In this document: positions 1 to 64,000 of the stretch, one piece after another | How positions within the stretch are numbered: position 1 is the stretch's first letter | How the letters are laid out: every line of letters starts with the position of its first letter | IMG/VR virus record: IMGVR_UViG_3300017917_001123 | Coordinates: 1 to 64,000 of that record | DNA: 64,000 bases | Strand: one strand, 5' to 3' | Translations under genes and position numbers: made by a program | Notes under the pieces: generated by a model | Told to the model about the DNA's origin: nothing | What the model saw: the letters and a program-made list of their open reading frames with translations, nothing else | Database searches by the model: none

Positions 1-212
1 AATCTCAGTGTACACCTGGGAAATGCACAGTCAATGGGTCCTCTGTCTAGCTAGCACGGCCAATACTGTTGATGTCAGGAGGTTATGGGTCATGCCTGTG
101 ACTTCCGTAACGAAAGTAGAATAAGCTGTGGCCACAGCCTCTATATAAGTTGACACGTTAAAAGCAAACGGCAATAGGGTTATTGTTGTCCATAACGAAA
201 CGATACAACTAA
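1..212 (+). ncRNA. ORF-free structured RNA upstream of tRNA-Gly (5' end probably cut by window edge)
   Basis: Hairpins with G-U pairs: GGAGGTTATGGGT/GCCTGTGACTTCC, GCTGTGGCCACAGC, ACGGCAATA/TATTGTTGT; no credible ORF. Confidence 0.5.
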
Positions 213-220
213 AAGAATAT

Positions 221-294
221 GCGGGGTTCGTATAGTGGTAATACCTCAGCCTTCCAAGCTGATGCGGAGAGTTCGATTCTCTTACCCCGCTCCA
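221..294 (+). tRNA. tRNA-Gly (TCC)
   Basis: Cloverleaf; anticodon arm TCAGC-CT-TCC-AA-GCTGA; T loop TTCGATT; encoded CCA. Confidence 0.96.
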
Positions 295-384
295 GAGCAT
301 TCTCGGGCAGGCTAGTCCTGTGGGAATCAAGGCCGGCCAGGGGGCGCGGCGCCAAGCACGAAAAAGGCCTTGGCCAACATGCTC
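295..384 (+). ncRNA. GC-rich ~90-nt structured RNA between tRNAs
   Basis: Terminal stem GAGCAT/ATGCTC, hairpin GCAGG/CCTGT, stem CAAGGCC/GGCCTTG. Confidence 0.55.
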
Positions 385-396
385 CCTACGATTTAT

Positions 397-473
397 TGGC
401 TAGTAGCTCAGTTGGTAGTAGCATTTGACTGTTAATCAAAGGGTCGCTGGTTCGAGCCCAGCCTAGCCAGCCA
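397..473 (+). tRNA. tRNA-Asn (GTT)
   Basis: Acceptor TGGCTAG/CTAGCCA; anticodon TTTGA-CT-GTT-AA-TCAAA; T loop TTCGAGC; CCA. Confidence 0.96.
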
Positions 474-505
474 ATTTCAACAATTTTTTAAGTGGGTAGA
501 TAAAT

Positions 506-964
506 ATGAGTATGCTAAAGTTTATCACAGATATTACTGATCCACTGTTGAAATTCATTAAGGATGATCCAGTGCGTCCTGAAATTCCTGTAGACTTTAG
601 AGTTAGCCCTAACCGCTTTGTTAGCGGCCTAATCGAAGGTGAAGATCCGCAAGCTATGGTATGTGTTAGCTTGTGCGACAATGTCCCAAGTTCAGTAACA
701 GAGCTTGCTCAAGAAGCAATGGCTCCTACTACTGCTATTTTTTACACTATCTGGAGTTATGCTCCTGGCGCAGGCCGCGAGCTTCTAGAAGAAACTGTAA
801 AAGAAATCCAGGCAAAGTTTCCTAACGTAACTCGTTTTGTTACACTCAGTCCTAAAACTGAAATGGCACGCCGCTTTCATTTGAAGAACGGTGCTGTTGT
901 TTTCCGTGAAAATGACGAAAGTGTGAACTACGAATACGAAGTATTAAAGACTGACGCCGCTTAA
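506..964 (+). CDS. GNAT-fold protein resembling malonyl-CoA decarboxylase C-terminal domain
   Basis: TAIFYTIWS...GAGRELL...FVTLSP resembles MCD motifs; TAAATA directly before ATG. Confidence 0.55.
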   Translation: MSMLKFITDITDPLLKFIKDDPVRPEIPVDFRVSPNRFVSGLIEGEDPQAMVCVSLCDNVPSSVTELAQEAMAPTTAIFYTIWSYAPGAGRELLEETVKEIQAKFPNVTRFVTLSPKTEMARRFHLKNGAVVFRENDESVNYEYEVLKTDAA

Positions 965-1582
965 ACTTTCCTTGTGCCCAATAAATCCACGTAGCATTAC
1001 GTTAAAACTCAGTGAGACTCGATTGTTTTCACTCTTGTTTTCACGGACTTCGTGACTCATAGGACTTAGCCACATCATAAGTTCCGAAGGGCCAGGATTA
1101 ACAAATACGGAGTTACGACTAATCATACCCATCGGGTGTTGCTTAGAATCGTCGGTGTTAGGAACAAATTGGAACTCGTAGGGATTATGAAAAACAATCG
1201 GGCTCTTCTCTGTTCCAAAAGGATAGTAGGTGCCCGATATGATTGAGTTTCGATGACTATGAATATGGTGGATCATTCCGGGAGGAGTTACATTGATCCA
1301 ACTTTGTAGCAACTCGCATTCTACATCAACATAGCAAAGAACTTCTTTAGCATAGTAATTGATATTTTCAAGTAACTGCTTTTTAAGATCTGCTAGTTCA
1401 GGACGTTCTAGAATTTCAATAGAGTTATGAATCAAGTTACCTTGGTTTGTTCTCAGTGGTTCTGTTTCAACAATTTTTAAGATAGCCTGATTAGACTGGT
1501 CGGTGTTATCTAGTTTGTGGCGGAATAATGGCCAAGCAAACAACGGAAAAATTCCAATATCTTGTGTATTCATAGTAGACAT
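944..1582 (-). CDS. 2OG-Fe(II) oxygenase-like protein
   Basis: SWIN..HxH..S.ISG.YY, later H and R.SLSFN motifs. Confidence 0.8.
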   Translation of the reverse strand: MSTMNTQDIGIFPLFAWPLFRHKLDNTDQSNQAILKIVETEPLRTNQGNLIHNSIEILERPELADLKKQLLENINYYAKEVLCYVDVECELLQSWINVTPPGMIHHIHSHRNSIISGTYYPFGTEKSPIVFHNPYEFQFVPNTDDSKQHPMGMISRNSVFVNPGPSELMMWLSPMSHEVRENKSENNRVSLSFNVMLRGFIGHKESLSGVSL

Positions 1583-1626
1583 ATTTAAGTATGTATGTTA
1601 TACTAGATAAAAAATTAGGAGAGCAG

Positions 1627-2511
1627 ATGATTATTGTAACAGGCGCAGGCGGTTTTATTGGTAGTGTCATGGTTGGTTATCTCAACAGCATTGGCATTAC
1701 TGATATTATTGCCGTTGACGATATGCCACATCCGGAACAATATAAGAACTTAGTTGGAAAGAAGTTTCAACTAATTTCTACAAGCGAAATGGAATCGTTG
1801 CTGTCGTACCAACCTGGAAAGATCCAAGGAGTAATCCATCTGGGAGCCAACAGTAATACATTAGCTAATGATTGGGCCAGTGTGTATAAGACTAATGTTC
1901 TAAGTACTCGACAGTGGGCAAACTTGGCAAGACGTGACCATATTCCTTTTGTGTTTGCAAGTTCTGCGGCTATCTACGGAAATGGAAACGGGCCTCTGAA
2001 TCAGTATGCGTTTAGTAAACAAGTAAGCGAAAGCGAACTAGATTGGGGTGTTGTAAATCTACGCTTCTTCAACGTATATGGTCCTAACGAATATCATAAA
2101 GGTCGAATGGCAAGTACTATCTATAACTGGCATAGCCAAATATTAGAAACAGGTAGTATTAAGATCTTTAAAGACAGTGACCAATACTATAGAGATTTTA
2201 TCTACGTTGAAGATGTGTGTCGTGCTTGCTGGCATTTCATTGAAAACTTCCAGCCCGGTACATACGATTTAGGCACAGGACGAAGTGAAAGTTTTGAGCG
2301 TGTTGCTCGTGAGTTGGTAAAACACTATGACGAAGAAGTCTACTTTGACTATATTCCAATGCCGGGAGATTTAGCCAAACAGTATCAAACAGATACAAAA
2401 GCAGACATAAAAGCATTGACAAAAGCAGGCTTTGACACTACAATATGTAGAACAGTTAGCGAAGGAATAGAAGATTACGTTCCCTTCCTAAAAGAAGGAC
2501 GGCGTCTTTGA
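1627..2511 (+). CDS. gmhD: ADP-L-glycero-D-manno-heptose 6-epimerase-like NAD-dependent epimerase
   Basis: MIIVTGAGGFIGS, ASSAAIYG, YAFSK, LRFFNVYGPNEYHKGRMAS; AGGAG RBS before ATG 1627. Confidence 0.88.
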   Translation: MIIVTGAGGFIGSVMVGYLNSIGITDIIAVDDMPHPEQYKNLVGKKFQLISTSEMESLLSYQPGKIQGVIHLGANSNTLANDWASVYKTNVLSTRQWANLARRDHIPFVFASSAAIYGNGNGPLNQYAFSKQVSESELDWGVVNLRFFNVYGPNEYHKGRMASTIYNWHSQILETGSIKIFKDSDQYYRDFIYVEDVCRACWHFIENFQPGTYDLGTGRSESFERVARELVKHYDEEVYFDYIPMPGDLAKQYQTDTKADIKALTKAGFDTTICRTVSEGIEDYVPFLKEGRRL

Positions 2512-2716
2512 ACAACCCGGGATCCCATACCCGTTAGGAAATGGGGGTGTAGGCGGCTACCAAAATCCGCCGGGTACGCTAGGACTCGACCTTCATTCCC
2601 TGTTGGGGGAGCGTGAAAACAGCCTAGGGTGAGGAACACTACCTTTCCAGAAGAATAAATGTGTGGACGGAGTAACTGCCCAGTCTAGGGCTTCTGTGGT
2701 GGAAGTAGCTAGACAC
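2512..2716 (+). ncRNA. Structured RNA module A (multi-hairpin, possible kissing loop)
   Basis: ACCCGG/CCGGGT, CTAGG/CCTAG, GTCTAG/CTAGAC stems; loop CACTA complementary to loop TGGTG. Confidence 0.55.
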
Positions 2717-2717
2717 T

Positions 2718-2824
2718 TTTAACGAGCAGATTGACGAGATTTTAACGCCACGGCAAGGGCAACATTATCAAGTCGGTTTGCCGACCGAGGGGCTCTATAA
2801 TTTCCCTTCAGTCTGCTCATTAAA
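2718..2824 (+). ncRNA. Structured RNA module B (~105-nt closed rod)
   Basis: GAGCAGATTGA(2724-34)/TCAGTCTGCTC(2808-18), internal GTCGG-TTTG-CCGAC. Confidence 0.6.
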
Positions 2825-2940
2825 GGTCTTTGAAGTTTGACTACACTGGAGAACGCGAGTTAGGTACTAAGTCGACTAACTACCGAAAGCGCCAGGAAGA
2901 TACGGAGTCAGACAGTTTGGTTCGAGTCCAACTAAGACCC
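2825..2940 (+). ncRNA. tRNA-mimic RNA (acceptor stem + T arm, no D arm, large insert)
   Basis: GGTCTT/AAGACC termini; TTGG-TTCGAGT-CCAA T arm; GTTTGACT/AGTCAGAC helix. Confidence 0.65.
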
Positions 2941-2948
2941 TCGATTTT

Positions 2949-2972
2949 GAAAACTTGTTTCGGCAAGTTTTC
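2949..2972 (+). other. 10-bp UUCG tetraloop hairpin separating RNA modules
   Basis: GAAAACTTGT-TTCG-GCAAGTTTTC. Confidence 0.75.
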
Positions 2973-3214
2973 CGGTAGGGTAGCGGAGATGAGGAATAGC
3001 ACACAAGTAATCGTCTTGAAAACGAATACTTGACTAAATGGCTTGATTAGCCTCCGTAACTCAGTGCTCCGGGACTATTAGCATAATAGCGTGTTCATTG
3101 TTCCCCGGCAATATTGAGTTCTCTGTTTGTTGTAGGTTGTAAGCAAAAGTTTAATCGCTGGAGCACTTGTATCTTGCATTTTGTCCAGCTATTCGCTTGC
3201 TGTCTATCTTACCG
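2973..3214 (+). ncRNA. Structured RNA module D (~240 nt, ends paired)
   Basis: CGGTAGGGTAG/CTATCTTACCG and GAATAGC/GCTATTC closing stems followed by TTTTT. Confidence 0.6.
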
Positions 3215-3273
3215 TTTTTATTTGAAATATAGGCAAAAGACTGTATAATTGTTTTTGAAAAGGAAAAGGCAAA

Positions 3274-3843
3274 ATGAAAGTAACTCTCCGCAAAGCATCC
3301 GCTCTCCAGAACGCAATCCAGGAAGCAATCCGCAACATTGAAGTTAAGCTGGCAATTCAGCTTAACGAATTCGAAGACCCTGCTGTGGTCCTCGACAAAG
3401 CAACCTCAGAGGCTGTCATCAACGACCAACGTCGTGCTAGCTTGACTGCTTGCTTGTACGACATCCGTAGTTTGGTCGGAACTGCCAATGCCGCAAGTGG
3501 CATTAACGACCGCTTGGCAAAGGCCGCTTACATCGATAAGCGTTTGGGACAATTGGCCGGAATGGTCAAGGACGAAGTTCTCCGTGAGAACGTTTCCGTC
3601 ATCCAAGGCAAGCTAGAAAAGCTTCGTACCGCAGAGCCAAAGACTCGCATCTACGGATACGGCGACACAGTAGCTTCCGGCGTTCTTGTTGCCGAGCATG
3701 TTGCCAAGTATAAGGCAGATGTGCTTGAACTTAAGAAGGCCAAGCAAAAGCTCAACGACGAGATTCTTGAGCTTAACGTTCGGACAGAAATCGATCTCCC
3801 AACAGAGGTTGAAATGGTCCTGAACCAAGAAGGCCTAGTGTAA
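3274..3843 (+). CDS. Hypothetical alpha-helical/coiled-coil protein
   Basis: 189-aa ORF, AAGG RBS, TATAAT at 3244. Confidence 0.8.
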   Translation: MKVTLRKASALQNAIQEAIRNIEVKLAIQLNEFEDPAVVLDKATSEAVINDQRRASLTACLYDIRSLVGTANAASGINDRLAKAAYIDKRLGQLAGMVKDEVLRENVSVIQGKLEKLRTAEPKTRIYGYGDTVASGVLVAEHVAKYKADVLELKKAKQKLNDEILELNVRTEIDLPTEVEMVLNQEGLV

Positions 3844-3857
3844 AAACTAGGGCATTT

Positions 3858-3891
3858 AAATACAAGGGAGCATCAGGCTCCCTTTATTTTT
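3858..3891 (+). terminator. Intrinsic terminator-like hairpin
   Basis: AAGGGAGC-ATCAG-GCTCCCTT + T-rich tail. Confidence 0.6.
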
Positions 3892-4488
3892 ATGTTAGAC
3901 AAAATATACGTTATCGACGATGTAATATCCAAAGGTTATCAAGACATGCTAGAGCATGAACTTCTTAACCAAAATGCTCCTTGGCATTTCCAGCGTGACA
4001 TTGCTTTAGATGTCAACGATCCAAAAGCTCAAAAGAATATTAACGGAATGACTCCGGGCTTTAGCCATATCTTTTTTGATGTTGATAGCGGAGGTATTCG
4101 TAGTCCACTGTACTACCTAACTCTGCCTCTGATGTTTGAAGCGTTTGGAAAAATTGGTGTTACTCCTAAAATGATTGTACAAGGACGCAGTTTTATGCAT
4201 GTTCCTTTAGCAAACAAAAAAGAGTACGATAACATCCACGTAGACTACGGGCGAGATCATTTAGTATGCCTGTACTATGTAAACGACACAGACGGTGACA
4301 CTTTTATATTTGACAAGACATTCCGAGATGTCCGCCCGGACGCAGACTTTAGTAAAGTTCAGTGGAATGTTAAACAACGTATTAGTCCTAAGAAGGGCCG
4401 TGTTGTTTTATTCAATGGTAATCAATACCATTCAAGTTCTGGTCCAACTAAAGACATACGTTGTATTATTAACTACGATGTGTTATGA
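3892..4488 (+). CDS. 2OG-Fe(II) oxygenase
   Basis: HVD...LYYVNDTDGDT...PKKGRVVLF.G..YHSS...R.IIN. Confidence 0.85.
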   Translation: MLDKIYVIDDVISKGYQDMLEHELLNQNAPWHFQRDIALDVNDPKAQKNINGMTPGFSHIFFDVDSGGIRSPLYYLTLPLMFEAFGKIGVTPKMIVQGRSFMHVPLANKKEYDNIHVDYGRDHLVCLYYVNDTDGDTFIFDKTFRDVRPDADFSKVQWNVKQRISPKKGRVVLFNGNQYHSSSGPTKDIRCIINYDVL

Positions 4489-4658
4489 CAGAACAGAAAA
4501 AATCTAAAAACCCTTTTATCAATGCCGCATTGGCCGCAAAGGCCGCCGCAAGTGCTGGAGTGCCAAATTCTAGGACAGCACCGGTACAGCAGGCAAAATT
4601 TAAGAATCAAGTAAGCGGAAATAAGCCAGCCCAGAGATCAGCTGGCCGCGGACGTTAA
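4485..4658 (+). CDS. Small basic protein (57 aa, ends AGRGR)
   Basis: ATG overlaps upstream stop; hand-translated MTEQKKSKNPFINAALAAK... Confidence 0.6.
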   Translation: MTEQKKSKNPFINAALAAKAAASAGVPNSRTAPVQQAKFKNQVSGNKPAQRSAGRGR

Positions 4659-4659
4659 T

Positions 4660-4733
4660 GCTCCTGTAGTATAAAGGCAGTACACTTCCTTGGTAAGGAT
4701 GAGACGCTGGATCGTTACCAGCCTGGAGCACCA
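4660..4733 (+). tRNA. tRNA-Thr (GGT)
   Basis: Acceptor GCTCCTG/CTGGAGC, anticodon loop TT-GGT-AA, atypical T loop ATCGTTA, ACCA. Confidence 0.88.
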
Positions 4734-5354
4734 TTATAGCTTTTTAATAGCGATTATAATATCGTCTTCTCTACCTTCAGCAATCCGCTTGCCGTAATAG
4801 GTATCGATCTCAAATTTCTCACCAAGCCCGTGTAAATGATTTTCTAAATGCGGAATGAAGTTCTCGGCTGTTTGAGTATTCACTACGTCTTCAATAAAGT
4901 AGACGCCACCCCTGGCTAAACGTGGCCAGTAGTTTTGAAAGGTCTGCCATTGGCTATTTGCCCTATGGTCGCCATCGTCAATAATGAAGTCCATTGTTTC
5001 TTCGCCAAACTGTGCTGCCAATGCTGGATCAAAAGCACTACAATTCCAATATAAACTAATTCGCTGGTCTTGCTCAATTTCCTCTTGGAAAGGTCTTCTC
5101 ACGGCGTAACCTCCAGCAATATCAAAACTGTAGTAATCAAAATCAGTAAAGTACTTGCTCCAAAGATATGCGCTACCGCCAATGCTAATTCCAATTTCTA
5201 ACATACGAATTTCTTCTGTACGCTTTGGTTCGAAATATTTTTCATAGAATGGCAAATAGCTGTGTCCAGAATCTGCGCTCTTGTCGGTAAAATCTAAACT
5301 GGTTTCACCGTATTGTGCTTTAAGTTCTTCGTTGATTTCGTGTAATGTCTTCAT
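4734..5354 (-). CDS. Class I SAM-dependent methyltransferase
   Basis: LEIGISIGGS, DFIIDDGDH, GGVYFIED; start moved to ATG 5354 (TAAATA upstream; longer ORF overlaps a tRNA). Confidence 0.85.
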   Translation of the reverse strand: MKTLHEINEELKAQYGETSLDFTDKSADSGHSYLPFYEKYFEPKRTEEIRMLEIGISIGGSAYLWSKYFTDFDYYSFDIAGGYAVRRPFQEEIEQDQRISLYWNCSAFDPALAAQFGEETMDFIIDDGDHRANSQWQTFQNYWPRLARGGVYFIEDVVNTQTAENFIPHLENHLHGLGEKFEIDTYYGKRIAEGREDDIIIAIKKL

Positions 5355-5381
5355 GCGAATATTTACTGGAGAGTCTAATAC

Positions 5382-5410
5382 TTGATCTTTTTCTTGAGTT
5401 TTCGTATAAT
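5382..5410 (+). promoter_or_regulatory. sigma70-type promoter for aberrant tRNA
   Basis: TTGATC-17-TATAAT, 7 nt before tRNA. Confidence 0.65.
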
Positions 5411-5417
5411 TAACTAT

Positions 5418-5518
5418 GCGGCTGTGAGCAAATAGGCAAAGCTCTCCACCCTTTGGGTCGAGGTCGGACACTGACTTAGTCAACGTCTTTGGAGGTTCAA
5501 GCCCTCCCAGCCGTACCA
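5418..5518 (+). tRNA. Non-canonical type II (Leu-like body) tRNA, collapsed TTT anticodon loop
   Basis: GCGGCTG/CAGCCGT-A-CCA; Leu-like D loop; T arm GGAGG-TTCAAGC-CCTCC; loop CC-TTT-GG; ~30-nt variable arm. Confidence 0.75.
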
Positions 5519-5561
5519 AATTCTTGATTTATAGATTTTTATATCTGTAAATATCCGAGAC

Positions 5562-5637
5562 GCCCTAGTAGCTCAGTTGGTAGAGCAACTGATTTGTAAT
5601 CAGTAGGTCCGCGGTTCGAGTCCGTGCTGGGGCACCA
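5562..5637 (+). tRNA. tRNA-Thr (TGT)
   Basis: Canonical cloverleaf, ACTGA-TT-TGT-AA-TCAGT, ACCA. Confidence 0.96.
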
Positions 5638-5651
5638 AATTACGAGGTTAC

Positions 5652-6224
5652 ATGTTTAATTCTATTGAACAGGTTCGAGCCCATGTCGAACATCTAAAAA
5701 TAGCACCACCGTGGGAAATTAATGAACACCTAGCAACACTAGCAAGACTAGCCGGCGAATGCGAAACAATCTGCGAGTTTGGAGTAGCAACTGGTACTAG
5801 CACATGGGCATTTATGTCTACAGAACCTAAGTGGATGCGAAGCTATGATATTGCTCAATACCCAGAACTTCAGCTACTGATCGATACCGCAAAGAATCTA
5901 AACTGGGATTGGTCACTAACAATTCAAGATACTACGGACCCCGACTTTTATATTCCAGAATGTGACTTACTTTTTATTGATGCTATGCACAATGCCGACG
6001 CAGTTGGTAAAGAGCTTAAAAACGCACCGCGGGTTAAAAAGTACATTGTCTTCCATGATACTGAAAAGTACGGCGAACACGGCGGCGACGAAATGGCCGA
6101 AGTTCGTGAGCACATTCCTGGTATTATGGTAGCCATTCGTGCGTTCTTAGCAGAAAACACAAACTGGCGAATTAAAGAACAATACCAAAACAATCACGGT
6201 TTACTAGTAATTGAAAGATGCTAA
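5652..6224 (+). CDS. Class I SAM-dependent methyltransferase
   Basis: EFGVATGTST, DLLFIDAMH, YIVFHD. Confidence 0.82.
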   Translation: MFNSIEQVRAHVEHLKIAPPWEINEHLATLARLAGECETICEFGVATGTSTWAFMSTEPKWMRSYDIAQYPELQLLIDTAKNLNWDWSLTIQDTTDPDFYIPECDLLFIDAMHNADAVGKELKNAPRVKKYIVFHDTEKYGEHGGDEMAEVREHIPGIMVAIRAFLAENTNWRIKEQYQNNHGLLVIERC

Positions 6225-7075
6225 AAGATCTAACTATTGTAATCATTGATTCTCTAAATTACAATGCTACAAAGATTGCGCTAGATCAGACTCGTAAGAT
6301 ATTTCCTGATGCCAAGGTTTTAGTTATTAGCGATCAAAAGTTCTGCGACTGCGATACATTTGTTCAAGTAGAAAAATTTAACTCAATTGAGCACAGCAGA
6401 ATATGTCTACAAGAAGTTGCTAAACACGTAGATACTAATTGGACCTTGTTTGTTCAGTACGACGGTTTCCCAACTAATCCAGAACTATGGACTGACGAGT
6501 TTTTAGAATACGATTATATTGGATCACCTTTTAGAAAGCACGATAAATGGGTAGTAGGTAACGGCGGATTTAGTTTTAGAAGCAAACGCTTGTTAGAACT
6601 AACACACGACTGCCCGCAAATCGATGACGGTGATGTAGGAATGCTAGAAGACCAAGTTATCTCTTTTAGCAGTAGAGAATGGCTAGAATCGCAGGGAATA
6701 AAGTACGCACCGGTTGAATTAGCTAGAAGATTTTCTACTGGAGAAGAACTAGACGCTATTCCTTCTTTTGGGTTCCATGGTCATCACTTAGTTCCAAAAT
6801 ATCTGGGCAAAGATCTTACATACCAATGGATTGATTATGTTGATCTAGACTACTTGCTTTACTACAAAAACATCTACACATTTCCTTACTACATTTGGAA
6901 ATGGGGCGATGAAGTTAAACTTAGAGAATGGTTTATCCATGCTCACAAAGTAAACTACGGTTGGAATAAAAAATGCTTCAGCGAATGTACTTGGAGAATT
7001 CCGTTGCTGTTTCCGGAGCAGGACCTCTACGAGCTACAGAAAATGATTACAATTTACGGCTACACCGGGAATTAA
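6218..7075 (+). CDS. Glycosyltransferase-like protein (DUF5672-like)
   Basis: QYDG..YDYIG.P..VGNGGFSFRS..ED..FGFHG. Confidence 0.75.
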   Translation: MLKDLTIVIIDSLNYNATKIALDQTRKIFPDAKVLVISDQKFCDCDTFVQVEKFNSIEHSRICLQEVAKHVDTNWTLFVQYDGFPTNPELWTDEFLEYDYIGSPFRKHDKWVVGNGGFSFRSKRLLELTHDCPQIDDGDVGMLEDQVISFSSREWLESQGIKYAPVELARRFSTGEELDAIPSFGFHGHHLVPKYLGKDLTYQWIDYVDLDYLLYYKNIYTFPYYIWKWGDEVKLREWFIHAHKVNYGWNKKCFSECTWRIPLLFPEQDLYELQKMITIYGYTGN

Positions 7076-7149
7076 TCTTGTAATACAATACGCAAGGATT
7101 TATAATATATAAATACATTGTTAATGGTGCCAACAGGGCTGTTAACAAA

Positions 7150-7166
7150 CTTGCTTAATAAGGAGA
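7150..7166 (+). promoter_or_regulatory. ROSE-like RNA thermometer hairpin over dnaK SD
   Basis: CTTGCTT-AAT-AAGGAG, bulged G opposite SD. Confidence 0.55.
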
Positions 7167-7171
7167 AAAAT

Positions 7172-9082
7172 ATGTCAAAAATTATAGGTATTGACCTAGG
7201 TACAACAAACTCTTGCGTGGCTATCATCGATGGCCCAAATGCTAAAGTTATCGAAAACTCAGAAGGCGCAAGAACAACCCCTTCAATTATTGCTTACACT
7301 AACGAAGAAGTGCTCGTTGGCGCAACTGCCAAACGACAAGCAGTAACAAATCCAAAAAATACATTGTACGCCGTTAAGCGTCTTATTGGACGTAAGTTCA
7401 GTGAGAAAGAAGTACAAAAAGACATCGACTTGATGCCTTACAAAATTATTCAAGCAGACAACGGTGATGCTTGGGTAGAAGCAAACGGTCAAAAACTTGC
7501 TCCGCCACAAATTAGTGCTGAGGTTCTTCGCAAGATGAAAAAGACCGCAGAGGATTTTTTAGGTGAAGAAGTTACAAAAGCAGTTATTACAGTTCCAGCA
7601 TACTTTAACGACTCACAAAGACAGGCTACAAAGGACGCTGGTAAGATCGCCGGCTTGGAAGTACTCCGTATTATTAACGAGCCTACTGCGGCAGCTCTTG
7701 CTTATGGTGTTGATAAAGCTGATGGTAAAGACAGGAAAGTTGCTGTTTACGATCTTGGTGGTGGTACATTCGACATTAGCATCATTGAAATCGCGAATGT
7801 CGACGGTGATAAGCAGATTGAAGTTCTAAGCACCAACGGTGACACGTTCTTAGGCGGTGAAGACTTTGACCAACGCATCATGGACTATCTAGTAGCAGAG
7901 TTCAAAAAGGACAACGGCGTTGACCTAAAGAGTGATGTTCTTGCTCTTCAGCGTCTAAAAGAAGCCGCAGAAAAGGCAAAGATCGAATTGTCTAGCTCTG
8001 CTAGCACAGATGTTAACTTGCCTTACATTACTGCCGACGCAAGTGGTCCTAAGCACATGAACGTTAAGATCACTCGTGCTAAGTTTGAAAGTTTAGTTGA
8101 GGATCTAGTAGAACGCAGTCTAGAGCCATGCCGCATTGCACTAAAAGACGCAGGTCTAAGTGCCAGCGACATCGACGAAGTTATCCTAGTCGGTGGCCAG
8201 ACTCGTATGCCTAAGGTACAAGAAGCAGTTGAGAAGTTGTTTGGCAAGGCACCACGTAAGGATGTTAACCCAGACGAAGCAGTTGCTGTCGGCGCCGCAG
8301 TTCAAGGGCAAGTGTTAGGCGGTGGACGCACTGACGTTCTATTGCTTGACGTTACTCCATTGAGTCTTGGTATCGAGACGCAAGGTGGTGTTATGACTAA
8401 GATGATTAAGAAGAATACTACTATTCCGACTAAGCATAGTCAAACATACAGTACTGCCGAAGACAATCAGCCAGCAGTTACAATTAAAGTCTATCAAGGT
8501 GAACGTGACCTAGTTGCTTATAATAAACTATTGGGCGAGTTTAACTTAGAAGGCATTGATCCTGCTCCACGCGGTATGCCTCAAATTGAAGTTACATTCG
8601 ATATCGACGCAAACGGCATTCTTGACGTCCATGCTAAGGATAAGAAAACTGGCAAGGAAAAGAAAATTACTATCAAAGCAAGTTCTGGTCTAAGTGACGC
8701 AGAAATTGAAAAGATGGTACAGGAAGCCGAAGCCAATGCCGAAGCAGATAAAGAGGCAGTTGCCCTAATTAATCTTCGAAACGAAACCGACGTTCTAATC
8801 CACATGACTGAAAAGTTAATGAAGGAATTGGGCGAAAGCGGTGTTTCGCTAGACGAAGAAGATCAGGCAAAAGAGTCAATCGAAAAAGCCAAAGAAGCTC
8901 TAAAAGGCAACAACAAGTCAACTATTGAAAAAGCTCAAGACGAAGTTAAGGAATGGCACAAGAAGTTCCTACAAAAGTCTCAAGAGCAAAATGAGGCCAA
9001 CAAGCAAGAGTCCGAAATTGACAAGGGACAAAAGCCGGGCTACGAAAATGTAGTTGATGCCGAGTTTACGGAGAAATCTTGA
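7172..9082 (+). CDS. dnaK: Hsp70 chaperone DnaK
   Basis: [26 protein letters not shown]-terminal VDAEF; AAGGAG RBS. Confidence 0.97.
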
Positions 9083-9507
9083 AACAAAAGCTAGTCGAGG
9101 CTTATATGGACACGGCTGAGAGATTTGCCGAGCTCAGCCATGCCCGCAGACTACATGTTGGTGCGATCGTCGTAAAAGATGATCGCATCATCTCAATCGG
9201 TTACAACGGTATGCCTGCCGGTTGGGACAACAACTGTGAATTTCCAATTCAACATTCTGACGATACGGTAGAACTAAAAACACGGCCCGAAGTTTTACAT
9301 GCCGAAACTAATGCCATTTCTAAATTAGCAAAAAGCACAGAGTCTGGAAATGGTGCTACTATGTTTGTAACACATAGCCCGTGCTTAGATTGTGCCAAGC
9401 TGATTTACCAATCTGGTATCAATACAGTATATTATCGAAATTCTTACCGAAGCGAAGACGGTATAAAATTTCTGGAAAAATCTGGTGTAACAGTAGAAAA
9501 GGTTTAA
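9079..9507 (+). CDS. dCMP deaminase
   Basis: GYNG, HAE.NA, PCxxC. Confidence 0.92.
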
Positions 9508-9511
9508 CCTA

Positions 9512-9670
9512 ATGCGTAAGGCTTGGCGGTTATGGGCAAAGGCAATTGGGGAAAAGTCCGGTAGGACTGTACAAGAAGCCGATACTGTTGCTATAATTAG
9601 AACAGTAATTTTGCTCACGTACCTAATTACTAATGGTTTTATTATAGCGGGTGTTATTCGACATTGGTAG
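9512..9670 (+). CDS. Small membrane protein (52 aa)
   Basis: Hand-translated MRKAWRLWAKAIGEK...IIAGVIRHW; hydrophobic C-terminus. Confidence 0.6.
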   Translation: MRKAWRLWAKAIGEKSGRTVQEADTVAIIRTVILLTYLITNGFIIAGVIRHW

Positions 9671-9741
9671 CCATTATGTAGGTACATAATGATATTTTGC
9701 GTACTTGAGTAAATACATAAGCAAACGCCGTGGAGACTAAC

Positions 9742-10470
9742 GTGGCAAACGCAAAAGAAATCAACTGGTCGGAACTAACAAGAGAAAACCTCTATTCTTA
9801 TTTTAACTCACTAGGCAAAGACGTAGTGGGCCAAAGCCTGACTGCTGATCAAATACAAAAGAAGATCAGCAAGCACATTAAAAAATCCATTCCAATTAGA
9901 ATTGCTAAAGCAGTAGACCCTAGCATCAAACAAACTTTCATATACATCGGCGGATGGTATTATAGTGGACGTGATAAAGAAGGTAAATCTGCTATTACTA
10001 TCGAATTCAGTTATCACCCGTTTGACGAAAAATATAAAATAACACCCTATCGTTGGAGACGCATGGCTCTAACTTTTTCCGATGTTTTACTTCACGAAAT
10101 TGTACACATGAGACAATTCCGTGCTAGAAACTTTAAATCAATTCCCGGATATCAAAGTACAGCTGAACGAGCCAAAGATCGTAAAAACCAAGAGTACTAC
10201 GGTGACCGAGATGAAATGGGTGCGTATGCTTTTAACATTGCCTGTGAAATGATTGATCGTTTTAGCTACGATCCAAAATTGATCAAGGAATATTTAGATA
10301 GCGACAACGCAAGACGCCATAAGAATAGTTCTTGGTTTAGATATCTTAAAGCATTTAACTTCGACCACAATCATGCTATCATCCGTAGAATGAAGAAAAA
10401 AGTTCTACATCAACTAGATAACGCCTATTATGGCAAGCCTTTTAAAACACCAGATTGGTTAACTTACTAA
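9742..10470 (+). CDS. HExxH zincin-like metalloprotein
   Basis: LLHEIVHMRQ and downstream E..AY; GGAG before GTG 9742. Confidence 0.6.
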   Translation: MANAKEINWSELTRENLYSYFNSLGKDVVGQSLTADQIQKKISKHIKKSIPIRIAKAVDPSIKQTFIYIGGWYYSGRDKEGKSAITIEFSYHPFDEKYKITPYRWRRMALTFSDVLLHEIVHMRQFRARNFKSIPGYQSTAERAKDRKNQEYYGDRDEMGAYAFNIACEMIDRFSYDPKLIKEYLDSDNARRHKNSSWFRYLKAFNFDHNHAIIRRMKKKVLHQLDNAYYGKPFKTPDWLTY

Positions 10471-10480
10471 TCATTAAGGC

Positions 10481-10509
10481 TTGACCTTACCCAAATTCCA
10501 TAGTATAAT
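10481..10509 (+). promoter_or_regulatory. sigma70 promoter (leaderless mRNA)
   Basis: TTGACC-17-TATAAT-6-ATG. Confidence 0.7.
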
Positions 10510-10515
10510 AGAACT

Positions 10516-10752
10516 ATGGATATCTTTATAAACACTCATAAAAGCCAAGTCCGTAAGGTAAAACCTGGAGATAAACATTTCCGGATTAATGACGGAATAA
10601 TGATGGCTGATCGAGCATATATCGAAATCACAAATCAGTGTCCAACAAATATTGCTAACCTTATTTTGGAAGCGTATAGTTGTGGTTGGATTAAACCGGT
10701 CGCAAACATGACCGAAAGAGAAATGATGTTTTTAGGCCTTACTCAAGAATGA
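10516..10752 (+). CDS. Hypothetical protein
   Basis: ORF directly after promoter. Confidence 0.7.
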   Translation: MDIFINTHKSQVRKVKPGDKHFRINDGIMMADRAYIEITNQCPTNIANLILEAYSCGWIKPVANMTEREMMFLGLTQE

Positions 10753-10988
10753 AAAGAATTATACTTCTAGCCCTGTTGATTACTCTAACTGCTTGCTCAG
10801 AAAATACCCGCAAGCCTTTATATCCTACAACTGGTGTTTCTGTAAAAACTCTCAGTGGATACTTTGATGGTAAGATTTCTGTTCTATGTATCGACGGTAT
10901 AAAATATATTGCTACTGAACAGGGCGGTATTACTGTTAAATTCCAATCGTGGAGTGATACAGACCCGACAGTAGAGGAATGCGAATGA
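10749..10988 (+). CDS. Small lipoprotein
   Basis: Signal peptide with lipobox LTAC. Confidence 0.7.
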   Translation: MKRIILLALLITLTACSENTRKPLYPTTGVSVKTLSGYFDGKISVLCIDGIKYIATEQGGITVKFQSWSDTDPTVEECE

Positions 10989-11123
10989 ACACAGGCACAC
11001 AACGCTCTAACTTGCCGTTTGAAGATATTTTTTCTGATAATTACACTACAGACGGCCCTACACTCCTGAGCCGACAACAGTCCAAAAAGACAAGCGAACA
11101 ATTACTACGTAAAAAGGTAAAGA

Positions 11124-11867
11124 ATGAAAAAGAAACTAAACATTAATGTCAAGCCACAAGTTCCACAGCAACCGGCTCCTCAAGTACAAAAGCAAGCGGC
11201 GGCTCCTGCTCCGCAAGCTCAAGCACAATCAGGTGAGAAAAAGAATCCATCAGTTATGATTCTAGTTCCAGCAATGGAAATGGTTAACGCAGAATTTGCC
11301 CAGCACTTGGCTATGGCTTCGGCTAATATGGTTGCTCACGGTATTAAAATTAACTGTGCGTTCAACATTGGATCGGTCATTACTATTGCTCGACGCAATC
11401 TAACTGACATTTTCTTAAAGAGCGATTTTGACTATGCCTGGTGGATCGATAGCGACATGAAGTTTCCAATCGACGCACCTATTAAATTATTGAAGCGTGG
11501 TGTTCCACTTGTTGGGGCGAACTATCGCAGACGTCGTTTCCCAAATCCAGGATTTACTGGCATGATGGGAACTGCTGGAAAGTATTCCGAACTTGTTACA
11601 GACGACAACAGTCCAGCAATGCAGAAAGTCGATGTTCTACCGCATGGATGCGTTATGGTACATCGCTCAGTATATGAGAAGATTCCCCAGCCGCACTATC
11701 TACAAGATTACATTCCAGAAATTAATTTGGAAATTGGCGAGGACATTTATTTCTGCGACAAAGCAAAACAAGCAGGATTTGATGTGTGGTGTGATCACGA
11801 ATTGAGCAGAGAAATTTCTCATATCGGTATCTTCCACTTTAACTACAACTTATCAGTACCGCAATAA
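11124..11867 (+). CDS. GT-A fold glycosyltransferase-like protein
   Basis: ARR..., WIDSDM, GEDIYFC...DHELS. Confidence 0.75.
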   Translation: MKKKLNINVKPQVPQQPAPQVQKQAAAPAPQAQAQSGEKKNPSVMILVPAMEMVNAEFAQHLAMASANMVAHGIKINCAFNIGSVITIARRNLTDIFLKSDFDYAWWIDSDMKFPIDAPIKLLKRGVPLVGANYRRRRFPNPGFTGMMGTAGKYSELVTDDNSPAMQKVDVLPHGCVMVHRSVYEKIPQPHYLQDYIPEINLEIGEDIYFCDKAKQAGFDVWCDHELSREISHIGIFHFNYNLSVPQ

Positions 11868-11885
11868 CACAGAGAAGGAGGTCCT

Positions 11886-12047
11886 ATGGACTTTGAAGCA
11901 ATCGAGCTACGAAAAGTAAAAAACGGTGTAATTGTTCTAATTAGAACAGACGAAGAAGATGCTGAATATATCTTCGATACTAATCGTAAAGCTCTAAAAT
12001 TTGTCAAGGACCTATTAGAAGGTAAAGGCCAAGTAAATGCTGAATGA
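11886..12047 (+). CDS. Small hypothetical protein (53 aa)
   Basis: Strong AAGGAGG RBS; hand-translated MDFEAIELRKVKNG... Confidence 0.7.
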   Translation: MDFEAIELRKVKNGVIVLIRTDEEDAEYIFDTNRKALKFVKDLLEGKGQVNAE

Positions 12048-12414
12048 AGTTTTTCTTTTTCTCATCCTACTTCAAATTAAACATTGGTATATTGATTTTG
12101 TAAACCAAAGTGAAGCTGAAGTAGTAGGTAAAGGAATTTACGGAAACCAGGAGGGAATTAATCATTCTCTCAAGCAGGCATTAGGAACGTTTCTTGCTGT
12201 TCTTATTATCACAGGGTTTCCTTATATTGTTTGGGCGGGTATTTTAGCGTTTATTGATTTCTTTCTTCATTACCATATCGATTGGGCTAAAATCAATATC
12301 AACAAAAAATACAACTATACGGTCAAAGACAAACAGTTTTGGGCGTGGCTTGGTGCTGACCAACTAGCTCACCAACTTACATACATTGGCCTAGCTTGGA
12401 TGATGTTTGGATGA
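12037..12414 (+). CDS. DUF3307-like membrane protein
   Basis: KH..DF..Q, H..H, HYHIDW, DQLAH. Confidence 0.75.
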   Translation: MLNEVFLFLILLQIKHWYIDFVNQSEAEVVGKGIYGNQEGINHSLKQALGTFLAVLIITGFPYIVWAGILAFIDFFLHYHIDWAKININKKYNYTVKDKQFWAWLGADQLAHQLTYIGLAWMMFG

Positions 12415-12764
12415 AAAAGGTAAAGAAAGAATATAAGGTCGGTGACGATGCCTGGGTTTACGGTGTAAGCTCAGGCGCCGGCTTTAATAAACCTGTCAAA
12501 GGTAAAGTAGTACACACAATGGAAATTGATGGTTTTTCGGGTGTACACTATGTAATTGCCATTGACACAGAAATCGAAGCTCTTTTAGAAGTAAGGACTT
12601 GGGAAACTATTAGTCAAGACTCTAAAGGGCCAATTGGTAGTTTTAGAGAAGCACTTACAAAGTATTCCCCAGCAAGAAAACTTCTGTCACGTACAGGGTT
12701 AATTTTGCCGGTTGACGATATCTATGACGAAGAACCAAATGAAGATAACAATCCGGAATCCTGA
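12411..12764 (+). CDS. Hypothetical protein
   Basis: Translationally coupled ORF. Confidence 0.65.
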   Translation: MKKVKKEYKVGDDAWVYGVSSGAGFNKPVKGKVVHTMEIDGFSGVHYVIAIDTEIEALLEVRTWETISQDSKGPIGSFREALTKYSPARKLLSRTGLILPVDDIYDEEPNEDNNPES

Positions 12765-12927
12765 AATAGCTAGTCTTGCCGGCGACTGGTGTAATCAACA
12801 GTTTGGGGAAGAGGGCTGGGATCTTTGGACTCAAGATATTTTCTCAAAAAGCCCAACATATAAATTTGAGTTCTTTAAAGAAAAAGATTTAGTCCTGTTT
12901 AGTTTAAGATGGAGCGAATACGTATAA
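12739..12927 (+). CDS. Small hypothetical protein (F.LRWS family)
   Basis: Ends LFSLRWSEYV. Confidence 0.6.
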   Translation: MKITIRNPEIASLAGDWCNQQFGEEGWDLWTQDIFSKSPTYKFEFFKEKDLVLFSLRWSEYV

Positions 12928-13208
12928 ACTTTCATGATCATGGACAAGGGACTGAGATTTACAACAATCTTCAGCAAGCTCACATGAAAGAATTCGGACA
13001 ACCAGCAGATTTCTATTCAGGATATTATGAGAAGAAAACAGAATGGCGATCACAACTTACGGAATGGATTTCCAAACAAGGGTACCCTTGCCAAGCATGG
13101 TGTCAGAGGACGAAGCCCAATGGAGAACAAATTTTGGAAAAATACTTGCCAGTGGGCATAGAACTCGAAAGCCCTGGCAGTACCTTGTTCTTGATGAGGT
13201 GGTCGTGA
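12909..13208 (+). CDS. Small hypothetical protein (F.LRWS family)
   Basis: Ends LFLMRWS. Confidence 0.6.
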   Translation: MERIRINFHDHGQGTEIYNNLQQAHMKEFGQPADFYSGYYEKKTEWRSQLTEWISKQGYPCQAWCQRTKPNGEQILEKYLPVGIELESPGSTLFLMRWS

Positions 13209-13474
13209 CTACTAAAGAAATTGTTGTTCATACATTTCAAATGGGTGATGTAGATGATCCAGATTTGTATGCGGCAGAGCCACTATACCAGTGGCAACAG
13301 AGCGATCAAGGTAAGTGGGTTATGGAACGTGCTATTGAGGTGCCGGTGTGGCACAGAATGGCAGACCCCGCAAACTTTGGTCACAAGTACTTGATAACAG
13401 CAACGTTTCAAGAAAAACATATTACAGAATTTTATTTGAGGTTTGGAAATGCCTATAAGGGAATATCAATGTGA
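13205..13474 (+). CDS. Small hypothetical protein (F.LRWS family)
   Basis: GTG after GAGG; GDVDDPDLYAA...EFYLRFG. Confidence 0.6.
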   Translation: MTTKEIVVHTFQMGDVDDPDLYAAEPLYQWQQSDQGKWVMERAIEVPVWHRMADPANFGHKYLITATFQEKHITEFYLRFGNAYKGISM

Positions 13475-13622
13475 AGAATGTGGTTCAGAGTGGGAAGAAC
13501 TTCGCCGTGATCAAACGGACCCAGAAGAATGTCCTAATTGTGGAGAGAAGGATTGCGTCCATCGAAAACTCGCCGCAGGATCCTTCCAATTTAAAACAAA
13601 AGGGTTCTCTGGTACAACTTAA
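13449..13622 (+). CDS. FmdB-like zinc-ribbon protein (57 aa)
   Basis: Hand-translated MPIREYQCEECG...CPNCG...FQFKTKGF. Confidence 0.75.
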   Translation: MPIREYQCEECGSEWEELRRDQTDPEECPNCGEKDCVHRKLAAGSFQFKTKGFSGTT

Positions 13623-13650
13623 ACCAAAGAAATGATGTTATAATAGTCGT

Positions 13651-14592
13651 ATGACATTAAAGCCCGTTAACGCACACTTAGACGCTGTAACAATTACAGA
13701 CATCGAAAATCACAAGCAGATTACAACTGCTGAACTCTGTCGCGATCTAGATAACCTGAACAAGTTTGAAGCATTGGAAAATGCTAATAACTTTTCTGGA
13801 AATCCTTTTCTATATCACTTTCAATTTAAGAACTTGCTAAAATGTCGCAGACAAGATGGTAAGACTATCTACGACATTTGGAATGACAAGGCAGAGTGGG
13901 ATAAGTTAATCGAAAACACAAAGGTACGTAACAGAGGCGGCCGTACTGCCGCAGGTAACATATTTGAATGTTTTAGAATCAACTTAGGTAGTGTTGTTAT
14001 GTTTAAGGCAACAACTGCCAAATATCTTTATAAAAAGTACAAAGCAAAAAGCGTACTAGATCCCACAGCAGGGTGGGGAGGTCGTATGTTAGGTGCTTGG
14101 TCGTTAGGAATTAACTATACCGGTATTGACACTAACGTAGAAATGATTCCTGCGTATAACGACATGATAGCATTTTTAGATGCCCAGACTGGATTCGATA
14201 ATAGCCTATTCGAAGTAGAAAAAGACTTTAATCTTAAAATGATTTGGCAAAGTTGTTTAGATGTAGACTTTAGCCAGATTGACTACGATTTTGTCTTAAC
14301 TAGTCCGCCATATATTAATTTGGAAATATATGAACACATGGAACTGTGGGACTCTGATACAGCGTTTTATAAAGAGTTCTTTATTCCACTTTGGCAAAAG
14401 TGTGTCGACAATATCAAACCAGGCGGGCATGTATGCTTTAACATTAGTCCAAAAATGTATGAAGACGCAGTTAAAAATGGATTACCCGTTTGTCACGCAG
14501 AAGAAGACTTAAAACAACAAATGGGTCAAAAACATGACTCGCTCAAAAAAGGTAAAAAGAAACAGGACAAAATATACATTTGGAACTGTTGA
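13651..14592 (+). CDS. DNA amino-methyltransferase (m6A/m4C)
   Basis: Motif I DPTAGWGGR and motif IV TSPPY. Confidence 0.82.
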   Translation: MTLKPVNAHLDAVTITDIENHKQITTAELCRDLDNLNKFEALENANNFSGNPFLYHFQFKNLLKCRRQDGKTIYDIWNDKAEWDKLIENTKVRNRGGRTAAGNIFECFRINLGSVVMFKATTAKYLYKKYKAKSVLDPTAGWGGRMLGAWSLGINYTGIDTNVEMIPAYNDMIAFLDAQTGFDNSLFEVEKDFNLKMIWQSCLDVDFSQIDYDFVLTSPPYINLEIYEHMELWDSDTAFYKEFFIPLWQKCVDNIKPGGHVCFNISPKMYEDAVKNGLPVCHAEEDLKQQMGQKHDSLKKGKKKQDKIYIWNC

Positions 14593-14623
14593 CAAAACCT
14601 ACGAGCGATGTTATACTATTAGT

Positions 14624-15160
14624 ATGAAATTAACATGTCTTGATCTTGAATTTAATCAGCCTTCTGGAAAAATAGTCCAAATTGGCGCTGTTGTGGGCGA
14701 CACAAATAACGGCGAAGTTACACATCGTCTGCGTATCTACGTAGATCCAGGTGAGCCCATTGCTCCTTATATTACCGAACTTTGCGGTATTAGTCAGGAT
14801 CAAATTGATAAGCAAGGTGTACCTCTTAAGGACGCTTATCTAGAACTTAAAGACTTCCACAGAAAGTATTCAACTTTTATCAATCCGATTACCTGGGGAG
14901 GTGGCGATAGTCAGGCTGTGTTTGACAAGCTCGACGAAGACACTAGGGCAGATTGGTGTTTTGGACGTCGATGGATTGATGCCAAAACTCTACATGTAAG
15001 CAAAATGATTTCTGAAGGCCGAGTACTCTCAGGAGGACTAAGTACGAGCATGAAGCATTACGGTTTGAAGTTCCAAGGACGCAAACACGATGCTCTCGAC
15101 GATGCTGAAAACACTTTCAGGATCTATTATGAAATGTTAGTAAGGATGAGGAATAGGTAA
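14624..15160 (+). CDS. DEDDh 3'-5' exonuclease
   Basis: DLE, QIGAV, HDALDDA; TTGACA-17-TATACT-6-ATG. Confidence 0.88.
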   Translation: MKLTCLDLEFNQPSGKIVQIGAVVGDTNNGEVTHRLRIYVDPGEPIAPYITELCGISQDQIDKQGVPLKDAYLELKDFHRKYSTFINPITWGGGDSQAVFDKLDEDTRADWCFGRRWIDAKTLHVSKMISEGRVLSGGLSTSMKHYGLKFQGRKHDALDDAENTFRIYYEMLVRMRNR

Positions 15161-15468
15161 TGGGAGCCGCAAGAGAACCAGATCAGGCAGATTTTGATTT
15201 GGAAAGATTTGTTGACTTGTTTGACGAATGTATGACATCAACCAATCCTTCTGTACAAAAGGCATTTAAGAACTTACTATTAGTAGCAAGTATCGCAAAC
15301 AGTGATACAAGAAATGTTCCAGTAACAAAAGGGCCACTACGCAGGCTAGTGGATGATGTTTATAACTTAAATCGGCGATTAAGCAGATTAGAAGATGAAT
15401 TAAGGACTGAGCAAGGTTCTACAAAATTTGTGCCTACACTAGGACACACATTGTCAAATTTAAAATAA
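15160..15468 (+). CDS. Hypothetical protein
   Basis: Coupled ORF. Confidence 0.7.
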   Translation: MGAAREPDQADFDLERFVDLFDECMTSTNPSVQKAFKNLLLVASIANSDTRNVPVTKGPLRRLVDDVYNLNRRLSRLEDELRTEQGSTKFVPTLGHTLSNLK

Positions 15469-15477
15469 AGGAAAAAC

Positions 15478-15849
15478 ATGACAAACCCGTTTCGCGATCA
15501 AGAGAAATTTATGCGAGCCTGCGACCAATCTGTGGGCGAATACAATGAAGCACAATACAAACTCTATCTTGACCTAATGGAAGAAGAATGGAAAGAACTT
15601 CGAGTAGCGTTGGATAGTGGTGATCGTGTTGAACAACTGGATGCGCTGTTGGACTTTATTGTTGTTACAACAGGTGCTATCCATTCAGCAGGCTTTAACG
15701 GCGAAGGTGGATGGAAAGAAGTTATGAGTACAAACTTTGCCAAGATTGATAAAGAAACTGGCAAGGTGCGTAAGCGTGAAGATGGCAAGGTGCTAAAACC
15801 CGTAGGTTGGGTCGCACCTGATTTGAAACCTTTTATTACTAAGGAGTAA
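15478..15849 (+). CDS. MazG-like NTP pyrophosphatase
   Basis: EE.KEL, E.LDALLD, N.AK...REDGKVLKP. Confidence 0.85.
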   Translation: MTNPFRDQEKFMRACDQSVGEYNEAQYKLYLDLMEEEWKELRVALDSGDRVEQLDALLDFIVVTTGAIHSAGFNGEGGWKEVMSTNFAKIDKETGKVRKREDGKVLKPVGWVAPDLKPFITKE

Positions 15850-15851
15850 GT

Positions 15852-16523
15852 ATGTACACAAGTGTTTATCGTTCAGCAGGCGAGATTAATACTGCTATGG
15901 CACGTGTCTATGGACACATGGGACTGGCAGTTATTACTTCAATGATTGTTAGTTTCTTTGTTGGCAATAGTGCCGCATTGATGGAGTTTTTCTTTTCTGG
16001 GGCAATGAAGTGGGTAGTTATTTTTGCTCCGCTGGTCGCAATCCTAGGTGTTAGTGTTGCTATGGAAAAAATGAGCAAAAGTGCTCTAACAATTTTCCTA
16101 CACGGTTTTGCCGCATTGATGGGCTTGAGTTTTGCTACAATTTTTGTAGTCTATAACCTAGGTAGCATTGTATCGGCATTCATGGCCGCCGCAGTATTGT
16201 TTGGCACTATGAGCTTCTATGGTTACTTTACTAAAAAGAATCTAGACTCAATTGGCTCATTCTTGCTTGTTGGTCTAATTGCGATCATCATTGCTAGTAT
16301 TATCAACATTTTTATTGGTAGCACAGTATTCCAAATGGTTATTAGTGCGATTGCTGTACTTGTGTTCTTGGGGCTAACTGCCTATGACACACAAAAAATT
16401 CGTGAGTTGGTCAGTGTCGACAGCGACGGTAAAGCAGAGATTATGGGTGCTCTTAGCCTATACCTAGACTTTATTAACTTGTTCTTGTCACTGCTTCAAC
16501 TGTTTGGTGGACGTAAGGATTAA
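15852..16523 (+). CDS. Bax inhibitor-1/YccA family membrane protein
   Basis: 7 TM; AYDTQKI, ALSLYLDFINLF. Confidence 0.92.
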   Translation: MYTSVYRSAGEINTAMARVYGHMGLAVITSMIVSFFVGNSAALMEFFFSGAMKWVVIFAPLVAILGVSVAMEKMSKSALTIFLHGFAALMGLSFATIFVVYNLGSIVSAFMAAAVLFGTMSFYGYFTKKNLDSIGSFLLVGLIAIIIASIINIFIGSTVFQMVISAIAVLVFLGLTAYDTQKIRELVSVDSDGKAEIMGALSLYLDFINLFLSLLQLFGGRKD

Positions 16524-16525
16524 TA

Positions 16526-17356
16526 ATGCGTAACTATTGGACATGTACAAAATTTGCCGACTGGCTTCGTGGTACTACAAAAGGTGGTGCTAAGACAGCC
16601 GAAGGTTGGGATGAATGGGAGGCCCGTGCTAAGGCCGCTTACCCTATTCGTTGGTGGCTGGCCGAAGAAGGGCTAGACTACATCCAGCGGTTTGTTATGT
16701 ACATTCCTGACAAAATTTACGCCGTTAAGTATTACATCAACAATCGTTTCATTACCAAAACACATGCCCTAACCGCACATCCTCGTGATATTAAACCAGG
16801 TCAGTGGCATGATGTTGGTAATCGTTTTCTCCCTTGTTTGTTTAACGAGCTTGTTGATTTTGTCGAAGTAGAACTAGCATGGTGGCATCTTGCCTGGAAC
16901 GGCGAAGAAAGAGCCAAGTACAAAGCACCATGGTGGAGATTTGGATGGTGGAACATTAGACTCTGGCGCTGTCCACAAGCAGGACTAGATAATCTTGAAT
17001 GGCAACGTAACCTTCGTTGGACTGAAGATGAAGTAGGTCCAGACTCACCAAATCTCGGCAAACTCACACCGCAAGCAGTCAAAGCACAAGAAATCCTAGA
17101 CTTGTACAAGTGGTGGACTGAAGTATATCACAACAGACCAGACCCACATGAAGCAAGTGGGTGGAGTGCTTACTGTGAAGCAAGTCGTTTAGCTAACGGT
17201 GGCAAACTAAGTTGGAGCAGTGACAAGAGTCCTGAACTTAAAAAGATGAGCACCAAGGCGCATAAACTACTACGCAAGATTGAAGCAGACTATGAGAAAG
17301 AAGACGAACAAATGATGATTCGTTTAATCAAAGTTCGCCACGGACTATGGACATGA
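16526..17356 (+). CDS. Hypothetical Trp-rich phage protein
   Basis: 276-aa ORF in operon. Confidence 0.75.
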   Translation: MRNYWTCTKFADWLRGTTKGGAKTAEGWDEWEARAKAAYPIRWWLAEEGLDYIQRFVMYIPDKIYAVKYYINNRFITKTHALTAHPRDIKPGQWHDVGNRFLPCLFNELVDFVEVELAWWHLAWNGEERAKYKAPWWRFGWWNIRLWRCPQAGLDNLEWQRNLRWTEDEVGPDSPNLGKLTPQAVKAQEILDLYKWWTEVYHNRPDPHEASGWSAYCEASRLANGGKLSWSSDKSPELKKMSTKAHKLLRKIEADYEKEDEQMMIRLIKVRHGLWT

Positions 17357-18129
17357 ATGATACATTAAAAATTGGTTGGACACCATTTGTCCACAACGAA
17401 GGAAAACCTAGTGATAGTTTTGGATACTTTTCAGAATGGCAACACGTTGCTATTCAGCCCCCAGAAGTAGCCTATAAGAGCATTGCCGCAGATCGTCCGG
17501 GCAGTGATATTTTGCCCTGTCCGGGAATTACTGGGTACTTCAAAAACACCTTTCTTGTTCGTAGTCCAATTGATTTAACTATTACCGTCAAGCCAGATGT
17601 TAAAACTGTTAGCATTGAAGGGTTTGATCAAAAGTTCTACAACGAGTGGGTCATTCGCAGACCGAACGATTTTATTAATCCAGAAAAGCCAATTGTAACA
17701 CTAGGACCTAAATTAGTATTTGTAGCAGACGAAGATGTCATGCTTGAATCACTACCTGCGATGATGCACGATAGCCCTGCGCTTCGTAAGATTCGTGTAA
17801 TTCCAGGAACTTACAATATTCATCGATGGGTTCGCCCGGTAGATTTTACATTTGAAGTCCTTGACTCTAGTGAACCGATTGTGTTTAAAAGAGGCGATCC
17901 GTTATTTTATCTACGCTTTATTGATCCACAGGATCGTAAAGTTGAGTTGGAAAGAATTCCCCAAAATGACGAACTTCTTAAAACAATGTACGGAATGGTA
18001 GTTTTAAAGAACTACGTAAAGAATGTAAAATTAAATAAGTTATACGACATGGCACACGACTGGATTAAAGATAAGAAGTGGTTGCCAGGGTCAAAGAAAA
18101 AACGTTGTCCTTTTCATTGGGGAAAATAA
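17347..18129 (+). CDS. Hypothetical protein (possible dUTPase-like beta fold)
   Basis: CPG...F.V.SP.D...PG......W.RP...KRGDPL; C-terminal CPFH. Confidence 0.6.
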   Translation: MDMNDTLKIGWTPFVHNEGKPSDSFGYFSEWQHVAIQPPEVAYKSIAADRPGSDILPCPGITGYFKNTFLVRSPIDLTITVKPDVKTVSIEGFDQKFYNEWVIRRPNDFINPEKPIVTLGPKLVFVADEDVMLESLPAMMHDSPALRKIRVIPGTYNIHRWVRPVDFTFEVLDSSEPIVFKRGDPLFYLRFIDPQDRKVELERIPQNDELLKTMYGMVVLKNYVKNVKLNKLYDMAHDWIKDKKWLPGSKKKRCPFHWGK

Positions 18130-18486
18130 ATGATTGATATTCTTATTTGGGCTTTTATTTTTTGGGGTATGCTCCAATTGTTCAGAGCGATCATTGGTAC
18201 AATGGCTCTAAAAGAAGTTCAAGTTAAAGTCAAAGAGCACCTTGACAAAATTATCCACGAAGTTAAAGTGGAAAAACACCACGACACAGAGTACTGGTTC
18301 GATAAAGAAACTGATCAATTTTTGGGCCAGGGTAAAACTATAGAAGAAATAACAGCACACATCAAGTCCAGATTTCCAGACCACATTTTTGTACTACCAC
18401 CAAAAGGCGTACTATGTGCTCCAAAATGGCAGTTTGTAGATCGACTTGACGCTACAGAAAGAGCCGAACACTATGCCAATAAGTGA
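18130..18486 (+). CDS. Hypothetical membrane-anchored protein
   Basis: N-terminal TM; FLGQG motif. Confidence 0.7.
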   Translation: MIDILIWAFIFWGMLQLFRAIIGTMALKEVQVKVKEHLDKIIHEVKVEKHHDTEYWFDKETDQFLGQGKTIEEITAHIKSRFPDHIFVLPPKGVLCAPKWQFVDRLDATERAEHYANK

Positions 18487-18670
18487 AAAAGAAATGTTTC
18501 AACGTTTAGAGATTGCGTTGAAAGTATATTATGATGAATTTAAATTAGATCAGGGTAGCCAAATACAGCTTGACCTTTTTATCAACTGGCTGTATAATCA
18601 ATACGGACTAGTTAGAAAAGGGGTTGGTAATGAAAAGCAATTGGACACCGTTCCGAAAGTGGGTTCATGA
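18473..18670 (+). CDS. Hypothetical protein
   Basis: Coupled ORF. Confidence 0.55.
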   Translation: MPISEKEMFQRLEIALKVYYDEFKLDQGSQIQLDLFINWLYNQYGLVRKGVGNEKQLDTVPKVGS

Positions 18671-18806
18671 TCTTTGGTTAGAAAACTGCGAGGAGCATCG
18701 CCAATACGGCGAAAACCTCTTTCTAGAAAAAGAATATTTCCAGCGTTACAAATTTTGGCTCAAGCGTGAATACAAGCATCAAATGAAGGCACAACATGGC
18801 AACTAA
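18630..18806 (+). CDS. Hypothetical protein
   Basis: Coupled ORF. Confidence 0.55.
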   Translation: MKSNWTPFRKWVHDLWLENCEEHRQYGENLFLEKEYFQRYKFWLKREYKHQMKAQHGN

Positions 18807-19059
18807 AAAGAAACTTGAAGATCTGACTTCCGAAGAAGTTAAAGAACTCAAAATCGAGTTCGCCCCTGGTTGCTTCGACAACTTCGAAGGAAGTCAAGAA
18901 GAACTCGACGAACTGATCGGCGAAATCACTCGTATGATTCAATCCGGTGAGTTCATGGAAAAGTCTAAGCCACTTGATCCAGACGACCTTAGCGACGAAG
19001 AATTGGAAATTTTGGCTCGTGCCTTTGACGCAGAAACTAAGCCACGGAATCTACAATGA
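18796..19059 (+). CDS. Small acidic protein
   Basis: 87 aa, D/E-rich. Confidence 0.7.
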   Translation: MATKKKLEDLTSEEVKELKIEFAPGCFDNFEGSQEELDELIGEITRMIQSGEFMEKSKPLDPDDLSDEELEILARAFDAETKPRNLQ

Positions 19060-19484
19060 AAGCAGAAAAGCCCGCAGAAGGAATTTTGAAAACCCACGAT
19101 TGGGGACACTCAAAGTGGTATCATGTTATCTGCGGCTGTGGTCAGCCCGATCATAGTCTTACAGTTGAAGTAGAAGCAGAGGATACAGGTGTTAACATCA
19201 ATACCTACGCAACTATTAAGACTGACTACTGGACTGAAACAGTTAAGCCAAATGTTGGCATGGATAACGAATGGCTAGAAGAATTTGATTGGGCATGGAA
19301 ATCTATCTTTAATAGCATCATTCGTAAAGTTAAATTAACTTGGCAACTGTGGACCAAAGGTTATATCCAGGCCGAAACAACTATCGCAATGAGCGAGCAA
19401 CAAGCTCTTAATTTTGCTGAAACTTTAAAGTCTGCTATTAAAGATGCCAACCAACTCCGAGAAGAACGTATCAAAAAGCCCTGA
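19056..19484 (+). CDS. Hypothetical protein
   Basis: Coupled ORF with CxC..H motif. Confidence 0.7.
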   Translation: MKAEKPAEGILKTHDWGHSKWYHVICGCGQPDHSLTVEVEAEDTGVNINTYATIKTDYWTETVKPNVGMDNEWLEEFDWAWKSIFNSIIRKVKLTWQLWTKGYIQAETTIAMSEQQALNFAETLKSAIKDANQLREERIKKP

Positions 19485-20013
19485 GCGACACACTTTCCAA
19501 AGAGAAGGTTACGTAAAACGCCAGGCAGAAAAGGGCGAACCTGTCAATGAGGCATACGTCGACATGTTCGATAAAATCCTTGAACAGGAAGAACACAAGT
19601 TCGACGAACCAGAATCACGCAAAGACAACCTAGAATGGGATTTGCGTTCTACTGAATGGATCCTTGAAAAGGCTCGTGCTAAAGAGTCGTATGCCCAAAA
19701 TATCTATGCGGCATTGTGTAATACCGAATGGCAACGTTTGGATGTTATGCCCATTTTAAAGGACCAACGTTGGTCTTGCTCCTGGCGCTATGCTGGAGGT
19801 ATTGTGGCAGATATGCGACAAGAGGGCGACTACATTGATTGGTACTGCTCTGGAATGGGCGGGCTCAACATGGAATACGACGGCAAAGAAACTAACGAGC
19901 AATGGCAAAAGCGAACTGGCTACGTTCCAGAAAGCGTAGTTACTGACGAAATTCGGGCAGATTTCCAAAAGCTAGGTTGGATTTTGGTTGAATCCGACGA
20001 CGATTCTGCTTGA
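19444..20013 (+). CDS. Hypothetical phage protein
   Basis: YAQNIYAALCN...WSCSWR...YIDWYCSG. Confidence 0.75.
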   Translation: MPTNSEKNVSKSPERHTFQREGYVKRQAEKGEPVNEAYVDMFDKILEQEEHKFDEPESRKDNLEWDLRSTEWILEKARAKESYAQNIYAALCNTEWQRLDVMPILKDQRWSCSWRYAGGIVADMRQEGDYIDWYCSGMGGLNMEYDGKETNEQWQKRTGYVPESVVTDEIRADFQKLGWILVESDDDSA

Positions 20014-20038
20014 CAAATACCAAAACATCTCTTATAAT
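20010..20038 (+). promoter_or_regulatory. sigma70 promoter
   Basis: TTGACA-17-TATAAT. Confidence 0.8.
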
Positions 20039-20090
20039 ATAATTGTTAGCTTGATTAAGCGACCCGAGAAATCGGTTTTTTAACTTTGAA

Positions 20091-21110
20091 ATGGAGATGT
20101 CCAAAATGGCTAAAACTGCCGCTAGCACTACCTTGAACCCTTACGTGACTTCTAAGTCCGCTGTGGTCCCACTAGTTTCTGTAGCAACCACGCTCGCAAA
20201 GAAACTAAAATTTAATCCCCAAAAATTTGAGAAAAATAAATTCAACAAGTTTGCTTGGGTTGATCCTAACCTTATCGATGTGAATTTTGGTTCTCAGCGT
20301 TGGCCCGACGAACCCCATATCGGAAAACTTGTAAAGAAGTTTAATCCTTACAAATGTACTCCCCTAGTTTGTGTTTACAGAACTGACCTTGGTCGTTATC
20401 GAGTTTGTGATGGTCTTCAACACGGATCTGGCATGATTGTCACATTCTTTGGTTGCCTTAACAACGGGCTCGAAGTTCCAATCTGGTACGTCGAAGCCGA
20501 CGACGAGTTTGTTGAACACGATATCTTCCTTGCTCTTAACCGCGATAACTTGCCTATGGCCAAGTACTTTATCCATGACCAAGAAGTTAAGATGAAGGTT
20601 CCTAAGGCTGTAGAAATTGAACGTCTTGTTAAACGAGCAGGCGCATTTACTGCCTATAATAGTCGCAAGCCCGGTGCTATTACTCACATTAGCGACTTGT
20701 ACACTGGTCATAAAGTTTTGGGCAAGGACTGCCTACAAAAAGCTATCGAATGCCTGCGTGACTATTTCCCGGACGACAAAATTCATACTGCGTCGATGCT
20801 AGGTATTGGTAAGGTCTTCCTTCTTCTTAAAGAGCAAGGTTTGCTTACTGACGAAATTATTAGCGAAGTTGGTGGCGCATTGTTTGCTAATTTTGAAGAC
20901 AGTGATCGACTTCACCTTGATATCAAAGACGAATTCCAAAAAACTTATCCGTCAAACTACAAAGGTATGAACGCAATGGAGAAAGTTGCGTCCGGTGTGA
21001 TTGATGTCTACGAGCAGTATTACGGCAAACCGATTGGTATTGACAAGCCTTTTGACATTACTATGCCTATTTTGGCTACTGTTAAAGATGAGGATTTAGT
21101 AAATGCCTAA
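20091..21110 (+). CDS. ParB/Srx-like domain protein
   Basis: SQR...Y.VCDGLQH...F..LN pattern. Confidence 0.6.
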   Translation: MEMSKMAKTAASTTLNPYVTSKSAVVPLVSVATTLAKKLKFNPQKFEKNKFNKFAWVDPNLIDVNFGSQRWPDEPHIGKLVKKFNPYKCTPLVCVYRTDLGRYRVCDGLQHGSGMIVTFFGCLNNGLEVPIWYVEADDEFVEHDIFLALNRDNLPMAKYFIHDQEVKMKVPKAVEIERLVKRAGAFTAYNSRKPGAITHISDLYTGHKVLGKDCLQKAIECLRDYFPDDKIHTASMLGIGKVFLLLKEQGLLTDEIISEVGGALFANFEDSDRLHLDIKDEFQKTYPSNYKGMNAMEKVASGVIDVYEQYYGKPIGIDKPFDITMPILATVKDEDLVNA

Positions 21111-21522
21111 CTTGTATCCTAAGTACGATCCTGCTACTTACGTTACAAGAGACTTATTCCGCAAGGTTGTAGAAACTAAAGATCTTCGCTACGTCTGGGC
21201 ATATAAAAATGCCCAGAAGTGGGGAGTAGATTACGAACAGTTTCGCAATCTTTGCGGAACTCACTGTGCGTGTTGCGGCAGTGAGTTAGACTACGGTCTT
21301 GGAAAAAATAACGTAAACAAGTCAGATATAAACACACCGAGTACTGATCATAAAATTCCTCGCAGTTTGGACGAATCTAAAACTAACGATATTAGTAATC
21401 TTTGGATTATTTGTAACAGATGTAATACTTTAAAATCATCTGCTACTCAAGACGACATCCATAGATACAAAAAAATTGTCGAAGCCTTAGAGTCTTTCAG
21501 TATTGACAAAACCAAAACATGA
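21103..21522 (+). CDS. HNH endonuclease
   Basis: CACC...STDHKIPRS...NLWIICNRCN.LK. Confidence 0.85.
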   Translation: MPNLYPKYDPATYVTRDLFRKVVETKDLRYVWAYKNAQKWGVDYEQFRNLCGTHCACCGSELDYGLGKNNVNKSDINTPSTDHKIPRSLDESKTNDISNLWIICNRCNTLKSSATQDDIHRYKKIVEALESFSIDKTKT

Positions 21523-21531
21523 TGCTACAAT
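21503..21531 (+). promoter_or_regulatory. sigma70 promoter (leaderless mRNA)
   Basis: TTGACA-17-TACAAT-6-ATG. Confidence 0.7.
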
Positions 21532-21537
21532 TATATC

Positions 21538-21966
21538 ATGACTAAGAAACTTGACCGCAAAACTGTAGAAATTGGTAAGAAGCGTATTCCGCTTCGCAAG
21601 CTTCTACATGGCAAAGAAATCCGCGAAGCCGCAAAAGCTCTCGAAGATTTCCGTTTAGGACTAAATGAGCAAGAGCTCCTTTATGGAGCCAAGCTCACTG
21701 TTAAAATGGACAGTTACGGAGAAGCGGTATTGTATGCTCATCGTTTGGAGACAGACAAAGAGTATGCTGATCGGATTGAAAAGGCTCGAATTGCGGCCGA
21801 ACAAAAAGCCGAACGTGAACGTAAACGTAAGCTAATGGAGGTAGAACGAGCTGAACGAGCTAAGGAAATTCAAAAGCAAAAAGCTCTTGAAAGCATCCTA
21901 TCTATCGCAAAAGCAAACGGTTTGGGCAATGAAGAATTGGAAAAATTGCTCAAAGCATCCAATTGA
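21538..21966 (+). CDS. Hypothetical coiled-coil protein
   Basis: 142-aa ORF. Confidence 0.75.
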   Translation: MTKKLDRKTVEIGKKRIPLRKLLHGKEIREAAKALEDFRLGLNEQELLYGAKLTVKMDSYGEAVLYAHRLETDKEYADRIEKARIAAEQKAERERKRKLMEVERAERAKEIQKQKALESILSIAKANGLGNEELEKLLKASN

Positions 21967-21991
21967 CAAAGTGGTAAAAAGGTTGTATAAT
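21963..21991 (+). promoter_or_regulatory. sigma70 promoter
   Basis: TTGACA-17-TATAAT. Confidence 0.8.
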
Positions 21992-22025
21992 ATATACATA
22001 CAGTTAAACAACGGAGTAAACAAAT

Positions 22026-23234
22026 ATGGCAACTAAAGCACCAGCAGTTAAAAAGACTCGAGTTACTAAGGCTCAAGTTCAGGCACATCGTGCTAACGCA
22101 AAACGAGATATGAGCCCAAAATGGGATGATGTAGAGAATCTTTCTGCTGATGATTTTGCCCGAAAGTTCCGGCAAGCAATGGATTGGTATCGTTTGGAAA
22201 CTACTGCCAAAGATCTCAAGCCTAATGTTATTAACTGGATGAGCCGTAACGATTATTCTAAGGCAGATATCCAAGCATTTAAAAAGACCAAAGACAACCG
22301 CTGTTCCGGTACTATGGGTGCCATTGCTTCTTGTTTGCTCAAAGGTATGCCAGCACAACGCAAGGACTTTAACGAAGGCCGAGATACTGCTGAATGGCTT
22401 AAGGATGCTATTGCTAAGGTTATTTCGGAAGGCAAAGACGATATTGATGAGGACGAGGACGCACCTAAGGTCGAAAAGCCTGTAGTCTATGTTCCTAGCA
22501 TCCAAGAACGTCTGCGTGATGCGGCCGGTCAAATGAGCGAAGAAATTGACTATGCCATTGACGAGTGGGTTGTTGATCCTGATAAGTTTGATCCAAAGGC
22601 ATTTAAGATTGTTAGCCTGCTCCGCGGTAAAGGTGTCAAGGCCGCACATGCTCGTATTATTAAAAGTTTTTACGAGCGTAGCCTTGCCGATTTCGAAGAA
22701 CTTCAGCAAAAAGGTTGTGATGAGCAACTAGTAGAAGCATACGAACACGTTAGCAAGAAGAACATTAAAAAGATGTACGAGTTCTTGCTCGGTGTTATGT
22801 CGGCTTGCGATCAAATTGTAGGCGAAGCTAAGTTGAACAAGAAGCCTCGTGCTAAGAAAGTTAAGCCCGCAGAAGAACTGGTTAAGAAGCTCAAGTTCAA
22901 AGCAACTGACGACAAGCTAGGTGTTACTTCTGTTCCGCCTGCTCAGCTAGTTGGTGCTCAGGGTGCCGTTGTGTATAACACCAAGACTCGAAAGCTGGGT
23001 ATCTACATTTCAATGAATAGCTCAGGACTTGAAGTTAAGGGAACTAGCATCGGTAACTTTACTGCTAAGTCTACTCAAAAGACTTTGCGTAAGCCCGAGC
23101 TACAACTTCGAGAGTTCAAAGACCAAAATACTCAGAAGCGTGTAACCGATTGGTTTGCTAAGATCAAGGCTACTGAAATTGCTCTCAATGGTCGCCTTAA
23201 CGCAGAAACTATGATCCTAAAGGTGTTTAAATGA
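22026..23234 (+). CDS. Hypothetical phage protein (402 aa, Lys-rich)
   Basis: GGAG RBS, long ORF. Confidence 0.85.
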   Translation: MATKAPAVKKTRVTKAQVQAHRANAKRDMSPKWDDVENLSADDFARKFRQAMDWYRLETTAKDLKPNVINWMSRNDYSKADIQAFKKTKDNRCSGTMGAIASCLLKGMPAQRKDFNEGRDTAEWLKDAIAKVISEGKDDIDEDEDAPKVEKPVVYVPSIQERLRDAAGQMSEEIDYAIDEWVVDPDKFDPKAFKIVSLLRGKGVKAAHARIIKSFYERSLADFEELQQKGCDEQLVEAYEHVSKKNIKKMYEFLLGVMSACDQIVGEAKLNKKPRAKKVKPAEELVKKLKFKATDDKLGVTSVPPAQLVGAQGAVVYNTKTRKLGIYISMNSSGLEVKGTSIGNFTAKSTQKTLRKPELQLREFKDQNTQKRVTDWFAKIKATEIALNGRLNAETMILKVFK

Positions 23235-23398
23235 AAGCATTGATGGTATTTGTATTCCTAGCTATCGGTAACATTGTGTATCAGTTCTTTTATCCTGAAC
23301 CAAATTTTGCTGTAGCATTTGAACGTACATATTTTCAAGGAAGTGCCTTATTGACGTACTATCTTCTAGATAAGTTCGTTTGGAGAAGTACAGTATGA
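23231..23398 (+). CDS. Small membrane protein (55 aa)
   Basis: Hand-translated MKALMVFVFLAIGNIVYQFF... Confidence 0.55.
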   Translation: MKALMVFVFLAIGNIVYQFFYPEPNFAVAFERTYFQGSALLTYYLLDKFVWRSTV

Positions 23399-23688
23399 TT
23401 AACCTGCGATTTAGTATTACCAATCCTTGGTGGGACAGGTTTGAAAACATTAAGTGTTGGGCCGGTGGAACACCTTTCAAGCATAAGTTCTGGGAAGTAC
23501 AGATTATGAAGAGTGACGACATTGTTGCTTTTGATTTGCGTACTACTACACAAACAGATCACGCAGGCATTGACTTGTGGGTAGGCCTGTTAGGTTATTC
23601 TATTAACGCACAGCTCTACGACAATCGACATTGGAACTTTAAAGAAAATCGCTGGATGGTTTATACAGAAGACGAGGGATACCATTGA
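23395..23688 (+). CDS. Hypothetical protein
   Basis: GGAG before ATG 23395. Confidence 0.65.
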   Translation: MINLRFSITNPWWDRFENIKCWAGGTPFKHKFWEVQIMKSDDIVAFDLRTTTQTDHAGIDLWVGLLGYSINAQLYDNRHWNFKENRWMVYTEDEGYH

Positions 23689-23888
23689 AATTTATTCAGA
23701 TCGGATTACTTGTACTGTTTGCCTTATTCCTTTGGAGTGTTATGTTTGGCTTGATTTACTTAGGTAATACTATTGCTGGAAACGCAGGTAAAGTGTATAA
23801 TTGTAGTATTGCGGAAATCAGTCCGGACTTTACACCAAAGATGCGACAGGAATGTCGTCGTCTTAACTCACAGACTTACAACAAATGA
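23685..23888 (+). CDS. Small membrane protein
   Basis: N-terminal TM; YNCSIAEISPD...CR. Confidence 0.65.
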   Translation: MKFIQIGLLVLFALFLWSVMFGLIYLGNTIAGNAGKVYNCSIAEISPDFTPKMRQECRRLNSQTYNK

Positions 23889-24352
23889 AGAAATTGTTTT
23901 ACATTAAAGAAGGTCGAAAGTATGTACCCGTTAGCGAGTACGACAGCGACTTGATAGATGCTTTTACTAAAGGAACGCATCTAGTTATGGTCTATCCAGG
24001 TGGCTCAAGTCGCAAGTATAATGTCGACCCTAACTATGCCGCAATGATTGCCGCAGGGCGTGTGGCCGAAGATGCTATCAGCAAGACCATTATGGAAAAG
24101 AGTGCCCTGCGTGTTCCGGAAAAATATCATCCGCTTACAGAAGAGCAATTGGCAGCGTGGAAGCATCTTGCCGAGACATTTGGACAAGAACGTTTTGCTC
24201 TTGAATGGTGTTCATATCGCGAAGCCGCAGAAGCAGGCGTCAAGGCAATGATGGCAGAAGCAGAGAAGCTTATGGAGCACGAAAGTGTTCGTAAGGCATA
24301 TGAGCATTTTATGTTGGTATGTAAATTGGTGAAAGAAAATGACGCTACCTGA
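23885..24352 (+). CDS. Hypothetical phage protein
   Basis: Coupled ORF. Confidence 0.75.
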   Translation: MKKLFYIKEGRKYVPVSEYDSDLIDAFTKGTHLVMVYPGGSSRKYNVDPNYAAMIAAGRVAEDAISKTIMEKSALRVPEKYHPLTEEQLAAWKHLAETFGQERFALEWCSYREAAEAGVKAMMAEAEKLMEHESVRKAYEHFMLVCKLVKENDAT

Positions 24353-24599
24353 CGAACGCTATCGTGCTATTAAATGGGCAGAACAGCTTTGTCGAGATCT
24401 CATGGATCCTAGCAAAACTCCTAGAGTGCCGAAAACTATTCGGCAACGGGCTTACAGCGTTCTGCGGCATTTTCCCGAAGAATACTATTTGGCAATGTTA
24501 GCAGAAGCAAGGCCAGATATTATAGAACGAAGAGGTAAACCATTTGATCCTCTGTACAAAATGGTTAAAGATTACGAATTTAAAAAGGAAGAAAAATGA
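24339..24599 (+). CDS. Hypothetical phage protein
   Basis: [10 protein letters not shown]...LRHFP. Confidence 0.75.
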
Positions 24600-25216
24600 A
24601 CCTAGTACCAATGGTAGTTGAAAAGACCAGTCAAGGCGAACGTGCTTATGACATTTACAGCCGCTTACTCAAAGAGCGCATTGTTTTCCTAAACGGCCCT
24701 GTAGATGATCACAGCGCAAACTTGATCGTAGCACAGATGCTGTTCTTGGAAAGCGAAGATCCTACTAAGGACATTAACTTCTACATTAATAGCCCAGGTG
24801 GACTGGTTACTGCTGGTTTGAGCATTTATGACGTTATGCAGTTCGTTAAATGCGATGTAGCAACCTATGTTATGGGTCAAGCGTGTTCAATGGGTTCGTT
24901 CCTGGCACAGGCAGGTGCCAAAGGCAAGCGTTATGTGTTGCCCGAATCACGCACAATGATTCACCGTGTTAGCTCAGGTACTCCAGGTACCAAAGGTAGT
25001 GTTCACGTTCAAGAACTACAATTTGAAGACGCTAAACGCACTTTTGAAGAAAGCCAGCGCATTAATAAGCGTCTAACTGAACTGTATGTGCGCCACAATA
25101 CCGCAGGTAAGACCTACGAAGAAATGTTCGAAGCGATGAAATTTGATACATTTTTGGGCTCCGAAGAAGCGGTTGCTTGGGGTCTAGCAGACCACGTTAT
25201 CAGCAAGCACGAATAA
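24596..25216 (+). CDS. clpP: ATP-dependent Clp protease proteolytic subunit
   Basis: [19 protein letters not shown], catalytic SMG and MIH. Confidence 0.95.
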
Positions 25217-25221
25217 ACTAC

Positions 25222-25283
25222 AGCGTATTCCGCTAAATAGTAGGTATAGCCCAAACGGGCCTTATCTACTATTGGAATACGCT
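25222..25283 (+). promoter_or_regulatory. Long hairpin containing TAAATA late-promoter motif and masking translation start region
   Basis: AGCGTATTCC/GGAATACGCT and AATAGTAGGTA/TATCTACTATT; TAAATA at 25234. Confidence 0.65.
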
Positions 25284-25284
25284 A

Positions 25285-26190
25285 ATGTCTATAAATGATG
25301 TTTTAACCCTAGAAAACGGCAAATTAGTCGCACGTAGCGACCTAAATATCTACGGTGTTTTGACCGCAAATAAGGTCGTAACACACGAGCTTGTAGCACA
25401 CCAACGCTATGATGCTACATACTTTGAATTTTCAAAGAACACTGAATCCGGCACAAACGCAGGCCGCGGATTCCTATGGCCAAATAACGATTACAATCGT
25501 ATGCTTATTTGGCGTGATGATCCTAGTCGTTTTTGGTTATCTGACAGCGTTGACTTAGCACCAGACCGTTCTTATCACGTTAACGGTACTCAAGTACTCA
25601 GCCTAAATACTCTAGGCGGTAGTGTAGTAAATTCCAATTTACAAAAGGTAGGTAACTTAAAAGACCTAACAGTAGTAGGTAATGTAAACTTTGCTGATCA
25701 ACTTTTCTTTAACGCAACTAGTGGTCGTTTAAGTGTTGGCGGAGAAGGTGGATCAGGTATTCTAACAGTCTACGATCGTAACAACGATGTTGAAGTTGTA
25801 ATCACAGGCGGTGAAGACGGTCGTGCTAAAATTGGTGCTATCCAAACTCGTTCAGTAGACATTATTACAGATAGTCAAACAAGACTAAGCGTAGAATACA
25901 ACGGCGATTTCACAGTAGGTCATGAAACTAATCGCGAAACAGTTAGCAGAATTTACGGCAAAGTAGGCATAAACGTAAAGACTCCTAAAGAAGATTTAGA
26001 AGTTGCTGGTAATATTCGTTTCGCCAACAAGTTAATGGCAGCAGGTGCCGGAGCCCCGTCTGTAGGATATCACAATAAAGGTGATATGATTTGGAACAGC
26101 AATCCAAAAGAAAACGACTACATTGGGTGGATCTGTATTCAATCAGGCACCCCAGGCGAATGGCGTCCATTTGGTTTAATCGGCAATTAA
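25285..26190 (+). CDS. Putative virion/tail fibre-like beta protein
   Basis: SNLQKVGNLKDLTV, KVGIN...LEVAGNI, KGD..WN..P...GW.C..SGTPGEW. Confidence 0.6.
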   Translation: MSINDVLTLENGKLVARSDLNIYGVLTANKVVTHELVAHQRYDATYFEFSKNTESGTNAGRGFLWPNNDYNRMLIWRDDPSRFWLSDSVDLAPDRSYHVNGTQVLSLNTLGGSVVNSNLQKVGNLKDLTVVGNVNFADQLFFNATSGRLSVGGEGGSGILTVYDRNNDVEVVITGGEDGRAKIGAIQTRSVDIITDSQTRLSVEYNGDFTVGHETNRETVSRIYGKVGINVKTPKEDLEVAGNIRFANKLMAAGAGAPSVGYHNKGDMIWNSNPKENDYIGWICIQSGTPGEWRPFGLIGN

Positions 26191-26289
26191 AAACTGCTGA
26201 CAAAATCCCAGTAGAAACACTGATAAGTACTAGAGTCATAACAATGACTTTAGGCAAATCAGCATAGGCAAACTATAGGGAGAAAAATT

Positions 26290-26610
26290 ATGGACGCAAG
26301 GCTTAAAAAACATTTAGATAAACTTCACGCATTTGACAACGAACGAAAGGGTTGGTTAATCCTTAGCTCATTCGTTGTGGCAACAGTCCTTGGAATTATT
26401 TTTGAATGGGATCATATTGTTGCTAGTAGGTACCTTTGGCTAATCGGTAGCGCAGGACTAGTGTTATCAGTCTGTTGGTGGTACTGGGCAATGAGATTAG
26501 TCCGACATCTTTTAGAATCCAAAAACGACGAATACCAATTACTAAGCGACATTGTCGATATGGTAAAAGCGGTAAAGCACGACGTTAAAAAATTAGACGA
26601 CAAGTCTTGA
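26290..26610 (+). CDS. Two-TM membrane protein
   Basis: Two hydrophobic segments; GGAG RBS. Confidence 0.7.
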   Translation: MDARLKKHLDKLHAFDNERKGWLILSSFVVATVLGIIFEWDHIVASRYLWLIGSAGLVLSVCWWYWAMRLVRHLLESKNDEYQLLSDIVDMVKAVKHDVKKLDDKS

Positions 26611-26680
26611 CCTATTAAATAAGACCGTATATAATTACATTATGCGGTCTCAGGCATTCATCCCGCAATATAAATTCTGC
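26607..26680 (+). promoter_or_regulatory. sigma70 promoter followed by preQ1-I-like leader
   Basis: TTGACC-17-TATAAT; TGCGG/CCGCA stem + A-rich tail. Confidence 0.55.
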
Positions 26681-26711
26681 GTGTCATCAAACTTACTGAA
26701 AAGGGCAAGAG

Positions 26712-27263
26712 ATGACTTGGATCATTGATAAAACATTTGAATTCTGCTATGGTCACAGAGTTCACACACAAACATTAAACGGCGAATATGCCGCTGACCT
26801 AAAATGCGCTTGTCGCCATCTTCATGGACACGAAGGCAAGATGCAGGTATTCCTTACAGCACCGCAACTAGATAAAACTGGTATGGTTACTGACTTTAGA
26901 CACCTAGAATGGCTAAAGAAATGGATCAATACATATATTGATCATCAGTTTGTTATTGATAGGAACGATCCACTTTATGATAAAATTATTGGCAATCGTG
27001 GGCTTGTGCCTGTACATATTCCTGATACTGATCATGTCGCCGGATGGCATTTGGACCTCACTGGATTGGAGTCAAACTCTCCGGAGTATGAATATTACGA
27101 AGGGTTCATGGTAGTAGACTTTGTTCCAACTTCCGAAAAGCTCAGTGCTTGGATGGCTGAACTTGTAGAAGCCAAAATGAAGAAGCTCGGAGTAACTGTA
27201 CATCACATCGATTGGTGGGAAACTCCAAAATCTCGCTCTGTATTTTACCGAGACGGCTTGTAA
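26712..27263 (+). CDS. queD: 6-carboxytetrahydropterin synthase QueD-like
   Basis: GHR...CRHLHGH, GMVTDF, DH, PTSE, WET. Confidence 0.9.
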   Translation: MTWIIDKTFEFCYGHRVHTQTLNGEYAADLKCACRHLHGHEGKMQVFLTAPQLDKTGMVTDFRHLEWLKKWINTYIDHQFVIDRNDPLYDKIIGNRGLVPVHIPDTDHVAGWHLDLTGLESNSPEYEYYEGFMVVDFVPTSEKLSAWMAELVEAKMKKLGVTVHHIDWWETPKSRSVFYRDGL

Positions 27264-27292
27264 TGTTCCAGAAATCGTGTTATAATAGTAAC

Positions 27293-27466
27293 ATGATTTC
27301 ATATACTGTAACACTCGAAGAAGACCCCGCAACTGGCGAATTAATCATGCCATTTCCTCCCGACCTGCTTAACCAAATGGGTTGGGATTTTGGAGACACA
27401 ATTATTTGGCATGATAACCAGGACGGGTCTTTTTCTTTGACTAAGAAAGAGCAAGATGACAACTAA
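27293..27466 (+). CDS. AbrB/MazE-like small DNA-binding protein
   Basis: LIMPFPPDLL.QMGW..GD.I.W; leaderless after TATAAT. Confidence 0.65.
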   Translation: MISYTVTLEEDPATGELIMPFPPDLLNQMGWDFGDTIIWHDNQDGSFSLTKKEQDDN

Positions 27467-28487
27467 GCGAATTGGCTTTGCCTGTAAGTGGATCGACCAT
27501 GCCGGGCAAGTTGATGGCATCAAGCCCAAAGACGAATGTAAGATCTATAACACAGGAAGCACTACTGTGGCTTGGCTCAATCGTCAAACTAAGTCTGCGG
27601 CCGAAGAAAAGCTGTGGGATTTGATGAAAGGTAACATCGAATCTATTCGTAAACTAGTAACCAAAGTAGGAGAACAAGATGAGCACCTTAGAATGGTTCG
27701 CATTTCAAGCGATATTTTGCCTGTCTACACTGAGTCTAGTTGGCGGTATTTTTGGCAGTTACCTGACGTTCGACAATATGCGGAACGGCATTTTGCCGAA
27801 GTCGGTCGCATCGCACGTGATCGCAATGTGCGCCTTAGTTTCCATCCTGGGCAGTTTACCGTTCTTGCTAGCGATAATCCTGATATCGTAGAACGCAGTA
27901 TTGAAGAATTTGAGTATCACGTTGATATGGCTCGTTGGATGGGCTATGGACAAAAGTTTCAGGACATGAAAATCAACGTACATATCGCCGGTCGACAAGG
28001 TCCAGACGGCATCCGAAAAGTGTTAGGTCGACTAACACCCGAAGCACGTAACACACTGACAATCGAAAATGAAGAAATTACACACAATCTTGACACCTGC
28101 TTGGAACTTGCGGACGTGGTTCCAATCGTTCTTGACATCCACCACCATTGGATCAACTCTGGTGAATATATTCAACCTACTGATGACCGTGTTAAAAAGG
28201 TGGTTGATTCTTGGCGCGGCGTTCGCCCTACTTTACATTATTCTGTATCACGGGAAGAGCATCTTACTGACCATCCCGCAACCGTATCACCCTGTCTTAG
28301 TACGCTGATCGAAAGCGGGCACAAAAAAGCAAAGCTCAGAGCACATTCTAATTTCTACTGGAATACAGCAGTTAATGAATGGGCACTGAGCTTCTTGGAA
28401 ACGCACGATATCATGTGCGAATCTAAGGCTAAGAACCTTGCTAGCTTTGCGTTAGCCAGCGAGGCTGTTAAACTTAAACTGATTTAG
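27456..28487 (+). CDS. uvsE: UV-damage endonuclease (UvsE/UvdE)
   Basis: RISS, RLSFHPGQF, IEN, DIHHH, HYS, RAHS, E.KAK. Confidence 0.92.
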   Translation: MTTKRIGFACKWIDHAGQVDGIKPKDECKIYNTGSTTVAWLNRQTKSAAEEKLWDLMKGNIESIRKLVTKVGEQDEHLRMVRISSDILPVYTESSWRYFWQLPDVRQYAERHFAEVGRIARDRNVRLSFHPGQFTVLASDNPDIVERSIEEFEYHVDMARWMGYGQKFQDMKINVHIAGRQGPDGIRKVLGRLTPEARNTLTIENEEITHNLDTCLELADVVPIVLDIHHHWINSGEYIQPTDDRVKKVVDSWRGVRPTLHYSVSREEHLTDHPATVSPCLSTLIESGHKKAKLRAHSNFYWNTAVNEWALSFLETHDIMCESKAKNLASFALASEAVKLKLI

Positions 28488-28752
28488 TAGTTTTTTTGCT
28501 ACGTGTAGTTTTTGCCTTAACAGCAGGTTTCTTAGCTTCTGCTTTAGGTTTACGGCCAGCTGTCTTTTTAGCGGCTGGCTTTTTCTTTGGCTCTGCCGCA
28601 GGTGCTGGTTCAGCAACAGGTGCTGGTTCAGCAACAGGTGTTTCAACCTTGTATGGTGCTGGAGCTTCAGCAGGTGTTTCTACTTTCTTCGCAGGACGGA
28701 AAAGTAGATAACCAGCAATAACAACAACAACAAGAATAACAATAATTTCCAT
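28474..28752 (-). CDS. Membrane-anchored Pro/Ala/Lys-rich protein
   Basis: N-terminal TM, PVAEPA tandem repeat, basic tail. Confidence 0.7.
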   Translation of the reverse strand: MEIIVILVVVVIAGYLLFRPAKKVETPAEAPAPYKVETPVAEPAPVAEPAPAAEPKKKPAAKKTAGRKPKAEAKKPAVKAKTTRSKKTTKSV

Positions 28753-28867
28753 AATAGGGGTTTCCTTTAAAAAGTATGTGTTTTATTTACACCTATAAAT
28801 ATCAGAGAAGAAGAAAAATCTGATGCGTGACTTGCTTTGCTAACTAATAACATAGTATAATAACAGT

Positions 28868-29602
28868 ATGCTGAAAATAAAAAATCTAACCGCAGTAGCA
28901 CACGAACAACAAGTACTAACTGACATCAACTTACAAGTCGAAGAAGACGAAGTCCATGCGATCATTGGCCCAGAAAAAGCTGGAAAAACAGCCCTAATGT
29001 ACGCACTTGTTGGGTTACCTTATATAGAGGTAGCTGAAGGAACTATACACTATAAACGTAAAAAAATAAACGCTATGCCTATGCATGAGCGTAGTTTGAG
29101 CGGCATTGTTGGTGTATTTCAAGAAATGATCGAAGTGCCTAATTTAACAAATTGGGAGCTCTTAGAAGCTGTTTTAAAATATCGCAAAGATCCAAGAAAC
29201 ATAGACGATCTAAAAGAACTATATGTAACTCATTGCTTAATGCTAGGGCTAGATCCAATCCACGGTGATTTAGAAGCATCAAGCGACACAATGGACTATG
29301 AGCAAGCAGTTAAAAACGAACTGCTGATAATGTTCATGCTAAACCCTAAACTAGCACTAATTGATAACTTTGATGAAAAGTTAGACGAAGAAAATAAAAA
29401 GTTGCTAGCCGAAAGCATTGCTGATATGGCACACGCCGGTGGCCGAGCAACTATTGTATTTTCAAAAAACAAAGCAGTATTAGAAACAATCAATCCTACT
29501 CATGTACACGTTATGGTTGATGGAAAGCTAGTACTATCTGGTGGAAAAGAATTATTACAAAGGATAGAAGAAGATGGGTATTCAGAGCTTTCTGCAAGCT
29601 GA
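28868..29602 (+). CDS. SufC-like ABC ATPase (degenerate motifs)
   Basis: EVHAIIGPEKAGKT, PTHVHVMVDGKLVLSGG.EL...E..GY; Walker B DN, no signature or His. Confidence 0.75.
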   Translation: MLKIKNLTAVAHEQQVLTDINLQVEEDEVHAIIGPEKAGKTALMYALVGLPYIEVAEGTIHYKRKKINAMPMHERSLSGIVGVFQEMIEVPNLTNWELLEAVLKYRKDPRNIDDLKELYVTHCLMLGLDPIHGDLEASSDTMDYEQAVKNELLIMFMLNPKLALIDNFDEKLDEENKKLLAESIADMAHAGGRATIVFSKNKAVLETINPTHVHVMVDGKLVLSGGKELLQRIEEDGYSELSAS

Positions 29603-30404
29603 AAAGGGTGATCCGGATTGGCTGTTTAGTCCAGATGAATATTTTGGAAAACAATTTAAACTATCGGACGCAAATACTATAGAGCTAAAGGACGGAAGGA
29701 CCGATAGCATTACTCTACGCCTAAGTCCTAACGAATCAGGAATGCTAGCCAAGCATCTTCGTATTGATGTTAGGGAAGAAGCAACTCTCGACTTAATTGT
29801 TATTAACGAATCTAGTCCCAAAACACAGCAGGTCTTTATCTACGATATTAAAATTCGTGAAGGCGGCCTTTTAAACCTAGGGATCTTTGCCAAGGGCGGA
29901 AAGTTTAACAAACATATATTTCAAGTAAGCATTGAAGACGGTGGAAATTTTGCCAGCTATGGTTACATTAGCAACAACGACGGCGGCGATACTGAGGTCA
30001 TTACCAAAGTCTTTCAACAGGGCGTACATTCATTGTGTACGCAGTTAATTGGAGCCCAGGCCGGAAAAGACAGTCAAACAGTCTATCAAGGAATGGTTCG
30101 AATTGACGGTGAAGCAGAACTTGCTGAAGCTGGCTTAGAAAGCGTTAACATTGTTACAGGAGATAACGGTCGTTGCTGGAGTAGACCAGAAGTGTTGAGC
30201 GAAACAATTACAGCAAAGACCCGATACGGAAGCCAGACAACTTGTTTAGATAGCAACATTACCTATTATCTAGCAAGTAAGGGGTTGCCACCAGAAGTAT
30301 CTCAAAAGGTTGTACTTAACAGCTTTCAAACTCCAATCTTTAACCTTGTTAAACAGGAAGATATTCGAGAAGAAGTAGAACAGTTATTCAATACGCAAGA
30401 ATAA
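29574..30404 (+). CDS. SufD/SufB-like beta-helix protein
   Basis: YQG.VRI..A..A, SRPE, YYLASKGL. Confidence 0.7.
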   Translation: MGIQSFLQAEKGDPDWLFSPDEYFGKQFKLSDANTIELKDGRTDSITLRLSPNESGMLAKHLRIDVREEATLDLIVINESSPKTQQVFIYDIKIREGGLLNLGIFAKGGKFNKHIFQVSIEDGGNFASYGYISNNDGGDTEVITKVFQQGVHSLCTQLIGAQAGKDSQTVYQGMVRIDGEAELAEAGLESVNIVTGDNGRCWSRPEVLSETITAKTRYGSQTTCLDSNITYYLASKGLPPEVSQKVVLNSFQTPIFNLVKQEDIREEVEQLFNTQE

Positions 30405-30482
30405 CTAAATACCCTATAATACGATAAACCTCGAGTTTGGGGCTGTTGCGGCCCCAATAAATATAGTATCGTAGGGGATAAA

Positions 30483-33400
30483 ATGGCAACTACTTCATCA
30501 AATAGACTAATAATTAACCTTGGTTCGCAAGCAAACGATGGTACAGGTGACGCAATTAGAGCGGCATTTGACAAGGTTAATCAAAACTTTGAGACAATTT
30601 TCAACGTAGCAGGTATCGGTTCGGGCCTGTTATTCACTAAACTAGCAGATGCTCCAAGATTGCTGTCGGCCAACAAAATGTTGGTTACAGACGCAACAGG
30701 TTTAACTGTAACACAAATGTCTATAGTTGGTGCCCAGGGCATCCAAGTAACTGTAGACCAAGGCCAAAAGCGTGTTTTAATTGACGCAACAGTAACAAAC
30801 TTAGTTAACGATCCTAACCCAGTTCTTTCTAATAACTTGAGCGGCGGTGTTGTTAATCGCGGTATAAATTTTGCTGATCCAGTTGATGATCAAGACATCG
30901 CAACAAAGAAATGGATCTACGATAACTTCCTAAATCGCGATTCTAACTACCAATACATTTCAAGTACAAACCCAATCACAGGTGCCAATGTTACATCTAC
31001 GATCGTAGAAGGTAGCACACTACGCCACAATATCCAAATTCAGCCTACAGGTGTAAACACAGCATCTAACGCAGGAAAGGTTATTACACTATTTGACAGC
31101 GACGGTGTTAGCCTAAAAGACTTTGATGTGTCAGTAGGTGCTTGGAGACCAAGCCACGTAACTCGTAAAGATTATGTTGATACAAAGATTTCTTTACAGG
31201 GTATCGACACCATTGATCCAGAGACAGGACAAATTAATCCTAGCTTTGGTCAGATGACCGGACCTCTATACCTATCGAGAGATCCGCGAGAACAAGACCC
31301 AGGCAACGTAGCCGCAACAAAGGCCTATGTCGACTCTGTAGGTTTTCCAAGCCGTCAAAACTTTTATGTAAGTTTGAATGGTAGTGATGCTCGTTATGAT
31401 ATTCCAGCATACAAGCGAGGACGTTCTTTTGCTTGGGCTTTCCGTACAGTTAACAAAGCCGCTCAGGCCGCATTACAGTATTCCAAAGCATCTGAAATTA
31501 AGCTAGGTGTTTACCAGCGTGTTATTACTTCTAACAACTACAAAACTCCTGTTGAGATTTTAAGTATTGGTCCAGGAACAATTTCTGGAACATATAAAAT
31601 TAGTGTAACCTACACAGGCGGAAACGGTACTGATCCTTTCATTGAAAGAAGTATTCGTCCAGGACAGTTCTTACAAGGTATTAGTACAAACGCAATTGGT
31701 GAAATTCTAAACGTTGCTTTAGAGCCAGCAAGTAACGTCGAAGAATACTATGAAGTCCGTTTAGTCGACTACGCAGATACATTCGAATCACCTATTACTC
31801 CTAGCGACCTAGCAGGTGAAGTAACATTTACTCTGTTTGAGCCAAACTTAATTGAGATTCCAGATTTCTGGATCGGTTATAAGTTTGTAGTCGATAGTGT
31901 AGCAGGCGGCGGTGTCGGTGAAATTATTGGATTCGATTTATACTACCACCCTAACGGTAACATTTATAACCAAGTTATTGTTAGAATGAGCGAGCCATTA
32001 AGTAGCACAAACATTATTAGTGGTGACAACTGGCACGTTTATTCTGGTTACTTCAGCGTTGGCGAATCTTTACGCTACGGTCAAAAGTATAACAAACTAG
32101 AAATTTCTATTCTTGTTGAGTCTGGCGAATTTAACGAACAGCTACCGATTAGAATTGGCGACAACATTTCTGTTAAAGGTGATGAATTCCGTCGTACAAT
32201 GATCAAGCCAGCCTACGTTAGAGGTACAGCACGTTGCGGTATTTCTACAAGTAAGTGGGCTAACATTTGGTTCCGCAGAGACACGCAGATTGACGGTATT
32301 ATTGTTACACAATTAAACACATCAACTGATTATGCGGCTCTAACTACAGCAACTCCAGATGGTGTAACAAACGATGCTTCAACAGAAGTAATCACATTTA
32401 CACTAGGCTCAGGTACTGCTGATCCAGACTGGATTAAGAAAGTCTTTATTGGAGCAGGTGGCCGAGGTGAAATTAAAGCAGTTCTAGGTAATACATTCAC
32501 GGTTGACATTGCTGAAAACGACAACGGTATTAGAAGAATCGATAGTGCGGCACCTATTGCCGCAGGTGATTGGAGCATTTATGAACCATACAACTTTGGT
32601 TACCATTACCTAAGAGATGCTAGCCGTCCATTAAACTTCTTAGCAGGTCCTAACCCAGGTGGTTACAACTTCGCTTCAAAGATTCTATTAGACAACATCG
32701 AGTTTATTAAGTCCGAAGTAATTGGTTGGATCGACCAAACATACAGTGGCGGATTTACATATAACGTAGCTGACTTCCAACGCAACACTGGATTGTTAGT
32801 CGATGCGGTTGCTCAAGATTTATTATTCAGCGGAACAAGCCAAGCAACATTTGCGGGCTTGTTAAATTGGAATCGAAACGGCGTACAATCTGCCTTTGCT
32901 GGCGGTGTAACTATTGCTTCAAATGCTGTAACATACATTAAAGAATTAGCACAGAAAGTTGTCCAGAAAGATTTAACAGGTACAAGATACCAAAGTGCTG
33001 TAACTCAAACAACATCTGGCATTGGAGCGGCAACTCCAGCAGAAGCATCTACAATCGCTGCCGACATAGATGTTATTCTAAATATTTTCTTGAACGGAAC
33101 AGCTGATGTTCAAGATACAATTATTCCAAACGGATTAACTAAGAGTTCAGATCCTGATGTACAGAATGCTCACGATTTGTTACAAGCAAACAAGCTCTAC
33201 ATCCAAGCAGAAGCTATTGCCTTTGTTGAAGCAACCAAAGCTAATGGATTTACATACGATCAAAACAAATACACTCAAAATTTTGGATTTATTGTTGACG
33301 CAGTAAGTACAGACCTTCTATACGGTGGTAATAAACAATCTGTCCAACTTGGAACATATTACTGGAACTTTGATGGCAGTTCATCAGCAATTGCAAACGA

Positions 33401-36400
33401 ACTTTCACAAACAGTTGCGGCTTATAACTACATCAAATCAATTCTGCCAGATATCATCCAAGGTACCGCTCTAGCAGTAACACAACAAAATACTGTTCCT
33501 CAAGTTATTATTGGCTACGGTCCAGGAGATGCTTCTGCTGTAACACAAGCACAGGCTAAGATTGATGTTGTTACTAACATTACTTCTAACGGTCCAAGTG
33601 TGGCTAGTGCTCAAAGCACATTACCGTTAACAAGAAGCACTGATCCAGATATTATCAACGGAGCAATTTTACTATCAGCAAACAGAACATTTATTATTGC
33701 TGAAACTATTGCGTTTGTTAATAATTCTTTCTTAACAGGATTTGTTTACGATAGAGAAACTTGCCGTAGAGACATTGGCTTAATTGTCGATGCGTTAGCA
33801 TTTGACTTAAAGAACGGTGATATTAACTCATCAATTAACGCGGCTGATAGCTATTACGCAGGCAATGTTCAACAAGTTCTTCAAAACGAACTAGCACAAA
33901 CTGTGGGCGCAATCGGTTATATTAATACTCTAGCGCAACAACTATTTGATCAAACTCCTATTACAACACTATACGGTTTTGTTCCACAGAGAATAGACAC
34001 TATTATTGGTGAAGTAGGGGCAAAGGCTCAAGTTACCAACCTAACTACAGCAATGCAGGGTATCTTAAACAACGATCCTGCGTTCAACCCACCTAAGTAT
34101 AACGACGAAATGGACATCTTCTTAATGAACGATGCGACCATGTTACGTTACTTAGGCGGTAACGGTCACGGTGGCTTTATGAAGGTACTTGACCCAGAAG
34201 GACAAATTAAATCTAAGTCACCATATACTCAGACATGTTCATCATTCTCACAGAGTATTGGCCGACACAGATTTGCTGGTGGTTTCTTTGTTGACGGATT
34301 CTGCGGTAACTTGCCATTAGTTACAGCAGCCGGTACAGCAAGTCCAGATACAAACGGTAACTTAATTTACATTCCAGTAACTGGCGTGAGACGTTTACCT
34401 GTATTCCCAACTTACTTTATTCACGAAGGTGTTAAGTACGAAGCGGACTACATGCAGAATTATGACCCAGTTAACCAAACTGGTACTCTTGTTCTAAACC
34501 CAAACAACCCAGGTGGTATTAGTTCCGTAAGTGTTAACAGCGGAAATACACAAAACGAATTTAAACCGAACGTTGCTCAACTACCAGTAACATTTAGTTC
34601 TCCAGGCACACCTGGTGGTGCTACTGCTCGTGGTTATGCTGTAACTAACGCATCTGGTAATATACAAACCATTGTTATCACATTCCCAGGTGTAGGATAT
34701 GTAACAGAACCAAGTGTTAGCCTAGGCGGTGCTACGTTTAACTTTATTATCGACGGCGGTGCTATTACATCAATGTCTGTCAACTACGGCGGTATTGGTT
34801 ATACAACAGGTACACAAATTAATATTGCAAGTCCAGGCGGTGCCGGGTTAACTGCTACCGCAACAATTACAGGTGTTGACGGACTTGGCGCAATTACTTC
34901 TATCAATTTAGTATCAGGCGGTACAGGATACACTAGTGTTCCAACTGTTACATTTGGTCGTCAAGTATTCAGCGCAAACTTAGTAAACGGCTTTATTGGC
35001 AATTTACCATCAAAACTAGAACTAATTACTGCTGGTAACCGTTCTATGTTAGCCAACGACTTTACACAGTTAAACGATTTAGGCTATGGTATTTTTGCTA
35101 CCAACGGTGGATTCATCGAAAACGTTTCGATGTTCACTTACTACTGCTATACCTCATACTACGCACTGAACGGTGCTATTCTAAGAACTATTACAGGTTC
35201 TACAGCTTACGGTACTTACGGTCTAGTCGCAGAAGGTTCAAACCCATTAGAGGTACCAACTGCGGTTACAATGTCAGACGAATTAACACAGATTGCTACT
35301 GTTTATAATCAGGCTCCGTACATTAACGCCAAAGGCGGTGCTGACATTTATGTAACACTAGACAGCACCTACGGTTACCCTCCATACTCTAATGGGGAAA
35401 TTGAGATCAATCACAACGGTATTAGAAAGACATATTCTCTAAGATCTGCTAAACAGATTTCTGGAAACTTATATGCTCTATCAATTGATTCAACCGGTGG
35501 TGGATTATACGCTATTGTTCCGAACGGCGAGCCGTTGACAATTCGTGTTAAGTTTATTTGGAGACTAGGCGGCTTAAATGCTAAGACATTAACTCGTCCA
35601 AGTACAGTTTTAACACTGGCGGAAAACTCAATTTACAACTACCGTATTCTAGAGTACACAGACTTAGGTAGTGACTATGCGTTAGCTGAAGCTGATCAGT
35701 CATATGACTACATTCAACTAACTCCATACAGTCAGAGTAACCTATATCGCCAAGGTGTTGGTCGCCCAACTATCAGCGTTGCTGGTAGTGGTTACACTTC
35801 GACAACTACACAGTATGGTGTAACATTTGACAGTCCTCCATCAAAGACTGCGGTAGTTAACGGTGTTCAGGGAACTGTTGATAGTCCAGTAACACAGTTA
35901 TCGATCGCAAGTTCTAGCGGAGCAATTCACCCTGGTATGAGAATTACTGGTGCTGGCGCTATTGCTAACCAGTACGTAACTTGGGTGAGCTTGGATAGAT
36001 CTATTATTCAAACAAGCCAGGCACAGGTTTGGTCGACTGCAAGTGCTACACTAACATTTGTTGGTACTACCGCAACTGGTTATGCCAAGGCCAACGGAAC
36101 AAGCATTACTGGAATCACAATTACTGATCCCGGTACTGGTTACGACACAGCGCCAGGTGTTACAATCGTACCCGGAAGTGGTGTACAAGCTCAGGCAACT
36201 GTTTCCTTAAGCGGTACAAGCGGAACTAACATTGTTAAGGTTCTTCCTTTAAATGGACAAGATACTGCTCGTATTAACATTGGACTAACAAGCCCAACTC
36301 CATACTATTACGTATTTGGTTACGAAGGTCAGACTTATAAGATTACAGATTATAAGACTCCTGTTCAAACAGGTCAAGCATGGGGCGAAATTCAAATTTC

Positions 36401-38849
36401 TGGTTACAATAACGCATTGGCTACTCTAACAAGAGAAATGATGCTAGATCCATTGTATGCCGGTGTAACTAAAAACACTCCAGGATCTGTTACTGTTCAA
36501 ATTTCAACATTACGTGCTACAGCTCACGATATGATTGACGTCGGTACTGGCGGTTACGCAACTTCCAAGATACCGAACGACTTATACGGACCTCCAACAA
36601 TTACTCCAAACCCTGCTCAAGAAGTTCTTGAGAAAGGTAAAGGTCGTGTTTACTATGTAACAACAGACCAGGACGGTAACTTCCGCGTTGGTAAGTATTT
36701 TGCCGTTGACCAAGGCCGCGGTACTGTTACAATTAGTGCTCCAATTAGCTTAACTGGTATTAGTAAGTTGAGTTTCAAGAAGGGCGTCGAAGTTGACGAG
36801 TTCTCTAAAGACGACACCATGGCAACCGGTAGCCTAAGCAAGGTACCTGTAGAAACAGCTATTATCGGTTACATTGATAAACGTCTAGGTATTGATAAAT
36901 CTGGCTCTGTAGCAACTGGTATTATTGGCCCAGCTGTTATGGCGCTAAACGGTGTTAATGCTATGACTGGTTCCTTAAACATGGGTTCCAACAAGATCAT
37001 TAACCTACAAGTTCCGACAAGTTCAAGTGACGGCGCAACTAAAGGTTACGTTGACGGCAAGATAAGCCTAGACGGTATGGATGAAAACACAAATGATGGC
37101 GGTCAAGATGCCGGCATCATGAATGGTCCATTACGTCTAAATGCTGATCCGGGTATAATTACCGCTGTAACAACAGCAACAGTAAACATCGGTAACACAG
37201 TTGTTTACTTAAACTCAACAGCCGGTTTGTATAAAGGCATGCAGTTGAATACTAGCGGTTTTGCTCCTGGCGCATTTATTTCGCAGATTAATAATAGTAC
37301 TGCTATTACCGTGAGCGCGGCCGCAGTAGGTCAGGTATTAAACGGCGTAACTGTTACATTTGATCCAGTTCGCCAGGGCGCAACAAAACGTTATGTCGAT
37401 CGTTCAGCACAAATTACTAAACTACGTGACGTTGTTTTAACAAGTGCGGCAGATACTGACTTATTAATGTTTGGTGGTTTACTAAGTGCTAACAGCAATA
37501 CTTCGACTCCGCTGTACGAAGCAAGTCGTAGCGTTATTAACGTAACAAATAATACTTCGGCAATTACTAATACAGCATCATCAAGTGGCGGTGGTAGTGA
37601 TATTACAGTATCTCGTTCAAACAATCAAGTAACATTCAAGTTAGTCGGTGGACAAGGTGCGGCAAACCCAATTACTAACTATCACGTTAACGACAATGCG
37701 GCAATTGCCCAAAGCAAGTTAAACATGCAGGCCGCAGGTGTAACACCAAGTTCAGCAGGCGTTGTTCAAGCAAGTCGTGGTCTAGCAGTATTTGATCAAT
37801 ATGTGTTTACAGCAACTAACGGTTGGATTAGCTTAGTCGATTCTGCTACTACTACCGACGGTGTTGCTCCAAGCAAACTACGTCAAGTAGGCGCAGGTGG
37901 TGCATTAATTGGTAACACAAACTTAGCCGCAGGCGGAGCAATGAGCTACTTGTCTAGCTCTACTGTCCGTGCTTGGTTAGGTGTTATTGATTCTGCGTCA
38001 GGCGGTACATTTAACGGTGACCTAAACGTTAATAATATATTTGCCAATGCGGCTGGTACATACGACATTGGATCTTCAGGAACTCGATTTAGAGCAATCT
38101 ATGGCGGAACTGGTAGCTTTAGCGGCAACGTAACTGATAACGGTAACCGTGTACTAACAAGCGTAACATTAAGCGCAGGTGACAACATTGGTGTAGCAAG
38201 TTCTAAGACTGGCGCAGACTATGCTCTATCTGTAACTAACTTAGGTGTACGTACTATTGCTGGTACTGCTAACCAAGTGTTTGTTGGTGGTGGATCGGCA
38301 ACTGCCGCAACAACTGGTACTGTAACACTAAGTTTACCACAAAACATTCATACTGCGGCAGATGTTCAGTTTAACAAGGCAAGCCTAAAATACCTAACAG
38401 CGGTAGATGCTGGTAGTGGTTGGGCCGTTGTTCAAGGAACATGGAAACTAGACACAAATGCTAGCTTCCAAGCAACATACGCTGACTTGGCAGAACGTTA
38501 CACCAGCGATGTTCAATACGAGCCAGGAACAGTTCTAGTGTTCGGCGGTGAAAAAGAAGTTACAATCAGTTCTGTTGCTAACGATCGTCGAGTAGCAGGT
38601 GTTGTTTCTACAAATCCTGCTTACAACATGAACACATCAATTGAAGGTGTTGATATTGCTCTACAAGGCCGTGTACCATGTAAAGTAGTAGGATACATTA
38701 AGAAAGGTGACCTAATGGTAACTAGTTCGATTCCAGGCGTTGCGACAAGCAATGATGATCCTAAGACAGGTACTATTATTGGTAAGGCATTGGAAGATTA
38801 TAACAGCAATGATGTTGGCATAATCGAAGTAGCAGTAGGAAGACTATAA
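30483..38849 (+). CDS. Giant tail fibre/baseplate structural protein with C-terminal intramolecular-chaperone-like domain
   Basis: ANDGTGDAIRAAFDKVN N-terminus, ATK.YVD repeats, G.GYT..P repeats, YADLAERY...ALQGRVPCKV...IIGKALE. Confidence 0.85.
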   Translation: MATTSSNRLIINLGSQANDGTGDAIRAAFDKVNQNFETIFNVAGIGSGLLFTKLADAPRLLSANKMLVTDATGLTVTQMSIVGAQGIQVTVDQGQKRVLIDATVTNLVNDPNPVLSNNLSGGVVNRGINFADPVDDQDIATKKWIYDNFLNRDSNYQYISSTNPITGANVTSTIVEGSTLRHNIQIQPTGVNTASNAGKVITLFDSDGVSLKDFDVSVGAWRPSHVTRKDYVDTKISLQGIDTIDPETGQINPSFGQMTGPLYLSRDPREQDPGNVAATKAYVDSVGFPSRQNFYVSLNGSDARYDIPAYKRGRSFAWAFRTVNKAAQAALQYSKASEIKLGVYQRVITSNNYKTPVEILSIGPGTISGTYKISVTYTGGNGTDPFIERSIRPGQFLQGISTNAIGEILNVALEPASNVEEYYEVRLVDYADTFESPITPSDLAGEVTFTLFEPNLIEIPDFWIGYKFVVDSVAGGGVGEIIGFDLYYHPNGNIYNQVIVRMSEPLSSTNIISGDNWHVYSGYFSVGESLRYGQKYNKLEISILVESGEFNEQLPIRIGDNISVKGDEFRRTMIKPAYVRGTARCGISTSKWANIWFRRDTQIDGIIVTQLNTSTDYAALTTATPDGVTNDASTEVITFTLGSGTADPDWIKKVFIGAGGRGEIKAVLGNTFTVDIAENDNGIRRIDSAAPIAAGDWSIYEPYNFGYHYLRDASRPLNFLAGPNPGGYNFASKILLDNIEFIKSEVIGWIDQTYSGGFTYNVADFQRNTGLLVDAVAQDLLFSGTSQATFAGLLNWNRNGVQSAFAGGVTIASNAVTYIKELAQKVVQKDLTGTRYQSAVTQTTSGIGAATPAEASTIAADIDVILNIFLNGTADVQDTIIPNGLTKSSDPDVQNAHDLLQANKLYIQAEAIAFVEATKANGFTYDQNKYTQNFGFIVDAVSTDLLYGGNKQSVQLGTYYWNFDGSSSAIANELSQTVAAYNYIKSILPDIIQGTALAVTQQNTVPQVIIGYGPGDASAVTQAQAKIDVVTNITSNGPSVASAQSTLPLTRSTDPDIINGAILLSANRTFIIAETIAFVNNSFLTGFVYDRETCRRDIGLIVDALAFDLKNGDINSSINAADSYYAGNVQQVLQNELAQTVGAIGYINTLAQQLFDQTPITTLYGFVPQRIDTIIGEVGAKAQVTNLTTAMQGILNNDPAFNPPKYNDEMDIFLMNDATMLRYLGGNGHGGFMKVLDPEGQIKSKSPYTQTCSSFSQSIGRHRFAGGFFVDGFCGNLPLVTAAGTASPDTNGNLIYIPVTGVRRLPVFPTYFIHEGVKYEADYMQNYDPVNQTGTLVLNPNNPGGISSVSVNSGNTQNEFKPNVAQLPVTFSSPGTPGGATARGYAVTNASGNIQTIVITFPGVGYVTEPSVSLGGATFNFIIDGGAITSMSVNYGGIGYTTGTQINIASPGGAGLTATATITGVDGLGAITSINLVSGGTGYTSVPTVTFGRQVFSANLVNGFIGNLPSKLELITAGNRSMLANDFTQLNDLGYGIFATNGGFIENVSMFTYYCYTSYYALNGAILRTITGSTAYGTYGLVAEGSNPLEVPTAVTMSDELTQIATVYNQAPYINAKGGADIYVTLDSTYGYPPYSNGEIEINHNGIRKTYSLRSAKQISGNLYALSIDSTGGGLYAIVPNGEPLTIRVKFIWRLGGLNAKTLTRPSTVLTLAENSIYNYRILEYTDLGSDYALAEADQSYDYIQLTPYSQSNLYRQGVGRPTISVAGSGYTSTTTQYGVTFDSPPSKTAVVNGVQGTVDSPVTQLSIASSSGAIHPGMRITGAGAIANQYVTWVSLDRSIIQTSQAQVWSTASATLTFVGTTATGYAKANGTSITGITITDPGTGYDTAPGVTIVPGSGVQAQATVSLSGTSGTNIVKVLPLNGQDTARINIGLTSPTPYYYVFGYEGQTYKITDYKTPVQTGQAWGEIQISGYNNALATLTREMMLDPLYAGVTKNTPGSVTVQISTLRATAHDMIDVGTGGYATSKIPNDLYGPPTITPNPAQEVLEKGKGRVYYVTTDQDGNFRVGKYFAVDQGRGTVTISAPISLTGISKLSFKKGVEVDEFSKDDTMATGSLSKVPVETAIIGYIDKRLGIDKSGSVATGIIGPAVMALNGVNAMTGSLNMGSNKIINLQVPTSSSDGATKGYVDGKISLDGMDENTNDGGQDAGIMNGPLRLNADPGIITAVTTATVNIGNTVVYLNSTAGLYKGMQLNTSGFAPGAFISQINNSTAITVSAAAVGQVLNGVTVTFDPVRQGATKRYVDRSAQITKLRDVVLTSAADTDLLMFGGLLSANSNTSTPLYEASRSVINVTNNTSAITNTASSSGGGSDITVSRSNNQVTFKLVGGQGAANPITNYHVNDNAAIAQSKLNMQAAGVTPSSAGVVQASRGLAVFDQYVFTATNGWISLVDSATTTDGVAPSKLRQVGAGGALIGNTNLAAGGAMSYLSSSTVRAWLGVIDSASGGTFNGDLNVNNIFANAAGTYDIGSSGTRFRAIYGGTGSFSGNVTDNGNRVLTSVTLSAGDNIGVASSKTGADYALSVTNLGVRTIAGTANQVFVGGGSATAATTGTVTLSLPQNIHTAADVQFNKASLKYLTAVDAGSGWAVVQGTWKLDTNASFQATYADLAERYTSDVQYEPGTVLVFGGEKEVTISSVANDRRVAGVVSTNPAYNMNTSIEGVDIALQGRVPCKVVGYIKKGDLMVTSSIPGVATSNDDPKTGTIIGKALEDYNSNDVGIIEVAVGRL

Positions 38850-41560
38850 TGACAGCACCAGTATGGGTAACACCAGCAGGTGATTTAGGAACCATTGAGC
38901 AAGTCAGGGCTTGTAACATAAGTTTACAAGCCTCTGGTTCCAACATCACATATTCGTTAATCAGCGGAGAAATTCCTAAAGGTCTACAGATAAACACAAC
39001 AACTGGAAGCCTTTACGGAACACCATTTTACGTTGGTAATAATATTGACTACGAATTTGTTATCCGTGCTAAAAATTCTAGTGGTGCTTCGGATAGAACA
39101 TTTACACTAACTGTGGCCGGTCCAGTGGATCCATTATGGGATACGCCAGCTGGTTACTTACAAGTCGGTCCTAACTTAGAACCTTATGCCTTAAACAAAA
39201 ATCGTGTTGACTTTAGATTACAGGCAACCGTAGCAGGCTTGCCTCAAGGCCAAAGCCTAAGATACTATATTGCCGAAAATGACGGCCAGCTTCCTCCCGG
39301 ACTATCTCTAAACGAATCTACAGGATTAATCAACGGGTATGTTAATGATCAGCTGACTATTGATTATCTTGCTAGTAAGAGTGGCGGATACGATGCTGAG
39401 TACTACGACGTATATCCATATGATCATGCGTTAATTATTAATAACGTTGTAGAAGGTAAGCTAGTAAGTATCACAAAAATTTATCAGTTTTACATAACAG
39501 TAACTGACGGTGTTAGTGCGTCTAGAAGAAAATTCCAAATTAGAATCGAAGACCCTAATACTTTTAGAGCAGATACAACACAGATCACTGATGATACAAC
39601 CAACTACCTAGCAAACATTGGATATCTAATTCCTCCAATTTGGTTAGGTACCGATAATAGCATTTTACCTAACCCAAGTAATTTAGGTACACTCCGTGCT
39701 AACAATAATCAGGTAATAGATTTAAACGCATACGATCCATATCCTTTTGTAGGTCCTATTAGTTTTGATTGGGAAACTATTCAAGTTAATCCCGAAATTA
39801 GAATGTTGTCCAACTCAGAGACAAACATTACAGGTGCGCCAACTTCAAACTTAGCAGGACAAAGTTTTTTAATTGTTAGTAAGGCAGTCGGTGTTCCGAC
39901 TGCTGGAATGTACTTACAGTTATTCACTTACCTTCCGAACGCAACACAAACAATTTACAGAATTAATTCAGTAGAAAAATACGGTAGTGATGGCTATAAA
40001 CTAGGTATTGGTATTGTAACAAAGTATAAGGGGGAAATTAACACAGTTAACAATTTCCCTTTATCAAATACCGCGGGGGATATGTACAAGGTACTGGCTG
40101 ATAATCGGTATTACGTGTGTACTGGAGTTCCGTCTACATTTATTGATGTAGGAGCAAATGCGCCTGGGTACATTGATTATTACTTAGAAAATACAATTAC
40201 AGATCTTACCACAGTATTTGTTGGAAGTTTAAGTAAGCAACCGCCAGGCTTGGAATTAGATATTGAATCTGGATTACTATACGGACGTATTCCTTATCAA
40301 CCTGCTTACAGTCAAAACTACAGATTTACTGTAAGAATTACAAAAACTGATCAAGAAAATGGCCAGTCAGTTTCCGATAATCATATCTTTAATCTAACAC
40401 TTAAAGGCGATATCGAAACTACTATTGCCTTTACCAGCGGAACAGTTCTAGGCGACCTAAGACCAGGACATGTTAGCGAGTTATCAGTTGAAGCAATTCA
40501 TACTGCCGCAAATTTAGATATCACTTATAGCTTAACTGGAGGTAAGCTACCACCGGGATTAACTTTAACACCGACTGGAAATATTACAGGTGTAATCCCT
40601 ACAAATATTCAAACTAACTTTGATGTTGGAGCAACTGGGTTTAACACAACAACCTTTGACGGCGGAACTACAACATTCGACAGAACATATACATTTAATA
40701 TCACTGCTAGAGATAGTTACTTGTTCTCAGCCGTAAGTAAAGATTTTACAATTAACATTGTCGAAAACACAGTCACACCTTACACAAATATCTACGTTAA
40801 ACCATTATTAAAGAAAGAACAACGAGCATACATTAGAAGTCTTGTAGAAGATCTCAATATTTTTGATCCAAAGCTAATGTACAGACTCGACGACCCAAAC
40901 TTCGGTGTTCAACGAGAAGTTAAGATGACACTCGAATACGGTGTTCAAAAAATTGACCTAGACAAGTATGTCCCGGCCCTCACAACTTACTTTAAAAGAA
41001 GAAGATATTTCTTTGGCGATTTGAAAACAGCCATTGCTGTTGATAGCAAGGGCAACCATTTATATGACGTAGTCTACTTAGATATTGTCGATGACCAGAT
41101 GCTTGGAAATACCATCAGTGTAGCAAAGAGCTTTACTCAGGAAGTTAACGGACAAATAGTCACATACTATCCCGACAGCGTTTTAAACGAGCAATTTGCC
41201 ATAAGTTCAATTACCATTGATGCGAACCATCCAATATCTATTAACGATGAGTATAGACCTAGATTTATGCAGACTCTACAAGCCGATACTGGCGTTCCAT
41301 TGGGGTTTGTTAAGGCACACGTCTTATGCTACACGTTACCTAACGAAAGCAGTAAAATTGTAAGCAGTATTAAAAGATCTGGTTTTGATTTTAAATTAAT
41401 CGACTTCGATATTGATAGAATTGTCATCGAAGATACACTAGATTTTGAAGGTAAAAAATATCTAGTGTTTGGAGCAAGCAGTACAGATACTGGCTTCTAT
41501 CTAAGCACCGAAGACGATGAGGATATCTTAACTGAGGATGAGGTAGCTTTATCAATATAA
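38849..41560 (+). CDS. Virion structural protein with Ig-like repeats
   Basis: Repeated LPPGL.L....G.I.G.P..Y.F motifs. Confidence 0.75.
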   Translation: MTAPVWVTPAGDLGTIEQVRACNISLQASGSNITYSLISGEIPKGLQINTTTGSLYGTPFYVGNNIDYEFVIRAKNSSGASDRTFTLTVAGPVDPLWDTPAGYLQVGPNLEPYALNKNRVDFRLQATVAGLPQGQSLRYYIAENDGQLPPGLSLNESTGLINGYVNDQLTIDYLASKSGGYDAEYYDVYPYDHALIINNVVEGKLVSITKIYQFYITVTDGVSASRRKFQIRIEDPNTFRADTTQITDDTTNYLANIGYLIPPIWLGTDNSILPNPSNLGTLRANNNQVIDLNAYDPYPFVGPISFDWETIQVNPEIRMLSNSETNITGAPTSNLAGQSFLIVSKAVGVPTAGMYLQLFTYLPNATQTIYRINSVEKYGSDGYKLGIGIVTKYKGEINTVNNFPLSNTAGDMYKVLADNRYYVCTGVPSTFIDVGANAPGYIDYYLENTITDLTTVFVGSLSKQPPGLELDIESGLLYGRIPYQPAYSQNYRFTVRITKTDQENGQSVSDNHIFNLTLKGDIETTIAFTSGTVLGDLRPGHVSELSVEAIHTAANLDITYSLTGGKLPPGLTLTPTGNITGVIPTNIQTNFDVGATGFNTTTFDGGTTTFDRTYTFNITARDSYLFSAVSKDFTINIVENTVTPYTNIYVKPLLKKEQRAYIRSLVEDLNIFDPKLMYRLDDPNFGVQREVKMTLEYGVQKIDLDKYVPALTTYFKRRRYFFGDLKTAIAVDSKGNHLYDVVYLDIVDDQMLGNTISVAKSFTQEVNGQIVTYYPDSVLNEQFAISSITIDANHPISINDEYRPRFMQTLQADTGVPLGFVKAHVLCYTLPNESSKIVSSIKRSGFDFKLIDFDIDRIVIEDTLDFEGKKYLVFGASSTDTGFYLSTEDDEDILTEDEVALSI

Positions 41561-41584
41561 ATATAGAACAAATGAGGACTTAAC

Positions 41585-42196
41585 ATGGCTAGTACAGCAA
41601 CTACATACATTTCAGCAGTTAATACAGCATTTCCTGTAGCAGGTGTTGACAACGATACACAAGGTTTTAGAGATAATTATGCTAACATTAAAAACGGCAT
41701 GACTTCTCTAGCCAATGAAATTAGCGCAATTCAATCAGAAGGTGTGTTTACTACACAAACTAATGATTTTCAACAAGCTATTGTTCAAAACGCACAACTC
41801 CAATCAACAGGTTATGTAGTTGCCCAAAAGAAAGTTGGCGAAATTGGCGGTAATCAGACTTTAGATTATTCCGAAGCAAACTACCAAATTTGGAAAATTA
41901 CTAGCGCAACCAATTTTAGCTTTGCTAACTTTCCAGACAATGTTAATACATACAGTCCTTTACAGCTCGAGCTTTACAGAGATCCAGCAACAACATCAAC
42001 TGTAGCAGTTACATTTGTTGGCGCATCACCAGAGGATATTTTGTTAGACTACAATCCAAATGCTCAAACATCAAATCCTATTTCTCTAACTACTTCTAGT
42101 TCTGTTTTATACGAAATTGCTAGAACATTTAATTCGTCAAGTACTGCGTTTACTGCCTATAGAATTAGATTCCTCGGCGGTCCTTTTAAGCCTTAA
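41585..42196 (+). CDS. Putative virion structural protein
   Basis: FPVAGVDNDTQGFRDN; TATAAATA upstream. Confidence 0.65.
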   Translation: MASTATTYISAVNTAFPVAGVDNDTQGFRDNYANIKNGMTSLANEISAIQSEGVFTTQTNDFQQAIVQNAQLQSTGYVVAQKKVGEIGGNQTLDYSEANYQIWKITSATNFSFANFPDNVNTYSPLQLELYRDPATTSTVAVTFVGASPEDILLDYNPNAQTSNPISLTTSSSVLYEIARTFNSSSTAFTAYRIRFLGGPFKP

Positions 42197-42199
42197 TCT

Positions 42200-42436
42200 A
42201 TGTTTAATCCCCTGATGCCTGATCTTAGAGAAGTTAAAGATCAGGAACTTGAAAACAAATTACACGAGTTAACCAAAAAATATTGGATAGCGGCTCGTGG
42301 CGGTAACGGCGGACTTGCTCAACAAATTCTAGTTGCTTTAGAAAGCTACAAAGATGAAATGCGTAGAAGGCAAGTTGAGCAACAGCGTTCATTAATGGAA
42401 AAACAAAACAAGGATCTTGACGATCTTATCAAATAA
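42200..42436 (+). CDS. Hypothetical protein
   Basis: 78-aa ORF. Confidence 0.7.
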   Translation: MFNPLMPDLREVKDQELENKLHELTKKYWIAARGGNGGLAQQILVALESYKDEMRRRQVEQQRSLMEKQNKDLDDLIK

Positions 42437-42471
42437 TTGACATAGTACAAATAACGTGCTATAATGTCAAT

Positions 42472-43005
42472 ATGAAAATCAACGAATTCGGACAAGTAAT
42501 TTTAAACGGACAAGAAGTCTTTGACGGCTTGTATTCCGGTAAAATTACCGATCTTAAGGAGTTGAATATTGACGACAATAAGACTGTTGAGCAATTCAAC
42601 AAAGCACGTCAAGAAAACGCAGATCCTTTTCCATTAATACAAGTATTTGAACAAACCGTAGACAATATCAAAGAGTTTGACCATAAAAACCAAGATAATT
42701 GGTTTATGGGAGACTATTACAAAGAAATGGATATTGCTAAATGGTTAGTAGAACGCTGTACCACCCAAGAAGAACTAGATCGAGTAGGACAAGAACTTAT
42801 CCTATTTGTCCAACATGACATGCTAGACGTTCTTAAATATCTTAAATACTTGGTTGATACTATGCGCTACCACAATGTTTTATGGGGCGTAGGTAGAGGA
42901 TCTAGTGTAGCCAGTTATTGCTTATTCTTAATTGGGGTACATAAGATAAACAGTATCAAGTACAACCTTGATATTAATGAATTCCTAAAAGGAGAGGTAC
43001 AATGA
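42472..43005 (+). CDS. DNA polymerase III alpha (DnaE)-like stand-alone fragment
   Basis: R..QEL...YL..LVD.MR...WGVGRGSSVASY.LFLIG; TTGACA-17-TATAAT-6-ATG. Confidence 0.8.
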   Translation: MKINEFGQVILNGQEVFDGLYSGKITDLKELNIDDNKTVEQFNKARQENADPFPLIQVFEQTVDNIKEFDHKNQDNWFMGDYYKEMDIAKWLVERCTTQEELDRVGQELILFVQHDMLDVLKYLKYLVDTMRYHNVLWGVGRGSSVASYCLFLIGVHKINSIKYNLDINEFLKGEVQ

Positions 43006-43205
43006 CAAGACGTGTTTACAGAACAATGCAGGGTAAAGAAGTTGATATGGATCAGTTGCTACAGCGCAACGAAACCATTCCAGCAGTAGGGAACGTTCGA
43101 ATGAATGCTCGCGGTGACGAGTTAGGACAAGGTGGTAAAGTTGTTCGCACTCGCGAAGAAATTGTTAGTCAGTATTACAAGGACAAACAAGAAGGCGAGG
43201 AATAA
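43002..43205 (+). CDS. Hypothetical phage protein
   Basis: AVGN.RMNARGDELG; GGAG RBS. Confidence 0.75.
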   Translation: MTRRVYRTMQGKEVDMDQLLQRNETIPAVGNVRMNARGDELGQGGKVVRTREEIVSQYYKDKQEGEE

Positions 43206-43586
43206 ATGGCTGTCACAGGCAAAATTACACCACTTAAAGACAAAGTAATCATTTCCGATATGAACTTTGGCGAGGACTTTACACAGTCCGGAATCGTTTT
43301 ACCAAGCGACAACGCAAAAGGTAGCGGAGTACGCCCACGCTGGGCAAGAGTTTGGGCAGTAGGTCCAGAACAGATAGATGTCAAAGTAGGTGAATGGGTA
43401 CTAATGGAACACGGACGTTGGAGCCGTGCTATTAAGTACACTGAAGAAGACGGTACTGAAAGAGAAATCTTCTTAGCAGACATAAAAGGAATGATGTTAA
43501 CTGCGGATGAAAAGCCTAGCGATGTGATGAGGAACATTACACACGGAGCAGGTTCAAACGTGAACTTTAACATCCCAGGAGCATAA
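43206..43586 (+). CDS. GroES-like co-chaperonin
   Basis: PLKDKVII, T.SGIVLP, V.AVGP, VKVGE.V. Confidence 0.85.
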   Translation: MAVTGKITPLKDKVIISDMNFGEDFTQSGIVLPSDNAKGSGVRPRWARVWAVGPEQIDVKVGEWVLMEHGRWSRAIKYTEEDGTEREIFLADIKGMMLTADEKPSDVMRNITHGAGSNVNFNIPGA

Positions 43587-43783
43587 TGAAGCAATACCAG
43601 CATCAAGAGTTTAAGTTCGAATCAAAGAACGAAGTTGACCGCATAGCGGTATTAGAAGAACAAGTACAAAAATTAACCAATGAGGTTCGACAACTTAAAC
43701 AAATGAATGATTTCTTGCTACGGCAAGATCAACGTAACCGAAGTAGCTTTGACCAAATATCAAGGCGGACAACTTCAAAATAA
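43586..43783 (+). CDS. Small coiled-coil protein
   Basis: 65-aa heptad-rich ORF. Confidence 0.65.
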   Translation: MKQYQHQEFKFESKNEVDRIAVLEEQVQKLTNEVRQLKQMNDFLLRQDQRNRSSFDQISRRTTSK

Positions 43784-43786
43784 AAC

Positions 43787-43824
43787 TACAGGGCTTGACA
43801 TAGCCCTGTATTTTTTTGTATAAT
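43787..43824 (+). terminator. Intrinsic terminator overlapping sigma70 promoter
   Basis: TACAGGGCT-TGACAT-AGCCCTGTA-T7; TTGACA 43795, TATAAT 43819. Confidence 0.7.
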
Positions 43825-43830
43825 AGCAGT

Positions 43831-44310
43831 ATGATTTTCAATCACGTAAAAGAACTAAAACAACAAGGCAAAAAGATTGGAATAACCTTTTCCACTTTTG
43901 ATATGCTACACGCCGGGCATATCGCAATGCTAGCCGAAGCAAAGAATCACTGCGACTATCTTATCGCAGGACTACAGACTGATCCAACTATAGATCGCCC
44001 AACTGAAAAGAATAGACCAGTTCAAAGTATTGTCGAACGCCAAATTCAACTTGCGGCTTGCCGTTATGTTGACGAAGTGGTAGTATATCAAACAGAGCAA
44101 GATCTAATCGACCTGTTGCTTATTCTGCCCGTCGATGTTAGAATACTAGGTGTCGAGTACGAACAAAAGAATTTCACAGGGCGAAGCGAATGTGCTGAAA
44201 AAGGCATCGAACTAGTGTTTAACAGTCGAGACCATTCTTTTAGCTCTAGCAGTTTGCGTAAGCGAGTAGCACAAGCAGAAACTAATAAAATTTTAAAGGA
44301 AGAACAATGA
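43831..44310 (+). CDS. Cytidylyltransferase (TagD/RfaE-like)
   Basis: TFDMLHAGH, R.H.FSSS.LR. Confidence 0.88.
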   Translation: MIFNHVKELKQQGKKIGITFSTFDMLHAGHIAMLAEAKNHCDYLIAGLQTDPTIDRPTEKNRPVQSIVERQIQLAACRYVDEVVVYQTEQDLIDLLLILPVDVRILGVEYEQKNFTGRSECAEKGIELVFNSRDHSFSSSSLRKRVAQAETNKILKEEQ

Positions 44311-45227
44311 AAGAATTGTGGGTAGAAAAATATCGTCCTAAACGTATTGCTCAATATGTGTTTAGAGATGACCATCAGCGTAAGCAAGTTGAGTCATGGG
44401 TTAAGGAAGGATCAATTCCACATCTTTTGTTAAGCGGATCTGCTGGTATTGGTAAAACTACCCTTGCTAAAGTTCTATGTCACGAGTTAGGGATTGAAGA
44501 ATACGACATTCTAGAAATCAACGCTTCACGTGATAACAACGTTGAAACTGTTCGTGATAAAATTATCAACTTTGTACAAATGATTCCTTTCGGTCCGTTT
44601 AAGGTCGTGCTACTTGACGAGGCTGATTATCTAACTCCAAACGCACAGGCTATCTTACGTGGTGTTATGGAAACATACTCAAGCACAAGTCGATTCATTC
44701 TAACTTGTAACTATCCTAATCGTATTATTCCTGCGATCCATAGTCGCTGTCAAGGCTTCCATGTTGAGAAAACTGATCAGACAGAATTTACTGCTCGTGT
44801 AGCAACTATTTTAGTCGAAGAAAATGTTGAGTTCGACTTAGACACACTTGACACGTATGTTAAGGTAACTTATCCAGACTTGCGTAAGTGTATTAACATG
44901 GTACAGCAACATGTTAATGATAACAAGTTGGCAATGCCAGATCGTGGAGATGAAGGCGAAGCAGACTACAAGTTTGAAATGGTTGAATTGTTTAAGAAAG
45001 GGCAAATCCAAGCCGCACGTAAATTAGTTTGTGCTAGTGCTCGTCCGGAAGAAATGGAAGATGTATATCGCTGGATGTACGATAACTTGGATTTATTTGG
45101 CAAGGACGAAGAAACAAAAGATGCGGCTTTGTTGATTATTAAACAAGGTCTAGTAGATCATACAATTATTGCCGATCCAGAAATTAATCTTGCCGCAACG
45201 CTTGTTAAGTTAGCAAGACTTCAATAA
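44307..45227 (+). CDS. Clamp loader ATPase subunit (RFC/gp44-like)
   Basis: WVEKYRP, GSAGIGKTT, LDEAD, SRC. Confidence 0.93.
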   Translation: MKELWVEKYRPKRIAQYVFRDDHQRKQVESWVKEGSIPHLLLSGSAGIGKTTLAKVLCHELGIEEYDILEINASRDNNVETVRDKIINFVQMIPFGPFKVVLLDEADYLTPNAQAILRGVMETYSSTSRFILTCNYPNRIIPAIHSRCQGFHVEKTDQTEFTARVATILVEENVEFDLDTLDTYVKVTYPDLRKCINMVQQHVNDNKLAMPDRGDEGEADYKFEMVELFKKGQIQAARKLVCASARPEEMEDVYRWMYDNLDLFGKDEETKDAALLIIKQGLVDHTIIADPEINLAATLVKLARLQ

Positions 45228-45228
45228 C

Positions 45229-45283
45229 AAAAAACCGCGTAATCCAAACTGTGCAGGTCTTTAGGATTTACGCGGTTTCTTTT
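45229..45283. terminator. Bidirectional terminator between convergent genes
   Basis: AAACCGCGTAA.../...TTACGCGGTTT with A/T tracts on both sides. Confidence 0.75.
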
Positions 45284-45302
45284 GAATACTTTCAGGGGTT
45301 AT

Positions 45303-46055
45303 TTAATCATCCAGCTCCTTGTAGATTGACAGGACTTCACGCACAACAGGGTGACGTTCAATGTCCTTAGTTTCAAATTTAGCAACGGCTACCATTCTGT
45401 GCTCGCTCACCTCCTCATATCTCTCTAAAAAGTCGAGTAAGCCGTTTTCCTTTGGTCTATCTGCTTGTTGTAAGTCGCCAGTTACTACCATACGACTTCC
45501 TTCGCCTAAGCGAGTTAAAAGCATCTTCATCTGACTCTGTGTAGCATTTTGCATTTCATCCGCTACAATAAACGCATTTTTAAATGTGCGTCCACGCATA
45601 TAAGCGAGCGGACTAATTTCAATGGTACCTTCCTCTAGCATATCTGCTATCTGACGAGTATGATAATACTCCTGGAATACATCCATAATTGGCTTTGTCC
45701 AAGGTTCCATTTTTTGATTTAGCGTTCCTGGTAGGAATCCGTGTTCCTCATCAACGCTAACAGCGGGTCTAGTTACGACGATTTTATCAATCACCCCCTC
45801 TTTTAATTGTTTGATAGCCCACTGTACCCCAAGCATAGTCTTACCGGTGCCCGCAGGCCCGATGGCAAAAACTATATACTTTTTGGGATTTTTAAGCAGT
45901 TCTAAATACGATTCCTGGCTCGTATTGCGAGGAATGATCTGAACCTGCTGTTTCTTTTTGAAATACTGCTGTATTTCTATAGTGTTTTGAAAATCATTAG
46001 GACGCACATTGCGAGGATCGCTTTGTGTACGTCGTTTAGCACTATTTCTTGACAA
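45303..46055 (-). CDS. phoH: PhoH-like ATPase
   Basis: GPAGTGKT, GFLPG, YMRGRTF, DEMQN, GD..Q.D, RHP.V; probable TTG start after GGAGG. Confidence 0.93.
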   Translation of the reverse strand: MSRNSAKRRTQSDPRNVRPNDFQNTIEIQQYFKKKQQVQIIPRNTSQESYLELLKNPKKYIVFAIGPAGTGKTMLGVQWAIKQLKEGVIDKIVVTRPAVSVDEEHGFLPGTLNQKMEPWTKPIMDVFQEYYHTRQIADMLEEGTIEISPLAYMRGRTFKNAFIVADEMQNATQSQMKMLLTRLGEGSRMVVTGDLQQADRPKENGLLDFLERYEEVSEHRMVAVAKFETKDIERHPVVREVLSIYKELDD

Positions 46056-46169
46056 ATTATGTCCCTCCATTCAGGAGACCTGCAGAGATATTTACATAGG
46101 ACTTCAAAAAACTATATCAAATGGGGTTATTTTAAAAACGCTAAATATTATCGTTATCAGGGAACCCTT

Positions 46170-46724
46170 ATGCACGATATCGTAGACGTTATTAAAAATA
46201 TTCAAACATTGGCCGCAGATGATAGCGCATTTAGAATTCTAAAGGATTTTGAGCGTGTGCTAGACGAGTTAGATCTATATGTATTTGACAACTGGGAGGA
46301 CGGCGAGTTGCTTGCTGGCCCAGAAGTTAGCAGATACTTCGTAAGCTGTAAATTTATGTGGCCTAGAGATGAGATGCCCGACCCAAGAGGCGGAGAGCGT
46401 CTATTAGACTACGGTTGTAAAGTTAGCTATCAAAAGACTAACATTTTAGTTCCTCGCAAAGTTTATAAGCCTAGCGATTTCCGCCCAGGCACAAAGAAGG
46501 GCAAAATTGACCCACATCCAATTTGGATTGTAGAAATTCAAATGCCTAAAAAATTAATGCATGATATCTTTACAGGCAAAGAACTTAAAGACAACATGAA
46601 GTACGCAGACAGTATGCGTAGAAATACAACAGACAATCTTACTTCAACAGGTGAAGCTGAAATGGAAGGCGCACCACTAGAGCAAGAACCAACAACTGAG
46701 ACATCAAGCAATGCCACAATCTAA
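46170..46724 (+). CDS. Conserved-looking hypothetical phage protein
   Basis: DFERVLDELDLYVF.NW..GEL..GP; TAAATA upstream. Confidence 0.75.
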   Translation: MHDIVDVIKNIQTLAADDSAFRILKDFERVLDELDLYVFDNWEDGELLAGPEVSRYFVSCKFMWPRDEMPDPRGGERLLDYGCKVSYQKTNILVPRKVYKPSDFRPGTKKGKIDPHPIWIVEIQMPKKLMHDIFTGKELKDNMKYADSMRRNTTDNLTSTGEAEMEGAPLEQEPTTETSSNATI

Positions 46725-47457
46725 ACTATTCGAAGGCCTTCGCAAAGGCGATCTTGTAAACTGTGTCGAGCATGTGTTTACAGTTGACCAATTTACTAGC
46801 AAAATGGGCAACGATCGAGACGTTGCTGTTTTACGTTTTAGAGTTAAAGATAAATTCCCAGCAATTGATATGATGGAATTTATTGAAAAAGGTTACCCAT
46901 TTGTCCTTGATGCTGATATTAGCTCAGGCGAAGAGAAAGACGGAAAGTACAGCGTGTTTGTTGAGTTAGAAAGAACAAAGCAATTACCTCAACACATTAA
47001 TAGTATTATTGAAGGACTTTCTTCATTGACAAACATTTCAGACTGGCGTTTCCGTTTTTACAAAGATGTTACTAGTCAAGACTACTCAACAGAATCAATT
47101 ACAGAAAATGTTCCGTTAACTCCTGCTGATTATGACGTAAGTTTAAATGAAGCAAGAAAAACAGAAGTATCAGAATTCTTTGACCAAGGAACTGCTGATA
47201 TTGAAATTGATGAAAGTCTAAATGTAACATTTAAGAAAGCATTCTGGGAAAGCATAACATTAAAACTAGTTTGCTTAGGTGATTACAATCAAGTTAAAGA
47301 TAGTGTACAAGGAGCAGTACGAGTCGACGAAGCTTCCGCTAGCCAAACATTATTTTTAAACAAGTATCTAGGCAATTACGAAATTCACAAAATTGGAGAA
47401 CAATTTTTAATTCGTAATGGCAATAAGGCTGCGGTAGTAGAATTTAACAAAGGATAA
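46711..47457 (+). CDS. Hypothetical phage protein
   Basis: 248-aa coupled ORF. Confidence 0.75.
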   Translation: MPQSKLFEGLRKGDLVNCVEHVFTVDQFTSKMGNDRDVAVLRFRVKDKFPAIDMMEFIEKGYPFVLDADISSGEEKDGKYSVFVELERTKQLPQHINSIIEGLSSLTNISDWRFRFYKDVTSQDYSTESITENVPLTPADYDVSLNEARKTEVSEFFDQGTADIEIDESLNVTFKKAFWESITLKLVCLGDYNQVKDSVQGAVRVDEASASQTLFLNKYLGNYEIHKIGEQFLIRNGNKAAVVEFNKG

Positions 47458-47461
47458 AAAT

Positions 47462-48097
47462 ATGAGTAACGGATTTGATTTTGAGTTTACATTAGCAAAA
47501 TTTAAAGAGTGTGTTGGTAATCCTCCACATGCCGAACATTGGTTCGAAGCAATCTGTCAAATTTTGCCAGACTACGATATTAATACCCCAAGTCGTTTAG
47601 CGGCTTTCCTAGCACAGACAGCACATGAATCGGGCGGCTATCGTGCTATCAAAGAGAACCTAAACTACAGAGCAGTGACATTACGTAAAGTATTCCCAAA
47701 GTATTTTCCAACAGACGAGTTAGCCGCACAGTACGCTAACAAGCCCGAGAAGATTGCTAATCGTGTCTATGGCGGACGTATGGGCAATGGTCCAGAAGAA
47801 TCTGGCGATGGATATCGTTATTGCGGTCGTGGTCTTATTCAGTTAACTGGTAAGGACAACTATACACGCTACGCACAGAGTCTTGAGATTAGTGTAGAAG
47901 AAGCACAAGAACACTTAACAACTTTCGAAGGTTGCGTACAATCAGCCGCATGGTTCTGGGAAGCTAATAACTTGAACCAATGGGCAGATAAAGGCGACAT
48001 CCTAACATTGACCAAACGTATCAACGGTGGTACCATTGGACTAGAGGATCGTATCAAGCATTACAATCACGCACTACACGTATTAGGAGCACACTAA
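47462..48097 (+). CDS. GH19 endolysin
   Basis: AAFLAQTAHESG, ENLNY, GRGLIQLTG..NY, TKRINGG..GL.DR. Confidence 0.92.
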   Translation: MSNGFDFEFTLAKFKECVGNPPHAEHWFEAICQILPDYDINTPSRLAAFLAQTAHESGGYRAIKENLNYRAVTLRKVFPKYFPTDELAAQYANKPEKIANRVYGGRMGNGPEESGDGYRYCGRGLIQLTGKDNYTRYAQSLEISVEEAQEHLTTFEGCVQSAAWFWEANNLNQWADKGDILTLTKRINGGTIGLEDRIKHYNHALHVLGAH

Positions 48098-48098
48098 T

Positions 48099-48560
48099 AT
48101 GTGGATGCTTTGGTGGGTGCCCGATAGTTTGTTACAATGGATAGTTCATGGTATCCTAGTAGCAGGTGCTATCGGTACATTCTTAAGTTTCTTTTTACTT
48201 CATAGAATTGTACGTTGGTTTCCTGCCTTAGCACCGTGGCATTTACTAATTCAAATTGTTAGTATTGTTTTATTAGTAGGCGGTGTTTATTTTAAAGGCG
48301 GTGTTGATACTGAAACTGCCTGGAGAGCAAAAGTTGAGGAAGCAAAGGCCAAAGTTGCTGAAGCAGAAAAGGCTAGCGATGAACTGAACAAGAAGCTCGA
48401 AGAAGAAAAGAAAAAGAAAGAAAAGGTTCGTGTTGAATACTACGCAACAGTAAAAACACAAATCAAAGAAGTTGAAAAACAAATTAACGCAGATTGTAAA
48501 TTAGATCCTAAAGTAAATGAACTAATTAACAAAGCCGCTAAAAATCCGGAGGCAAAATAA
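48099..48560 (+). CDS. Putative inner-membrane spanin (Rz-like)
   Basis: TM segments then coiled coil with Cys, after endolysin. Confidence 0.7.
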   Translation: MWMLWWVPDSLLQWIVHGILVAGAIGTFLSFFLLHRIVRWFPALAPWHLLIQIVSIVLLVGGVYFKGGVDTETAWRAKVEEAKAKVAEAEKASDELNKKLEEEKKKKEKVRVEYYATVKTQIKEVEKQINADCKLDPKVNELINKAAKNPEAK

Positions 48561-48829
48561 TGAAACGTTTAGCATTATTACTTCCAGCGTTTTTATTAAC
48601 CGGATGTTTAGCAACTGCTCCAGTAGTACCTAAATGGCCAGAGGTACCTGCTGAATTGTTAGTAGCATGTCCTGACTTAAAACAAGTGGACCCTAGTAAC
48701 ACACAACTAAGCACAGTAATCGAAGTTGTAACAGACAACTACAAAGAGTACTACGATTGTAAAGCAAAAGTCGATGACTGGATTACTTGGTACAAAGGCC
48801 AACAAAAAATCTGGGAAACATTAAAATGA
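48560..48829 (+). CDS. Putative outer-membrane spanin lipoprotein (Rz1-like)
   Basis: Lipobox LTGC, Pro-rich, CP.L...NY..Y..C. Confidence 0.75.
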   Translation: MKRLALLLPAFLLTGCLATAPVVPKWPEVPAELLVACPDLKQVDPSNTQLSTVIEVVTDNYKEYYDCKAKVDDWITWYKGQQKIWETLK

Positions 48830-49227
48830 AACGCATCGTACTAGTAAGCATGTTAACATTACTAAGCGGATGTACATTGTTAGATGCTTACCTAATGAAG
48901 TACGATCCCAACGAATATCAAATGATTGCCGATATTCGCACTACAGCAAATATTTCTAAAACACAATGCGATAATCCATTACTAAGTGTCAGTAACGCAA
49001 CTGTAATGGCAAACAAAACTCTAGCATTTGTACAGTTCGCACAATACGTACCGCGCAACGACAAAGTTAAAGCCGCAAGCATTGAATTAGATAAAATTGC
49101 TCAAGGTTTAAAAGACCAATACGAAAAAAGCAGTAAAGTAAGCCCTGTATTTTGTAAACTTAAATTTAGCAGTATTGAAAGTTCTGCTGAAACTATTCAA
49201 CGAGTCGTAGGAGATAAACCAAGATGA
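48826..49227 (+). CDS. Lipoprotein in lysis module
   Basis: Lipobox LSGC. Confidence 0.7.
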   Translation: MKRIVLVSMLTLLSGCTLLDAYLMKYDPNEYQMIADIRTTANISKTQCDNPLLSVSNATVMANKTLAFVQFAQYVPRNDKVKAASIELDKIAQGLKDQYEKSSKVSPVFCKLKFSSIESSAETIQRVVGDKPR

Positions 49228-49478
49228 GCATCGAATACAATCAAAGTCTACTGGCTAGTATCAGCAGTTCAAATCCAAATATTAGTGCCGCCGCACAACA
49301 AGTTAACGAGTTAACTGAAATGTGTAAACGCGGAGAAATAAGTCAAGAAGAATACGCTGAATTAATTTTAGACGTACAACGCCAAGTAAACATTGAAGCA
49401 AACATGGCCGAATTAGAAGCTATGGAAAGGTTAAATACTGCTATCAATGGACTTGTCAGTATAGCCAAGTTAGTCTAA
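49224..49478 (+). CDS. Hypothetical protein
   Basis: GEISQEEY SHOCT-like segment. Confidence 0.65.
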   Translation: MSIEYNQSLLASISSSNPNISAAAQQVNELTEMCKRGEISQEEYAELILDVQRQVNIEANMAELEAMERLNTAINGLVSIAKLV

Positions 49479-49495
49479 CACTTTAAGGAGCGTCA

Positions 49496-49777
49496 ATGGA
49501 AGACAAAAAGTTACTCAAGTGGCTGTTAATACTATTAATTGCGCCGCTTGCTGGAGCCTATTTTAGCGACGGGGAGCGTTTCCGCTACCCTTGCCAAAAC
49601 CCAGATAACTGGGACAAAGCAATATGTAAGATGCCAGCATGTGATGTTACTCGTACATGCCCTGAGCACATTTTTAAGGGCCAGCGTGACCCAAGACTAG
49701 GACCGCCAACAGAAAGCACACCTGCTAAACCTGTTGCAGCATCAACACCAACACCACAAGGAGCAATTTGTAAATGA
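49496..49777 (+). CDS. Exported Cys-rich small protein
   Basis: Signal/TM then RYPCQ.P.NW....C..P.C....CP. Confidence 0.7.
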   Translation: MEDKKLLKWLLILLIAPLAGAYFSDGERFRYPCQNPDNWDKAICKMPACDVTRTCPEHIFKGQRDPRLGPPTESTPAKPVAASTPTPQGAICK

Positions 49778-50355
49778 GCTGGATAAAAGATTATTTTGAA
49801 GCAAAGGCCAACGCACAGGCCAACAAACCGGAGACTATTGTTTATACAGAAGAGCAGTTAATGGCTCGTTTGAAGTTCTTCATTGGTATTTGCTTATCAC
49901 TAACACTATTTGGTATTGTGTTTGTTGTTCTATATTCGTTAATCTTCGTAACACAACCACTAAACGCAATTAGCCCTATCGATCAAAAGTTCTTTGAACT
50001 TATTATTCCTATTGCTACATTCTTAACAGGTACACTATCTGGAATTATGTTAGCAAGCCCGGGAGATAAAGAAGCACAGAAGCAGGCATTAACTGCCGCA
50101 AACAAAGGTTGGGATCGACCACCTACACCTGTAGCACCTGCTCCATCAACACCACCATCTAGTGGTTTTGGCGGCGGGTTTGGTTCAGCATCAGTAGCTC
50201 CAGCAGTGGGCGGATTTGGCGCACCAGCAGGAGGCGGTTTTAGTGCTCCAGCAGTAAGTAGTTTCGGAGCCCCGGCAGCAACATTTGGCGGACCAATTGC
50301 TACAACAGCAAGCGGTAAAAAGATTGTTCCTGAAGAACCACAACCAGAACTATAA
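49774..50355 (+). CDS. Two-TM membrane protein with FG-rich tail
   Basis: Two TM helices, GGFG repeats, ends PQPEL. Confidence 0.75.
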   Translation: MSWIKDYFEAKANAQANKPETIVYTEEQLMARLKFFIGICLSLTLFGIVFVVLYSLIFVTQPLNAISPIDQKFFELIIPIATFLTGTLSGIMLASPGDKEAQKQALTAANKGWDRPPTPVAPAPSTPPSSGFGGGFGSASVAPAVGGFGAPAGGGFSAPAVSSFGAPAATFGGPIATTASGKKIVPEEPQPEL

Positions 50356-50367
50356 TCGGAAAAAGCA

Positions 50368-50820
50368 ATGAGCGAGCTTCTAGCATCTGAAAAGAAAAAA
50401 GAAGATTGGATGAACAGTAAATGGCGTCCAATGATGGGCTGGATGTACATGGTTGTATGTATGGCAGACTTTGTTGTATTTCCGATTCTATGGAGTATTA
50501 TACAAGTTGTCGGCGACGGTAAAGTTGAAACACAATGGTCGCCGATTACACTACAAGGCGCAGGATTGTTCCATATGGCAATGGGAGCAGTACTTGGTGT
50601 AGCCGCATTTGGCCGCACACAAGAAAAATTAGCAGGAGCAAACGTTGGCGGATTATCTACACCACCAAGCGGGGTTACAACATCTGGCGTATCTACGTCA
50701 AACGGATTCGGTTCGACGACCCCCGCAAGTAGCTTTGGCGGAGGCGGGTTTGGAGGCTCACTTACAACAACAGCGAGCGGAAAACCAATTGTCCCAGTCG
50801 GACCACAACCAGAACTTTAA
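50368..50820 (+). CDS. Holin-like membrane protein
   Basis: W...WRP.MGW.Y, GAVLG.AAFGRT.EK; ends PQPEL. Confidence 0.7.
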   Translation: MSELLASEKKKEDWMNSKWRPMMGWMYMVVCMADFVVFPILWSIIQVVGDGKVETQWSPITLQGAGLFHMAMGAVLGVAAFGRTQEKLAGANVGGLSTPPSGVTTSGVSTSNGFGSTTPASSFGGGGFGGSLTTTASGKPIVPVGPQPEL

Positions 50821-50831
50821 AGGAAAATAAA

Positions 50832-51032
50832 ATGAAAAAGGTATTAGCATTATTAGCAATCGCATTTGCCAGTACAGCATTTGCCGGCGGCGAAATGAAA
50901 GAAGTTTGCGAAGTCCAAAAGGACAAAGCAGGTAAAGTAGTTAAGAACAAAGATGGTTCTGACAAGCAAGTTTGTAAGAAAATCAAGGTTCATAAGAAAG
51001 TTGAAGGTACAAAAGTTCCAGAAAAGAAATAA
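50832..51032 (+). CDS. Small secreted basic protein
   Basis: Signal peptide (AFA cleavage), two Cys. Confidence 0.7.
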   Translation: MKKVLALLAIAFASTAFAGGEMKEVCEVQKDKAGKVVKNKDGSDKQVCKKIKVHKKVEGTKVPEKK

Positions 51033-51041
51033 TTCTGGTTT

Positions 51042-51090
51042 TTGACATAGCAAGGCTATGAGTGTATAATTACACTTATACCTTGCTTTT
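51042..51090 (+). terminator. Terminator hairpin overlapping sigma70 promoter
   Basis: AGCAAGG..TATGAGTGTA/TACACTTATA..CCTTGCT-TTTT; TTGACA 51042, TATAAT 51065. Confidence 0.7.
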
Positions 51091-51105
51091 TATTTGGCGG
51101 AAAAT

Positions 51106-51912
51106 ATGGATTACTATGAAACATTAGGCGTGCCTAAAGGGGCGTCAGAAGAAGAAATTAAAAAAGCCTATCGCAAATTGGCTATGAAGCATCATCCCGA
51201 CCGAGGTGGGGATGCTTCTAAATTTAAAGAAATTGAAGAAGCGTACAGAATACTAGGCGACCCAAATGCTAGAGCAGAGTACGATCAACCAAAACAATAC
51301 TCGTCTAGAGCAGACGGATTCGGAGTCCCTCCAGGCTTTGAAGGATTCTTCCATCACTTTGGAGGAAACTTTAGCGACTTGTTTCGTCCACAACGACCCC
51401 GAAATAGAGATTTAAATTTCCACACTCGTATTACACTAGAAGATGCGTTCTACGGTAAAGAGCTTGTGGTTAATTTCTTTAAAGCAAACGGTCAAGAAAA
51501 AATCCTTAATGTAAAAATTCCACAGGGCATTCAAAACGGAATGACTCTGCGCTTACAAGGTGTAGGCGATGATAGTTTACCGCAAGCACAGGTTGGAGAT
51601 GTACTAATTACGGTCGAAGTAGTACAAAATAGAGAATTCAAACGTCAAGGGGATGATTTAATCAAAGAGGTTGAAATTAACTGTATCGATGCTATGCTTG
51701 GTAAAGAGATACTAATTACAACTATTGATGGAAAAACACTAACAGGTCGTGTTCCTCCGGGATCGCAACCAGATAGTATCCTAAACATTCCCGGACAAGG
51801 AATGCCCAACATGAATAACCCAAACAGTCGTGGTAGATTGTTGCTACACATAAGAATGACTGTTCCGCAGTTAACTGAAGATCAAAAAGAACAACTTAAG
51901 AAGATATTTTAA
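51106..51912 (+). CDS. dnaJ: DnaJ-class co-chaperone (no zinc finger)
   Basis: [13 protein letters not shown]-terminal GDLI..I..AMLG domain. Confidence 0.9.
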
Positions 51913-52422
51913 ATGCTAGATATAGTTAAATTCCCAAATCCAATTTTAAGACAGAAGATGCCGGACTTCGACTTTTCAAATCCAGTTATGGACCCAAAAG
52001 AACTGGAGAAAGAAATGATCGAAACAATGTTAAAGAACTACGGAATGGGTCTGGCCGCCAATCAAGTAGGAATAGCTACACGGGTGTTTACTATGGGACA
52101 CCCAACAATGCCAGAAAATGCCAAAGCGTTTTTTAATCCAGAAATTGTAGCAAACACAGAATCTGTCAAAGATTTGGAAGAAGGATGCTTGAGTTTTCCC
52201 GGAATTTATGTTAATATTAAACGTCCTACAGCCATAAAGGCTCGTTGGCAAAATAGTTCCGGTGAATGGGAGGAGGGAGAGTTTGAAGGATACGAATGTA
52301 AATGCTTCTTACATGAATTCGATCATTTGGAAGGAATTGTTTTTTCAGATCGAGTCAGTCAGTTAAAATGGGCTATGGCAATTAAAAAACTTAAATCTAA
52401 TAAGAGGAAACACAATGCTTGA
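51913..52422 (+). CDS. def: Peptide deformylase
   Basis: GMGLAANQVG, EGCLS, HEFDH. Confidence 0.95.
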   Translation: MLDIVKFPNPILRQKMPDFDFSNPVMDPKELEKEMIETMLKNYGMGLAANQVGIATRVFTMGHPTMPENAKAFFNPEIVANTESVKDLEEGCLSFPGIYVNIKRPTAIKARWQNSSGEWEEGEFEGYECKCFLHEFDHLEGIVFSDRVSQLKWAMAIKKLKSNKRKHNA

Positions 52423-54691
52423 ACCAAGCCAAGACCTAGAGAAAATTTTTGAACGTGCTATTAAGCTCGCAATGAGCCATAAGCACGAATACATTACACT
52501 AGAGCATTTCTTATACGGTCTTCTCATAGATCCTAAGTTTGAAAAAACTCTTACAAACTTTGGAACAAATGTTTCCGACCTAGTAAAAGATATCGAGCTA
52601 TATGTAAGCTCAGAGCTTAACGATATCAAAATTGAAGAGGAAATTAAACCAAAGAAAACACACAGCATGGAACGTATGCTGAATCGTGCTTTCACGCAAG
52701 TATTGTTCAGCGGTCGCTCTACTATTGAGCCCGTTGATTGTTTTATTAGTTTGTTCAGCGAAAAGAAATCATTTGCTGTCTATAGCCTACGCAAGGCAAA
52801 GATCGATAAAGACAAGTTTATTGAATATATTAATCAAGAAGCGATCGAAGAAGAAGCAACAGAAGGCGAAGGTACTCCAAGCCCGCAACTCGAACGTCTG
52901 CTTGTTCAGTATTGCCAGAACCTTACTAAGAAGGCAAAAGAGAAAAAGATCGATCCAGTTATTGGCCGCGAAAAAGAAATTGAGGAAATGCAACTTATCC
53001 TTGCTCGCCGTACTAAGTCTAATGTTATGCTTATCGGTGATCCAGGCGTAGGTAAGACTGCTATCGCAGAAGGCCTTGCTAAGAAGATTGTCGAAGGCAA
53101 TGTTCCTAAGTACATTCAAGATCACACAGTTTACAACCTAGACATTAGCTCTATGCTTGCGGGCAGTAAGTATCGCGGTGATTTTGAAGAACGTCTCAAG
53201 ATGGTCATCACTGCCCTTGAGAAGAAAAAGAAATGTATTCTGTTTATTGACGAGGCACACATGATGAGTGGTGCTGGCGCAGTAAGCGGTGGTTCAAACG
53301 ACATGGCTAATATGCTCAAGCCAGCACTTGGCAAGGGCACTATTAAAGTTATCGCAAGCACAACGTGGGAAGAATTCCGCAAGCACTTTGAAAAGGATCG
53401 TGCGCTGATGCGTCGATTCCAGCGTGTTGTTGTAGACGAGCCTAATGAAGCAACTGCTATTAAGATCCTTAAAGGTCTTAAGAAGTATTACGAAAAGCAC
53501 CACAACGTTAAAATTACTAATCAAGCAATTATCGATGCTGTTAAGTATAGCGTCAAGTATATTAGTGATCGTCATTTGCCCGATAAAGCAATTGACTTGA
53601 TTGATTGTGCCTGTGCTCGCTTTAAGGTCAAAGACGAAGAAGGCGGTATTGTTGACCATGACGAGATTGTGTTCGAAGTGGCTAAGATTGCTAACTTGCC
53701 GTTAGATCAAATTGCCGCTAAGGAAAACAAGAACCTTAAGGACATGGATAAAAACATGCGAGGTAAGGTGTTTGGTCAAGAAAAAGCAATCGATGCTCTA
53801 CTTGACAAGATTTATATCGCACAAGCAGGTTTGAAATCTATTAACAAACCAGTTGGTAACTTCTTATTCGTTGGACCTACGGGTTGCGGTAAGACTGAAA
53901 CTGCTAAAGTATTAGCAGAGTCTATGGGTGTTCAATTGGTTCGCTTTGATATGAGCGAATTCCAAGAACAACATTCTGTAGCAAAGTTCATTGGTGCGCC
54001 TCCGGGATATGTTGGATTTGAGGACAATGCCGGCCAACTTATTACTAAACTACAAGAACATCCTAACTGTATTCTATTGCTTGACGAAATCGAAAAAGCA
54101 CACCCAAGCGTAAGCCAAGTACTGCTAGGATTGATGGATAACGGATTTGTAACTGGTTCTAATGGTAAGAAGGCAGATGGTCGTAACGCAATCATCATTC
54201 TTACTTCTAACCTAGGCGCATCAGATGCTGAAAAGAACGCTGTTGGTTTCGGTAAGATGGAACGTGATTACGATAACAAAGATGCTGTTAATCGTTTCTT
54301 TGCTCCAGAATTCCGCAATCGTTTAGACGGCATTATCCAGTTCAACAAACTCGGTCAAGATACAATGATTAAGATTGTTAAGAAGTTTATCGACGAACTT
54401 AATGCTCTTATTAAAGATAAGAATATTCATGTTAAACCAGACATGGCAGCTCTTGAGTATCTTGTTAAGAAAGGCTTTAATCCTAAAATGGGTGCTCGTC
54501 CGTTGGCTCGGGTTATCGATGAAGAAATTAAAAAGCCTCTATCACGAGAAATCCTGTTTGGCAAATTGTCAAACGGTGGAGTCGTAAACTTGACGTTTAA
54601 AGACGACAAGTTTGTGTTTGAGCTAGTTGAAGTATTGTCAATCGACAAAGCAGTAACGTCAGAAGAGGCAGATGAAGAAACTGTTGACTAA
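52415..54691 (+). CDS. clpA: ClpA-type AAA+ unfoldase
   Basis: HEYITLEH N-domain, two Walker A motifs, VGF ClpP-docking loop, no M domain. Confidence 0.92.
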   Translation: MLEPSQDLEKIFERAIKLAMSHKHEYITLEHFLYGLLIDPKFEKTLTNFGTNVSDLVKDIELYVSSELNDIKIEEEIKPKKTHSMERMLNRAFTQVLFSGRSTIEPVDCFISLFSEKKSFAVYSLRKAKIDKDKFIEYINQEAIEEEATEGEGTPSPQLERLLVQYCQNLTKKAKEKKIDPVIGREKEIEEMQLILARRTKSNVMLIGDPGVGKTAIAEGLAKKIVEGNVPKYIQDHTVYNLDISSMLAGSKYRGDFEERLKMVITALEKKKKCILFIDEAHMMSGAGAVSGGSNDMANMLKPALGKGTIKVIASTTWEEFRKHFEKDRALMRRFQRVVVDEPNEATAIKILKGLKKYYEKHHNVKITNQAIIDAVKYSVKYISDRHLPDKAIDLIDCACARFKVKDEEGGIVDHDEIVFEVAKIANLPLDQIAAKENKNLKDMDKNMRGKVFGQEKAIDALLDKIYIAQAGLKSINKPVGNFLFVGPTGCGKTETAKVLAESMGVQLVRFDMSEFQEQHSVAKFIGAPPGYVGFEDNAGQLITKLQEHPNCILLLDEIEKAHPSVSQVLLGLMDNGFVTGSNGKKADGRNAIIILTSNLGASDAEKNAVGFGKMERDYDNKDAVNRFFAPEFRNRLDGIIQFNKLGQDTMIKIVKKFIDELNALIKDKNIHVKPDMAALEYLVKKGFNPKMGARPLARVIDEEIKKPLSREILFGKLSNGGVVNLTFKDDKFVFELVEVLSIDKAVTSEEADEETVD

Positions 54692-55352
54692 AAAACTGTT
54701 CTATAGAAAGTACCCTTACAAAGTAGAATTAAAATGTGAGGGTGCTAACTATATTAGATACAGAGGCATCGATGCCGTTATCAGAGGGTGCGAAAAGGAC
54801 GAAAAGTTTGAAGGTCGCACCTACTGGGGACGTTTGACTAAAGAAGTTGATACTGTTAAACTCCATAAATTTGCTAAGATTATTAAGCCGTTTTTATCCA
54901 AAGGCTTAAAAGTCAGAAGCGAAGGCAGTCGCTATAATTTCTTTTTAGAAGATAAAGCTACTACAGATTTCCTTGTTAAAAAGTTTGAGGAATTTGTAGT
55001 TTCTGTTTCCGAGCCTGCTAGTGAAGAAGAGCTCGAGTTTTTAACTGATAATAATCGAAAGGTTATTGTTGACGAGCTCCCTTACGGTAAGTTTAAACAT
55101 AAAATTGTCTTTAAGAATAACTGGTCTATAGTAAAGGGTCAGAACTTTCTAAACTGGATAAAAAAGTACCCAGAAGAAGACTACAAAATCTCTAGATCAA
55201 GTTACGAGTACTTGTCGGCCCAATCTAGATACTGTCAAGACCCGTTTATGTACATTACAGAAGCTAAAATGCTTACAATGTTACAGCTTTTTGCTGGAGA
55301 TAACATCAAATATGTGGAAGAATTTGTGCCACGGTCTACCTTACTCCTGTAA
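54672..55352 (+). CDS. Hypothetical phage protein
   Basis: 226-aa coupled ORF. Confidence 0.75.
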   Translation: MKKLLTKKLFYRKYPYKVELKCEGANYIRYRGIDAVIRGCEKDEKFEGRTYWGRLTKEVDTVKLHKFAKIIKPFLSKGLKVRSEGSRYNFFLEDKATTDFLVKKFEEFVVSVSEPASEEELEFLTDNNRKVIVDELPYGKFKHKIVFKNNWSIVKGQNFLNWIKKYPEEDYKISRSSYEYLSAQSRYCQDPFMYITEAKMLTMLQLFAGDNIKYVEEFVPRSTLLL

Positions 55353-55377
55353 TAAATACAGGGCGTAAGGAAAAAAC

Positions 55378-55821
55378 ATGCCGGCACTGAGTAAAACACT
55401 AAACTTCTATACAGATATCTATACAACAGGCACTACTGTAGTAATGACTACTACTAGTCAACTCAGCATGCCTGCTTATTACAAAACCCATAGCACCAGC
55501 AATCCTCCCTGGAATAAGCTAACATTTGCTAGCAATCCAGAAAAAGGCACAGGCTACTATGGTCTTTCTGGCGGATTACATACTGTAACATATTCAGTAA
55601 GTAACACCTTTGCCGGAACTGTTACAATGCAAGCTACTTTAGCCGCAACACCAGCGGAATCTGACTGGTTTGACGTAGACGGCACTAAGATGACTAGAGT
55701 TTATCAAAACACAAACTCAACATCTACAGTAGCAACAACATTCACAGGGAACTTTACTTGGGTTAGAGCCGTTGCCGAACTAGGGCAAGGTACGCTATTA
55801 AACATCAAGTACAATTACTAA
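55378..55821 (+). CDS. Putative virion protein (Thr-rich beta)
   Basis: TAAATA upstream; G.GYYG..GLHTV...FTGNF.WVRA. Confidence 0.6.
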   Translation: MPALSKTLNFYTDIYTTGTTVVMTTTSQLSMPAYYKTHSTSNPPWNKLTFASNPEKGTGYYGLSGGLHTVTYSVSNTFAGTVTMQATLAATPAESDWFDVDGTKMTRVYQNTNSTSTVATTFTGNFTWVRAVAELGQGTLLNIKYNY

Positions 55822-55822
55822 T

Positions 55823-56206
55823 ATGAAACTATACGAATTTTTTGGAACATGGCAAGCGAAGAACCCAATGGATGTTGATAATCCAATGGATAAGAACGGC
55901 GACGGTAATGTTACCCGAGAAGAAAAAGAACAATTCAAAAACGATCTTTTCTTTTATATTTTAGACAACGACGATATTCACAAGAAACAGTTCTACGAAG
56001 TAACAGAACAAATTTACGCAGACAAGAAGGTAGGCGAAAATGTTTGGATGCCGATGGTTAACAGAGGCTGTATGGAATATTACAAAGAACGCCACCTTCA
56101 AGACGATCCATCAGATTTGTTTACAAAGGAATTTAGAGAAGACCTTTGTAAAATGTTAGATGACCACTTCCGCAAAGACGTCTTAAAAGGCGAATACAAG
56201 TATTAA
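55823..56206 (+). CDS. Hypothetical protein with EF-hand-like loop
   Basis: DKNGDGNVTREE; N-terminus MKLYEFF. Confidence 0.65.
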   Translation: MKLYEFFGTWQAKNPMDVDNPMDKNGDGNVTREEKEQFKNDLFFYILDNDDIHKKQFYEVTEQIYADKKVGENVWMPMVNRGCMEYYKERHLQDDPSDLFTKEFREDLCKMLDDHFRKDVLKGEYKY

Positions 56207-56214
56207 GGACTGAA

Positions 56215-59091
56215 ATGCTTTTAACTGAATTTTTTAAGATTGTCAATGAAGGCGGAAACCTTGCTGTAGGTGGGCAAGAGGCTGAACAAATTAATTTAAA
56301 GGTTACTAACAGAAGTTATATTGTTCCTATCCTAAACGACCTTCTTTCAGGCATCAATAGTGCGTTCAATAAAAAATACAAGAAGCCCCTATGGAATCCT
56401 GAACTAATTCAAAATCAAAGATTCCTAAGCGGAAGTTCTCTACACTTTTTTAACGTAAGAGGAATTCCGGACGAGGTATTTGTACAAAAGAAACCAAAGG
56501 TTGGCGACATTGACACAATGGTTCCTAGAGAACTAGAAGCAGAACTAGAACAGTTCTTAGCAAGTATTCAAGGAAAGCAAATCGGTAGCGCAAAGTTTAT
56601 TGGCTTCCAGCGTGGTAACGAACAGTTCAGCAGTCTTTGGGAATTACAAGAACCTCCTATTAAAATTCAAATTGATTTAGAGTTTGTTGAATACCAGCAA
56701 GGTAATCCAACAGACTGGGCAAGATTTAGTCACAGCTCAAGCTGGGACGATATGAGCGAAGGTGTTAAGGGCGTTTTCCACAAGTGGATGATTAACGCAT
56801 TAACAAGTCTAACATCTCAAGACTTCTTACTTCGAAAGATGGTAGGCCGAGGCAACGCAAGAGCAGAACAGAATGTTCCTACAACAGACAACATGATTTC
56901 TTTTGCTGTTAGTAGTAAAGAGGGCGGTGGCCTACGTGCCAAGTACGAGCCAGTCCTAGATGCCAGCGGTCAGCCGCTAGTAGTAGACGGGTTGCCTGTT
57001 ATGAAGAGATTACCTACAACAGGCTACGAACAAGATCTAGGAAAGATATTTCAAGCAATATTAGGCCATAGAGTAAATGAAAAAGGTCTACAACAAGCGT
57101 TACCAAAAACTTGGTCATTTGTCGGATTGCTAGACTTAGCCAATTCTATCTTTACACAAGAAGAAAAACAAAATCTTGTTCAAAGTATGATCAACAAATG
57201 CTACGGACAAGGCGCACAGGGTTTATATAAAAACGATCCTGAAAGAGATTCTGCTGAAAAAGATGCGGCACTTAATTTAATGTTCAAGAAATTAGGAGTT
57301 CAACCTCCGGCAGACTTTAAGCAGATAAAAGCAGACTACGTAGCAAACTATCGTCGTGTAAGCGAAAGCCGTTTATTTGAAGAAGAGCCACAGGTAAAGG
57401 CACAGTTCCGCAAAGGCATGCCGCACTTACGCAACCTTAAGCCTGCGGACTTAATTGACTTCTTGGAAGAACTACACGAAAAGAACGGTGCTTTCAAATT
57501 AGCAAACATTCCGCTAAATGTTAAAGTTGACGGCTTTGGCGGACGGTTTGGAAAGAACAGCGAAGGTAAGCCTTTTATGGCAACTAGCAGAACAGAGCCT
57601 CGCTACGAAGCAGGCTTTGTTAAGTATCATCAACAAAAAGGCACAACAGATCCAGAGATCCTACAACGTGCTGGATTATTTGATCAGCTATTCAACGAAA
57701 TGATGAAGGCTGTTAAACTTGTCGACAGCAAGTTAGGACCAGACTTCTTAGTAAACAAACAAGTTACTTGTGAAGTTTTATTCTTGCCATTTGCTACACG
57801 TACAGAAAGCGGTCGACTAAAGTTTGTAGGAATAGAATACGACGAACTACCCAAGGGTGTTGACCTAGCCCTAGTCCCATTCCGTGTAACTGATGCCACA
57901 ACAGGAGATGATCTTCCAGATGGAGATCAGATTGTTGAAAAATTAACCACCTTAGGACAACAAGGTAGTGTTATGTTTATTAACAATAGTCTAACACAGG
58001 ACGAGGCATTAGATGTTACTGCTATTGTTCCGCCTATGGAGAACCTACAACAGTTCAAGGCTATGTTAGCAAGTCGTAAGCGTGATCAAGTTGCCGCAGT
58101 AAAGGCCGCAATGGAACCAGTTGGACTTGCTTTAGAGAAAGCAATCGGTGAGGATCCTAATATTGTAGGCAAAGACATCCTCGGTAAAGATTACGAAGGC
58201 ATTGTTATTAACACACGCATGGGTCCTGTTAAAGTAACTAGCCCAGAACAAAAACAAATTATTGCTAACAAGCAGGCCGCAAAAGCAACTGCTCGTCAAG
58301 AACAACCCCGAGACAATCAAAAGAAGGTAGCTGTAGTTGCTATCGGTAGTGCTATTGGGCACATGGGGCATCAACAACTATTTGATTTTGCTGTTAAGAA
58401 AGCAGATGAAACCGGTGGGGATCCGTATTTCTTTATCGGTAATGCTGAAGGTAAGGATGATCCTATTCCTGTACCCGATAAAGTTAAAACGTGGCATCTA
58501 CTCTATCCGCAGTATGCTAAGAACATTAGTGCAGTTACTATGGAGGGAGGGTCATTACTCCAAAAAGTTAAACACGAGCTAATTAATCCGTTGCCCAACA
58601 AACTTCCTAGATATACTACTATCTATATAGTTGTAGGTAAGGACAGAGAAATGATGGCAAATCAAATGGCTAGTGCTTTAATGAAAGCAGTTAATAAGTT
58701 TCCAGGATACGAAAACGTTAAAGCGATTCCATATGTAACAAGCAGAAGCGAAGACGAAGGCGGAACAGGAGTGAGTGGTACTGCCCTGCGCACAGCCATT
58801 AAAACAAAAACTCCGGAAGAAGCATTTGCAATATGGGACAAAGCATTTAATGGTGGTAACTTTGGTGCTGAAAAAATTCCGGCCGAATGGATTAAGCATT
58901 TAATGAGTGTAGCAAAACAGAATATGAATATTCAAAAGCCTGCTCCTGCTCAATTACCTAAGCAGGCAAAGCCACAGGTAAAACTACCACAACAACCTGC
59001 TCCACAACCAAAACGAGGCCAAGTTAATGTCGGCGAAGCGTGGGAAGTAGAAATTGCCAAAGCTATTTCTTTACTAGAAGGTAAGAAATGA
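56215..59091 (+). CDS. Multidomain nucleotidyltransferase (Pol-beta NTase + ligase-like KxDG + HxGH domain)
   Basis: GSS...GDID...QID; VKVDG...EGIVI...VKV; GHMGH...VGKDR...SGTALR. Confidence 0.7.
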   Translation: MLLTEFFKIVNEGGNLAVGGQEAEQINLKVTNRSYIVPILNDLLSGINSAFNKKYKKPLWNPELIQNQRFLSGSSLHFFNVRGIPDEVFVQKKPKVGDIDTMVPRELEAELEQFLASIQGKQIGSAKFIGFQRGNEQFSSLWELQEPPIKIQIDLEFVEYQQGNPTDWARFSHSSSWDDMSEGVKGVFHKWMINALTSLTSQDFLLRKMVGRGNARAEQNVPTTDNMISFAVSSKEGGGLRAKYEPVLDASGQPLVVDGLPVMKRLPTTGYEQDLGKIFQAILGHRVNEKGLQQALPKTWSFVGLLDLANSIFTQEEKQNLVQSMINKCYGQGAQGLYKNDPERDSAEKDAALNLMFKKLGVQPPADFKQIKADYVANYRRVSESRLFEEEPQVKAQFRKGMPHLRNLKPADLIDFLEELHEKNGAFKLANIPLNVKVDGFGGRFGKNSEGKPFMATSRTEPRYEAGFVKYHQQKGTTDPEILQRAGLFDQLFNEMMKAVKLVDSKLGPDFLVNKQVTCEVLFLPFATRTESGRLKFVGIEYDELPKGVDLALVPFRVTDATTGDDLPDGDQIVEKLTTLGQQGSVMFINNSLTQDEALDVTAIVPPMENLQQFKAMLASRKRDQVAAVKAAMEPVGLALEKAIGEDPNIVGKDILGKDYEGIVINTRMGPVKVTSPEQKQIIANKQAAKATARQEQPRDNQKKVAVVAIGSAIGHMGHQQLFDFAVKKADETGGDPYFFIGNAEGKDDPIPVPDKVKTWHLLYPQYAKNISAVTMEGGSLLQKVKHELINPLPNKLPRYTTIYIVVGKDREMMANQMASALMKAVNKFPGYENVKAIPYVTSRSEDEGGTGVSGTALRTAIKTKTPEEAFAIWDKAFNGGNFGAEKIPAEWIKHLMSVAKQNMNIQKPAPAQLPKQAKPQVKLPQQPAPQPKRGQVNVGEAWEVEIAKAISLLEGKK

Positions 59092-59381
59092 AACAGTATA
59101 AAATAACCAGCGAACATTTAAATACTGACAGTCCAGATGATTGCCAGCTAGATCCAAACGATCCAATTCACGAGCTAAAGGTTGTTCAATATTTGGCAGG
59201 GCTAGGTGCCCAACAACGTTTAGCAGAGTACAGAAATAGTTTAAATCAAGGTAGCAATATTACATTGACAGCCGCAGAAAATGCACGTATAATGCGTGAA
59301 CAAAACATTAAACCAGGAACACCAGAATGGTTTAAGTTATGGTTCAGCTTACCGTACTTTACAGGCGAGAAGAAAACATGA
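59088..59381 (+). CDS. Hypothetical phage protein
   Basis: IKPGTPEWFKLWF. Confidence 0.7.
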   Translation: MKQYKITSEHLNTDSPDDCQLDPNDPIHELKVVQYLAGLGAQQRLAEYRNSLNQGSNITLTAAENARIMREQNIKPGTPEWFKLWFSLPYFTGEKKT

Positions 59382-59686
59382 GAGCTGAACAATTTTTAAA
59401 CAAACAATGGTTGACTGAGGATTGGCAAAAGGTCAACAAGAAAGACAAAACAGACGGAATGAGCGACAAGGCTGTTAAAGCATATCGTCGTGAAAATCCA
59501 GGTAGCAAATTAAAAACTGCTGTAACCAAAGACCCAAGTAAAATTAAAAAGGGATCTAGTGATGACAAGCGCCGTTCGAGCTTCTGTGCTAGAATGAGCG
59601 GAATGAAGAAGGCACATGCCTCAGCAAAAACAAAACGAGATCCCGATAGCCCAATTAACAAAGCACTAAGACGTTGGAACTGTTAA
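59378..59686 (+). CDS. Small basic phage protein
   Basis: RRSSFCARM.GMK...INKALRRWNC. Confidence 0.75.
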   Translation: MRAEQFLNKQWLTEDWQKVNKKDKTDGMSDKAVKAYRRENPGSKLKTAVTKDPSKIKKGSSDDKRRSSFCARMSGMKKAHASAKTKRDPDSPINKALRRWNC

Positions 59687-59687
59687 C

Positions 59688-60521
59688 ATGAAGAAACCAG
59701 AAGTGTATCTAGATATGGACGGAGTATTGGCGGACTTCTTTACGGAGTACGCTAAACTTGCCGGAATTAAAAGCGGAAACTATAGAGACATTCCGCCTGC
59801 TAAGACTGATCCTACATTACAAAAAATGGTAGGTACAGATTTTTTTGCTCGTTTGCCTAAGTTTCCATCAGCAGACGACTTAGTGTCTATGGTTGTAAAG
59901 ATGTATGGACATTATCATATTTGCTCGAGCCCTTTGCGTGGAGATCACGAAAACTCAGAAGCACAAAAGAAAGTGTGGATTGAAAAACATCTAAATCCAC
60001 AACCTGTTGATATTGTTATTACTCCGAATAAAGCAAAATGGGCAGTTCAAAAAGACGGTACTCCTAACATTCTTATTGATGACAGAGGTAGCAATATTTC
60101 TGCTTGGGAGGCCGCAGGCGGTATTGGTATCAAATATCAAGCCGACGAGGACAGTTTACAAACCGTTGTTCAAGGATTAAGTCGTGCTAATAAAATCCTA
60201 AAAGGAGAAGAAAAGCACGAGCCACAAAAATTAGTAAGCAAAGATCGCAGTTTGCCAGTAGCAACACACGACAAACCAAATAGCGCATCAGATTTAACAA
60301 CTGTTAAAGAATACGTAAGTTCTTCAGCAGTAACCGGAGTAGCGGCAGTGGGCGGATCAAGTGCCAGCGTTGGTCATCAACTACAACGTAGAGCATTTAA
60401 TAAGTCTTATACAGGAAGCCCTACTACAGGAACAGGTAAAAAATCACCTAAACAACCAAAGCCTAAAATGCAAAAGCCAGGCACAAACGCATTAGATAGC
60501 AAAGGACCATTAGTAACATGA
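59688..60521 (+). CDS. HAD 5'(3')-deoxyribonucleotidase (NT5C-like) with basic tail
   Basis: YLDMDGVLADF, K..W, ILIDD. Confidence 0.85.
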   Translation: MKKPEVYLDMDGVLADFFTEYAKLAGIKSGNYRDIPPAKTDPTLQKMVGTDFFARLPKFPSADDLVSMVVKMYGHYHICSSPLRGDHENSEAQKKVWIEKHLNPQPVDIVITPNKAKWAVQKDGTPNILIDDRGSNISAWEAAGGIGIKYQADEDSLQTVVQGLSRANKILKGEEKHEPQKLVSKDRSLPVATHDKPNSASDLTTVKEYVSSSAVTGVAAVGGSSASVGHQLQRRAFNKSYTGSPTTGTGKKSPKQPKPKMQKPGTNALDSKGPLVT

Positions 60522-62002
60522 ACGAGAATAAAAAAGGCGTAAGAGCCAAAAAACATAAAGTAGCTCATATCGAGCCAAGCAAGCCTCGCAACTTTGTTGC
60601 TAAGAATGCTATTCAGGGCGGAGCAGGTGCTCACAAGGATAAAAAGAAAGCAATGAAGCAAGGTGATACTAAGCACAAGAAAAGTTATGCCGAACATCTT
60701 GACGTTATGTTAAAAAATGCGTTAACAGAAACTAGACAACTTAACGAAACAGGCCTAGACCCAATTCGCCGAATGAAGGCTATTCAATTCATTTGTAACA
60801 AGACAGGTTGGGAAAAGAATTACTTAGAACTAGCCAGCGACGAAGAATTAATGGATCTATACGTAAAAATTAAAAAAGGCGAACCAGTAGGCGAAGGTGG
60901 CGGAATCAGTAAAGATAAAGAAACCAAATTCCATGCTAAGTTAGACAAACTAGTTCACAACACATTTGGTAAAAGAAAAGACGAAAGCGTAAATCCAGAA
61001 TACGACGACGAAGCCGGTATGGCCGACAATAACTTAGAAACACTAGAACGTGCTGTTCAAGGTATTGACGACTTAATCAACAAAGGCGACAATTTGCCCG
61101 AGTGGTGCCAAGAAAAGATTGCTGTTGCTAAATCAATGTTAGTTACAGTTTGGGACTACATGAAGTCTGAAGAAGAAAAAGGCGTATCAGAAGGCGATGA
61201 CCAAAATGTATATAATGTCGACTGGATTGAAAAAGTTCGAGCTGAAGTGGAATCCGGAAGAGATTTAGACGATGCGTTAGATGATCTTCGATACGAATTA
61301 GAAAACGAATATGATGCTGACGAAAATACCGTAGCAAATATTTTAGCTAAAGTTGAGATTAACCTTTCAGACTTACGCTACGGCCTGGGAGAGCAACTAC
61401 AAAAAGTTTCAGAAGGTTCTAAAGTCGACCGCCAAGCAATGCACATTACTAAAAGCATGATGAAACGTCATGGTATGAGCCGCGACGAAGCCGAGGCTGC
61501 GGCCTGGGCACATATCAAGCATCCTAAAAAGAAAAAAGCTCGCAAGGAAAGCGTAGCGGAAGGCGCAATGGATGAACTTTACGCAGATTTATCTGATGCG
61601 TATAATAAACTTGCTCCAAGTATTGAAAAATACAAAGACAAAAAGGGTGCTGAAAATCTATATCAGACTTTAGCGGCAATCGCTAAACAATACGGTGCTG
61701 TTTCAGAATTTAAACGAATGTTAAATGGTGCTCAAAATCGTGCCCATTTAGATTACGATACTAACCCGGGCGGGTTTGAAAACTGGTTCTGGTACTTACC
61801 GTTTGCTGACGATCAAGTAGATGAAGCTTGCTGGAAAAATTACAAACAAATTGGTATGAAAAAGAAAGGTGGACGTACAGTTCCTAATTGCGTACCTAAA
61901 GAAGGTTGGACACACGACAGCTTGGCCGCACAATTATTTGAGCAAGAGTTAACCTACGAAGACAAGCTAAATAACATGTTAGCAAAGAAGATTCAAAAAT
62001 GA
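60518..62002 (+). CDS. Modular polyprotein-like head protein
   Basis: Short modules separated by [LVI]xE motifs; CWKNY..GMKKK...VPNCV module. Confidence 0.65.
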   Translation: MNENKKGVRAKKHKVAHIEPSKPRNFVAKNAIQGGAGAHKDKKKAMKQGDTKHKKSYAEHLDVMLKNALTETRQLNETGLDPIRRMKAIQFICNKTGWEKNYLELASDEELMDLYVKIKKGEPVGEGGGISKDKETKFHAKLDKLVHNTFGKRKDESVNPEYDDEAGMADNNLETLERAVQGIDDLINKGDNLPEWCQEKIAVAKSMLVTVWDYMKSEEEKGVSEGDDQNVYNVDWIEKVRAEVESGRDLDDALDDLRYELENEYDADENTVANILAKVEINLSDLRYGLGEQLQKVSEGSKVDRQAMHITKSMMKRHGMSRDEAEAAAWAHIKHPKKKKARKESVAEGAMDELYADLSDAYNKLAPSIEKYKDKKGAENLYQTLAAIAKQYGAVSEFKRMLNGAQNRAHLDYDTNPGGFENWFWYLPFADDQVDEACWKNYKQIGMKKKGGRTVPNCVPKEGWTHDSLAAQLFEQELTYEDKLNNMLAKKIQK

Positions 62003-62433
62003 GTGATTTAACTAAAGCCGCAAAAATAGCATTCGCAAGTGAATTTGCTTTTTACTTAAAAGCACAGAACTTCCATTGGAACGTCGAAGGTCCATTGTTC
62101 CTTCAGTTCCACGATTTATTTGGTAAAATTTACGGCGAAGTTTATGATAGTATCGACGCATTCGCTGAGCAAATTCGTGCCTTAGGTTCTTATGCTCCTG
62201 CGGCATTTAGCAAGCTCAGTATGCTAAGTCAAATAGACGATGAAGCAGATGTTTTGCCAGCAGACCAAATGCTTCAAGAACTTCTTGCTGATAATGAAAA
62301 AATGATTAAAATCCTAAAAATGGTTTTTGATCTTTCTGAACAACAAGGTACAAACGGTTTTAGTGATTTCATCGCCGGACGCATGGATGCTCATGCTAAA
62401 CACGGCTGGATGTTACGTTCTTCACTAAAATGA
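61999..62433 (+). CDS. dps: Dps/ferritin-like DNA protection protein
   Basis: FHWNVEG..F..FH..F, D..AE.IR, H.KH.WML. Confidence 0.93.
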   Translation: MSDLTKAAKIAFASEFAFYLKAQNFHWNVEGPLFLQFHDLFGKIYGEVYDSIDAFAEQIRALGSYAPAAFSKLSMLSQIDDEADVLPADQMLQELLADNEKMIKILKMVFDLSEQQGTNGFSDFIAGRMDAHAKHGWMLRSSLK

Positions 62434-62624
62434 AAATCAACCAACTACTAGAAAATTTCGCCGATGGTAAAAAGCCAGGCCGCAAAGGCTTGGCAAAACG
62501 TTCTGGAGTAAACTGTAAAGCATCAGTTTCAACTCTACGCAAGGTAGCTAAAAATAGCTCAGGCGAAAAACAACGTATGGCACACTGGTGTGCTAATATG
62601 AAATCTGGTAAATCTAAAAAATAA
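62430..62624 (+). CDS. Small basic protein
   Basis: MKINQLLENFADGK...HW..NMK. Confidence 0.7.
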   Translation: MKINQLLENFADGKKPGRKGLAKRSGVNCKASVSTLRKVAKNSSGEKQRMAHWCANMKSGKSKK

Positions 62625-62731
62625 GTGCGACCCCAATTTGCCCTGACGAATGCCAATTCGTTGATGCCGTACGAAGAAAAGTGGAAAATTCGTACATCTA
62701 GGATCCTCGGAAGCCACTTTAACAGTCGCAC
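62625..62731 (+). ncRNA. Structured ~107-nt RNA with pseudoknot
   Basis: GTGCGAC/GTCGCAC closing stem, two hairpins, AAAGTGG/CCACTTT. Confidence 0.55.
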
Positions 62732-62751
62732 AAAATATTTAACATCAAGAC

Positions 62752-62781
62752 TTGACTTTTATCTTAGCAGTAAAGTATAAT
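62752..62781 (+). promoter_or_regulatory. sigma70 promoter
   Basis: TTGACT-18-TATAAT. Confidence 0.65.
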
Positions 62782-62805
62782 TAAACACATAGGAGAACAA
62801 CACAC

Positions 62806-63108
62806 ATGAGCAAAATTTTTGGCGCACCAGAACAAGCAAAAATTAAACAACTAATTTCAGAAGGCGTTACTGTACTTCAAGAGATCGAGGATCTTAATGA
62901 AGGTCTCAACGATACTATTAAAGCAGTCGCAGAAGAGCTAGAAGTAAAACCGAGCATTATTAAAAAAGCAATTAAAATCGCACAAAAGGGCGACTGGGAA
63001 CGTGTATTCAATGAGTTCGATGATCTAGAAACTATTGTCGACATCAGCGGTCATGCTATTCGTCAAGACGACTACGATGCCCAAAACCCAAACCGTAGCG
63101 AGGACTAA
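62806..63108 (+). CDS. T4 DsbA-like dsDNA-binding protein
   Basis: I.E......I......D.IKAVAEELEV.P..IKK pattern; AGGAG RBS. Confidence 0.65.
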   Translation: MSKIFGAPEQAKIKQLISEGVTVLQEIEDLNEGLNDTIKAVAEELEVKPSIIKKAIKIAQKGDWERVFNEFDDLETIVDISGHAIRQDDYDAQNPNRSED

Positions 63109-63407
63109 TGGATCATATTAGTAATGTCATTGTTGACATTTATAAGTGGGCGGAGAGGGACTATCGCGAATGGCCTTTTAGGTTTGTTATCGAAGTCCTT
63201 GCCTGGGCTATTAGCATTGGCTGTAGTATTACTATGGCCTTTACTGTGCCTACTCCTCCTCTACTTATTCTATATCCCATCTGGATCTTAGGATGTGCGA
63301 TGTACGGTTGGGCCGCGTGGACTCGCGGTAGTTTTGGAATGGTAGCTAACTATATTCTGCTAACCACAATAGATACTATTGGGTTAGTGAACATGTTAGT
63401 TAAATAA
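63108..63407 (+). CDS. Three-TM membrane protein
   Basis: Hydrophobic segments. Confidence 0.7.
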   Translation: MDHISNVIVDIYKWAERDYREWPFRFVIEVLAWAISIGCSITMAFTVPTPPLLILYPIWILGCAMYGWAAWTRGSFGMVANYILLTTIDTIGLVNMLVK

Positions 63408-63415
63408 TAACGAGA

Positions 63416-63469
63416 AAGGTTTAGCGAGCCATAAGTCGCTGTTTAGAAGGTTAGCCGGCCATAAGCGGT
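63416..63469 (+). promoter_or_regulatory. Tandem hairpin operator upstream of DNA polymerase
   Basis: Two units AAGGTT(T)A + stem + GCCATAAG loop. Confidence 0.65.
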
Positions 63470-63479
63470 AGGAGAAAAA

Positions 63480-64000
63480 ATGAGTTACATCGATGCCATC
63501 TGGGATCGTGACAACGACGTTGTACGTGTCGCTGAACGTGATCCTAAAAAGGGTAGAATCTTCGTAGATTATCCAGCCCGTTATCAATTTTATTACCCCG
63601 ACAATAAAGGAAAGTACAAATCCATTTACGGGGAAAGTCTATCAAAAGTCACTTGTAAAACATTCAAAGACTTTATCAAAGAACAAAAAATCCACTCAAG
63701 TCACAAGCTATACGAAAGCGACATTAACGCTGTGTTTCGTGTGCTTGAAGAAAACTATCTAGGAAAAGATGCTCCGAAACTAAATGTAGCATTTTTCGAT
63801 ATTGAGGTGGACTTCGATCCAGAACGCGGTTACGCATCTCCAGACGATGCGTTCATGCCAATTACTGCGATTGCTGTTCACCTACAATGGTTAGATACAC
63901 TGGTCTGTCTTGCTATTCCTCCAAAGACACTTACAATGGAGCAGGCACAAGAGTTAGTTAAAGATTTTCCTAACACACATCTCTTTGAAAGCGAAGCAGA
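63480..64000 (+). CDS. Family B DNA polymerase, N-terminal/3'-5' exonuclease part (truncated by window)
   Basis: Open frame to edge: MSYIDA...YESD....R.L...AFFDIEVDFD...PITAI; AGGAG RBS. Confidence 0.85.
   Translation, partial: MSYIDAIWDRDNDVVRVAERDPKKGRIFVDYPARYQFYYPDNKGKYKSIYGESLSKVTCKTFKDFIKEQKIHSSHKLYESDINAVFRVLEENYLGKDAPKLNVAFFDIEVDFDPERGYASPDDAFMPITAIAVHLQWLDTLVCLAIPPKTLTMEQAQELVKDFPNTHLFESEA

Follow-up and report, generated by a model that had tools for sequence, protein, structure and literature searches.

In T4, gp21 cleaves after L/I-x-E, and a 10-aa leader suffices for head targeting (PMC9026906). In the phiKZ-like giants (phiKZ, 201phi2-1 and SPN3US), ejection or inner-body proteins are processed by a gp21-related protease (PMC9026906). 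Polyvalent proteins, described by Iyer et al. 2017 (PMC5512222), are long multi-domain polypeptides whose packaging and delivery alongside the DNA have been predicted, in some cases after proteolytic processing. Among cyanophages, passages of the published virion studies report ORF137 (with a C-terminal DUF6321) and ORF154 (a cytidylyltransferase) in purified S-CREM2 virions by mass spectrometry, the T4-GC190 cytidylyltransferase in S-SM1 virions, and S-SCSM1 ORF91 as a virion-associated cytidylyltransferase/NMNAT-like protein. Those passages make no mention of a targeting leader or protease sites, and the S-CREM2 and S-SCSM1 authors caution in them that non-structural proteins, when abundant, may be purified along with virions.

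Here, a gene cluster of a marine jumbo phage with T4-type head genes (genome of 331,570 bp) is compared with these systems. The window, the whole stretch of DNA analysed, comprises positions 1 to 64,000 of IMG/VR record IMGVR_UViG_3300017917_001123. A preliminary description had proposed that eight ORFs from 55823 onwards encode capsid-packaged, protease-processed polyproteins that are injected, probably to act against host defences. The comparative data suggest that the head is loaded with an enzyme of RNA-repair or NAD type and with numerous small basic modules, to be injected together with the DNA, and they back the cargo idea much more strongly than do the motif counts in the window. With a little over even confidence, we lean towards viewing the cluster as phage-head cargo on the T4 internal-protein principle, targeted by leaders and cut by the phage protease; packaging, cleavage and injection would follow that model, and the cargo might also act against host defence.

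Gene content, head machinery and the late promoter motif

The T4-type head machinery presupposed by the proposal is present in the genome. A family search located a Peptidase_S77 protease of T4 gp21 type at G000 134062-134484 (E 1e-27), a likeness to the system that matures IPI, IPII, IPIII and Alt; the major capsid protein contains LSE|S aligned to LTE|A, where T4 gp23 is cut, and a gp55-like late sigma factor is encoded. The late motif before the cluster, AATAAATA, includes ATAAATA at 55352-55358 and agrees with the cyanomyovirus late promoter consensus NATAAATA (PMC2984593). ATAAATA has 37 copies in the genome, 26 of which lie 5-45 nt 5' of a gene, against 0.86 expected. The TAAATA motif noted earlier is thus real; because it stands 20 nt before ORF 55378, the operon begins one ORF upstream of the start at 55823 that had been assigned to it.

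The cluster is not purely late, since a perfect sigma70-type promoter lies inside it, 85 nt 5' of ATG 59378. Sites matching at least 11/12 positions number 63 in the genome, mostly directly 5' of genes; the one in the cluster is not kept in relative L018. From 56215 to 62624 the ORFs lie close together, overlapping by 4 nt or separated by 1-8 nt (Table 1). Genes for ClpA/B-like, DnaJ, deformylase and DNA polymerase proteins flank the cluster.

Table 1. Features of the cluster, in window positions
Feature	Coordinates	Strand	Details
T4-type late promoter motif	55351..55358	+	AATAAATA; 20 nt 5' of ORF 55378
147-aa ORF	55378..55821	+	first gene after late motif; no leader; phrog_13657 E 1e-14; phrog_14467 'virion structural protein' E 1e-3
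127-aa ORF	55823..56206	+	class-2 leader MKLYEFF
958-aa protein, leader	56215..56250	+	residues 1-12, N-terminus MLLTEFFKIVNE, end VNE, then GGN
958-aa protein, domain 1	56251..57354	+	Pol-beta-superfamily nucleotidyltransferase (GSS ... DxD); phrog_19290 E 2e-29
958-aa protein, domain 2	57391..58272	+	ATP-dependent RNA-ligase-type nucleotidyltransferase; motif I K437-V-D-G
958-aa protein, domain 3	58321..58932	+	NMN adenylyltransferase/cytidylyltransferase-like HxGH, H716-M-G-H719; phrog_3041 E 3e-12
958-aa protein, linker and C-terminus	58933..59091	+	disordered, Pro/Gln-rich; VGE site; conserved C-terminal helix ending LLE-GKK
97-aa ORF	59088..59381	+	no leader; conserved in relatives
Sigma70-type promoter	59265..59293	+	TTGACA, 17 nt, TATAAT (12/12); within 97-aa ORF
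102-aa DUF6321 ORF, class-1 leader	59378..59419	+	residues 1-14, end LTE, then DWQK
DUF6321 module	59420..59686	+	small, basic, end ..RRWNC; PF19846 E 8e-13
277-aa ORF	59688..60521	+	NT5C-type 5'-deoxyribonucleotidase domain and low-complexity tail; no leader; PF06941 E 5e-6; phrog_2643 E 2e-23
494-aa array	60518..62002	+	about seven small modules; begins MNE-NKKG; no leader
144-aa Dps/ferritin-like protein	61999..62433	+	no leader; PF00210 E 1e-18; phrog_3636
64-aa ORF	62430..62624	+	leader MKINQLLE, then basic 'NFADG' module

The 147-aa ORF shows weak likeness to virion structural families and is syntenic in relatives. Family profile searches gave no match for the 127-aa and 97-aa ORFs, and a profile search matched none of the cluster ORFs to the internal-head-protein family. 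The start of the DUF6321 protein was placed at ATG 59378, inside a longer ORF from 59339; this ATG overlaps the upstream stop as ATGA and agrees with the start of homologue P0003.

Leaders and cut-site motifs

The N-termini listed in the preliminary description, MKLYEFF (55823), MLLTEFFKIVNE (56215), MRAEQFL..WLTE (59378) and MKINQLLE (62430), are all present. All-against-all comparison of N-terminal 9-mers gave 8 similar pairs at a score of at least 24, against 1.4 +/- 1.2; a PSSM derived from external DUF6321 leaders picked out 8 N-termini in the genome at a score of at least 4 (0.48 +/- 0.72 in shuffles). The class-2 pattern MxLx[ED][FILM][FI] was found at 3 N-termini, against 0.13 in shuffles (P < 5e-4), borne by ORFs 55823 and 56215 and by an 80-aa protein adjoining the portal. 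The leader recognised by the PSSM is common to unrelated proteins in this genome, and it recurs in relative L020, and synonymous codons differ between leader copies, so the constraint acts on the protein. As in the T4 internal proteins, the leaders span about 8-16 residues and end in hydrophobic-x-Glu; in contrast to T4, there are two leader types, and in a direct similarity test of N-termini their likeness to MKTYQEFIAE was not above chance. Only half of the eight flagged ORFs (the 127-, 958-, 102- and 64-aa ORFs) carry a leader; the 97-, 277-, 494- and 144-aa ORFs do not.

The leaders of the 958-aa, 102-aa DUF6321 and 64-aa ORFs end in [LIVM]xE at the domain boundary. Among 958-aa homologues, [LIVM]xE ends at residues 8-16, right before an invariant GGN, in 116/120; the Va1 and BUDD homologues lack a leader and begin MGGN, at the predicted cut site, and the CP220 homologue has a different leader of its own, followed by GGN. 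DUF6321 homologues (4414, the top ones 80-96% identical) have E directly before DWQ in 117/117 cases, P3 being V, I, L or M, and 94/120 begin M[KR]..[EDQ][FILVM][ILVFM].E. In the 127-aa ORF, the only [LIVM]xE near the leader is LYE (residues 3-5); its orthologues begin MKLYEFFG in L018 and MLLNEFFG in L020. Five podophage DUF6321 proteins are leaderless, and the S77 protease is absent from the three of these five podophage genomes that were checked; leader presence thus appears to track the protease. Judged from sequences and structure models, the leaders are separable, portable add-ons that end at the first residue of a folded or conserved domain.

All eleven tetrapeptides cited earlier as module boundaries occur in the cluster ORFs. 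The strings, leaders and late motif of the preliminary description therefore stand, but its generic motif enrichment in the window does not: [LIV]xE frequency in the window ORFs equals the composition background, the outcome it had named as counting against itself. The 958-aa ORF has 13 sites against 13.9 expected, and the 494-aa ORF 11 against 7.8 (p = 0.14). The sole enriched pattern in the window is V-x-E-G in the 494-aa ORF (4 observed, 0.16 expected, p = 1.5e-5), for which p = 0.03 when all a-x-E-b patterns are tested without post-hoc choice. Enrichment at linkers was recovered across the family instead. In 53 non-redundant tails of 958-aa homologues the observed/expected ratio of [LIVM]xE is 1.69 (z +13.6), whereas the enzyme cores of those homologues are depleted at 0.76 (z -7.1), both z-scores being inflated because the homologues share ancestry; the proteome-wide ratio is 1.14, and the controls [LIVM]xK and [LIVM]xD are neutral. 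Homology blocks finish exactly at the E of [LIVM]xE at 5.9x background, with [LIVM]xK flat. Val is favoured at P3, where T4 has Leu or Ile.

The three-domain enzyme and the shuffled modules

From its sequence and model, the 958-aa protein is predicted to unite three domains: a nucleotidyltransferase of Pol-beta type, an RNA ligase and a domain resembling NMNAT. Domain 1 (model pLDDT 89) retains invariant G73, S74, S75, D98 and D100 in the homologue alignment, and every one of its best structural matches, weak with Z up to 7.9, is a terminal nucleotidyltransferase or a Pol X enzyme. For domain 2, with invariant K437, D439 and G440, the VIA match was 5cot_A (Z 11.2, residues 393-686), T4 Rnl2 scored Z 8.8, and Foldseek matched a Naegleria RNA ligase (E 1.4e-4). 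Domain 3 gave the VIA match 2qjt_B (Z 12.3, residues 703-906) and a BLASTP match to S-CREM2 ORF154 (E 1e-6). The model falls below pLDDT 50 at residues 1-14, leaving the leader disordered, and at 907-944, and it ends in a helix (942-956); this same closing helix, preceded by [IV]GE, terminates the 958-aa homologues shown, whichever modules intervene.

The HxGH domain at residues 703-906 is shared with the virion-associated cyanophage cytidylyltransferases (T4-GC190, S-CREM2 ORF154 and S-SCSM1 ORF91), which are distant homologues, as is the kind of leader: S-CREM2 ORF154 begins MKNFSSFLTE|A and the T4-GC190 orthologues MKKFSAFLTE|A. The cyanophage proteins have a single catalytic domain and share only about 24% identity; in the 958-aa protein the HxGH domain is fused behind the other two. 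Domain 2 resembles the T4 RNA repair enzymes (Rnl1, Rnl2 and Pnkp) in its ligase fold and KxDG motif; those of T4 are separate cytoplasmic early proteins, and unlike that set, the 958-aa protein yielded no kinase/phosphatase domain.

The small modules contain Cys and are short and very basic, most of them non-enzymatic and of 30-90 aa. In more than 100 of the 958-aa homologues, the C-terminal tails are shuffled arrays of modules that stand as separate ORFs here, and the modules of the 494-aa ORF recur among them. That ORF matches 3435 representative proteins module by module, with homology blocks ending or beginning at about 71-73, 221-229, 297, 343-346 and 432-437 and [LIVM]xE sites including E71, E77, E126, E225, E299, E348 and E436. 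In P0152 and P0133 the tail of the 958-aa homologue carries the 'NFADG' module, fused on after ..LLE or ..LNE; in P0080 a DUF6321 protein carries it after ..LKE. Some 958-aa homologues have lysozyme and LysM tails. Polyprotein is an apt term for the 494-aa ORF and for the homologue tails, but not for the entire cluster.

As in T4, the cargo would combine small basic proteins with an enzyme; its mature parts have no homology to the T4 internal proteins, it is far more numerous, and its build, several shuffled modules per chain with cut sites inside the chain, has no described counterpart in T4. The phiKZ-like phages likewise have many head-internal proteins cut after Glu, with redundant propeptide sites (PMC9026906), but their motif is S/A-x-E, their lineage and capsid proteins are unrelated, and no protein family is held in common with this phage, whose core head genes are of T4 type. 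Polyvalent proteins also carry several enzymatic or effector domains per polypeptide; in contrast, the cuts here would fall at [LIVM]xE joints and be made by the prohead protease, the modules are mostly tiny and non-enzymatic, and a family search detected no polyvalent hallmark domains (MuF, portal fusion, metallopeptidase) in the cluster ORFs.

Proposed mechanism and competing explanations

Under the cargo model, a short N-terminal leader of one of two types, M[KR]x..[FIL][IL]xE or MxLxEFF..[LIVM]xE, would serve as a capsid-targeting propeptide that brings the protein into the prohead core. The gp21-type (S77) protease would cut after [LIVM]-x-E, releasing the mature protein and, where a protein has several modules, parting them. 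The cargo, comprising the 958-aa enzyme, with its NMNAT-like domain as an adenylyltransferase, and the small basic Cys-containing modules (DUF6321, 'NFADG' and those of the 494-aa ORF), would stay beside the DNA in the head and accompany it into the cell; it may act in RNA repair or NAD supply and in DNA binding or condensing. Head machinery, leaders, modules and distant virion homologues agree with the earlier interpretation, while the raw motif frequency in the window, the four leaderless flagged ORFs, the internal sigma70-type promoter and the limited fit of the term polyprotein do not. Against the cargo model, the 494-aa array lacks a leader, so no route to the prohead is apparent; the chance-level likeness to the T4 leader, the absence of matches to the internal-head-protein family in the cluster and the co-purification caveat of the virion studies also weigh against it. 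BUDD encodes the enzyme domains in separate genes, leaderless and beside replication genes, and the domain-1 homologue of Va1 is leaderless; hence in some phages the enzyme functions in the cytoplasm.

Packaged and processed modules might instead act inside the capsid, as peptides that condense DNA or neutralise charge or as components of the prohead core, akin to T4 gp67/gp68, internal peptides or protease-made adenovirus core proteins, with the enzyme perhaps a passenger. The short, basic, Cys-containing character of the modules agrees with this, the high identity among top DUF6321 homologues suits a DNA or capsid constraint over an arms race with host defence, the DUF6321 gene of podophage P-SCSP1g sits between capsid and tail-tube genes, and the 80-aa protein with a class-2 leader occupies the gp67 position beside the portal. 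Yet T4 internal proteins are likewise basic and DNA-associated while IPI* is an injected anti-restriction factor (PMC3012670), so capsid and effector roles are not mutually exclusive; the enzyme fusion and the lysozyme/LysM homologue tails also suggest action outside the capsid, and we consider a purely head-internal role unlikely. Equally doubtful to us is an ordinary cytoplasmic operon for nucleotide/RNA metabolism and stress (RNA ligase/nucleotidyltransferase/NMNAT, 5'-nucleotidase, Dps) with small DNA-binding proteins, in which the N-terminal motif would have another role, for example as a short helix serving in folding or localisation, or in turnover through the phage's Clp system, and the [LIVM]xE excess mere acidic-linker composition. 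The neighbouring ClpA/B-like, DnaJ, deformylase and DNA polymerase genes, the perfect sigma70 promoter, the leaderless BUDD homologues among replication genes, the four leaderless flagged ORFs and the background motif count in the window accord with it. It leaves unaccounted for why the leader's [LIVM]xE ends exactly at the first domain residue, where leaderless homologues start, why [LIVM]xE is depleted in cores and enriched in tails with [LIVM]xD and [LIVM]xK neutral, and why podophage homologues are leaderless and homologues occur in purified virions.

That the N-termini and tetrapeptides are unrelated short strings chosen by eye is highly improbable: short motifs are common, and both the window motif count and the T4-leader similarity are at chance, but chance resemblance is contradicted by the externally trained or unbiased leader tests, the late-motif placement and the site distribution across the family.

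A further likeness of the putative cargo to the T4 internal proteins is that its genes are dispersed, with T4-type late motifs ahead of them. Outside the window, the leader of a protein at G000 192064 (MKTFKDYLTE) gives a match to the internal-head-protein family, and this protein's PA5oct homologue is a virion protein by mass spectrometry.

Operon layout and promoter setting

The virus record comprises 331,570 bp, with an estimated completeness of 93%, and the window corresponds to its first 64 kb. The flagged stretch is a densely packed operon on the + strand (see table), with DnaJ-, deformylase- and ClpA/B-like genes upstream and a family-B DNA polymerase downstream. The same gene order is found in relatives, on a 358-kb and a 156-kb contig, and nucleotide and protein searches of a phage isolate collection did not find a close relative of the cluster. 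The chaperone/protease block directly upstream includes ORFs of 272 aa (DnaJ-like), 169 aa (deformylase-like) and 758 aa (ClpA/B-like ATPase), their Pfam assignments being taken from the syntenic relatives L018 and L020.

Features of the operon and of associated loci (positions in the virus record unless a contig is named)
Feature	Position	Strand	Description
206-aa ORF	24596-25216		ClpP-like by eye
ATAAATA	30457		precedes the 2788-aa and 903-aa ORFs
2788-aa and 903-aa ORFs	30483-41560		probable virion proteins
ORF	41585 (start)		preceded by another ATAAATA
Chaperone/protease block	51094-54691		directly upstream of the cluster
Late motif	55351-55358		heads the operon
147-aa ORF	55378-55821	+	first gene of the operon
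127-aa ORF	55823-56206	+	class-2 leader
958-aa ORF	56215-59091	+	class-2 leader and three enzyme domains
C-terminal helix of 958-aa protein	59050-59091		ends in LLE-GKK
97-aa ORF	59088-59381	+	leader and family both absent
sigma70-type promoter	59265-59293		perfect match, inside the 97-aa ORF
102-aa ORF	59378-59686	+	DUF6321 with leader
DUF6321 copy	59420-59686		part of the 102-aa ORF
277-aa ORF	59688-60521	+	NT5C-type nucleotidase, then low-complexity tail
494-aa ORF	60518-62002	+	small-module array
Start of 494-aa ORF	60518-60526		MNE↓NKKG
144-aa ORF	61999-62433	+	Dps/ferritin-like
64-aa ORF	62430-62624	+	leader, then NFADG module
Peptidase_S77	134062-134484		gp21-type protease
Leader-rich locus	192064-197292		adjoins large terminase
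sigma70-rich region	218-231 kb	-	crowded sigma70 sites
Leader-rich locus	302170-309342		several leader-bearing ORFs
499-aa ORF	307495-308994		four V-x-E-G sites, behind late motif
138-aa ORF	12887-13303 (contig L020)		leader MKIIDLLE

The genome encodes a gp55-like late sigma factor. The motif ATAAATA, which fits the cyanomyovirus late consensus NATAAATA (PMC2984593), occurs in 37 copies genome-wide; for 26 of them a gene starts 5-45 nt downstream, where 0.86 would be expected. One late motif lies 20 nt before the first ORF of the operon, and further copies stand ahead of large structural ORFs and of several genes with leaders. The exact form TATAAATA, with three sites in the window against 4.5 expected and none at the cluster, was set aside, and the shorter ATAAATA is the informative motif. 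In addition, 63 genome sites match near-consensus sigma70 promoters at 11 or more of 12 positions, mostly 7-60 nt upstream of genes. As predicted from these two sets of sites, the genome has a T4-like promoter grammar with early and late classes. The designation of the cluster as late in the preliminary description has the motif at its head and the gp55-like factor in its favour, but is just partly right because a perfect sigma70 promoter sits inside the cluster. The significance of this internal promoter is itself uncertain, since it is not conserved in the close relative L018. Elsewhere in the window, the two large ORFs that follow ATAAATA are probably fibre or decoration proteins.

N-terminal leaders and the prohead protease

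The gp21-type protease (94.3 bits, E 1.1e-27) is encoded between the portal/core and scaffold/capsid genes. T4 gp21 has [L/I]-x-E specificity (PMC9026906), and it is reasonable to infer that this is kept in the phage's enzyme, because the capsid protein site LSE↓S (arrow, predicted cut) aligns with the T4 gp23 maturation site LTE↓A. Leaders ending in [LIVM]xE, the presumed cut site, are carried by the 958-aa (VNE↓GGN), 102-aa (LTE↓DWQ) and 64-aa (LLE↓NFADG) proteins and are conserved in homologues. The sole site in the leader of the 127-aa protein is LYE at residues 3-5, and an N-terminal propeptide with a cut site is absent from the 97-, 277-, 494- and 144-aa ORFs.

Across this genome the leaders recur significantly as an N-terminal tag. 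When the N-terminal 9-mers were compared all against all, similar pairs were in excess, and a PSSM trained on external DUF6321 leaders alone gave scores of at least 4 to eight N-termini, seven of them on unrelated proteins, against 0.48 expected. A second leader type, MxLxEF[FI], is common to the 127-aa and 958-aa proteins and an 80-aa protein at the gp67 position. Because the codons differ at synonymous sites, the constraint acts on the peptide. With respect to the capsid-targeting sequence (CTS) of T4 (MKTYQEFIAE or MKTFKEF), to which the leaders had been likened, the cluster leaders score within the shuffle distribution. Ungapped BLOSUM comparison of every N-terminus with the ipIII and ipI leaders of the T4 record gave similarities no higher than shuffles, and the only N-terminus clearly similar to the T4 CTS is MKTFKDYLTE, at position 192064 outside the window.

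Comparisons with homologues indicate that the leader is a separable extension ending at the cut-site motif. Metagenomic homologues of the 958-aa protein number more than 800; in 116 of the best 120, [LIVM]xE ends at residues 8-16, right before an invariant GGN, and residues 1-14 are disordered in the AlphaFold model. In the homologue of Campylobacter phage CP220, GGN comes after a different leader; in those of Vibrio phage Va1 and Xanthomonas phage BUDD, the N-terminus is MGGN and so falls precisely on the predicted P1' residue. The protease is present in all three of these genomes. Among the best 120 of 4414 DUF6321 homologues, [VILM]-x-E stands before every DWQ start, and most N-termini read M[KR]x.E[FIL][IL]xE. 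The DUF6321 homologues of five podophages have no such leader, and the S77 protease is absent from the three genomes tested among these phages.

Leader-bearing ORFs also occur outside the window. The locus adjoining the large terminase is rich in them and includes MKTFKDYLTE↓S, and a second locus, which contains the 499-aa ORF, has MKIQQIFE, MRIQDLLSE, MRIHHLL and MRLFEF. At the cluster locus of the 156-kb contig L020, the 138-aa ORF has an HExxH metallopeptidase-like motif and stands beside two further leader-bearing ORFs; the cargo set would therefore turn over between relatives.

Enzyme domains, modules and their joints

Pfam, NCBIfam and PDB sequence searches with the 958-aa ORF found nothing, and three domains were delineated by structural matches and invariant motifs. 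Residues 393-686 match an ATP-dependent RNA-ligase fold (5cot_A, Z 11.2; T4 Rnl2, Z 8.8), with ligase motif I (KxDG), the one motif compared, represented by K437-V-D-G and invariant in 30 sequences. Residues 703-906 match an NMNAT/NadM Rossmann-like fold (2qjt_B, Z 12.3; phrog_3041, E 3e-12), in which H716, G718 and H719 of the HxGH motif H716-M-G-H719 are invariant. Residues 15-380 contain invariant G73-S-S and D98-x-D100, which are motifs of Pol-beta-superfamily nucleotidyltransferases (NTases); all top structural matches are terminal transferases or Pol X enzymes, but they are weak (Z <=7.9, Foldseek E >1e-3), and the region is a putative divergent Pol-beta-type NTase. In BUDD, the equivalents of these domains are consecutive separate genes beside a primase/helicase. 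Our best guess for the function of the protein is RNA-end repair or tailing, perhaps accompanied by NAD synthesis.

Homologues of this enzyme reach 1668 aa, the extra length being a C-terminal tail of 55-761 aa composed of small modules in varying order. These include DUF6321, the NFADG module (here encoded alone, behind a leader, by the 64-aa ORF), several of the modules found in the 494-aa ORF and, in some tails, lysozyme and LysM. A full HMMER search with the 494-aa ORF yielded module-by-module matches to 3435 representative proteins; nothing usable came from Pfam or NCBIfam for this ORF or for the 127- and 97-aa ORFs. The homology blocks of the 494-aa ORF break at approximately 71-73, 221-229, 297, 343-346 and 432-437, coinciding with sites E71, E225, E299, E348 and E436, and no [LIVM]xE site coincides with the breaks near 155 and 461. 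An orthologue likewise starts at a module boundary without a leader. In L020, the module at the start of this ORF comes after VEE (VEE↓NKKG) inside a leader-bearing protein, which puts the start of the ORF precisely on a module joint, its Met standing at P3.

The distribution of [LIVM]xE differs between tails and cores. In 53 non-redundant tails, 481 sites were counted against 285 +/- 14 expected; as controls, [LIVM]xK and [LIVM]xD were neutral, and [AGS]xE and [KR]xE were depleted. Alignment ends in the tails peak exactly at the Glu of [LIVM]xE (5.9x background), starts peak 0-6 residues before, and Val at P3 is enriched 2.8-fold. In the enzyme cores of the same homologues, [LIVM]xE is depleted (ratio 0.76 vs a proteome baseline of 1.14; z -7.1); z-scores of these site statistics are inflated by shared ancestry, and the directions and controls are still informative. 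Such avoidance in folded domains and concentration at joints is the pattern expected from selection by exposure to a protease of short specificity. Every string quoted in the preliminary description is present in the sequence, and the count of [LIV]xE, whose enrichment it had named as a check, is, for each ORF of the window, equal to the composition expectation. Generic counts of [LIV]xE, [LIV]xE[GAS] and [LIV]xEG per ORF were accordingly set aside as background, the 494-aa ORF excepted, where V-x-E-G occurs four times against 0.16 expected (p = 1.5e-5; p = 0.03 in a pattern-free test).

Proposed head cargo: precedents and interpretation

Published virion studies offer precedents among distant homologues of these proteins. 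The T4-GC190 'cytidylyltransferase', a gene-cluster label carried in the S-PM2 and P-SSM7 records, belongs to the core genes of cyanophages, and its product has been identified in purified virions of S-SM1 (PMC3037559); NMNAT-like proteins were found in virions of S-SCSM1, S-CBWM1 and S-SZBM1 (PMC9602691, PMC10665884). In S-CREM2 virions, both ORF154 (cytidylyltransferase) and ORF137 are recorded as detected, with the caution from the authors of the virion work that abundant proteins might co-purify. ORF137 is a 490-aa protein with DUF6321 at its end. ORF154 can be aligned to the 958-aa protein over residues 716-816 of the latter (E 1e-6). Its N-terminus and those of the orthologues in P-SSM7 and S-RIM2 read MK[KN]FS.FLTE↓A, a leader like those of the cluster, which is absent from the homologue of jumbo phage CBB. 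The protein encoded at 192064 matches an internal-head-protein family over its leader, and its PA5oct homologue has been confirmed in virions by ESI-MS/MS. Keyword-matched passages of the virion papers do not mention leaders or protease sites. The literature search found the spelling 'cytitidyltransferase' in no paper, and capsid targeting sequence and cyanophages together in one review only.

We lean towards a T4-style head-cargo system in which removable leaders direct the 958-aa enzyme, DUF6321 and the NFADG module to the head, and the 494-aa ORF encodes cargo modules strung together by protease joints. The earlier proposal of capsid-packaged, protease-processed polyproteins is thereby largely right in kind, but the evidence put forward for it was wrong and its scope too broad; any role of the cargo against host defences is hypothetical. 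As judged from sequence features, the head-cargo reading leaves unaccounted for the missing leader of the 494-aa ORF, and the nucleotidase, Dps-like and 97-aa ORFs, which have no targeting features. The cargo could alternatively act inside the head, in DNA condensation, rather than as effectors in the next host, and for the DUF6321 module its extreme conservation argues for such an in-head role. The 102-aa ORF matches DUF6321 (PF19846) with 49.3 bits against a Pfam gathering cut-off of 28.5, and, of the 4414 homologous clusters at 90% identity, the best 120 listed share 62-96% identity (mostly ~80-90%) with the window copy. The phages that carry them differ widely (T4-like cyanophages, jumbo phages, pelagiphage and cyanobacterial podophages), and conservation of this degree is unusually strong for a small phage protein without an assigned function; the literature search found DUF6321 mentioned in no paper.

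Among known systems, the T4 internal proteins IPI, IPII and IPIII differ in that no match to a head family, phrog_2667 included, was found for the cluster ORFs. With regard to the polyvalent proteins of Iyer et al. 2017, three enzymatic domains plus modules are present here, and Pfam searches found no MuF, portal or metallopeptidase domains.

A wider proposal is put forward more tentatively, as a possibility: an unrecognised 'plug-and-play' system for head cargo may be common to the T4-type phages of the sea, cyanomyoviruses as well as jumbo phages of up to 330-370 kb. By means of a portable 8-16-residue leader and [LIVM]xE prohead-protease joints, dozens of small modules and whole enzymes could be joined, split into genes, exchanged among phages, loaded into the head and freed as separate pieces. 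The flagship NTase/RNA-ligase/NMNAT fusion would enter with the DNA and mend RNA or restore NAD before phage genes are expressed. If so, the head-carried proteins of uncultured T4-type phages would be predictable by a sequence-only rule (a leader, hydrophobic-x-Glu at the domain start, and a site depleted in folded domains and enriched in linkers), and the recurrence of cytidylyltransferase-like enzymes in cyanophage virion proteomes would be explained. Several highly abundant, highly conserved and unannotated families of the marine virome, such as DUF6321 (>4,000 sequence clusters) and the 494-aa ORF modules (>3,400 representative clusters), would gain a role, RNA repair or NAD supply would become a function delivered at injection, and the T4 internal-protein concept would be widened from single small proteins to shuffled multi-module chains.

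Every inspected homologue of the 958-aa protein closes with a short C-terminal helix, preceded by [IV]GE, whatever modules come before it. This helix may serve as an anchor or as a second, C-terminal propeptide; in T4 Alt, both ends are processed.

What the first reader, a model, noticed from the sequence alone, without database searches (positions are those of the whole stretch)
56215..60521. Three unrelated nucleotidyltransferase folds in one ORF, next to a HAD nucleotidase
Seen: Pol-beta-type GS..DxD..D domain (aa ~1-385), an ATP-grasp ligase/capping-type KxDG..EG.V..K domain (~390-700) and an HxGH Rossmann domain (~700-905), with a putative cleavage linker (VSESRLFE) between the first two; an NT5C-like phosphatase lies two genes downstream. 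Inference: an RNA/tRNA end-healing and sealing module, or a nucleotide-signal/NAD rescue module, which would fit the tRNA-like RNAs in this genome.
Basis: partly seen in the sequence, partly recalled or inferred. Interest (0 to 1): 0.7.

Follow-up and report, generated by a model that had tools for sequence, protein, structure and literature searches.

The report
Capsid-targeted three-enzyme nucleic-acid end-processing polyprotein
One 958-residue gene of a 331-kb phage fuses a polymerase-beta-type nucleotidyltransferase, an RNA-ligase-like enzyme and a HIGH-type nucleotidyltransferase, and conserved protease sites suggest it is packed into the phage head, cut, and injected with the DNA; its function has never been tested.

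Summary

The three parts also occur as adjacent separate genes in T4-like phages. A ligase-like plus HIGH-NTase gene pair is nearly universal in marine cyanomyoviruses.

New finding: 232 of 239 D1 N-termini end in [LIVM]-x-E just before the invariant GGN. 154 of 156 D1-D2 linkers carry the same motif. Separate D2 and D3 genes carry their own T4-like capsid-targeting starts. The genome encodes a gp21-type prohead protease. A cyanophage D3 homologue was detected in virions by mass spectrometry. So the protein is most likely head-packaged, cleaved and injected.

The NT5C link is weak (12 of 80 related loci). The substrate (RNA or DNA ends) and D3's role remain inferred.

The parts
56215..59091 (+). 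Whole ORF, 958 aa plus stop: the D1-D2-D3 polyprotein
   Evidence: ORF list. More than 828 full-length homologues in metagenomes. All 80 of the closest viral contigs have the three domains in one ORF.
56215..56250 (+). aa 1-12, MLLTEFFKIVNE: capsid-targeting-like propeptide ending in V10-N11-E12, directly before the invariant G13-G14-N15
   Evidence: 232 of 239 unique family N-termini have [LIVM]-x-E directly before GGN, with a preceding peptide of mostly 9-17 aa. Residues 1-13 have pLDDT below 50. Positions match those of the T4 capsid targeting sequence as described in PMC9026906.
56251..57354 (+). D1, aa 13-380: Pol-beta-superfamily nucleotidyltransferase (G73-S74; D98, D100; D154, E156) with a helical C-terminal lobe
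   Evidence: Alignment A1 invariants. AF2 pLDDT 93. Fold searches. phrog_19290 at E 2e-29. No Pfam family in any of 67 members.
57355..57408 (+). Variable D1-D2 linker, aa 381-398, holding the conserved protease-type site L387-F388-E389 | E390 (nt 57373-57381)
   Evidence: 154 of 156 unique linkers carry [LIVM]xE[ADEGS] (shuffles: mean 32, max 43). 101 of 156 carry [LI]xEA (shuffles: mean 4.4, max 12). Alignment shown. Some homologues have inserts of 100-180 aa here.
57409..58299 (+). D2, aa 399-695: ligase-type (covalent) nucleotidyltransferase domain, RNA-ligase-like, without an OB domain. Motif I K437-V-D-G (R444), III E520, IV E661-G662, V K673
58312..58944 (+). D3, aa 700-910: HIGH-superfamily (cytidylyltransferase-like) nucleotidyltransferase. 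G715-H716-M-G718-H719, D749-P750, G808-x-D810, VSGTALR859
   Evidence: Alignment A5 invariants. phrog_3041 at E 3e-12. PF06574 in 34 of 36 members. RibF FMNAT profile hit at 4e-4. ESM Atlas neighbours are PF01467 phage clusters. The D3 HMM hits cyanophage cytidylyltransferases at E 1e-15 to 9e-24.
58945..59088 (+). aa 911-958: low-complexity Pro/Gln/Lys tail. This is where homologues carry variable extra domains.
   Evidence: Conservation ends near aa 906-915. Extensions in homologues hold Phage_lysozyme+LysM, Amidoligase_2, DUF6934 or p494-like sequence.
60518..62002 (+). 494-aa basic protein. Its homologue is fused to the C-terminus of the polyprotein in 15 of 80 related loci. Carries a C-W-x2-Y-K-x-x-G-x-K-K-K-x-G-x2-V-P-N-C-V-P-K-E motif at aa 435-467.
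   Evidence: Present in 56 of 80 loci and fused in 15. The motif is shared with the HIGH-NTase protein of Methylophilales phage Melnitz, pairwise E 2e-9.
59688..60521 (+). NT5C-like HAD phosphatase (DMDGV motif) with a low-complexity tail. A neighbour, probably not a functional partner.
   Evidence: Pfam PF06941 at 27 bits, phrog_2643 at 2e-23. A homologue is in only 12 of 80 related loci.

Best explanation
The gene encodes a phage-specific polyprotein that is delivered through the capsid.

Proposed sequence of events:
1. A short N-terminal peptide (aa 1-12), built like the T4 capsid targeting sequence, takes the protein into the prohead core.
2. The phage's own gp21-type prohead protease cuts after E12 and after E389. 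This frees D1 (Pol-beta-type NTase) and leaves D2-D3 as one piece (RNA-ligase-like domain plus HIGH-type NTase).
3. The pieces stay in the head and enter the host cell with the DNA.
4. In the cell they act on polynucleotide ends. D1 adds one or a few nucleotides to a 3'-OH end. D2 charges K437 with AMP and seals a 3'-OH/5'-phosphate break. RNA is the more likely substrate, because D2 resembles RNA ligases more than DNA ligases and has no OB domain.
5. D3 makes or uses an NMP-phosphate-X compound. Its nearest relatives are NMN and FMN adenylyltransferases. Its substrate is unknown. The guess is that it serves the ligase step, for example by supplying a nucleotide cofactor.

Shown here: the three folds, the catalytic motifs, the modular gene linkage, the motif conservation at both proposed cut sites, and the presence of the protease gene.

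Inferred: packaging, cleavage, injection, the substrates, and every enzymatic activity.
For: Folds and invariant catalytic residues.

Functional linkage of the parts:
- Fused in all 80 of the closest loci.
- D1+D2, D2+D3 and single-domain architectures exist among representative proteins.
- They are adjacent separate genes in Xanthomonas phage BUDD, Stenotrophomonas phage Mendera and T4-like contigs L017, L018 and L181.
- A different HIGH-NTase subfamily (PF01467) holds the same position in BUDD and Mendera.
- The DUF6267 ligase-like gene sits next to a D3-like gene in 71 of 80 cyanophage loci.
- Atlas clusters exist with DUF6267 fused to CTP_transf_like.

Packaging and cleavage:
- [LIVM]xE directly before GGN in 232 of 239 N-termini.
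- The same motif in 154 of 156 linkers against about 32 in shuffles.
- Residues 1-13 are disordered in the model.
- Separate D2 and D3 genes start with their own capsid-targeting-like peptides.
- A Peptidase_S77 prohead protease is in the genome, E 1e-27.
- T4 capsid-targeting and gp21 rules are as described in PMC9026906.
- The S-CREM2 cytidylyltransferase (D3 HMM E 2.6e-15) was found in virions by mass spectrometry (PMC10665884).
- Homologues carry lysozyme+LysM or amidoligase extensions, as injected polyvalent proteins do (PMC5512222).

RNA rather than the replicative DNA ligase role: the window's genome, BUDD and Mendera each also have a canonical ATP-dependent DNA ligase. The window's genome has no Rnl1, Rnl2 or RtcB. 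RlaP, a Pol-beta NTase linked to RNA ligases, adds 1-2 NMP to damaged RNA 3' ends (preprint 10.64898/2025.12.29.696909).
Against: - No activity, packaging or cleavage has been shown for this protein. The conserved E before GGN could be structural rather than a cleavage site.
- A ligase of this type needs 3'-OH and 5'-phosphate ends. No kinase or phosphatase to heal nuclease-cut tRNA was found.
- The gene context in T4-like phages is replication and recombination (DNA polymerase, UvsX, helicase), and a Dps-like gene recurs nearby. Both fit a DNA role as well.
- Campylobacter and Vibrio phages carry D1 alone, with no D2, so D1 does not need the ligase.
- The role of D3 is unexplained.
- A regex scan for capsid-targeting-like starts over the whole genome was only weakly enriched (12 against 7 +/- 2.5).
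Confidence: 0.45

Rival explanations
1. DNA repair kit. D1 is a Pol X-like gap-filling polymerase and D2 seals the nick. The logic matches the ASFV Pol X plus ligase pair, the ligase-Pol X fusions of giant viruses, or bacterial LigD. It would mend nicks, gaps or UV/oxidative damage in the phage genome, possibly straight after injection.
For: - Pol mu, beta and lambda and TdT are among the best structural matches of D1, aligned over about 190 residues covering aa 5-303.
- Atlas Pol X clusters match at TM 0.55 by the hit, and a giant-virus ligase+Pol X fusion cluster also matches.
- The gene context is next to DNA polymerase, UvsX and helicase in T4-like contigs.
- A Dps-like gene recurs nearby.
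- UvdE is encoded in the window.
Against: - D2 lacks the OB domain found in all known ATP-dependent DNA ligases (established knowledge).
- D1 matches no Pol X Pfam model.
- These phages already have a canonical DNA ligase.
Confidence: 0.25
2. A cytoplasmic tRNA end-healing and sealing pathway like T4 Pnkp/Rnl1, with the NT5C-like HAD enzyme as the 3'-phosphatase. It would not be packaged.
For: - The RNA-ligase-like fold of D2.
- HAD phosphatases serve in known RNA repair systems (PMC7824862).
- The phage carries its own tRNAs and a tmRNA.
Against: - An NT5C homologue is present in only 12 of 80 related loci.
- It matches deoxyribonucleotidase families, not the Pnkp phosphatase.
- No 5'-kinase was found.
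- This model does not explain the conserved [LI]xE sites and capsid-targeting-like peptides.
Confidence: 0.12
3. Nucleotide-cofactor or signalling module. D3 is an NMN adenylyltransferase that restores NAD+ in cells whose defences deplete it. D1 could also be a cGAS/OAS-like small-nucleotide synthase. The ligase-like domain would use or process the product.
For: - The separately encoded HIGH NTases of BUDD, Mendera, Melnitz and L017 match NMNAT models best, though below threshold.
- cGAS, OAS and CD-NTases are among the structural matches of D1.
- Phage NAD+ reconstitution pathways are known (cited in PMC12801897).
Against: - No NadV/Nampt in the genome.
- The window's D3 matches only the HxGH region of FMNAT models, far below threshold.
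- The NMNAT matches of its relatives score about 30 bits against cut-offs of 127 or more.
- This model gives no role to a ligase with a complete set of polynucleotide-ligase motifs.
Confidence: 0.1
4. Injected host-takeover effector. D1 nucleotidylates host tRNA ends or host proteins, as the MenT/AbiEii-type toxins or T4 Alt do, to shut off host functions. It would not repair anything.
For: - MenT4 and AbiEii-type NTases appear among the weak structural matches.
- D1 occurs alone in many phages.
- Injected polyvalent proteins often carry modifying enzymes (PMC5512222).
Against: - The recurrent coupling with a ligase-like domain that keeps every catalytic residue argues for joining ends, not blocking them.
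- The matches to toxin NTases are weaker than those to Pol X and TUTases.
Confidence: 0.08

Closest known systems
RlaP (PF10127) plus RNA ligase repair systems (T4 NrdC.11; Pseudomonas RtcB operons)
   Same: A Pol-beta-superfamily NTase with a helical C-terminal lobe is physically coupled to an RNA ligase. RlaP adds 1-2 NMP to damaged RNA 3' ends before ligation (preprint 10.64898/2025.12.29.696909).
   Different: D1 does not match PF10127 in any of 67 members. D1 is fused to the ligase rather than being a neighbouring gene. D1 carries a capsid-targeting-like peptide. A HIGH NTase is added.
ATP-dependent RNA ligases Rnl5 (Naegleria NgrRnl), Rnl2/REL1, Rnl1, Rnl3
   Same: The adenylyltransferase fold. 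Motifs I, III, IV and V lie on the same strands. There is no OB domain.
   Different: No significant sequence match to PF09511 or PF09414. D2 has an inserted helical hairpin. It has none of the accessory domains that define Rnl1 to Rnl5. Motif I has its arginine at +7 (KVDGFGGR).
Kyanoviridae (T4-like cyanophage) DUF6267 plus 'cytitidyltransferase' gene pair
   Same: A ligase-like protein (KWDG ... EGFV ... K) is followed by a HIGH NTase that the D3 HMM recognises (E 1e-15 to 9e-24). The starts look like capsid targeting sequences. One member was detected in virions.
   Different: There is no D1 partner (0 of 80 loci). The genes are separate. Sequence-level homology between D2 and DUF6267 is not established (hhalign probability 7%), although DUF6267 is the nearest named family by structure (TM 0.65).
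T4 internal head proteins (IPI-III, Alt) with the capsid targeting sequence and gp21 processing
   Same: A peptide of about 10 residues with an aromatic at position 4, Phe at 7, a hydrophobic residue at 8 and Glu at 10. There are [LI]-x-E cut sites. A Peptidase_S77 protease gene is present.
   Different: The cargo here is a 958-aa three-enzyme protein with an internal cut site. Nothing has been shown experimentally for it.
Polyvalent proteins of phages and conjugative elements (Iyer et al. 2017, PMC5512222)
   Same: Several unrelated enzymatic domains sit in one polypeptide. Homologues carry variable extra domains (lysozyme+LysM, amidoligase, a second NTase). Delivery with the DNA and proteolytic processing are predicted.
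   Different: None of the hub domains (zincin peptidase, ArdC, MuF) is present. The three core domains are constant, not shuffled.
Bacterial LigD and giant-virus ligase-Pol X fusions
   Same: A nucleotide-adding domain, a ligase domain and a third end-processing domain lie in one protein (established knowledge for LigD). The Pol X-ligase fusion cluster appears.
   Different: The folds differ: LigD uses a primase-type polymerase, a ligase with an OB domain and a phosphoesterase. Here the third domain is a HIGH NTase.

Membership tests
Pol-beta nucleotidyltransferase superfamily (D1) | hG[GS] motif, DxD on the next strand, third carboxylate on a later strand of the same sheet | tested here: met
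   G73-S74, D98/D100 and D154 are invariant in 67 sequences. DSSP places them at the start of helix 73-78, on strand 98-104 and on strand 150-158.
Pol-beta nucleotidyltransferase superfamily (D1) | Fold match to solved members | tested here: met
RlaP (PF10127) | Match to the family model | tested here: not met
   No PF10127 hit at E up to 0.1 in the window protein or in any of 67 D1 members.
RlaP (PF10127) | Adds 1-2 NMP to RNA 3'-OH ends | not testable with these tools
   This is a biochemical property (preprint 10.64898/2025.12.29.696909).
Family X DNA polymerases | Match to the palm, thumb and fingers models (PF14792, PF14791, PF10391) and helix-hairpin-helix DNA-binding modules | tested here: not met
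Covalent nucleotidyltransferases (ligases and capping enzymes) (D2) | Motif I KxDG lysine, motif III Glu, motif IV EG, motif V Lys, on the canonical strands | tested here: met
   K437, D439, G440, E520, E661, G662 and K673 are invariant in 44 sequences.
Covalent nucleotidyltransferases (ligases and capping enzymes) (D2) | Adenylyltransferase-domain fold | tested here: met
ATP-dependent DNA ligases and mRNA capping enzymes | OB domain following the nucleotidyltransferase domain | tested here: not met
   D2 is followed by a single helix and then D3. The model shows no OB-like beta barrel.
Rnl1 (PF09511) and Rnl2 (PF09414) RNA ligase families | Match to the family models | tested here: not met
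   1 of 44 members each, at E 0.05-0.09. Atlas TM 0.52-0.54.
DUF6267 (PF19782) | Match to the family model or profile | tested here: inconclusive
   1 of 44 members at E 2.5e-4. The D2 HMM hits the Melnitz DUF6267 protein at E 0.0024 in a small set. hhalign probability is 7%. It is the nearest named family by structure, TM 0.65/0.57.
HIGH (cytidylyltransferase-like) nucleotidyltransferase superfamily (D3) | (H/T)xGH motif after the first strand, and a C-terminal S-x-[ST]-x-x-R motif | tested here: met
   H716-M-G-H719 and S-G-T-A-L-R859; H716, G718, H719 and R859 are invariant in 36 sequences.
HIGH (cytidylyltransferase-like) nucleotidyltransferase superfamily (D3) | Family-model match and Rossmann-like fold | tested here: inconclusive
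   phrog_3041 at E 3e-12. PF06574 in 34 of 36 members, all below the cut-off. PF01467 is not reached by the window protein. No structure model could be made.
NMN adenylyltransferase (NadM, NadR, NadD) | Score above the equivalog cut-offs | tested here: not met
   The window's D3 has no NMNAT hit. Separately encoded relatives score 14-32 bits against cut-offs of 112-449.
T4-type capsid-targeted, gp21-processed head proteins | N-terminal targeting peptide ending in [LI]-x-E, and a gp21-type protease in the genome | tested here: met
   232 of 239 N-termini. 154 of 156 linkers. PF03420 at E 1e-27.
T4-type capsid-targeted, gp21-processed head proteins | Presence of the processed protein in virions | not testable with these tools
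   Only indirect evidence: the S-CREM2 D3 homologue was detected in virions by mass spectrometry (PMC10665884).
Polyvalent proteins (Iyer et al. 2017) | Hub domains (zincin metallopeptidase, ArdC-N, MuF) combined with disparate effector domains | tested here: not met
   No hub domain was found in the window protein or in ten C-terminal extensions. Only lysozyme+LysM, amidoligase, DUF6934 and a weak NTP_transf_2 were found.
NT5C / HAD phosphatases (neighbour gene 59688..60521) | DxDx[TV] motif I and a family-model match | tested here: met
   D9-M-D-G-V. PF06941 at 27.0 bits against a cut-off of 24.8. phrog_2643 at 2e-23.

The most novel reading that the evidence does not exclude
T4-like phages, from marine cyanomyoviruses to this 331-kb phage, pack a ready-made enzyme set into the capsid and inject it with the genome. 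The set is a ligase-like enzyme and a HIGH-type nucleotidyltransferase, often with a Pol-beta-type end-extending enzyme. Nucleic-acid ends (host-cut tRNA, or the damaged incoming genome) could then be extended and sealed before any phage gene is expressed. The HIGH NTase would make the nucleotide donor that charges the ligase. That would make sealing independent of a host whose ATP or NAD pools have been depleted by defence systems.
Probability: 0.2. Interest if true: 0.85.

Novelty: new variant of a known kind. Interest (0 to 1): 0.72.

Why it matters
- Two of the three domains belong to large phage-only families with no Pfam model and no literature. D1 was found in only 2 of about 185,000 prokaryote genomes, both on contigs from metagenome-assembled genomes.
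- The ligase-like plus HIGH-NTase pair is a near-universal, uncharacterised gene pair of marine T4-like cyanophages, which are among the most abundant viruses known.
- If these enzymes are head-packaged and injected, they would be the first polynucleotide-joining enzymes known to be delivered with a phage genome.
- They would also give a direct handle on what happens in the first seconds of infection, such as countering tRNA-cutting or end-degrading defences or mending sunlight-damaged genomes.
- The compact OB-less ligase and the new terminal transferase could also be useful as enzymes.

Tried and rejected
1. Complex prediction of aa 13-912 with three ATP molecules was counted but not folded. 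It gives no evidence either way.
2. hhalign of D2 against a cyanophage DUF6267 alignment gave probability 7%. Homology is left open.
3. I suspected that the extra gene between D1 and D2 in BUDD and Mendera, and the genes upstream of DUF6267 in cyanophages, were one nuclease-like family. BLAST shows no similarity among them, so this was dropped.
4. A link to 7-deazaguanine DNA modification was considered, because a QueE-like radical-SAM gene lies next to D1 in Campylobacter phage CP220 and near it in Mendera. The window's genome has only a sub-threshold QueC hit, so this was dropped.
5. D2 as the missing replicative DNA ligase: rejected for this clade, because the window's genome, BUDD and Mendera all have a PF01068 ligase. 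It stays open for cyanophages, which have none.
6. D1 as a CCA-adding enzyme: the phage tRNA genes encode CCA.
7. Sequence searches of D1 and D2 profiles against PDB chains found nothing.
8. Word-based searches with D2 alone gave only fragments of the same family.
9. A regex scan for capsid-targeting-like starts across the genome was only weakly enriched.

Full report
**The observation**

The window is the first 64 kb of a 331,570-bp virus record that is estimated to be 93% complete. ORF 56215..59091 on the + strand encodes 958 residues. Pfam finds nothing significant in it. PHROGs finds an unknown family over aa 21-377 (E 2e-29) and a 'cytidyltransferase' family over aa 693-866 (E 3e-12).

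More than 828 full-length homologues exist in metagenomes at about 60% identity. Conservation ends near aa 906-915. An exhaustive search of 1.8 billion representative proteins gave 881 relatives. These include D1 alone, D1+D2, D2+D3 and D2 alone.

**Domain 1 (aa 13-380)**

- In an alignment of 67 diverse members, G73-S74, D98, D100, D154 and E156 are invariant, together with G13-G14-N15, R33, K93, H173, K185 and K190.
- The AlphaFold model is confident (pLDDT 93). It puts GS at a helix start, DxD on strand 98-104 and D154 on strand 150-158.
- Foldseek against the PDB gives only weak hits (E no better than 4e-3), to Pol beta, lambda and mu, poly(A) polymerases, TUT1 and MenT.
- A run that does not depend on Foldseek lists only Pol-beta-superfamily enzymes in its top 50.
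- No Pfam model matches any of the 67 members. That includes RlaP (PF10127) and the Pol X models.
- Viral and Atlas structure libraries return only uncharacterised phage proteins, then Pol X clusters.
- Only two contigs among about 185,000 prokaryote genomes encode a relative, and both come from metagenome-assembled genomes.

So D1 is a real Pol-beta-type NTase from a phage-restricted, undescribed family.

**Domain 2 (aa ~399-695)**

- K437-V-D439-G440, E520, E661-G662 and K673 are invariant in 44 members down to 24% identity.
- In the model (pLDDT 95) they sit on the strands that carry ligase motifs I, III, IV and V.
- Foldseek gives probability 1.0 to Rnl3, Rnl5, REL1, Rnl1 and Rnl2, with DNA ligases after them.
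- There is no OB domain.
- Pfam has no model for it.
- By structure, the nearest named family in the ESM Atlas is DUF6267 (TM 0.65), ahead of Rnl1 and Rnl2.

**Domain 3 (aa ~700-910)**

- G715-H716-M-G718-H719, D749-P750, G808-x-D810 and R859 (in VSGTALR) are invariant in 36 members.
- 34 of 36 members hit FAD_syn weakly, and the family profile hits RibF.
- Language-model neighbours are phage PF01467 clusters.
- No NMNAT or other equivalog threshold is reached.

D3 is a HIGH-superfamily NTase of unknown substrate.

**Linkage of the parts**

- All 80 closest viral contigs have the three domains in one ORF.
- In Xanthomonas phage BUDD and Stenotrophomonas phage Mendera the order is D1, an unrelated gene, D2, then a PF01467 cytidylyltransferase. 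These lie between the primase/helicase and baseplate hub genes.
- In T4-like contigs, D1 and D2 are adjacent genes after the replicative helicase, with a D3-like gene close by.
- In T4-like cyanophages, a DUF6267 gene precedes a cytidylyltransferase that the D3 HMM recognises at E 1e-15 to 9e-24. The DUF6267 protein shows KWDG, EGFV and K motifs. 71 of 80 such loci have the pair and none has D1.
- Campylobacter and Vibrio phages have D1 only.

The stable core is therefore the ligase-like domain plus the HIGH NTase, with D1 as a frequent third member.

**The neighbours**

An NT5C-like gene is present in only 12 of 80 related loci. The 494-aa protein and the Dps-like gene lie beyond it, yet they are present in 56 and 38 loci. 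The 494-aa protein is fused to the polyprotein in 15 loci. It shares a Cys-containing basic motif with the HIGH-NTase protein of phage Melnitz.

Extensions in other homologues hold lysozyme+LysM, amidoligase or DUF6934.

The genome has no Rnl1, Rnl2, RtcB, NAD-dependent ligase, CCA-adding enzyme, NadV or clear polynucleotide kinase. It does have a canonical ATP-dependent DNA ligase. Its tRNA genes encode CCA.

**Evidence for packaging and cleavage**

1. The D1-D2 linker varies in length and sequence, but 154 of 156 unique linkers carry [LIVM]-x-E-[ADEGS] just before the start of D2. Shuffled linkers average 32 and never exceed 43. The stricter [LI]-x-E-A occurs in 101 against an average of 4.4. 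In this protein the site is L387-F388-E389.
2. At the N-terminus, 232 of 239 unique peptides end in [LIVM]-x-E directly before the invariant GGN. The 10-residue consensus has an aromatic at position 4, Phe at 7, a hydrophobic residue at 8 and Glu at 10.
3. Those are the same positions that govern targeting (4, 7) and processing (8, 10) in the T4 IPIII capsid targeting sequence (PMC9026906).
4. Residues 1-13 are disordered in the model.
5. Where D2 or D3 are separate genes, each has its own such peptide.
6. The genome encodes a gp21-type prohead protease at E 1e-27.
7. The cytidylyltransferase of cyanophage S-CREM2 is a D3 relative (E 2.6e-15) and starts MKNFSSFLTE. It was detected in purified virions by mass spectrometry (PMC10665884).

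**Interpretation**

I conclude that the protein is most likely targeted to the prohead, cut after E12 and E389, and injected with the DNA. This is in the manner of T4 Alt and the internal proteins. It also resembles the polyvalent proteins of Iyer et al. (PMC5512222), although it lacks their hub domains.

What it does in the cell is inferred from the folds: extension of a 3' end by D1 and sealing by D2. This is the logic of the RlaP plus RNA ligase systems. RNA is favoured as substrate because D2 resembles RNA ligases and these phages keep a separate DNA ligase.

A DNA gap-filling and nick-sealing role is a serious rival. It rests on the Pol X resemblance of D1, the replication-gene context, and the nearby Dps-like and UvdE genes.

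The role of D3 is open.

All enzymatic activities, the packaging and the cleavage remain untested.

Noticed in passing
window 60518-62002 (motif at 61820-61918): The 494-aa basic protein carries the motif CW-x2-YK-x-x-G-x-KKK-x-G-x2-VPNCVPKE. The same motif occurs in the HIGH-NTase protein of Methylophilales phage Melnitz (pairwise E 2e-9). Homologues of the 494-aa protein are fused to the polyprotein in 15 of 80 related loci.
   Followed up: partly
window 59088-59381 and 59339-59686: Two small overlapping ORFs lie between the polyprotein and the NT5C-like gene. One is a 97-aa unknown, present in 64 of 80 related loci. The other is a DUF6321 protein (Pfam E 1e-12). In several PHROG families, DUF6321 forms the C-terminus of much longer phage proteins.
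   Followed up: partly
L013 2902-3795 (Synechococcus phage S-RIM8) and L014 2278-3531 (phage Melnitz): Pfam DUF6267, a gene found in 207 viral contigs related to the S-RIM8 copy, shows a full set of ligase-like motifs (KWDG ... EGFV ... K-[IL]-V-D). The two phage genomes checked have no PF01068 DNA ligase. DUF6267 may be an unrecognised ligase of T4-like cyanophages.
   Followed up: partly
G000 133041-135730 (outside the window): The gp21-type prohead protease gene (134062-134484) is flanked by ORFs that start MNKFEQLLDYIVNE and MDAFKQLVESGIISE. Another ORF at 192064 starts MKTFKDYLTE. All three look like T4 capsid-targeting peptides and may mark other head-internal proteins.
   Followed up: partly
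window 7118-9082, 52415-54691, 27456-28487, 44307-45227: The phage encodes its own Hsp70/DnaK (E 6e-258) and a ClpA/B-like double AAA+ protein. Relatives also have DnaJ and peptide deformylase. It also encodes a UvdE UV-damage endonuclease and a clamp-loader-like AAA+ protein.
   Followed up: no
window 30483-38849 and 38849-41560: A 2,788-aa ORF has no Pfam match at all. It is followed by a 903-aa protein with two He_PIG Ig-like domains.
   Followed up: no
window 221-5637; G000 320035-320428 and 329801-329875: The window holds five tRNA genes. All end in an encoded CCA. One is an odd 101-nt 'tRNA-Pro(ggg)' at 5418-5518, which may hold an insert or be a false call. Elsewhere the genome has a tmRNA (tag ANDEVYALAA) and a tRNA with the amber-reading anticodon CTA.
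   Followed up: no
L003 3999-6167 (Campylobacter phage CP220) and L005 537-1430 (phage Mendera): In CP220 a QueE-like radical-SAM gene lies directly upstream of the D1 homologue. In Mendera one lies about 4 kb upstream of the cassette. The window's genome has no clear 7-deazaguanine genes, so this may be coincidence.
   Followed up: partly
window 59071-59088 (aa 953-958): The protein ends ...AISLLE-GKK. This is another [LI]-x-E site six residues from the C-terminus. T4 Alt is processed at both ends, so a C-terminal cut is possible here.
   Followed up: no
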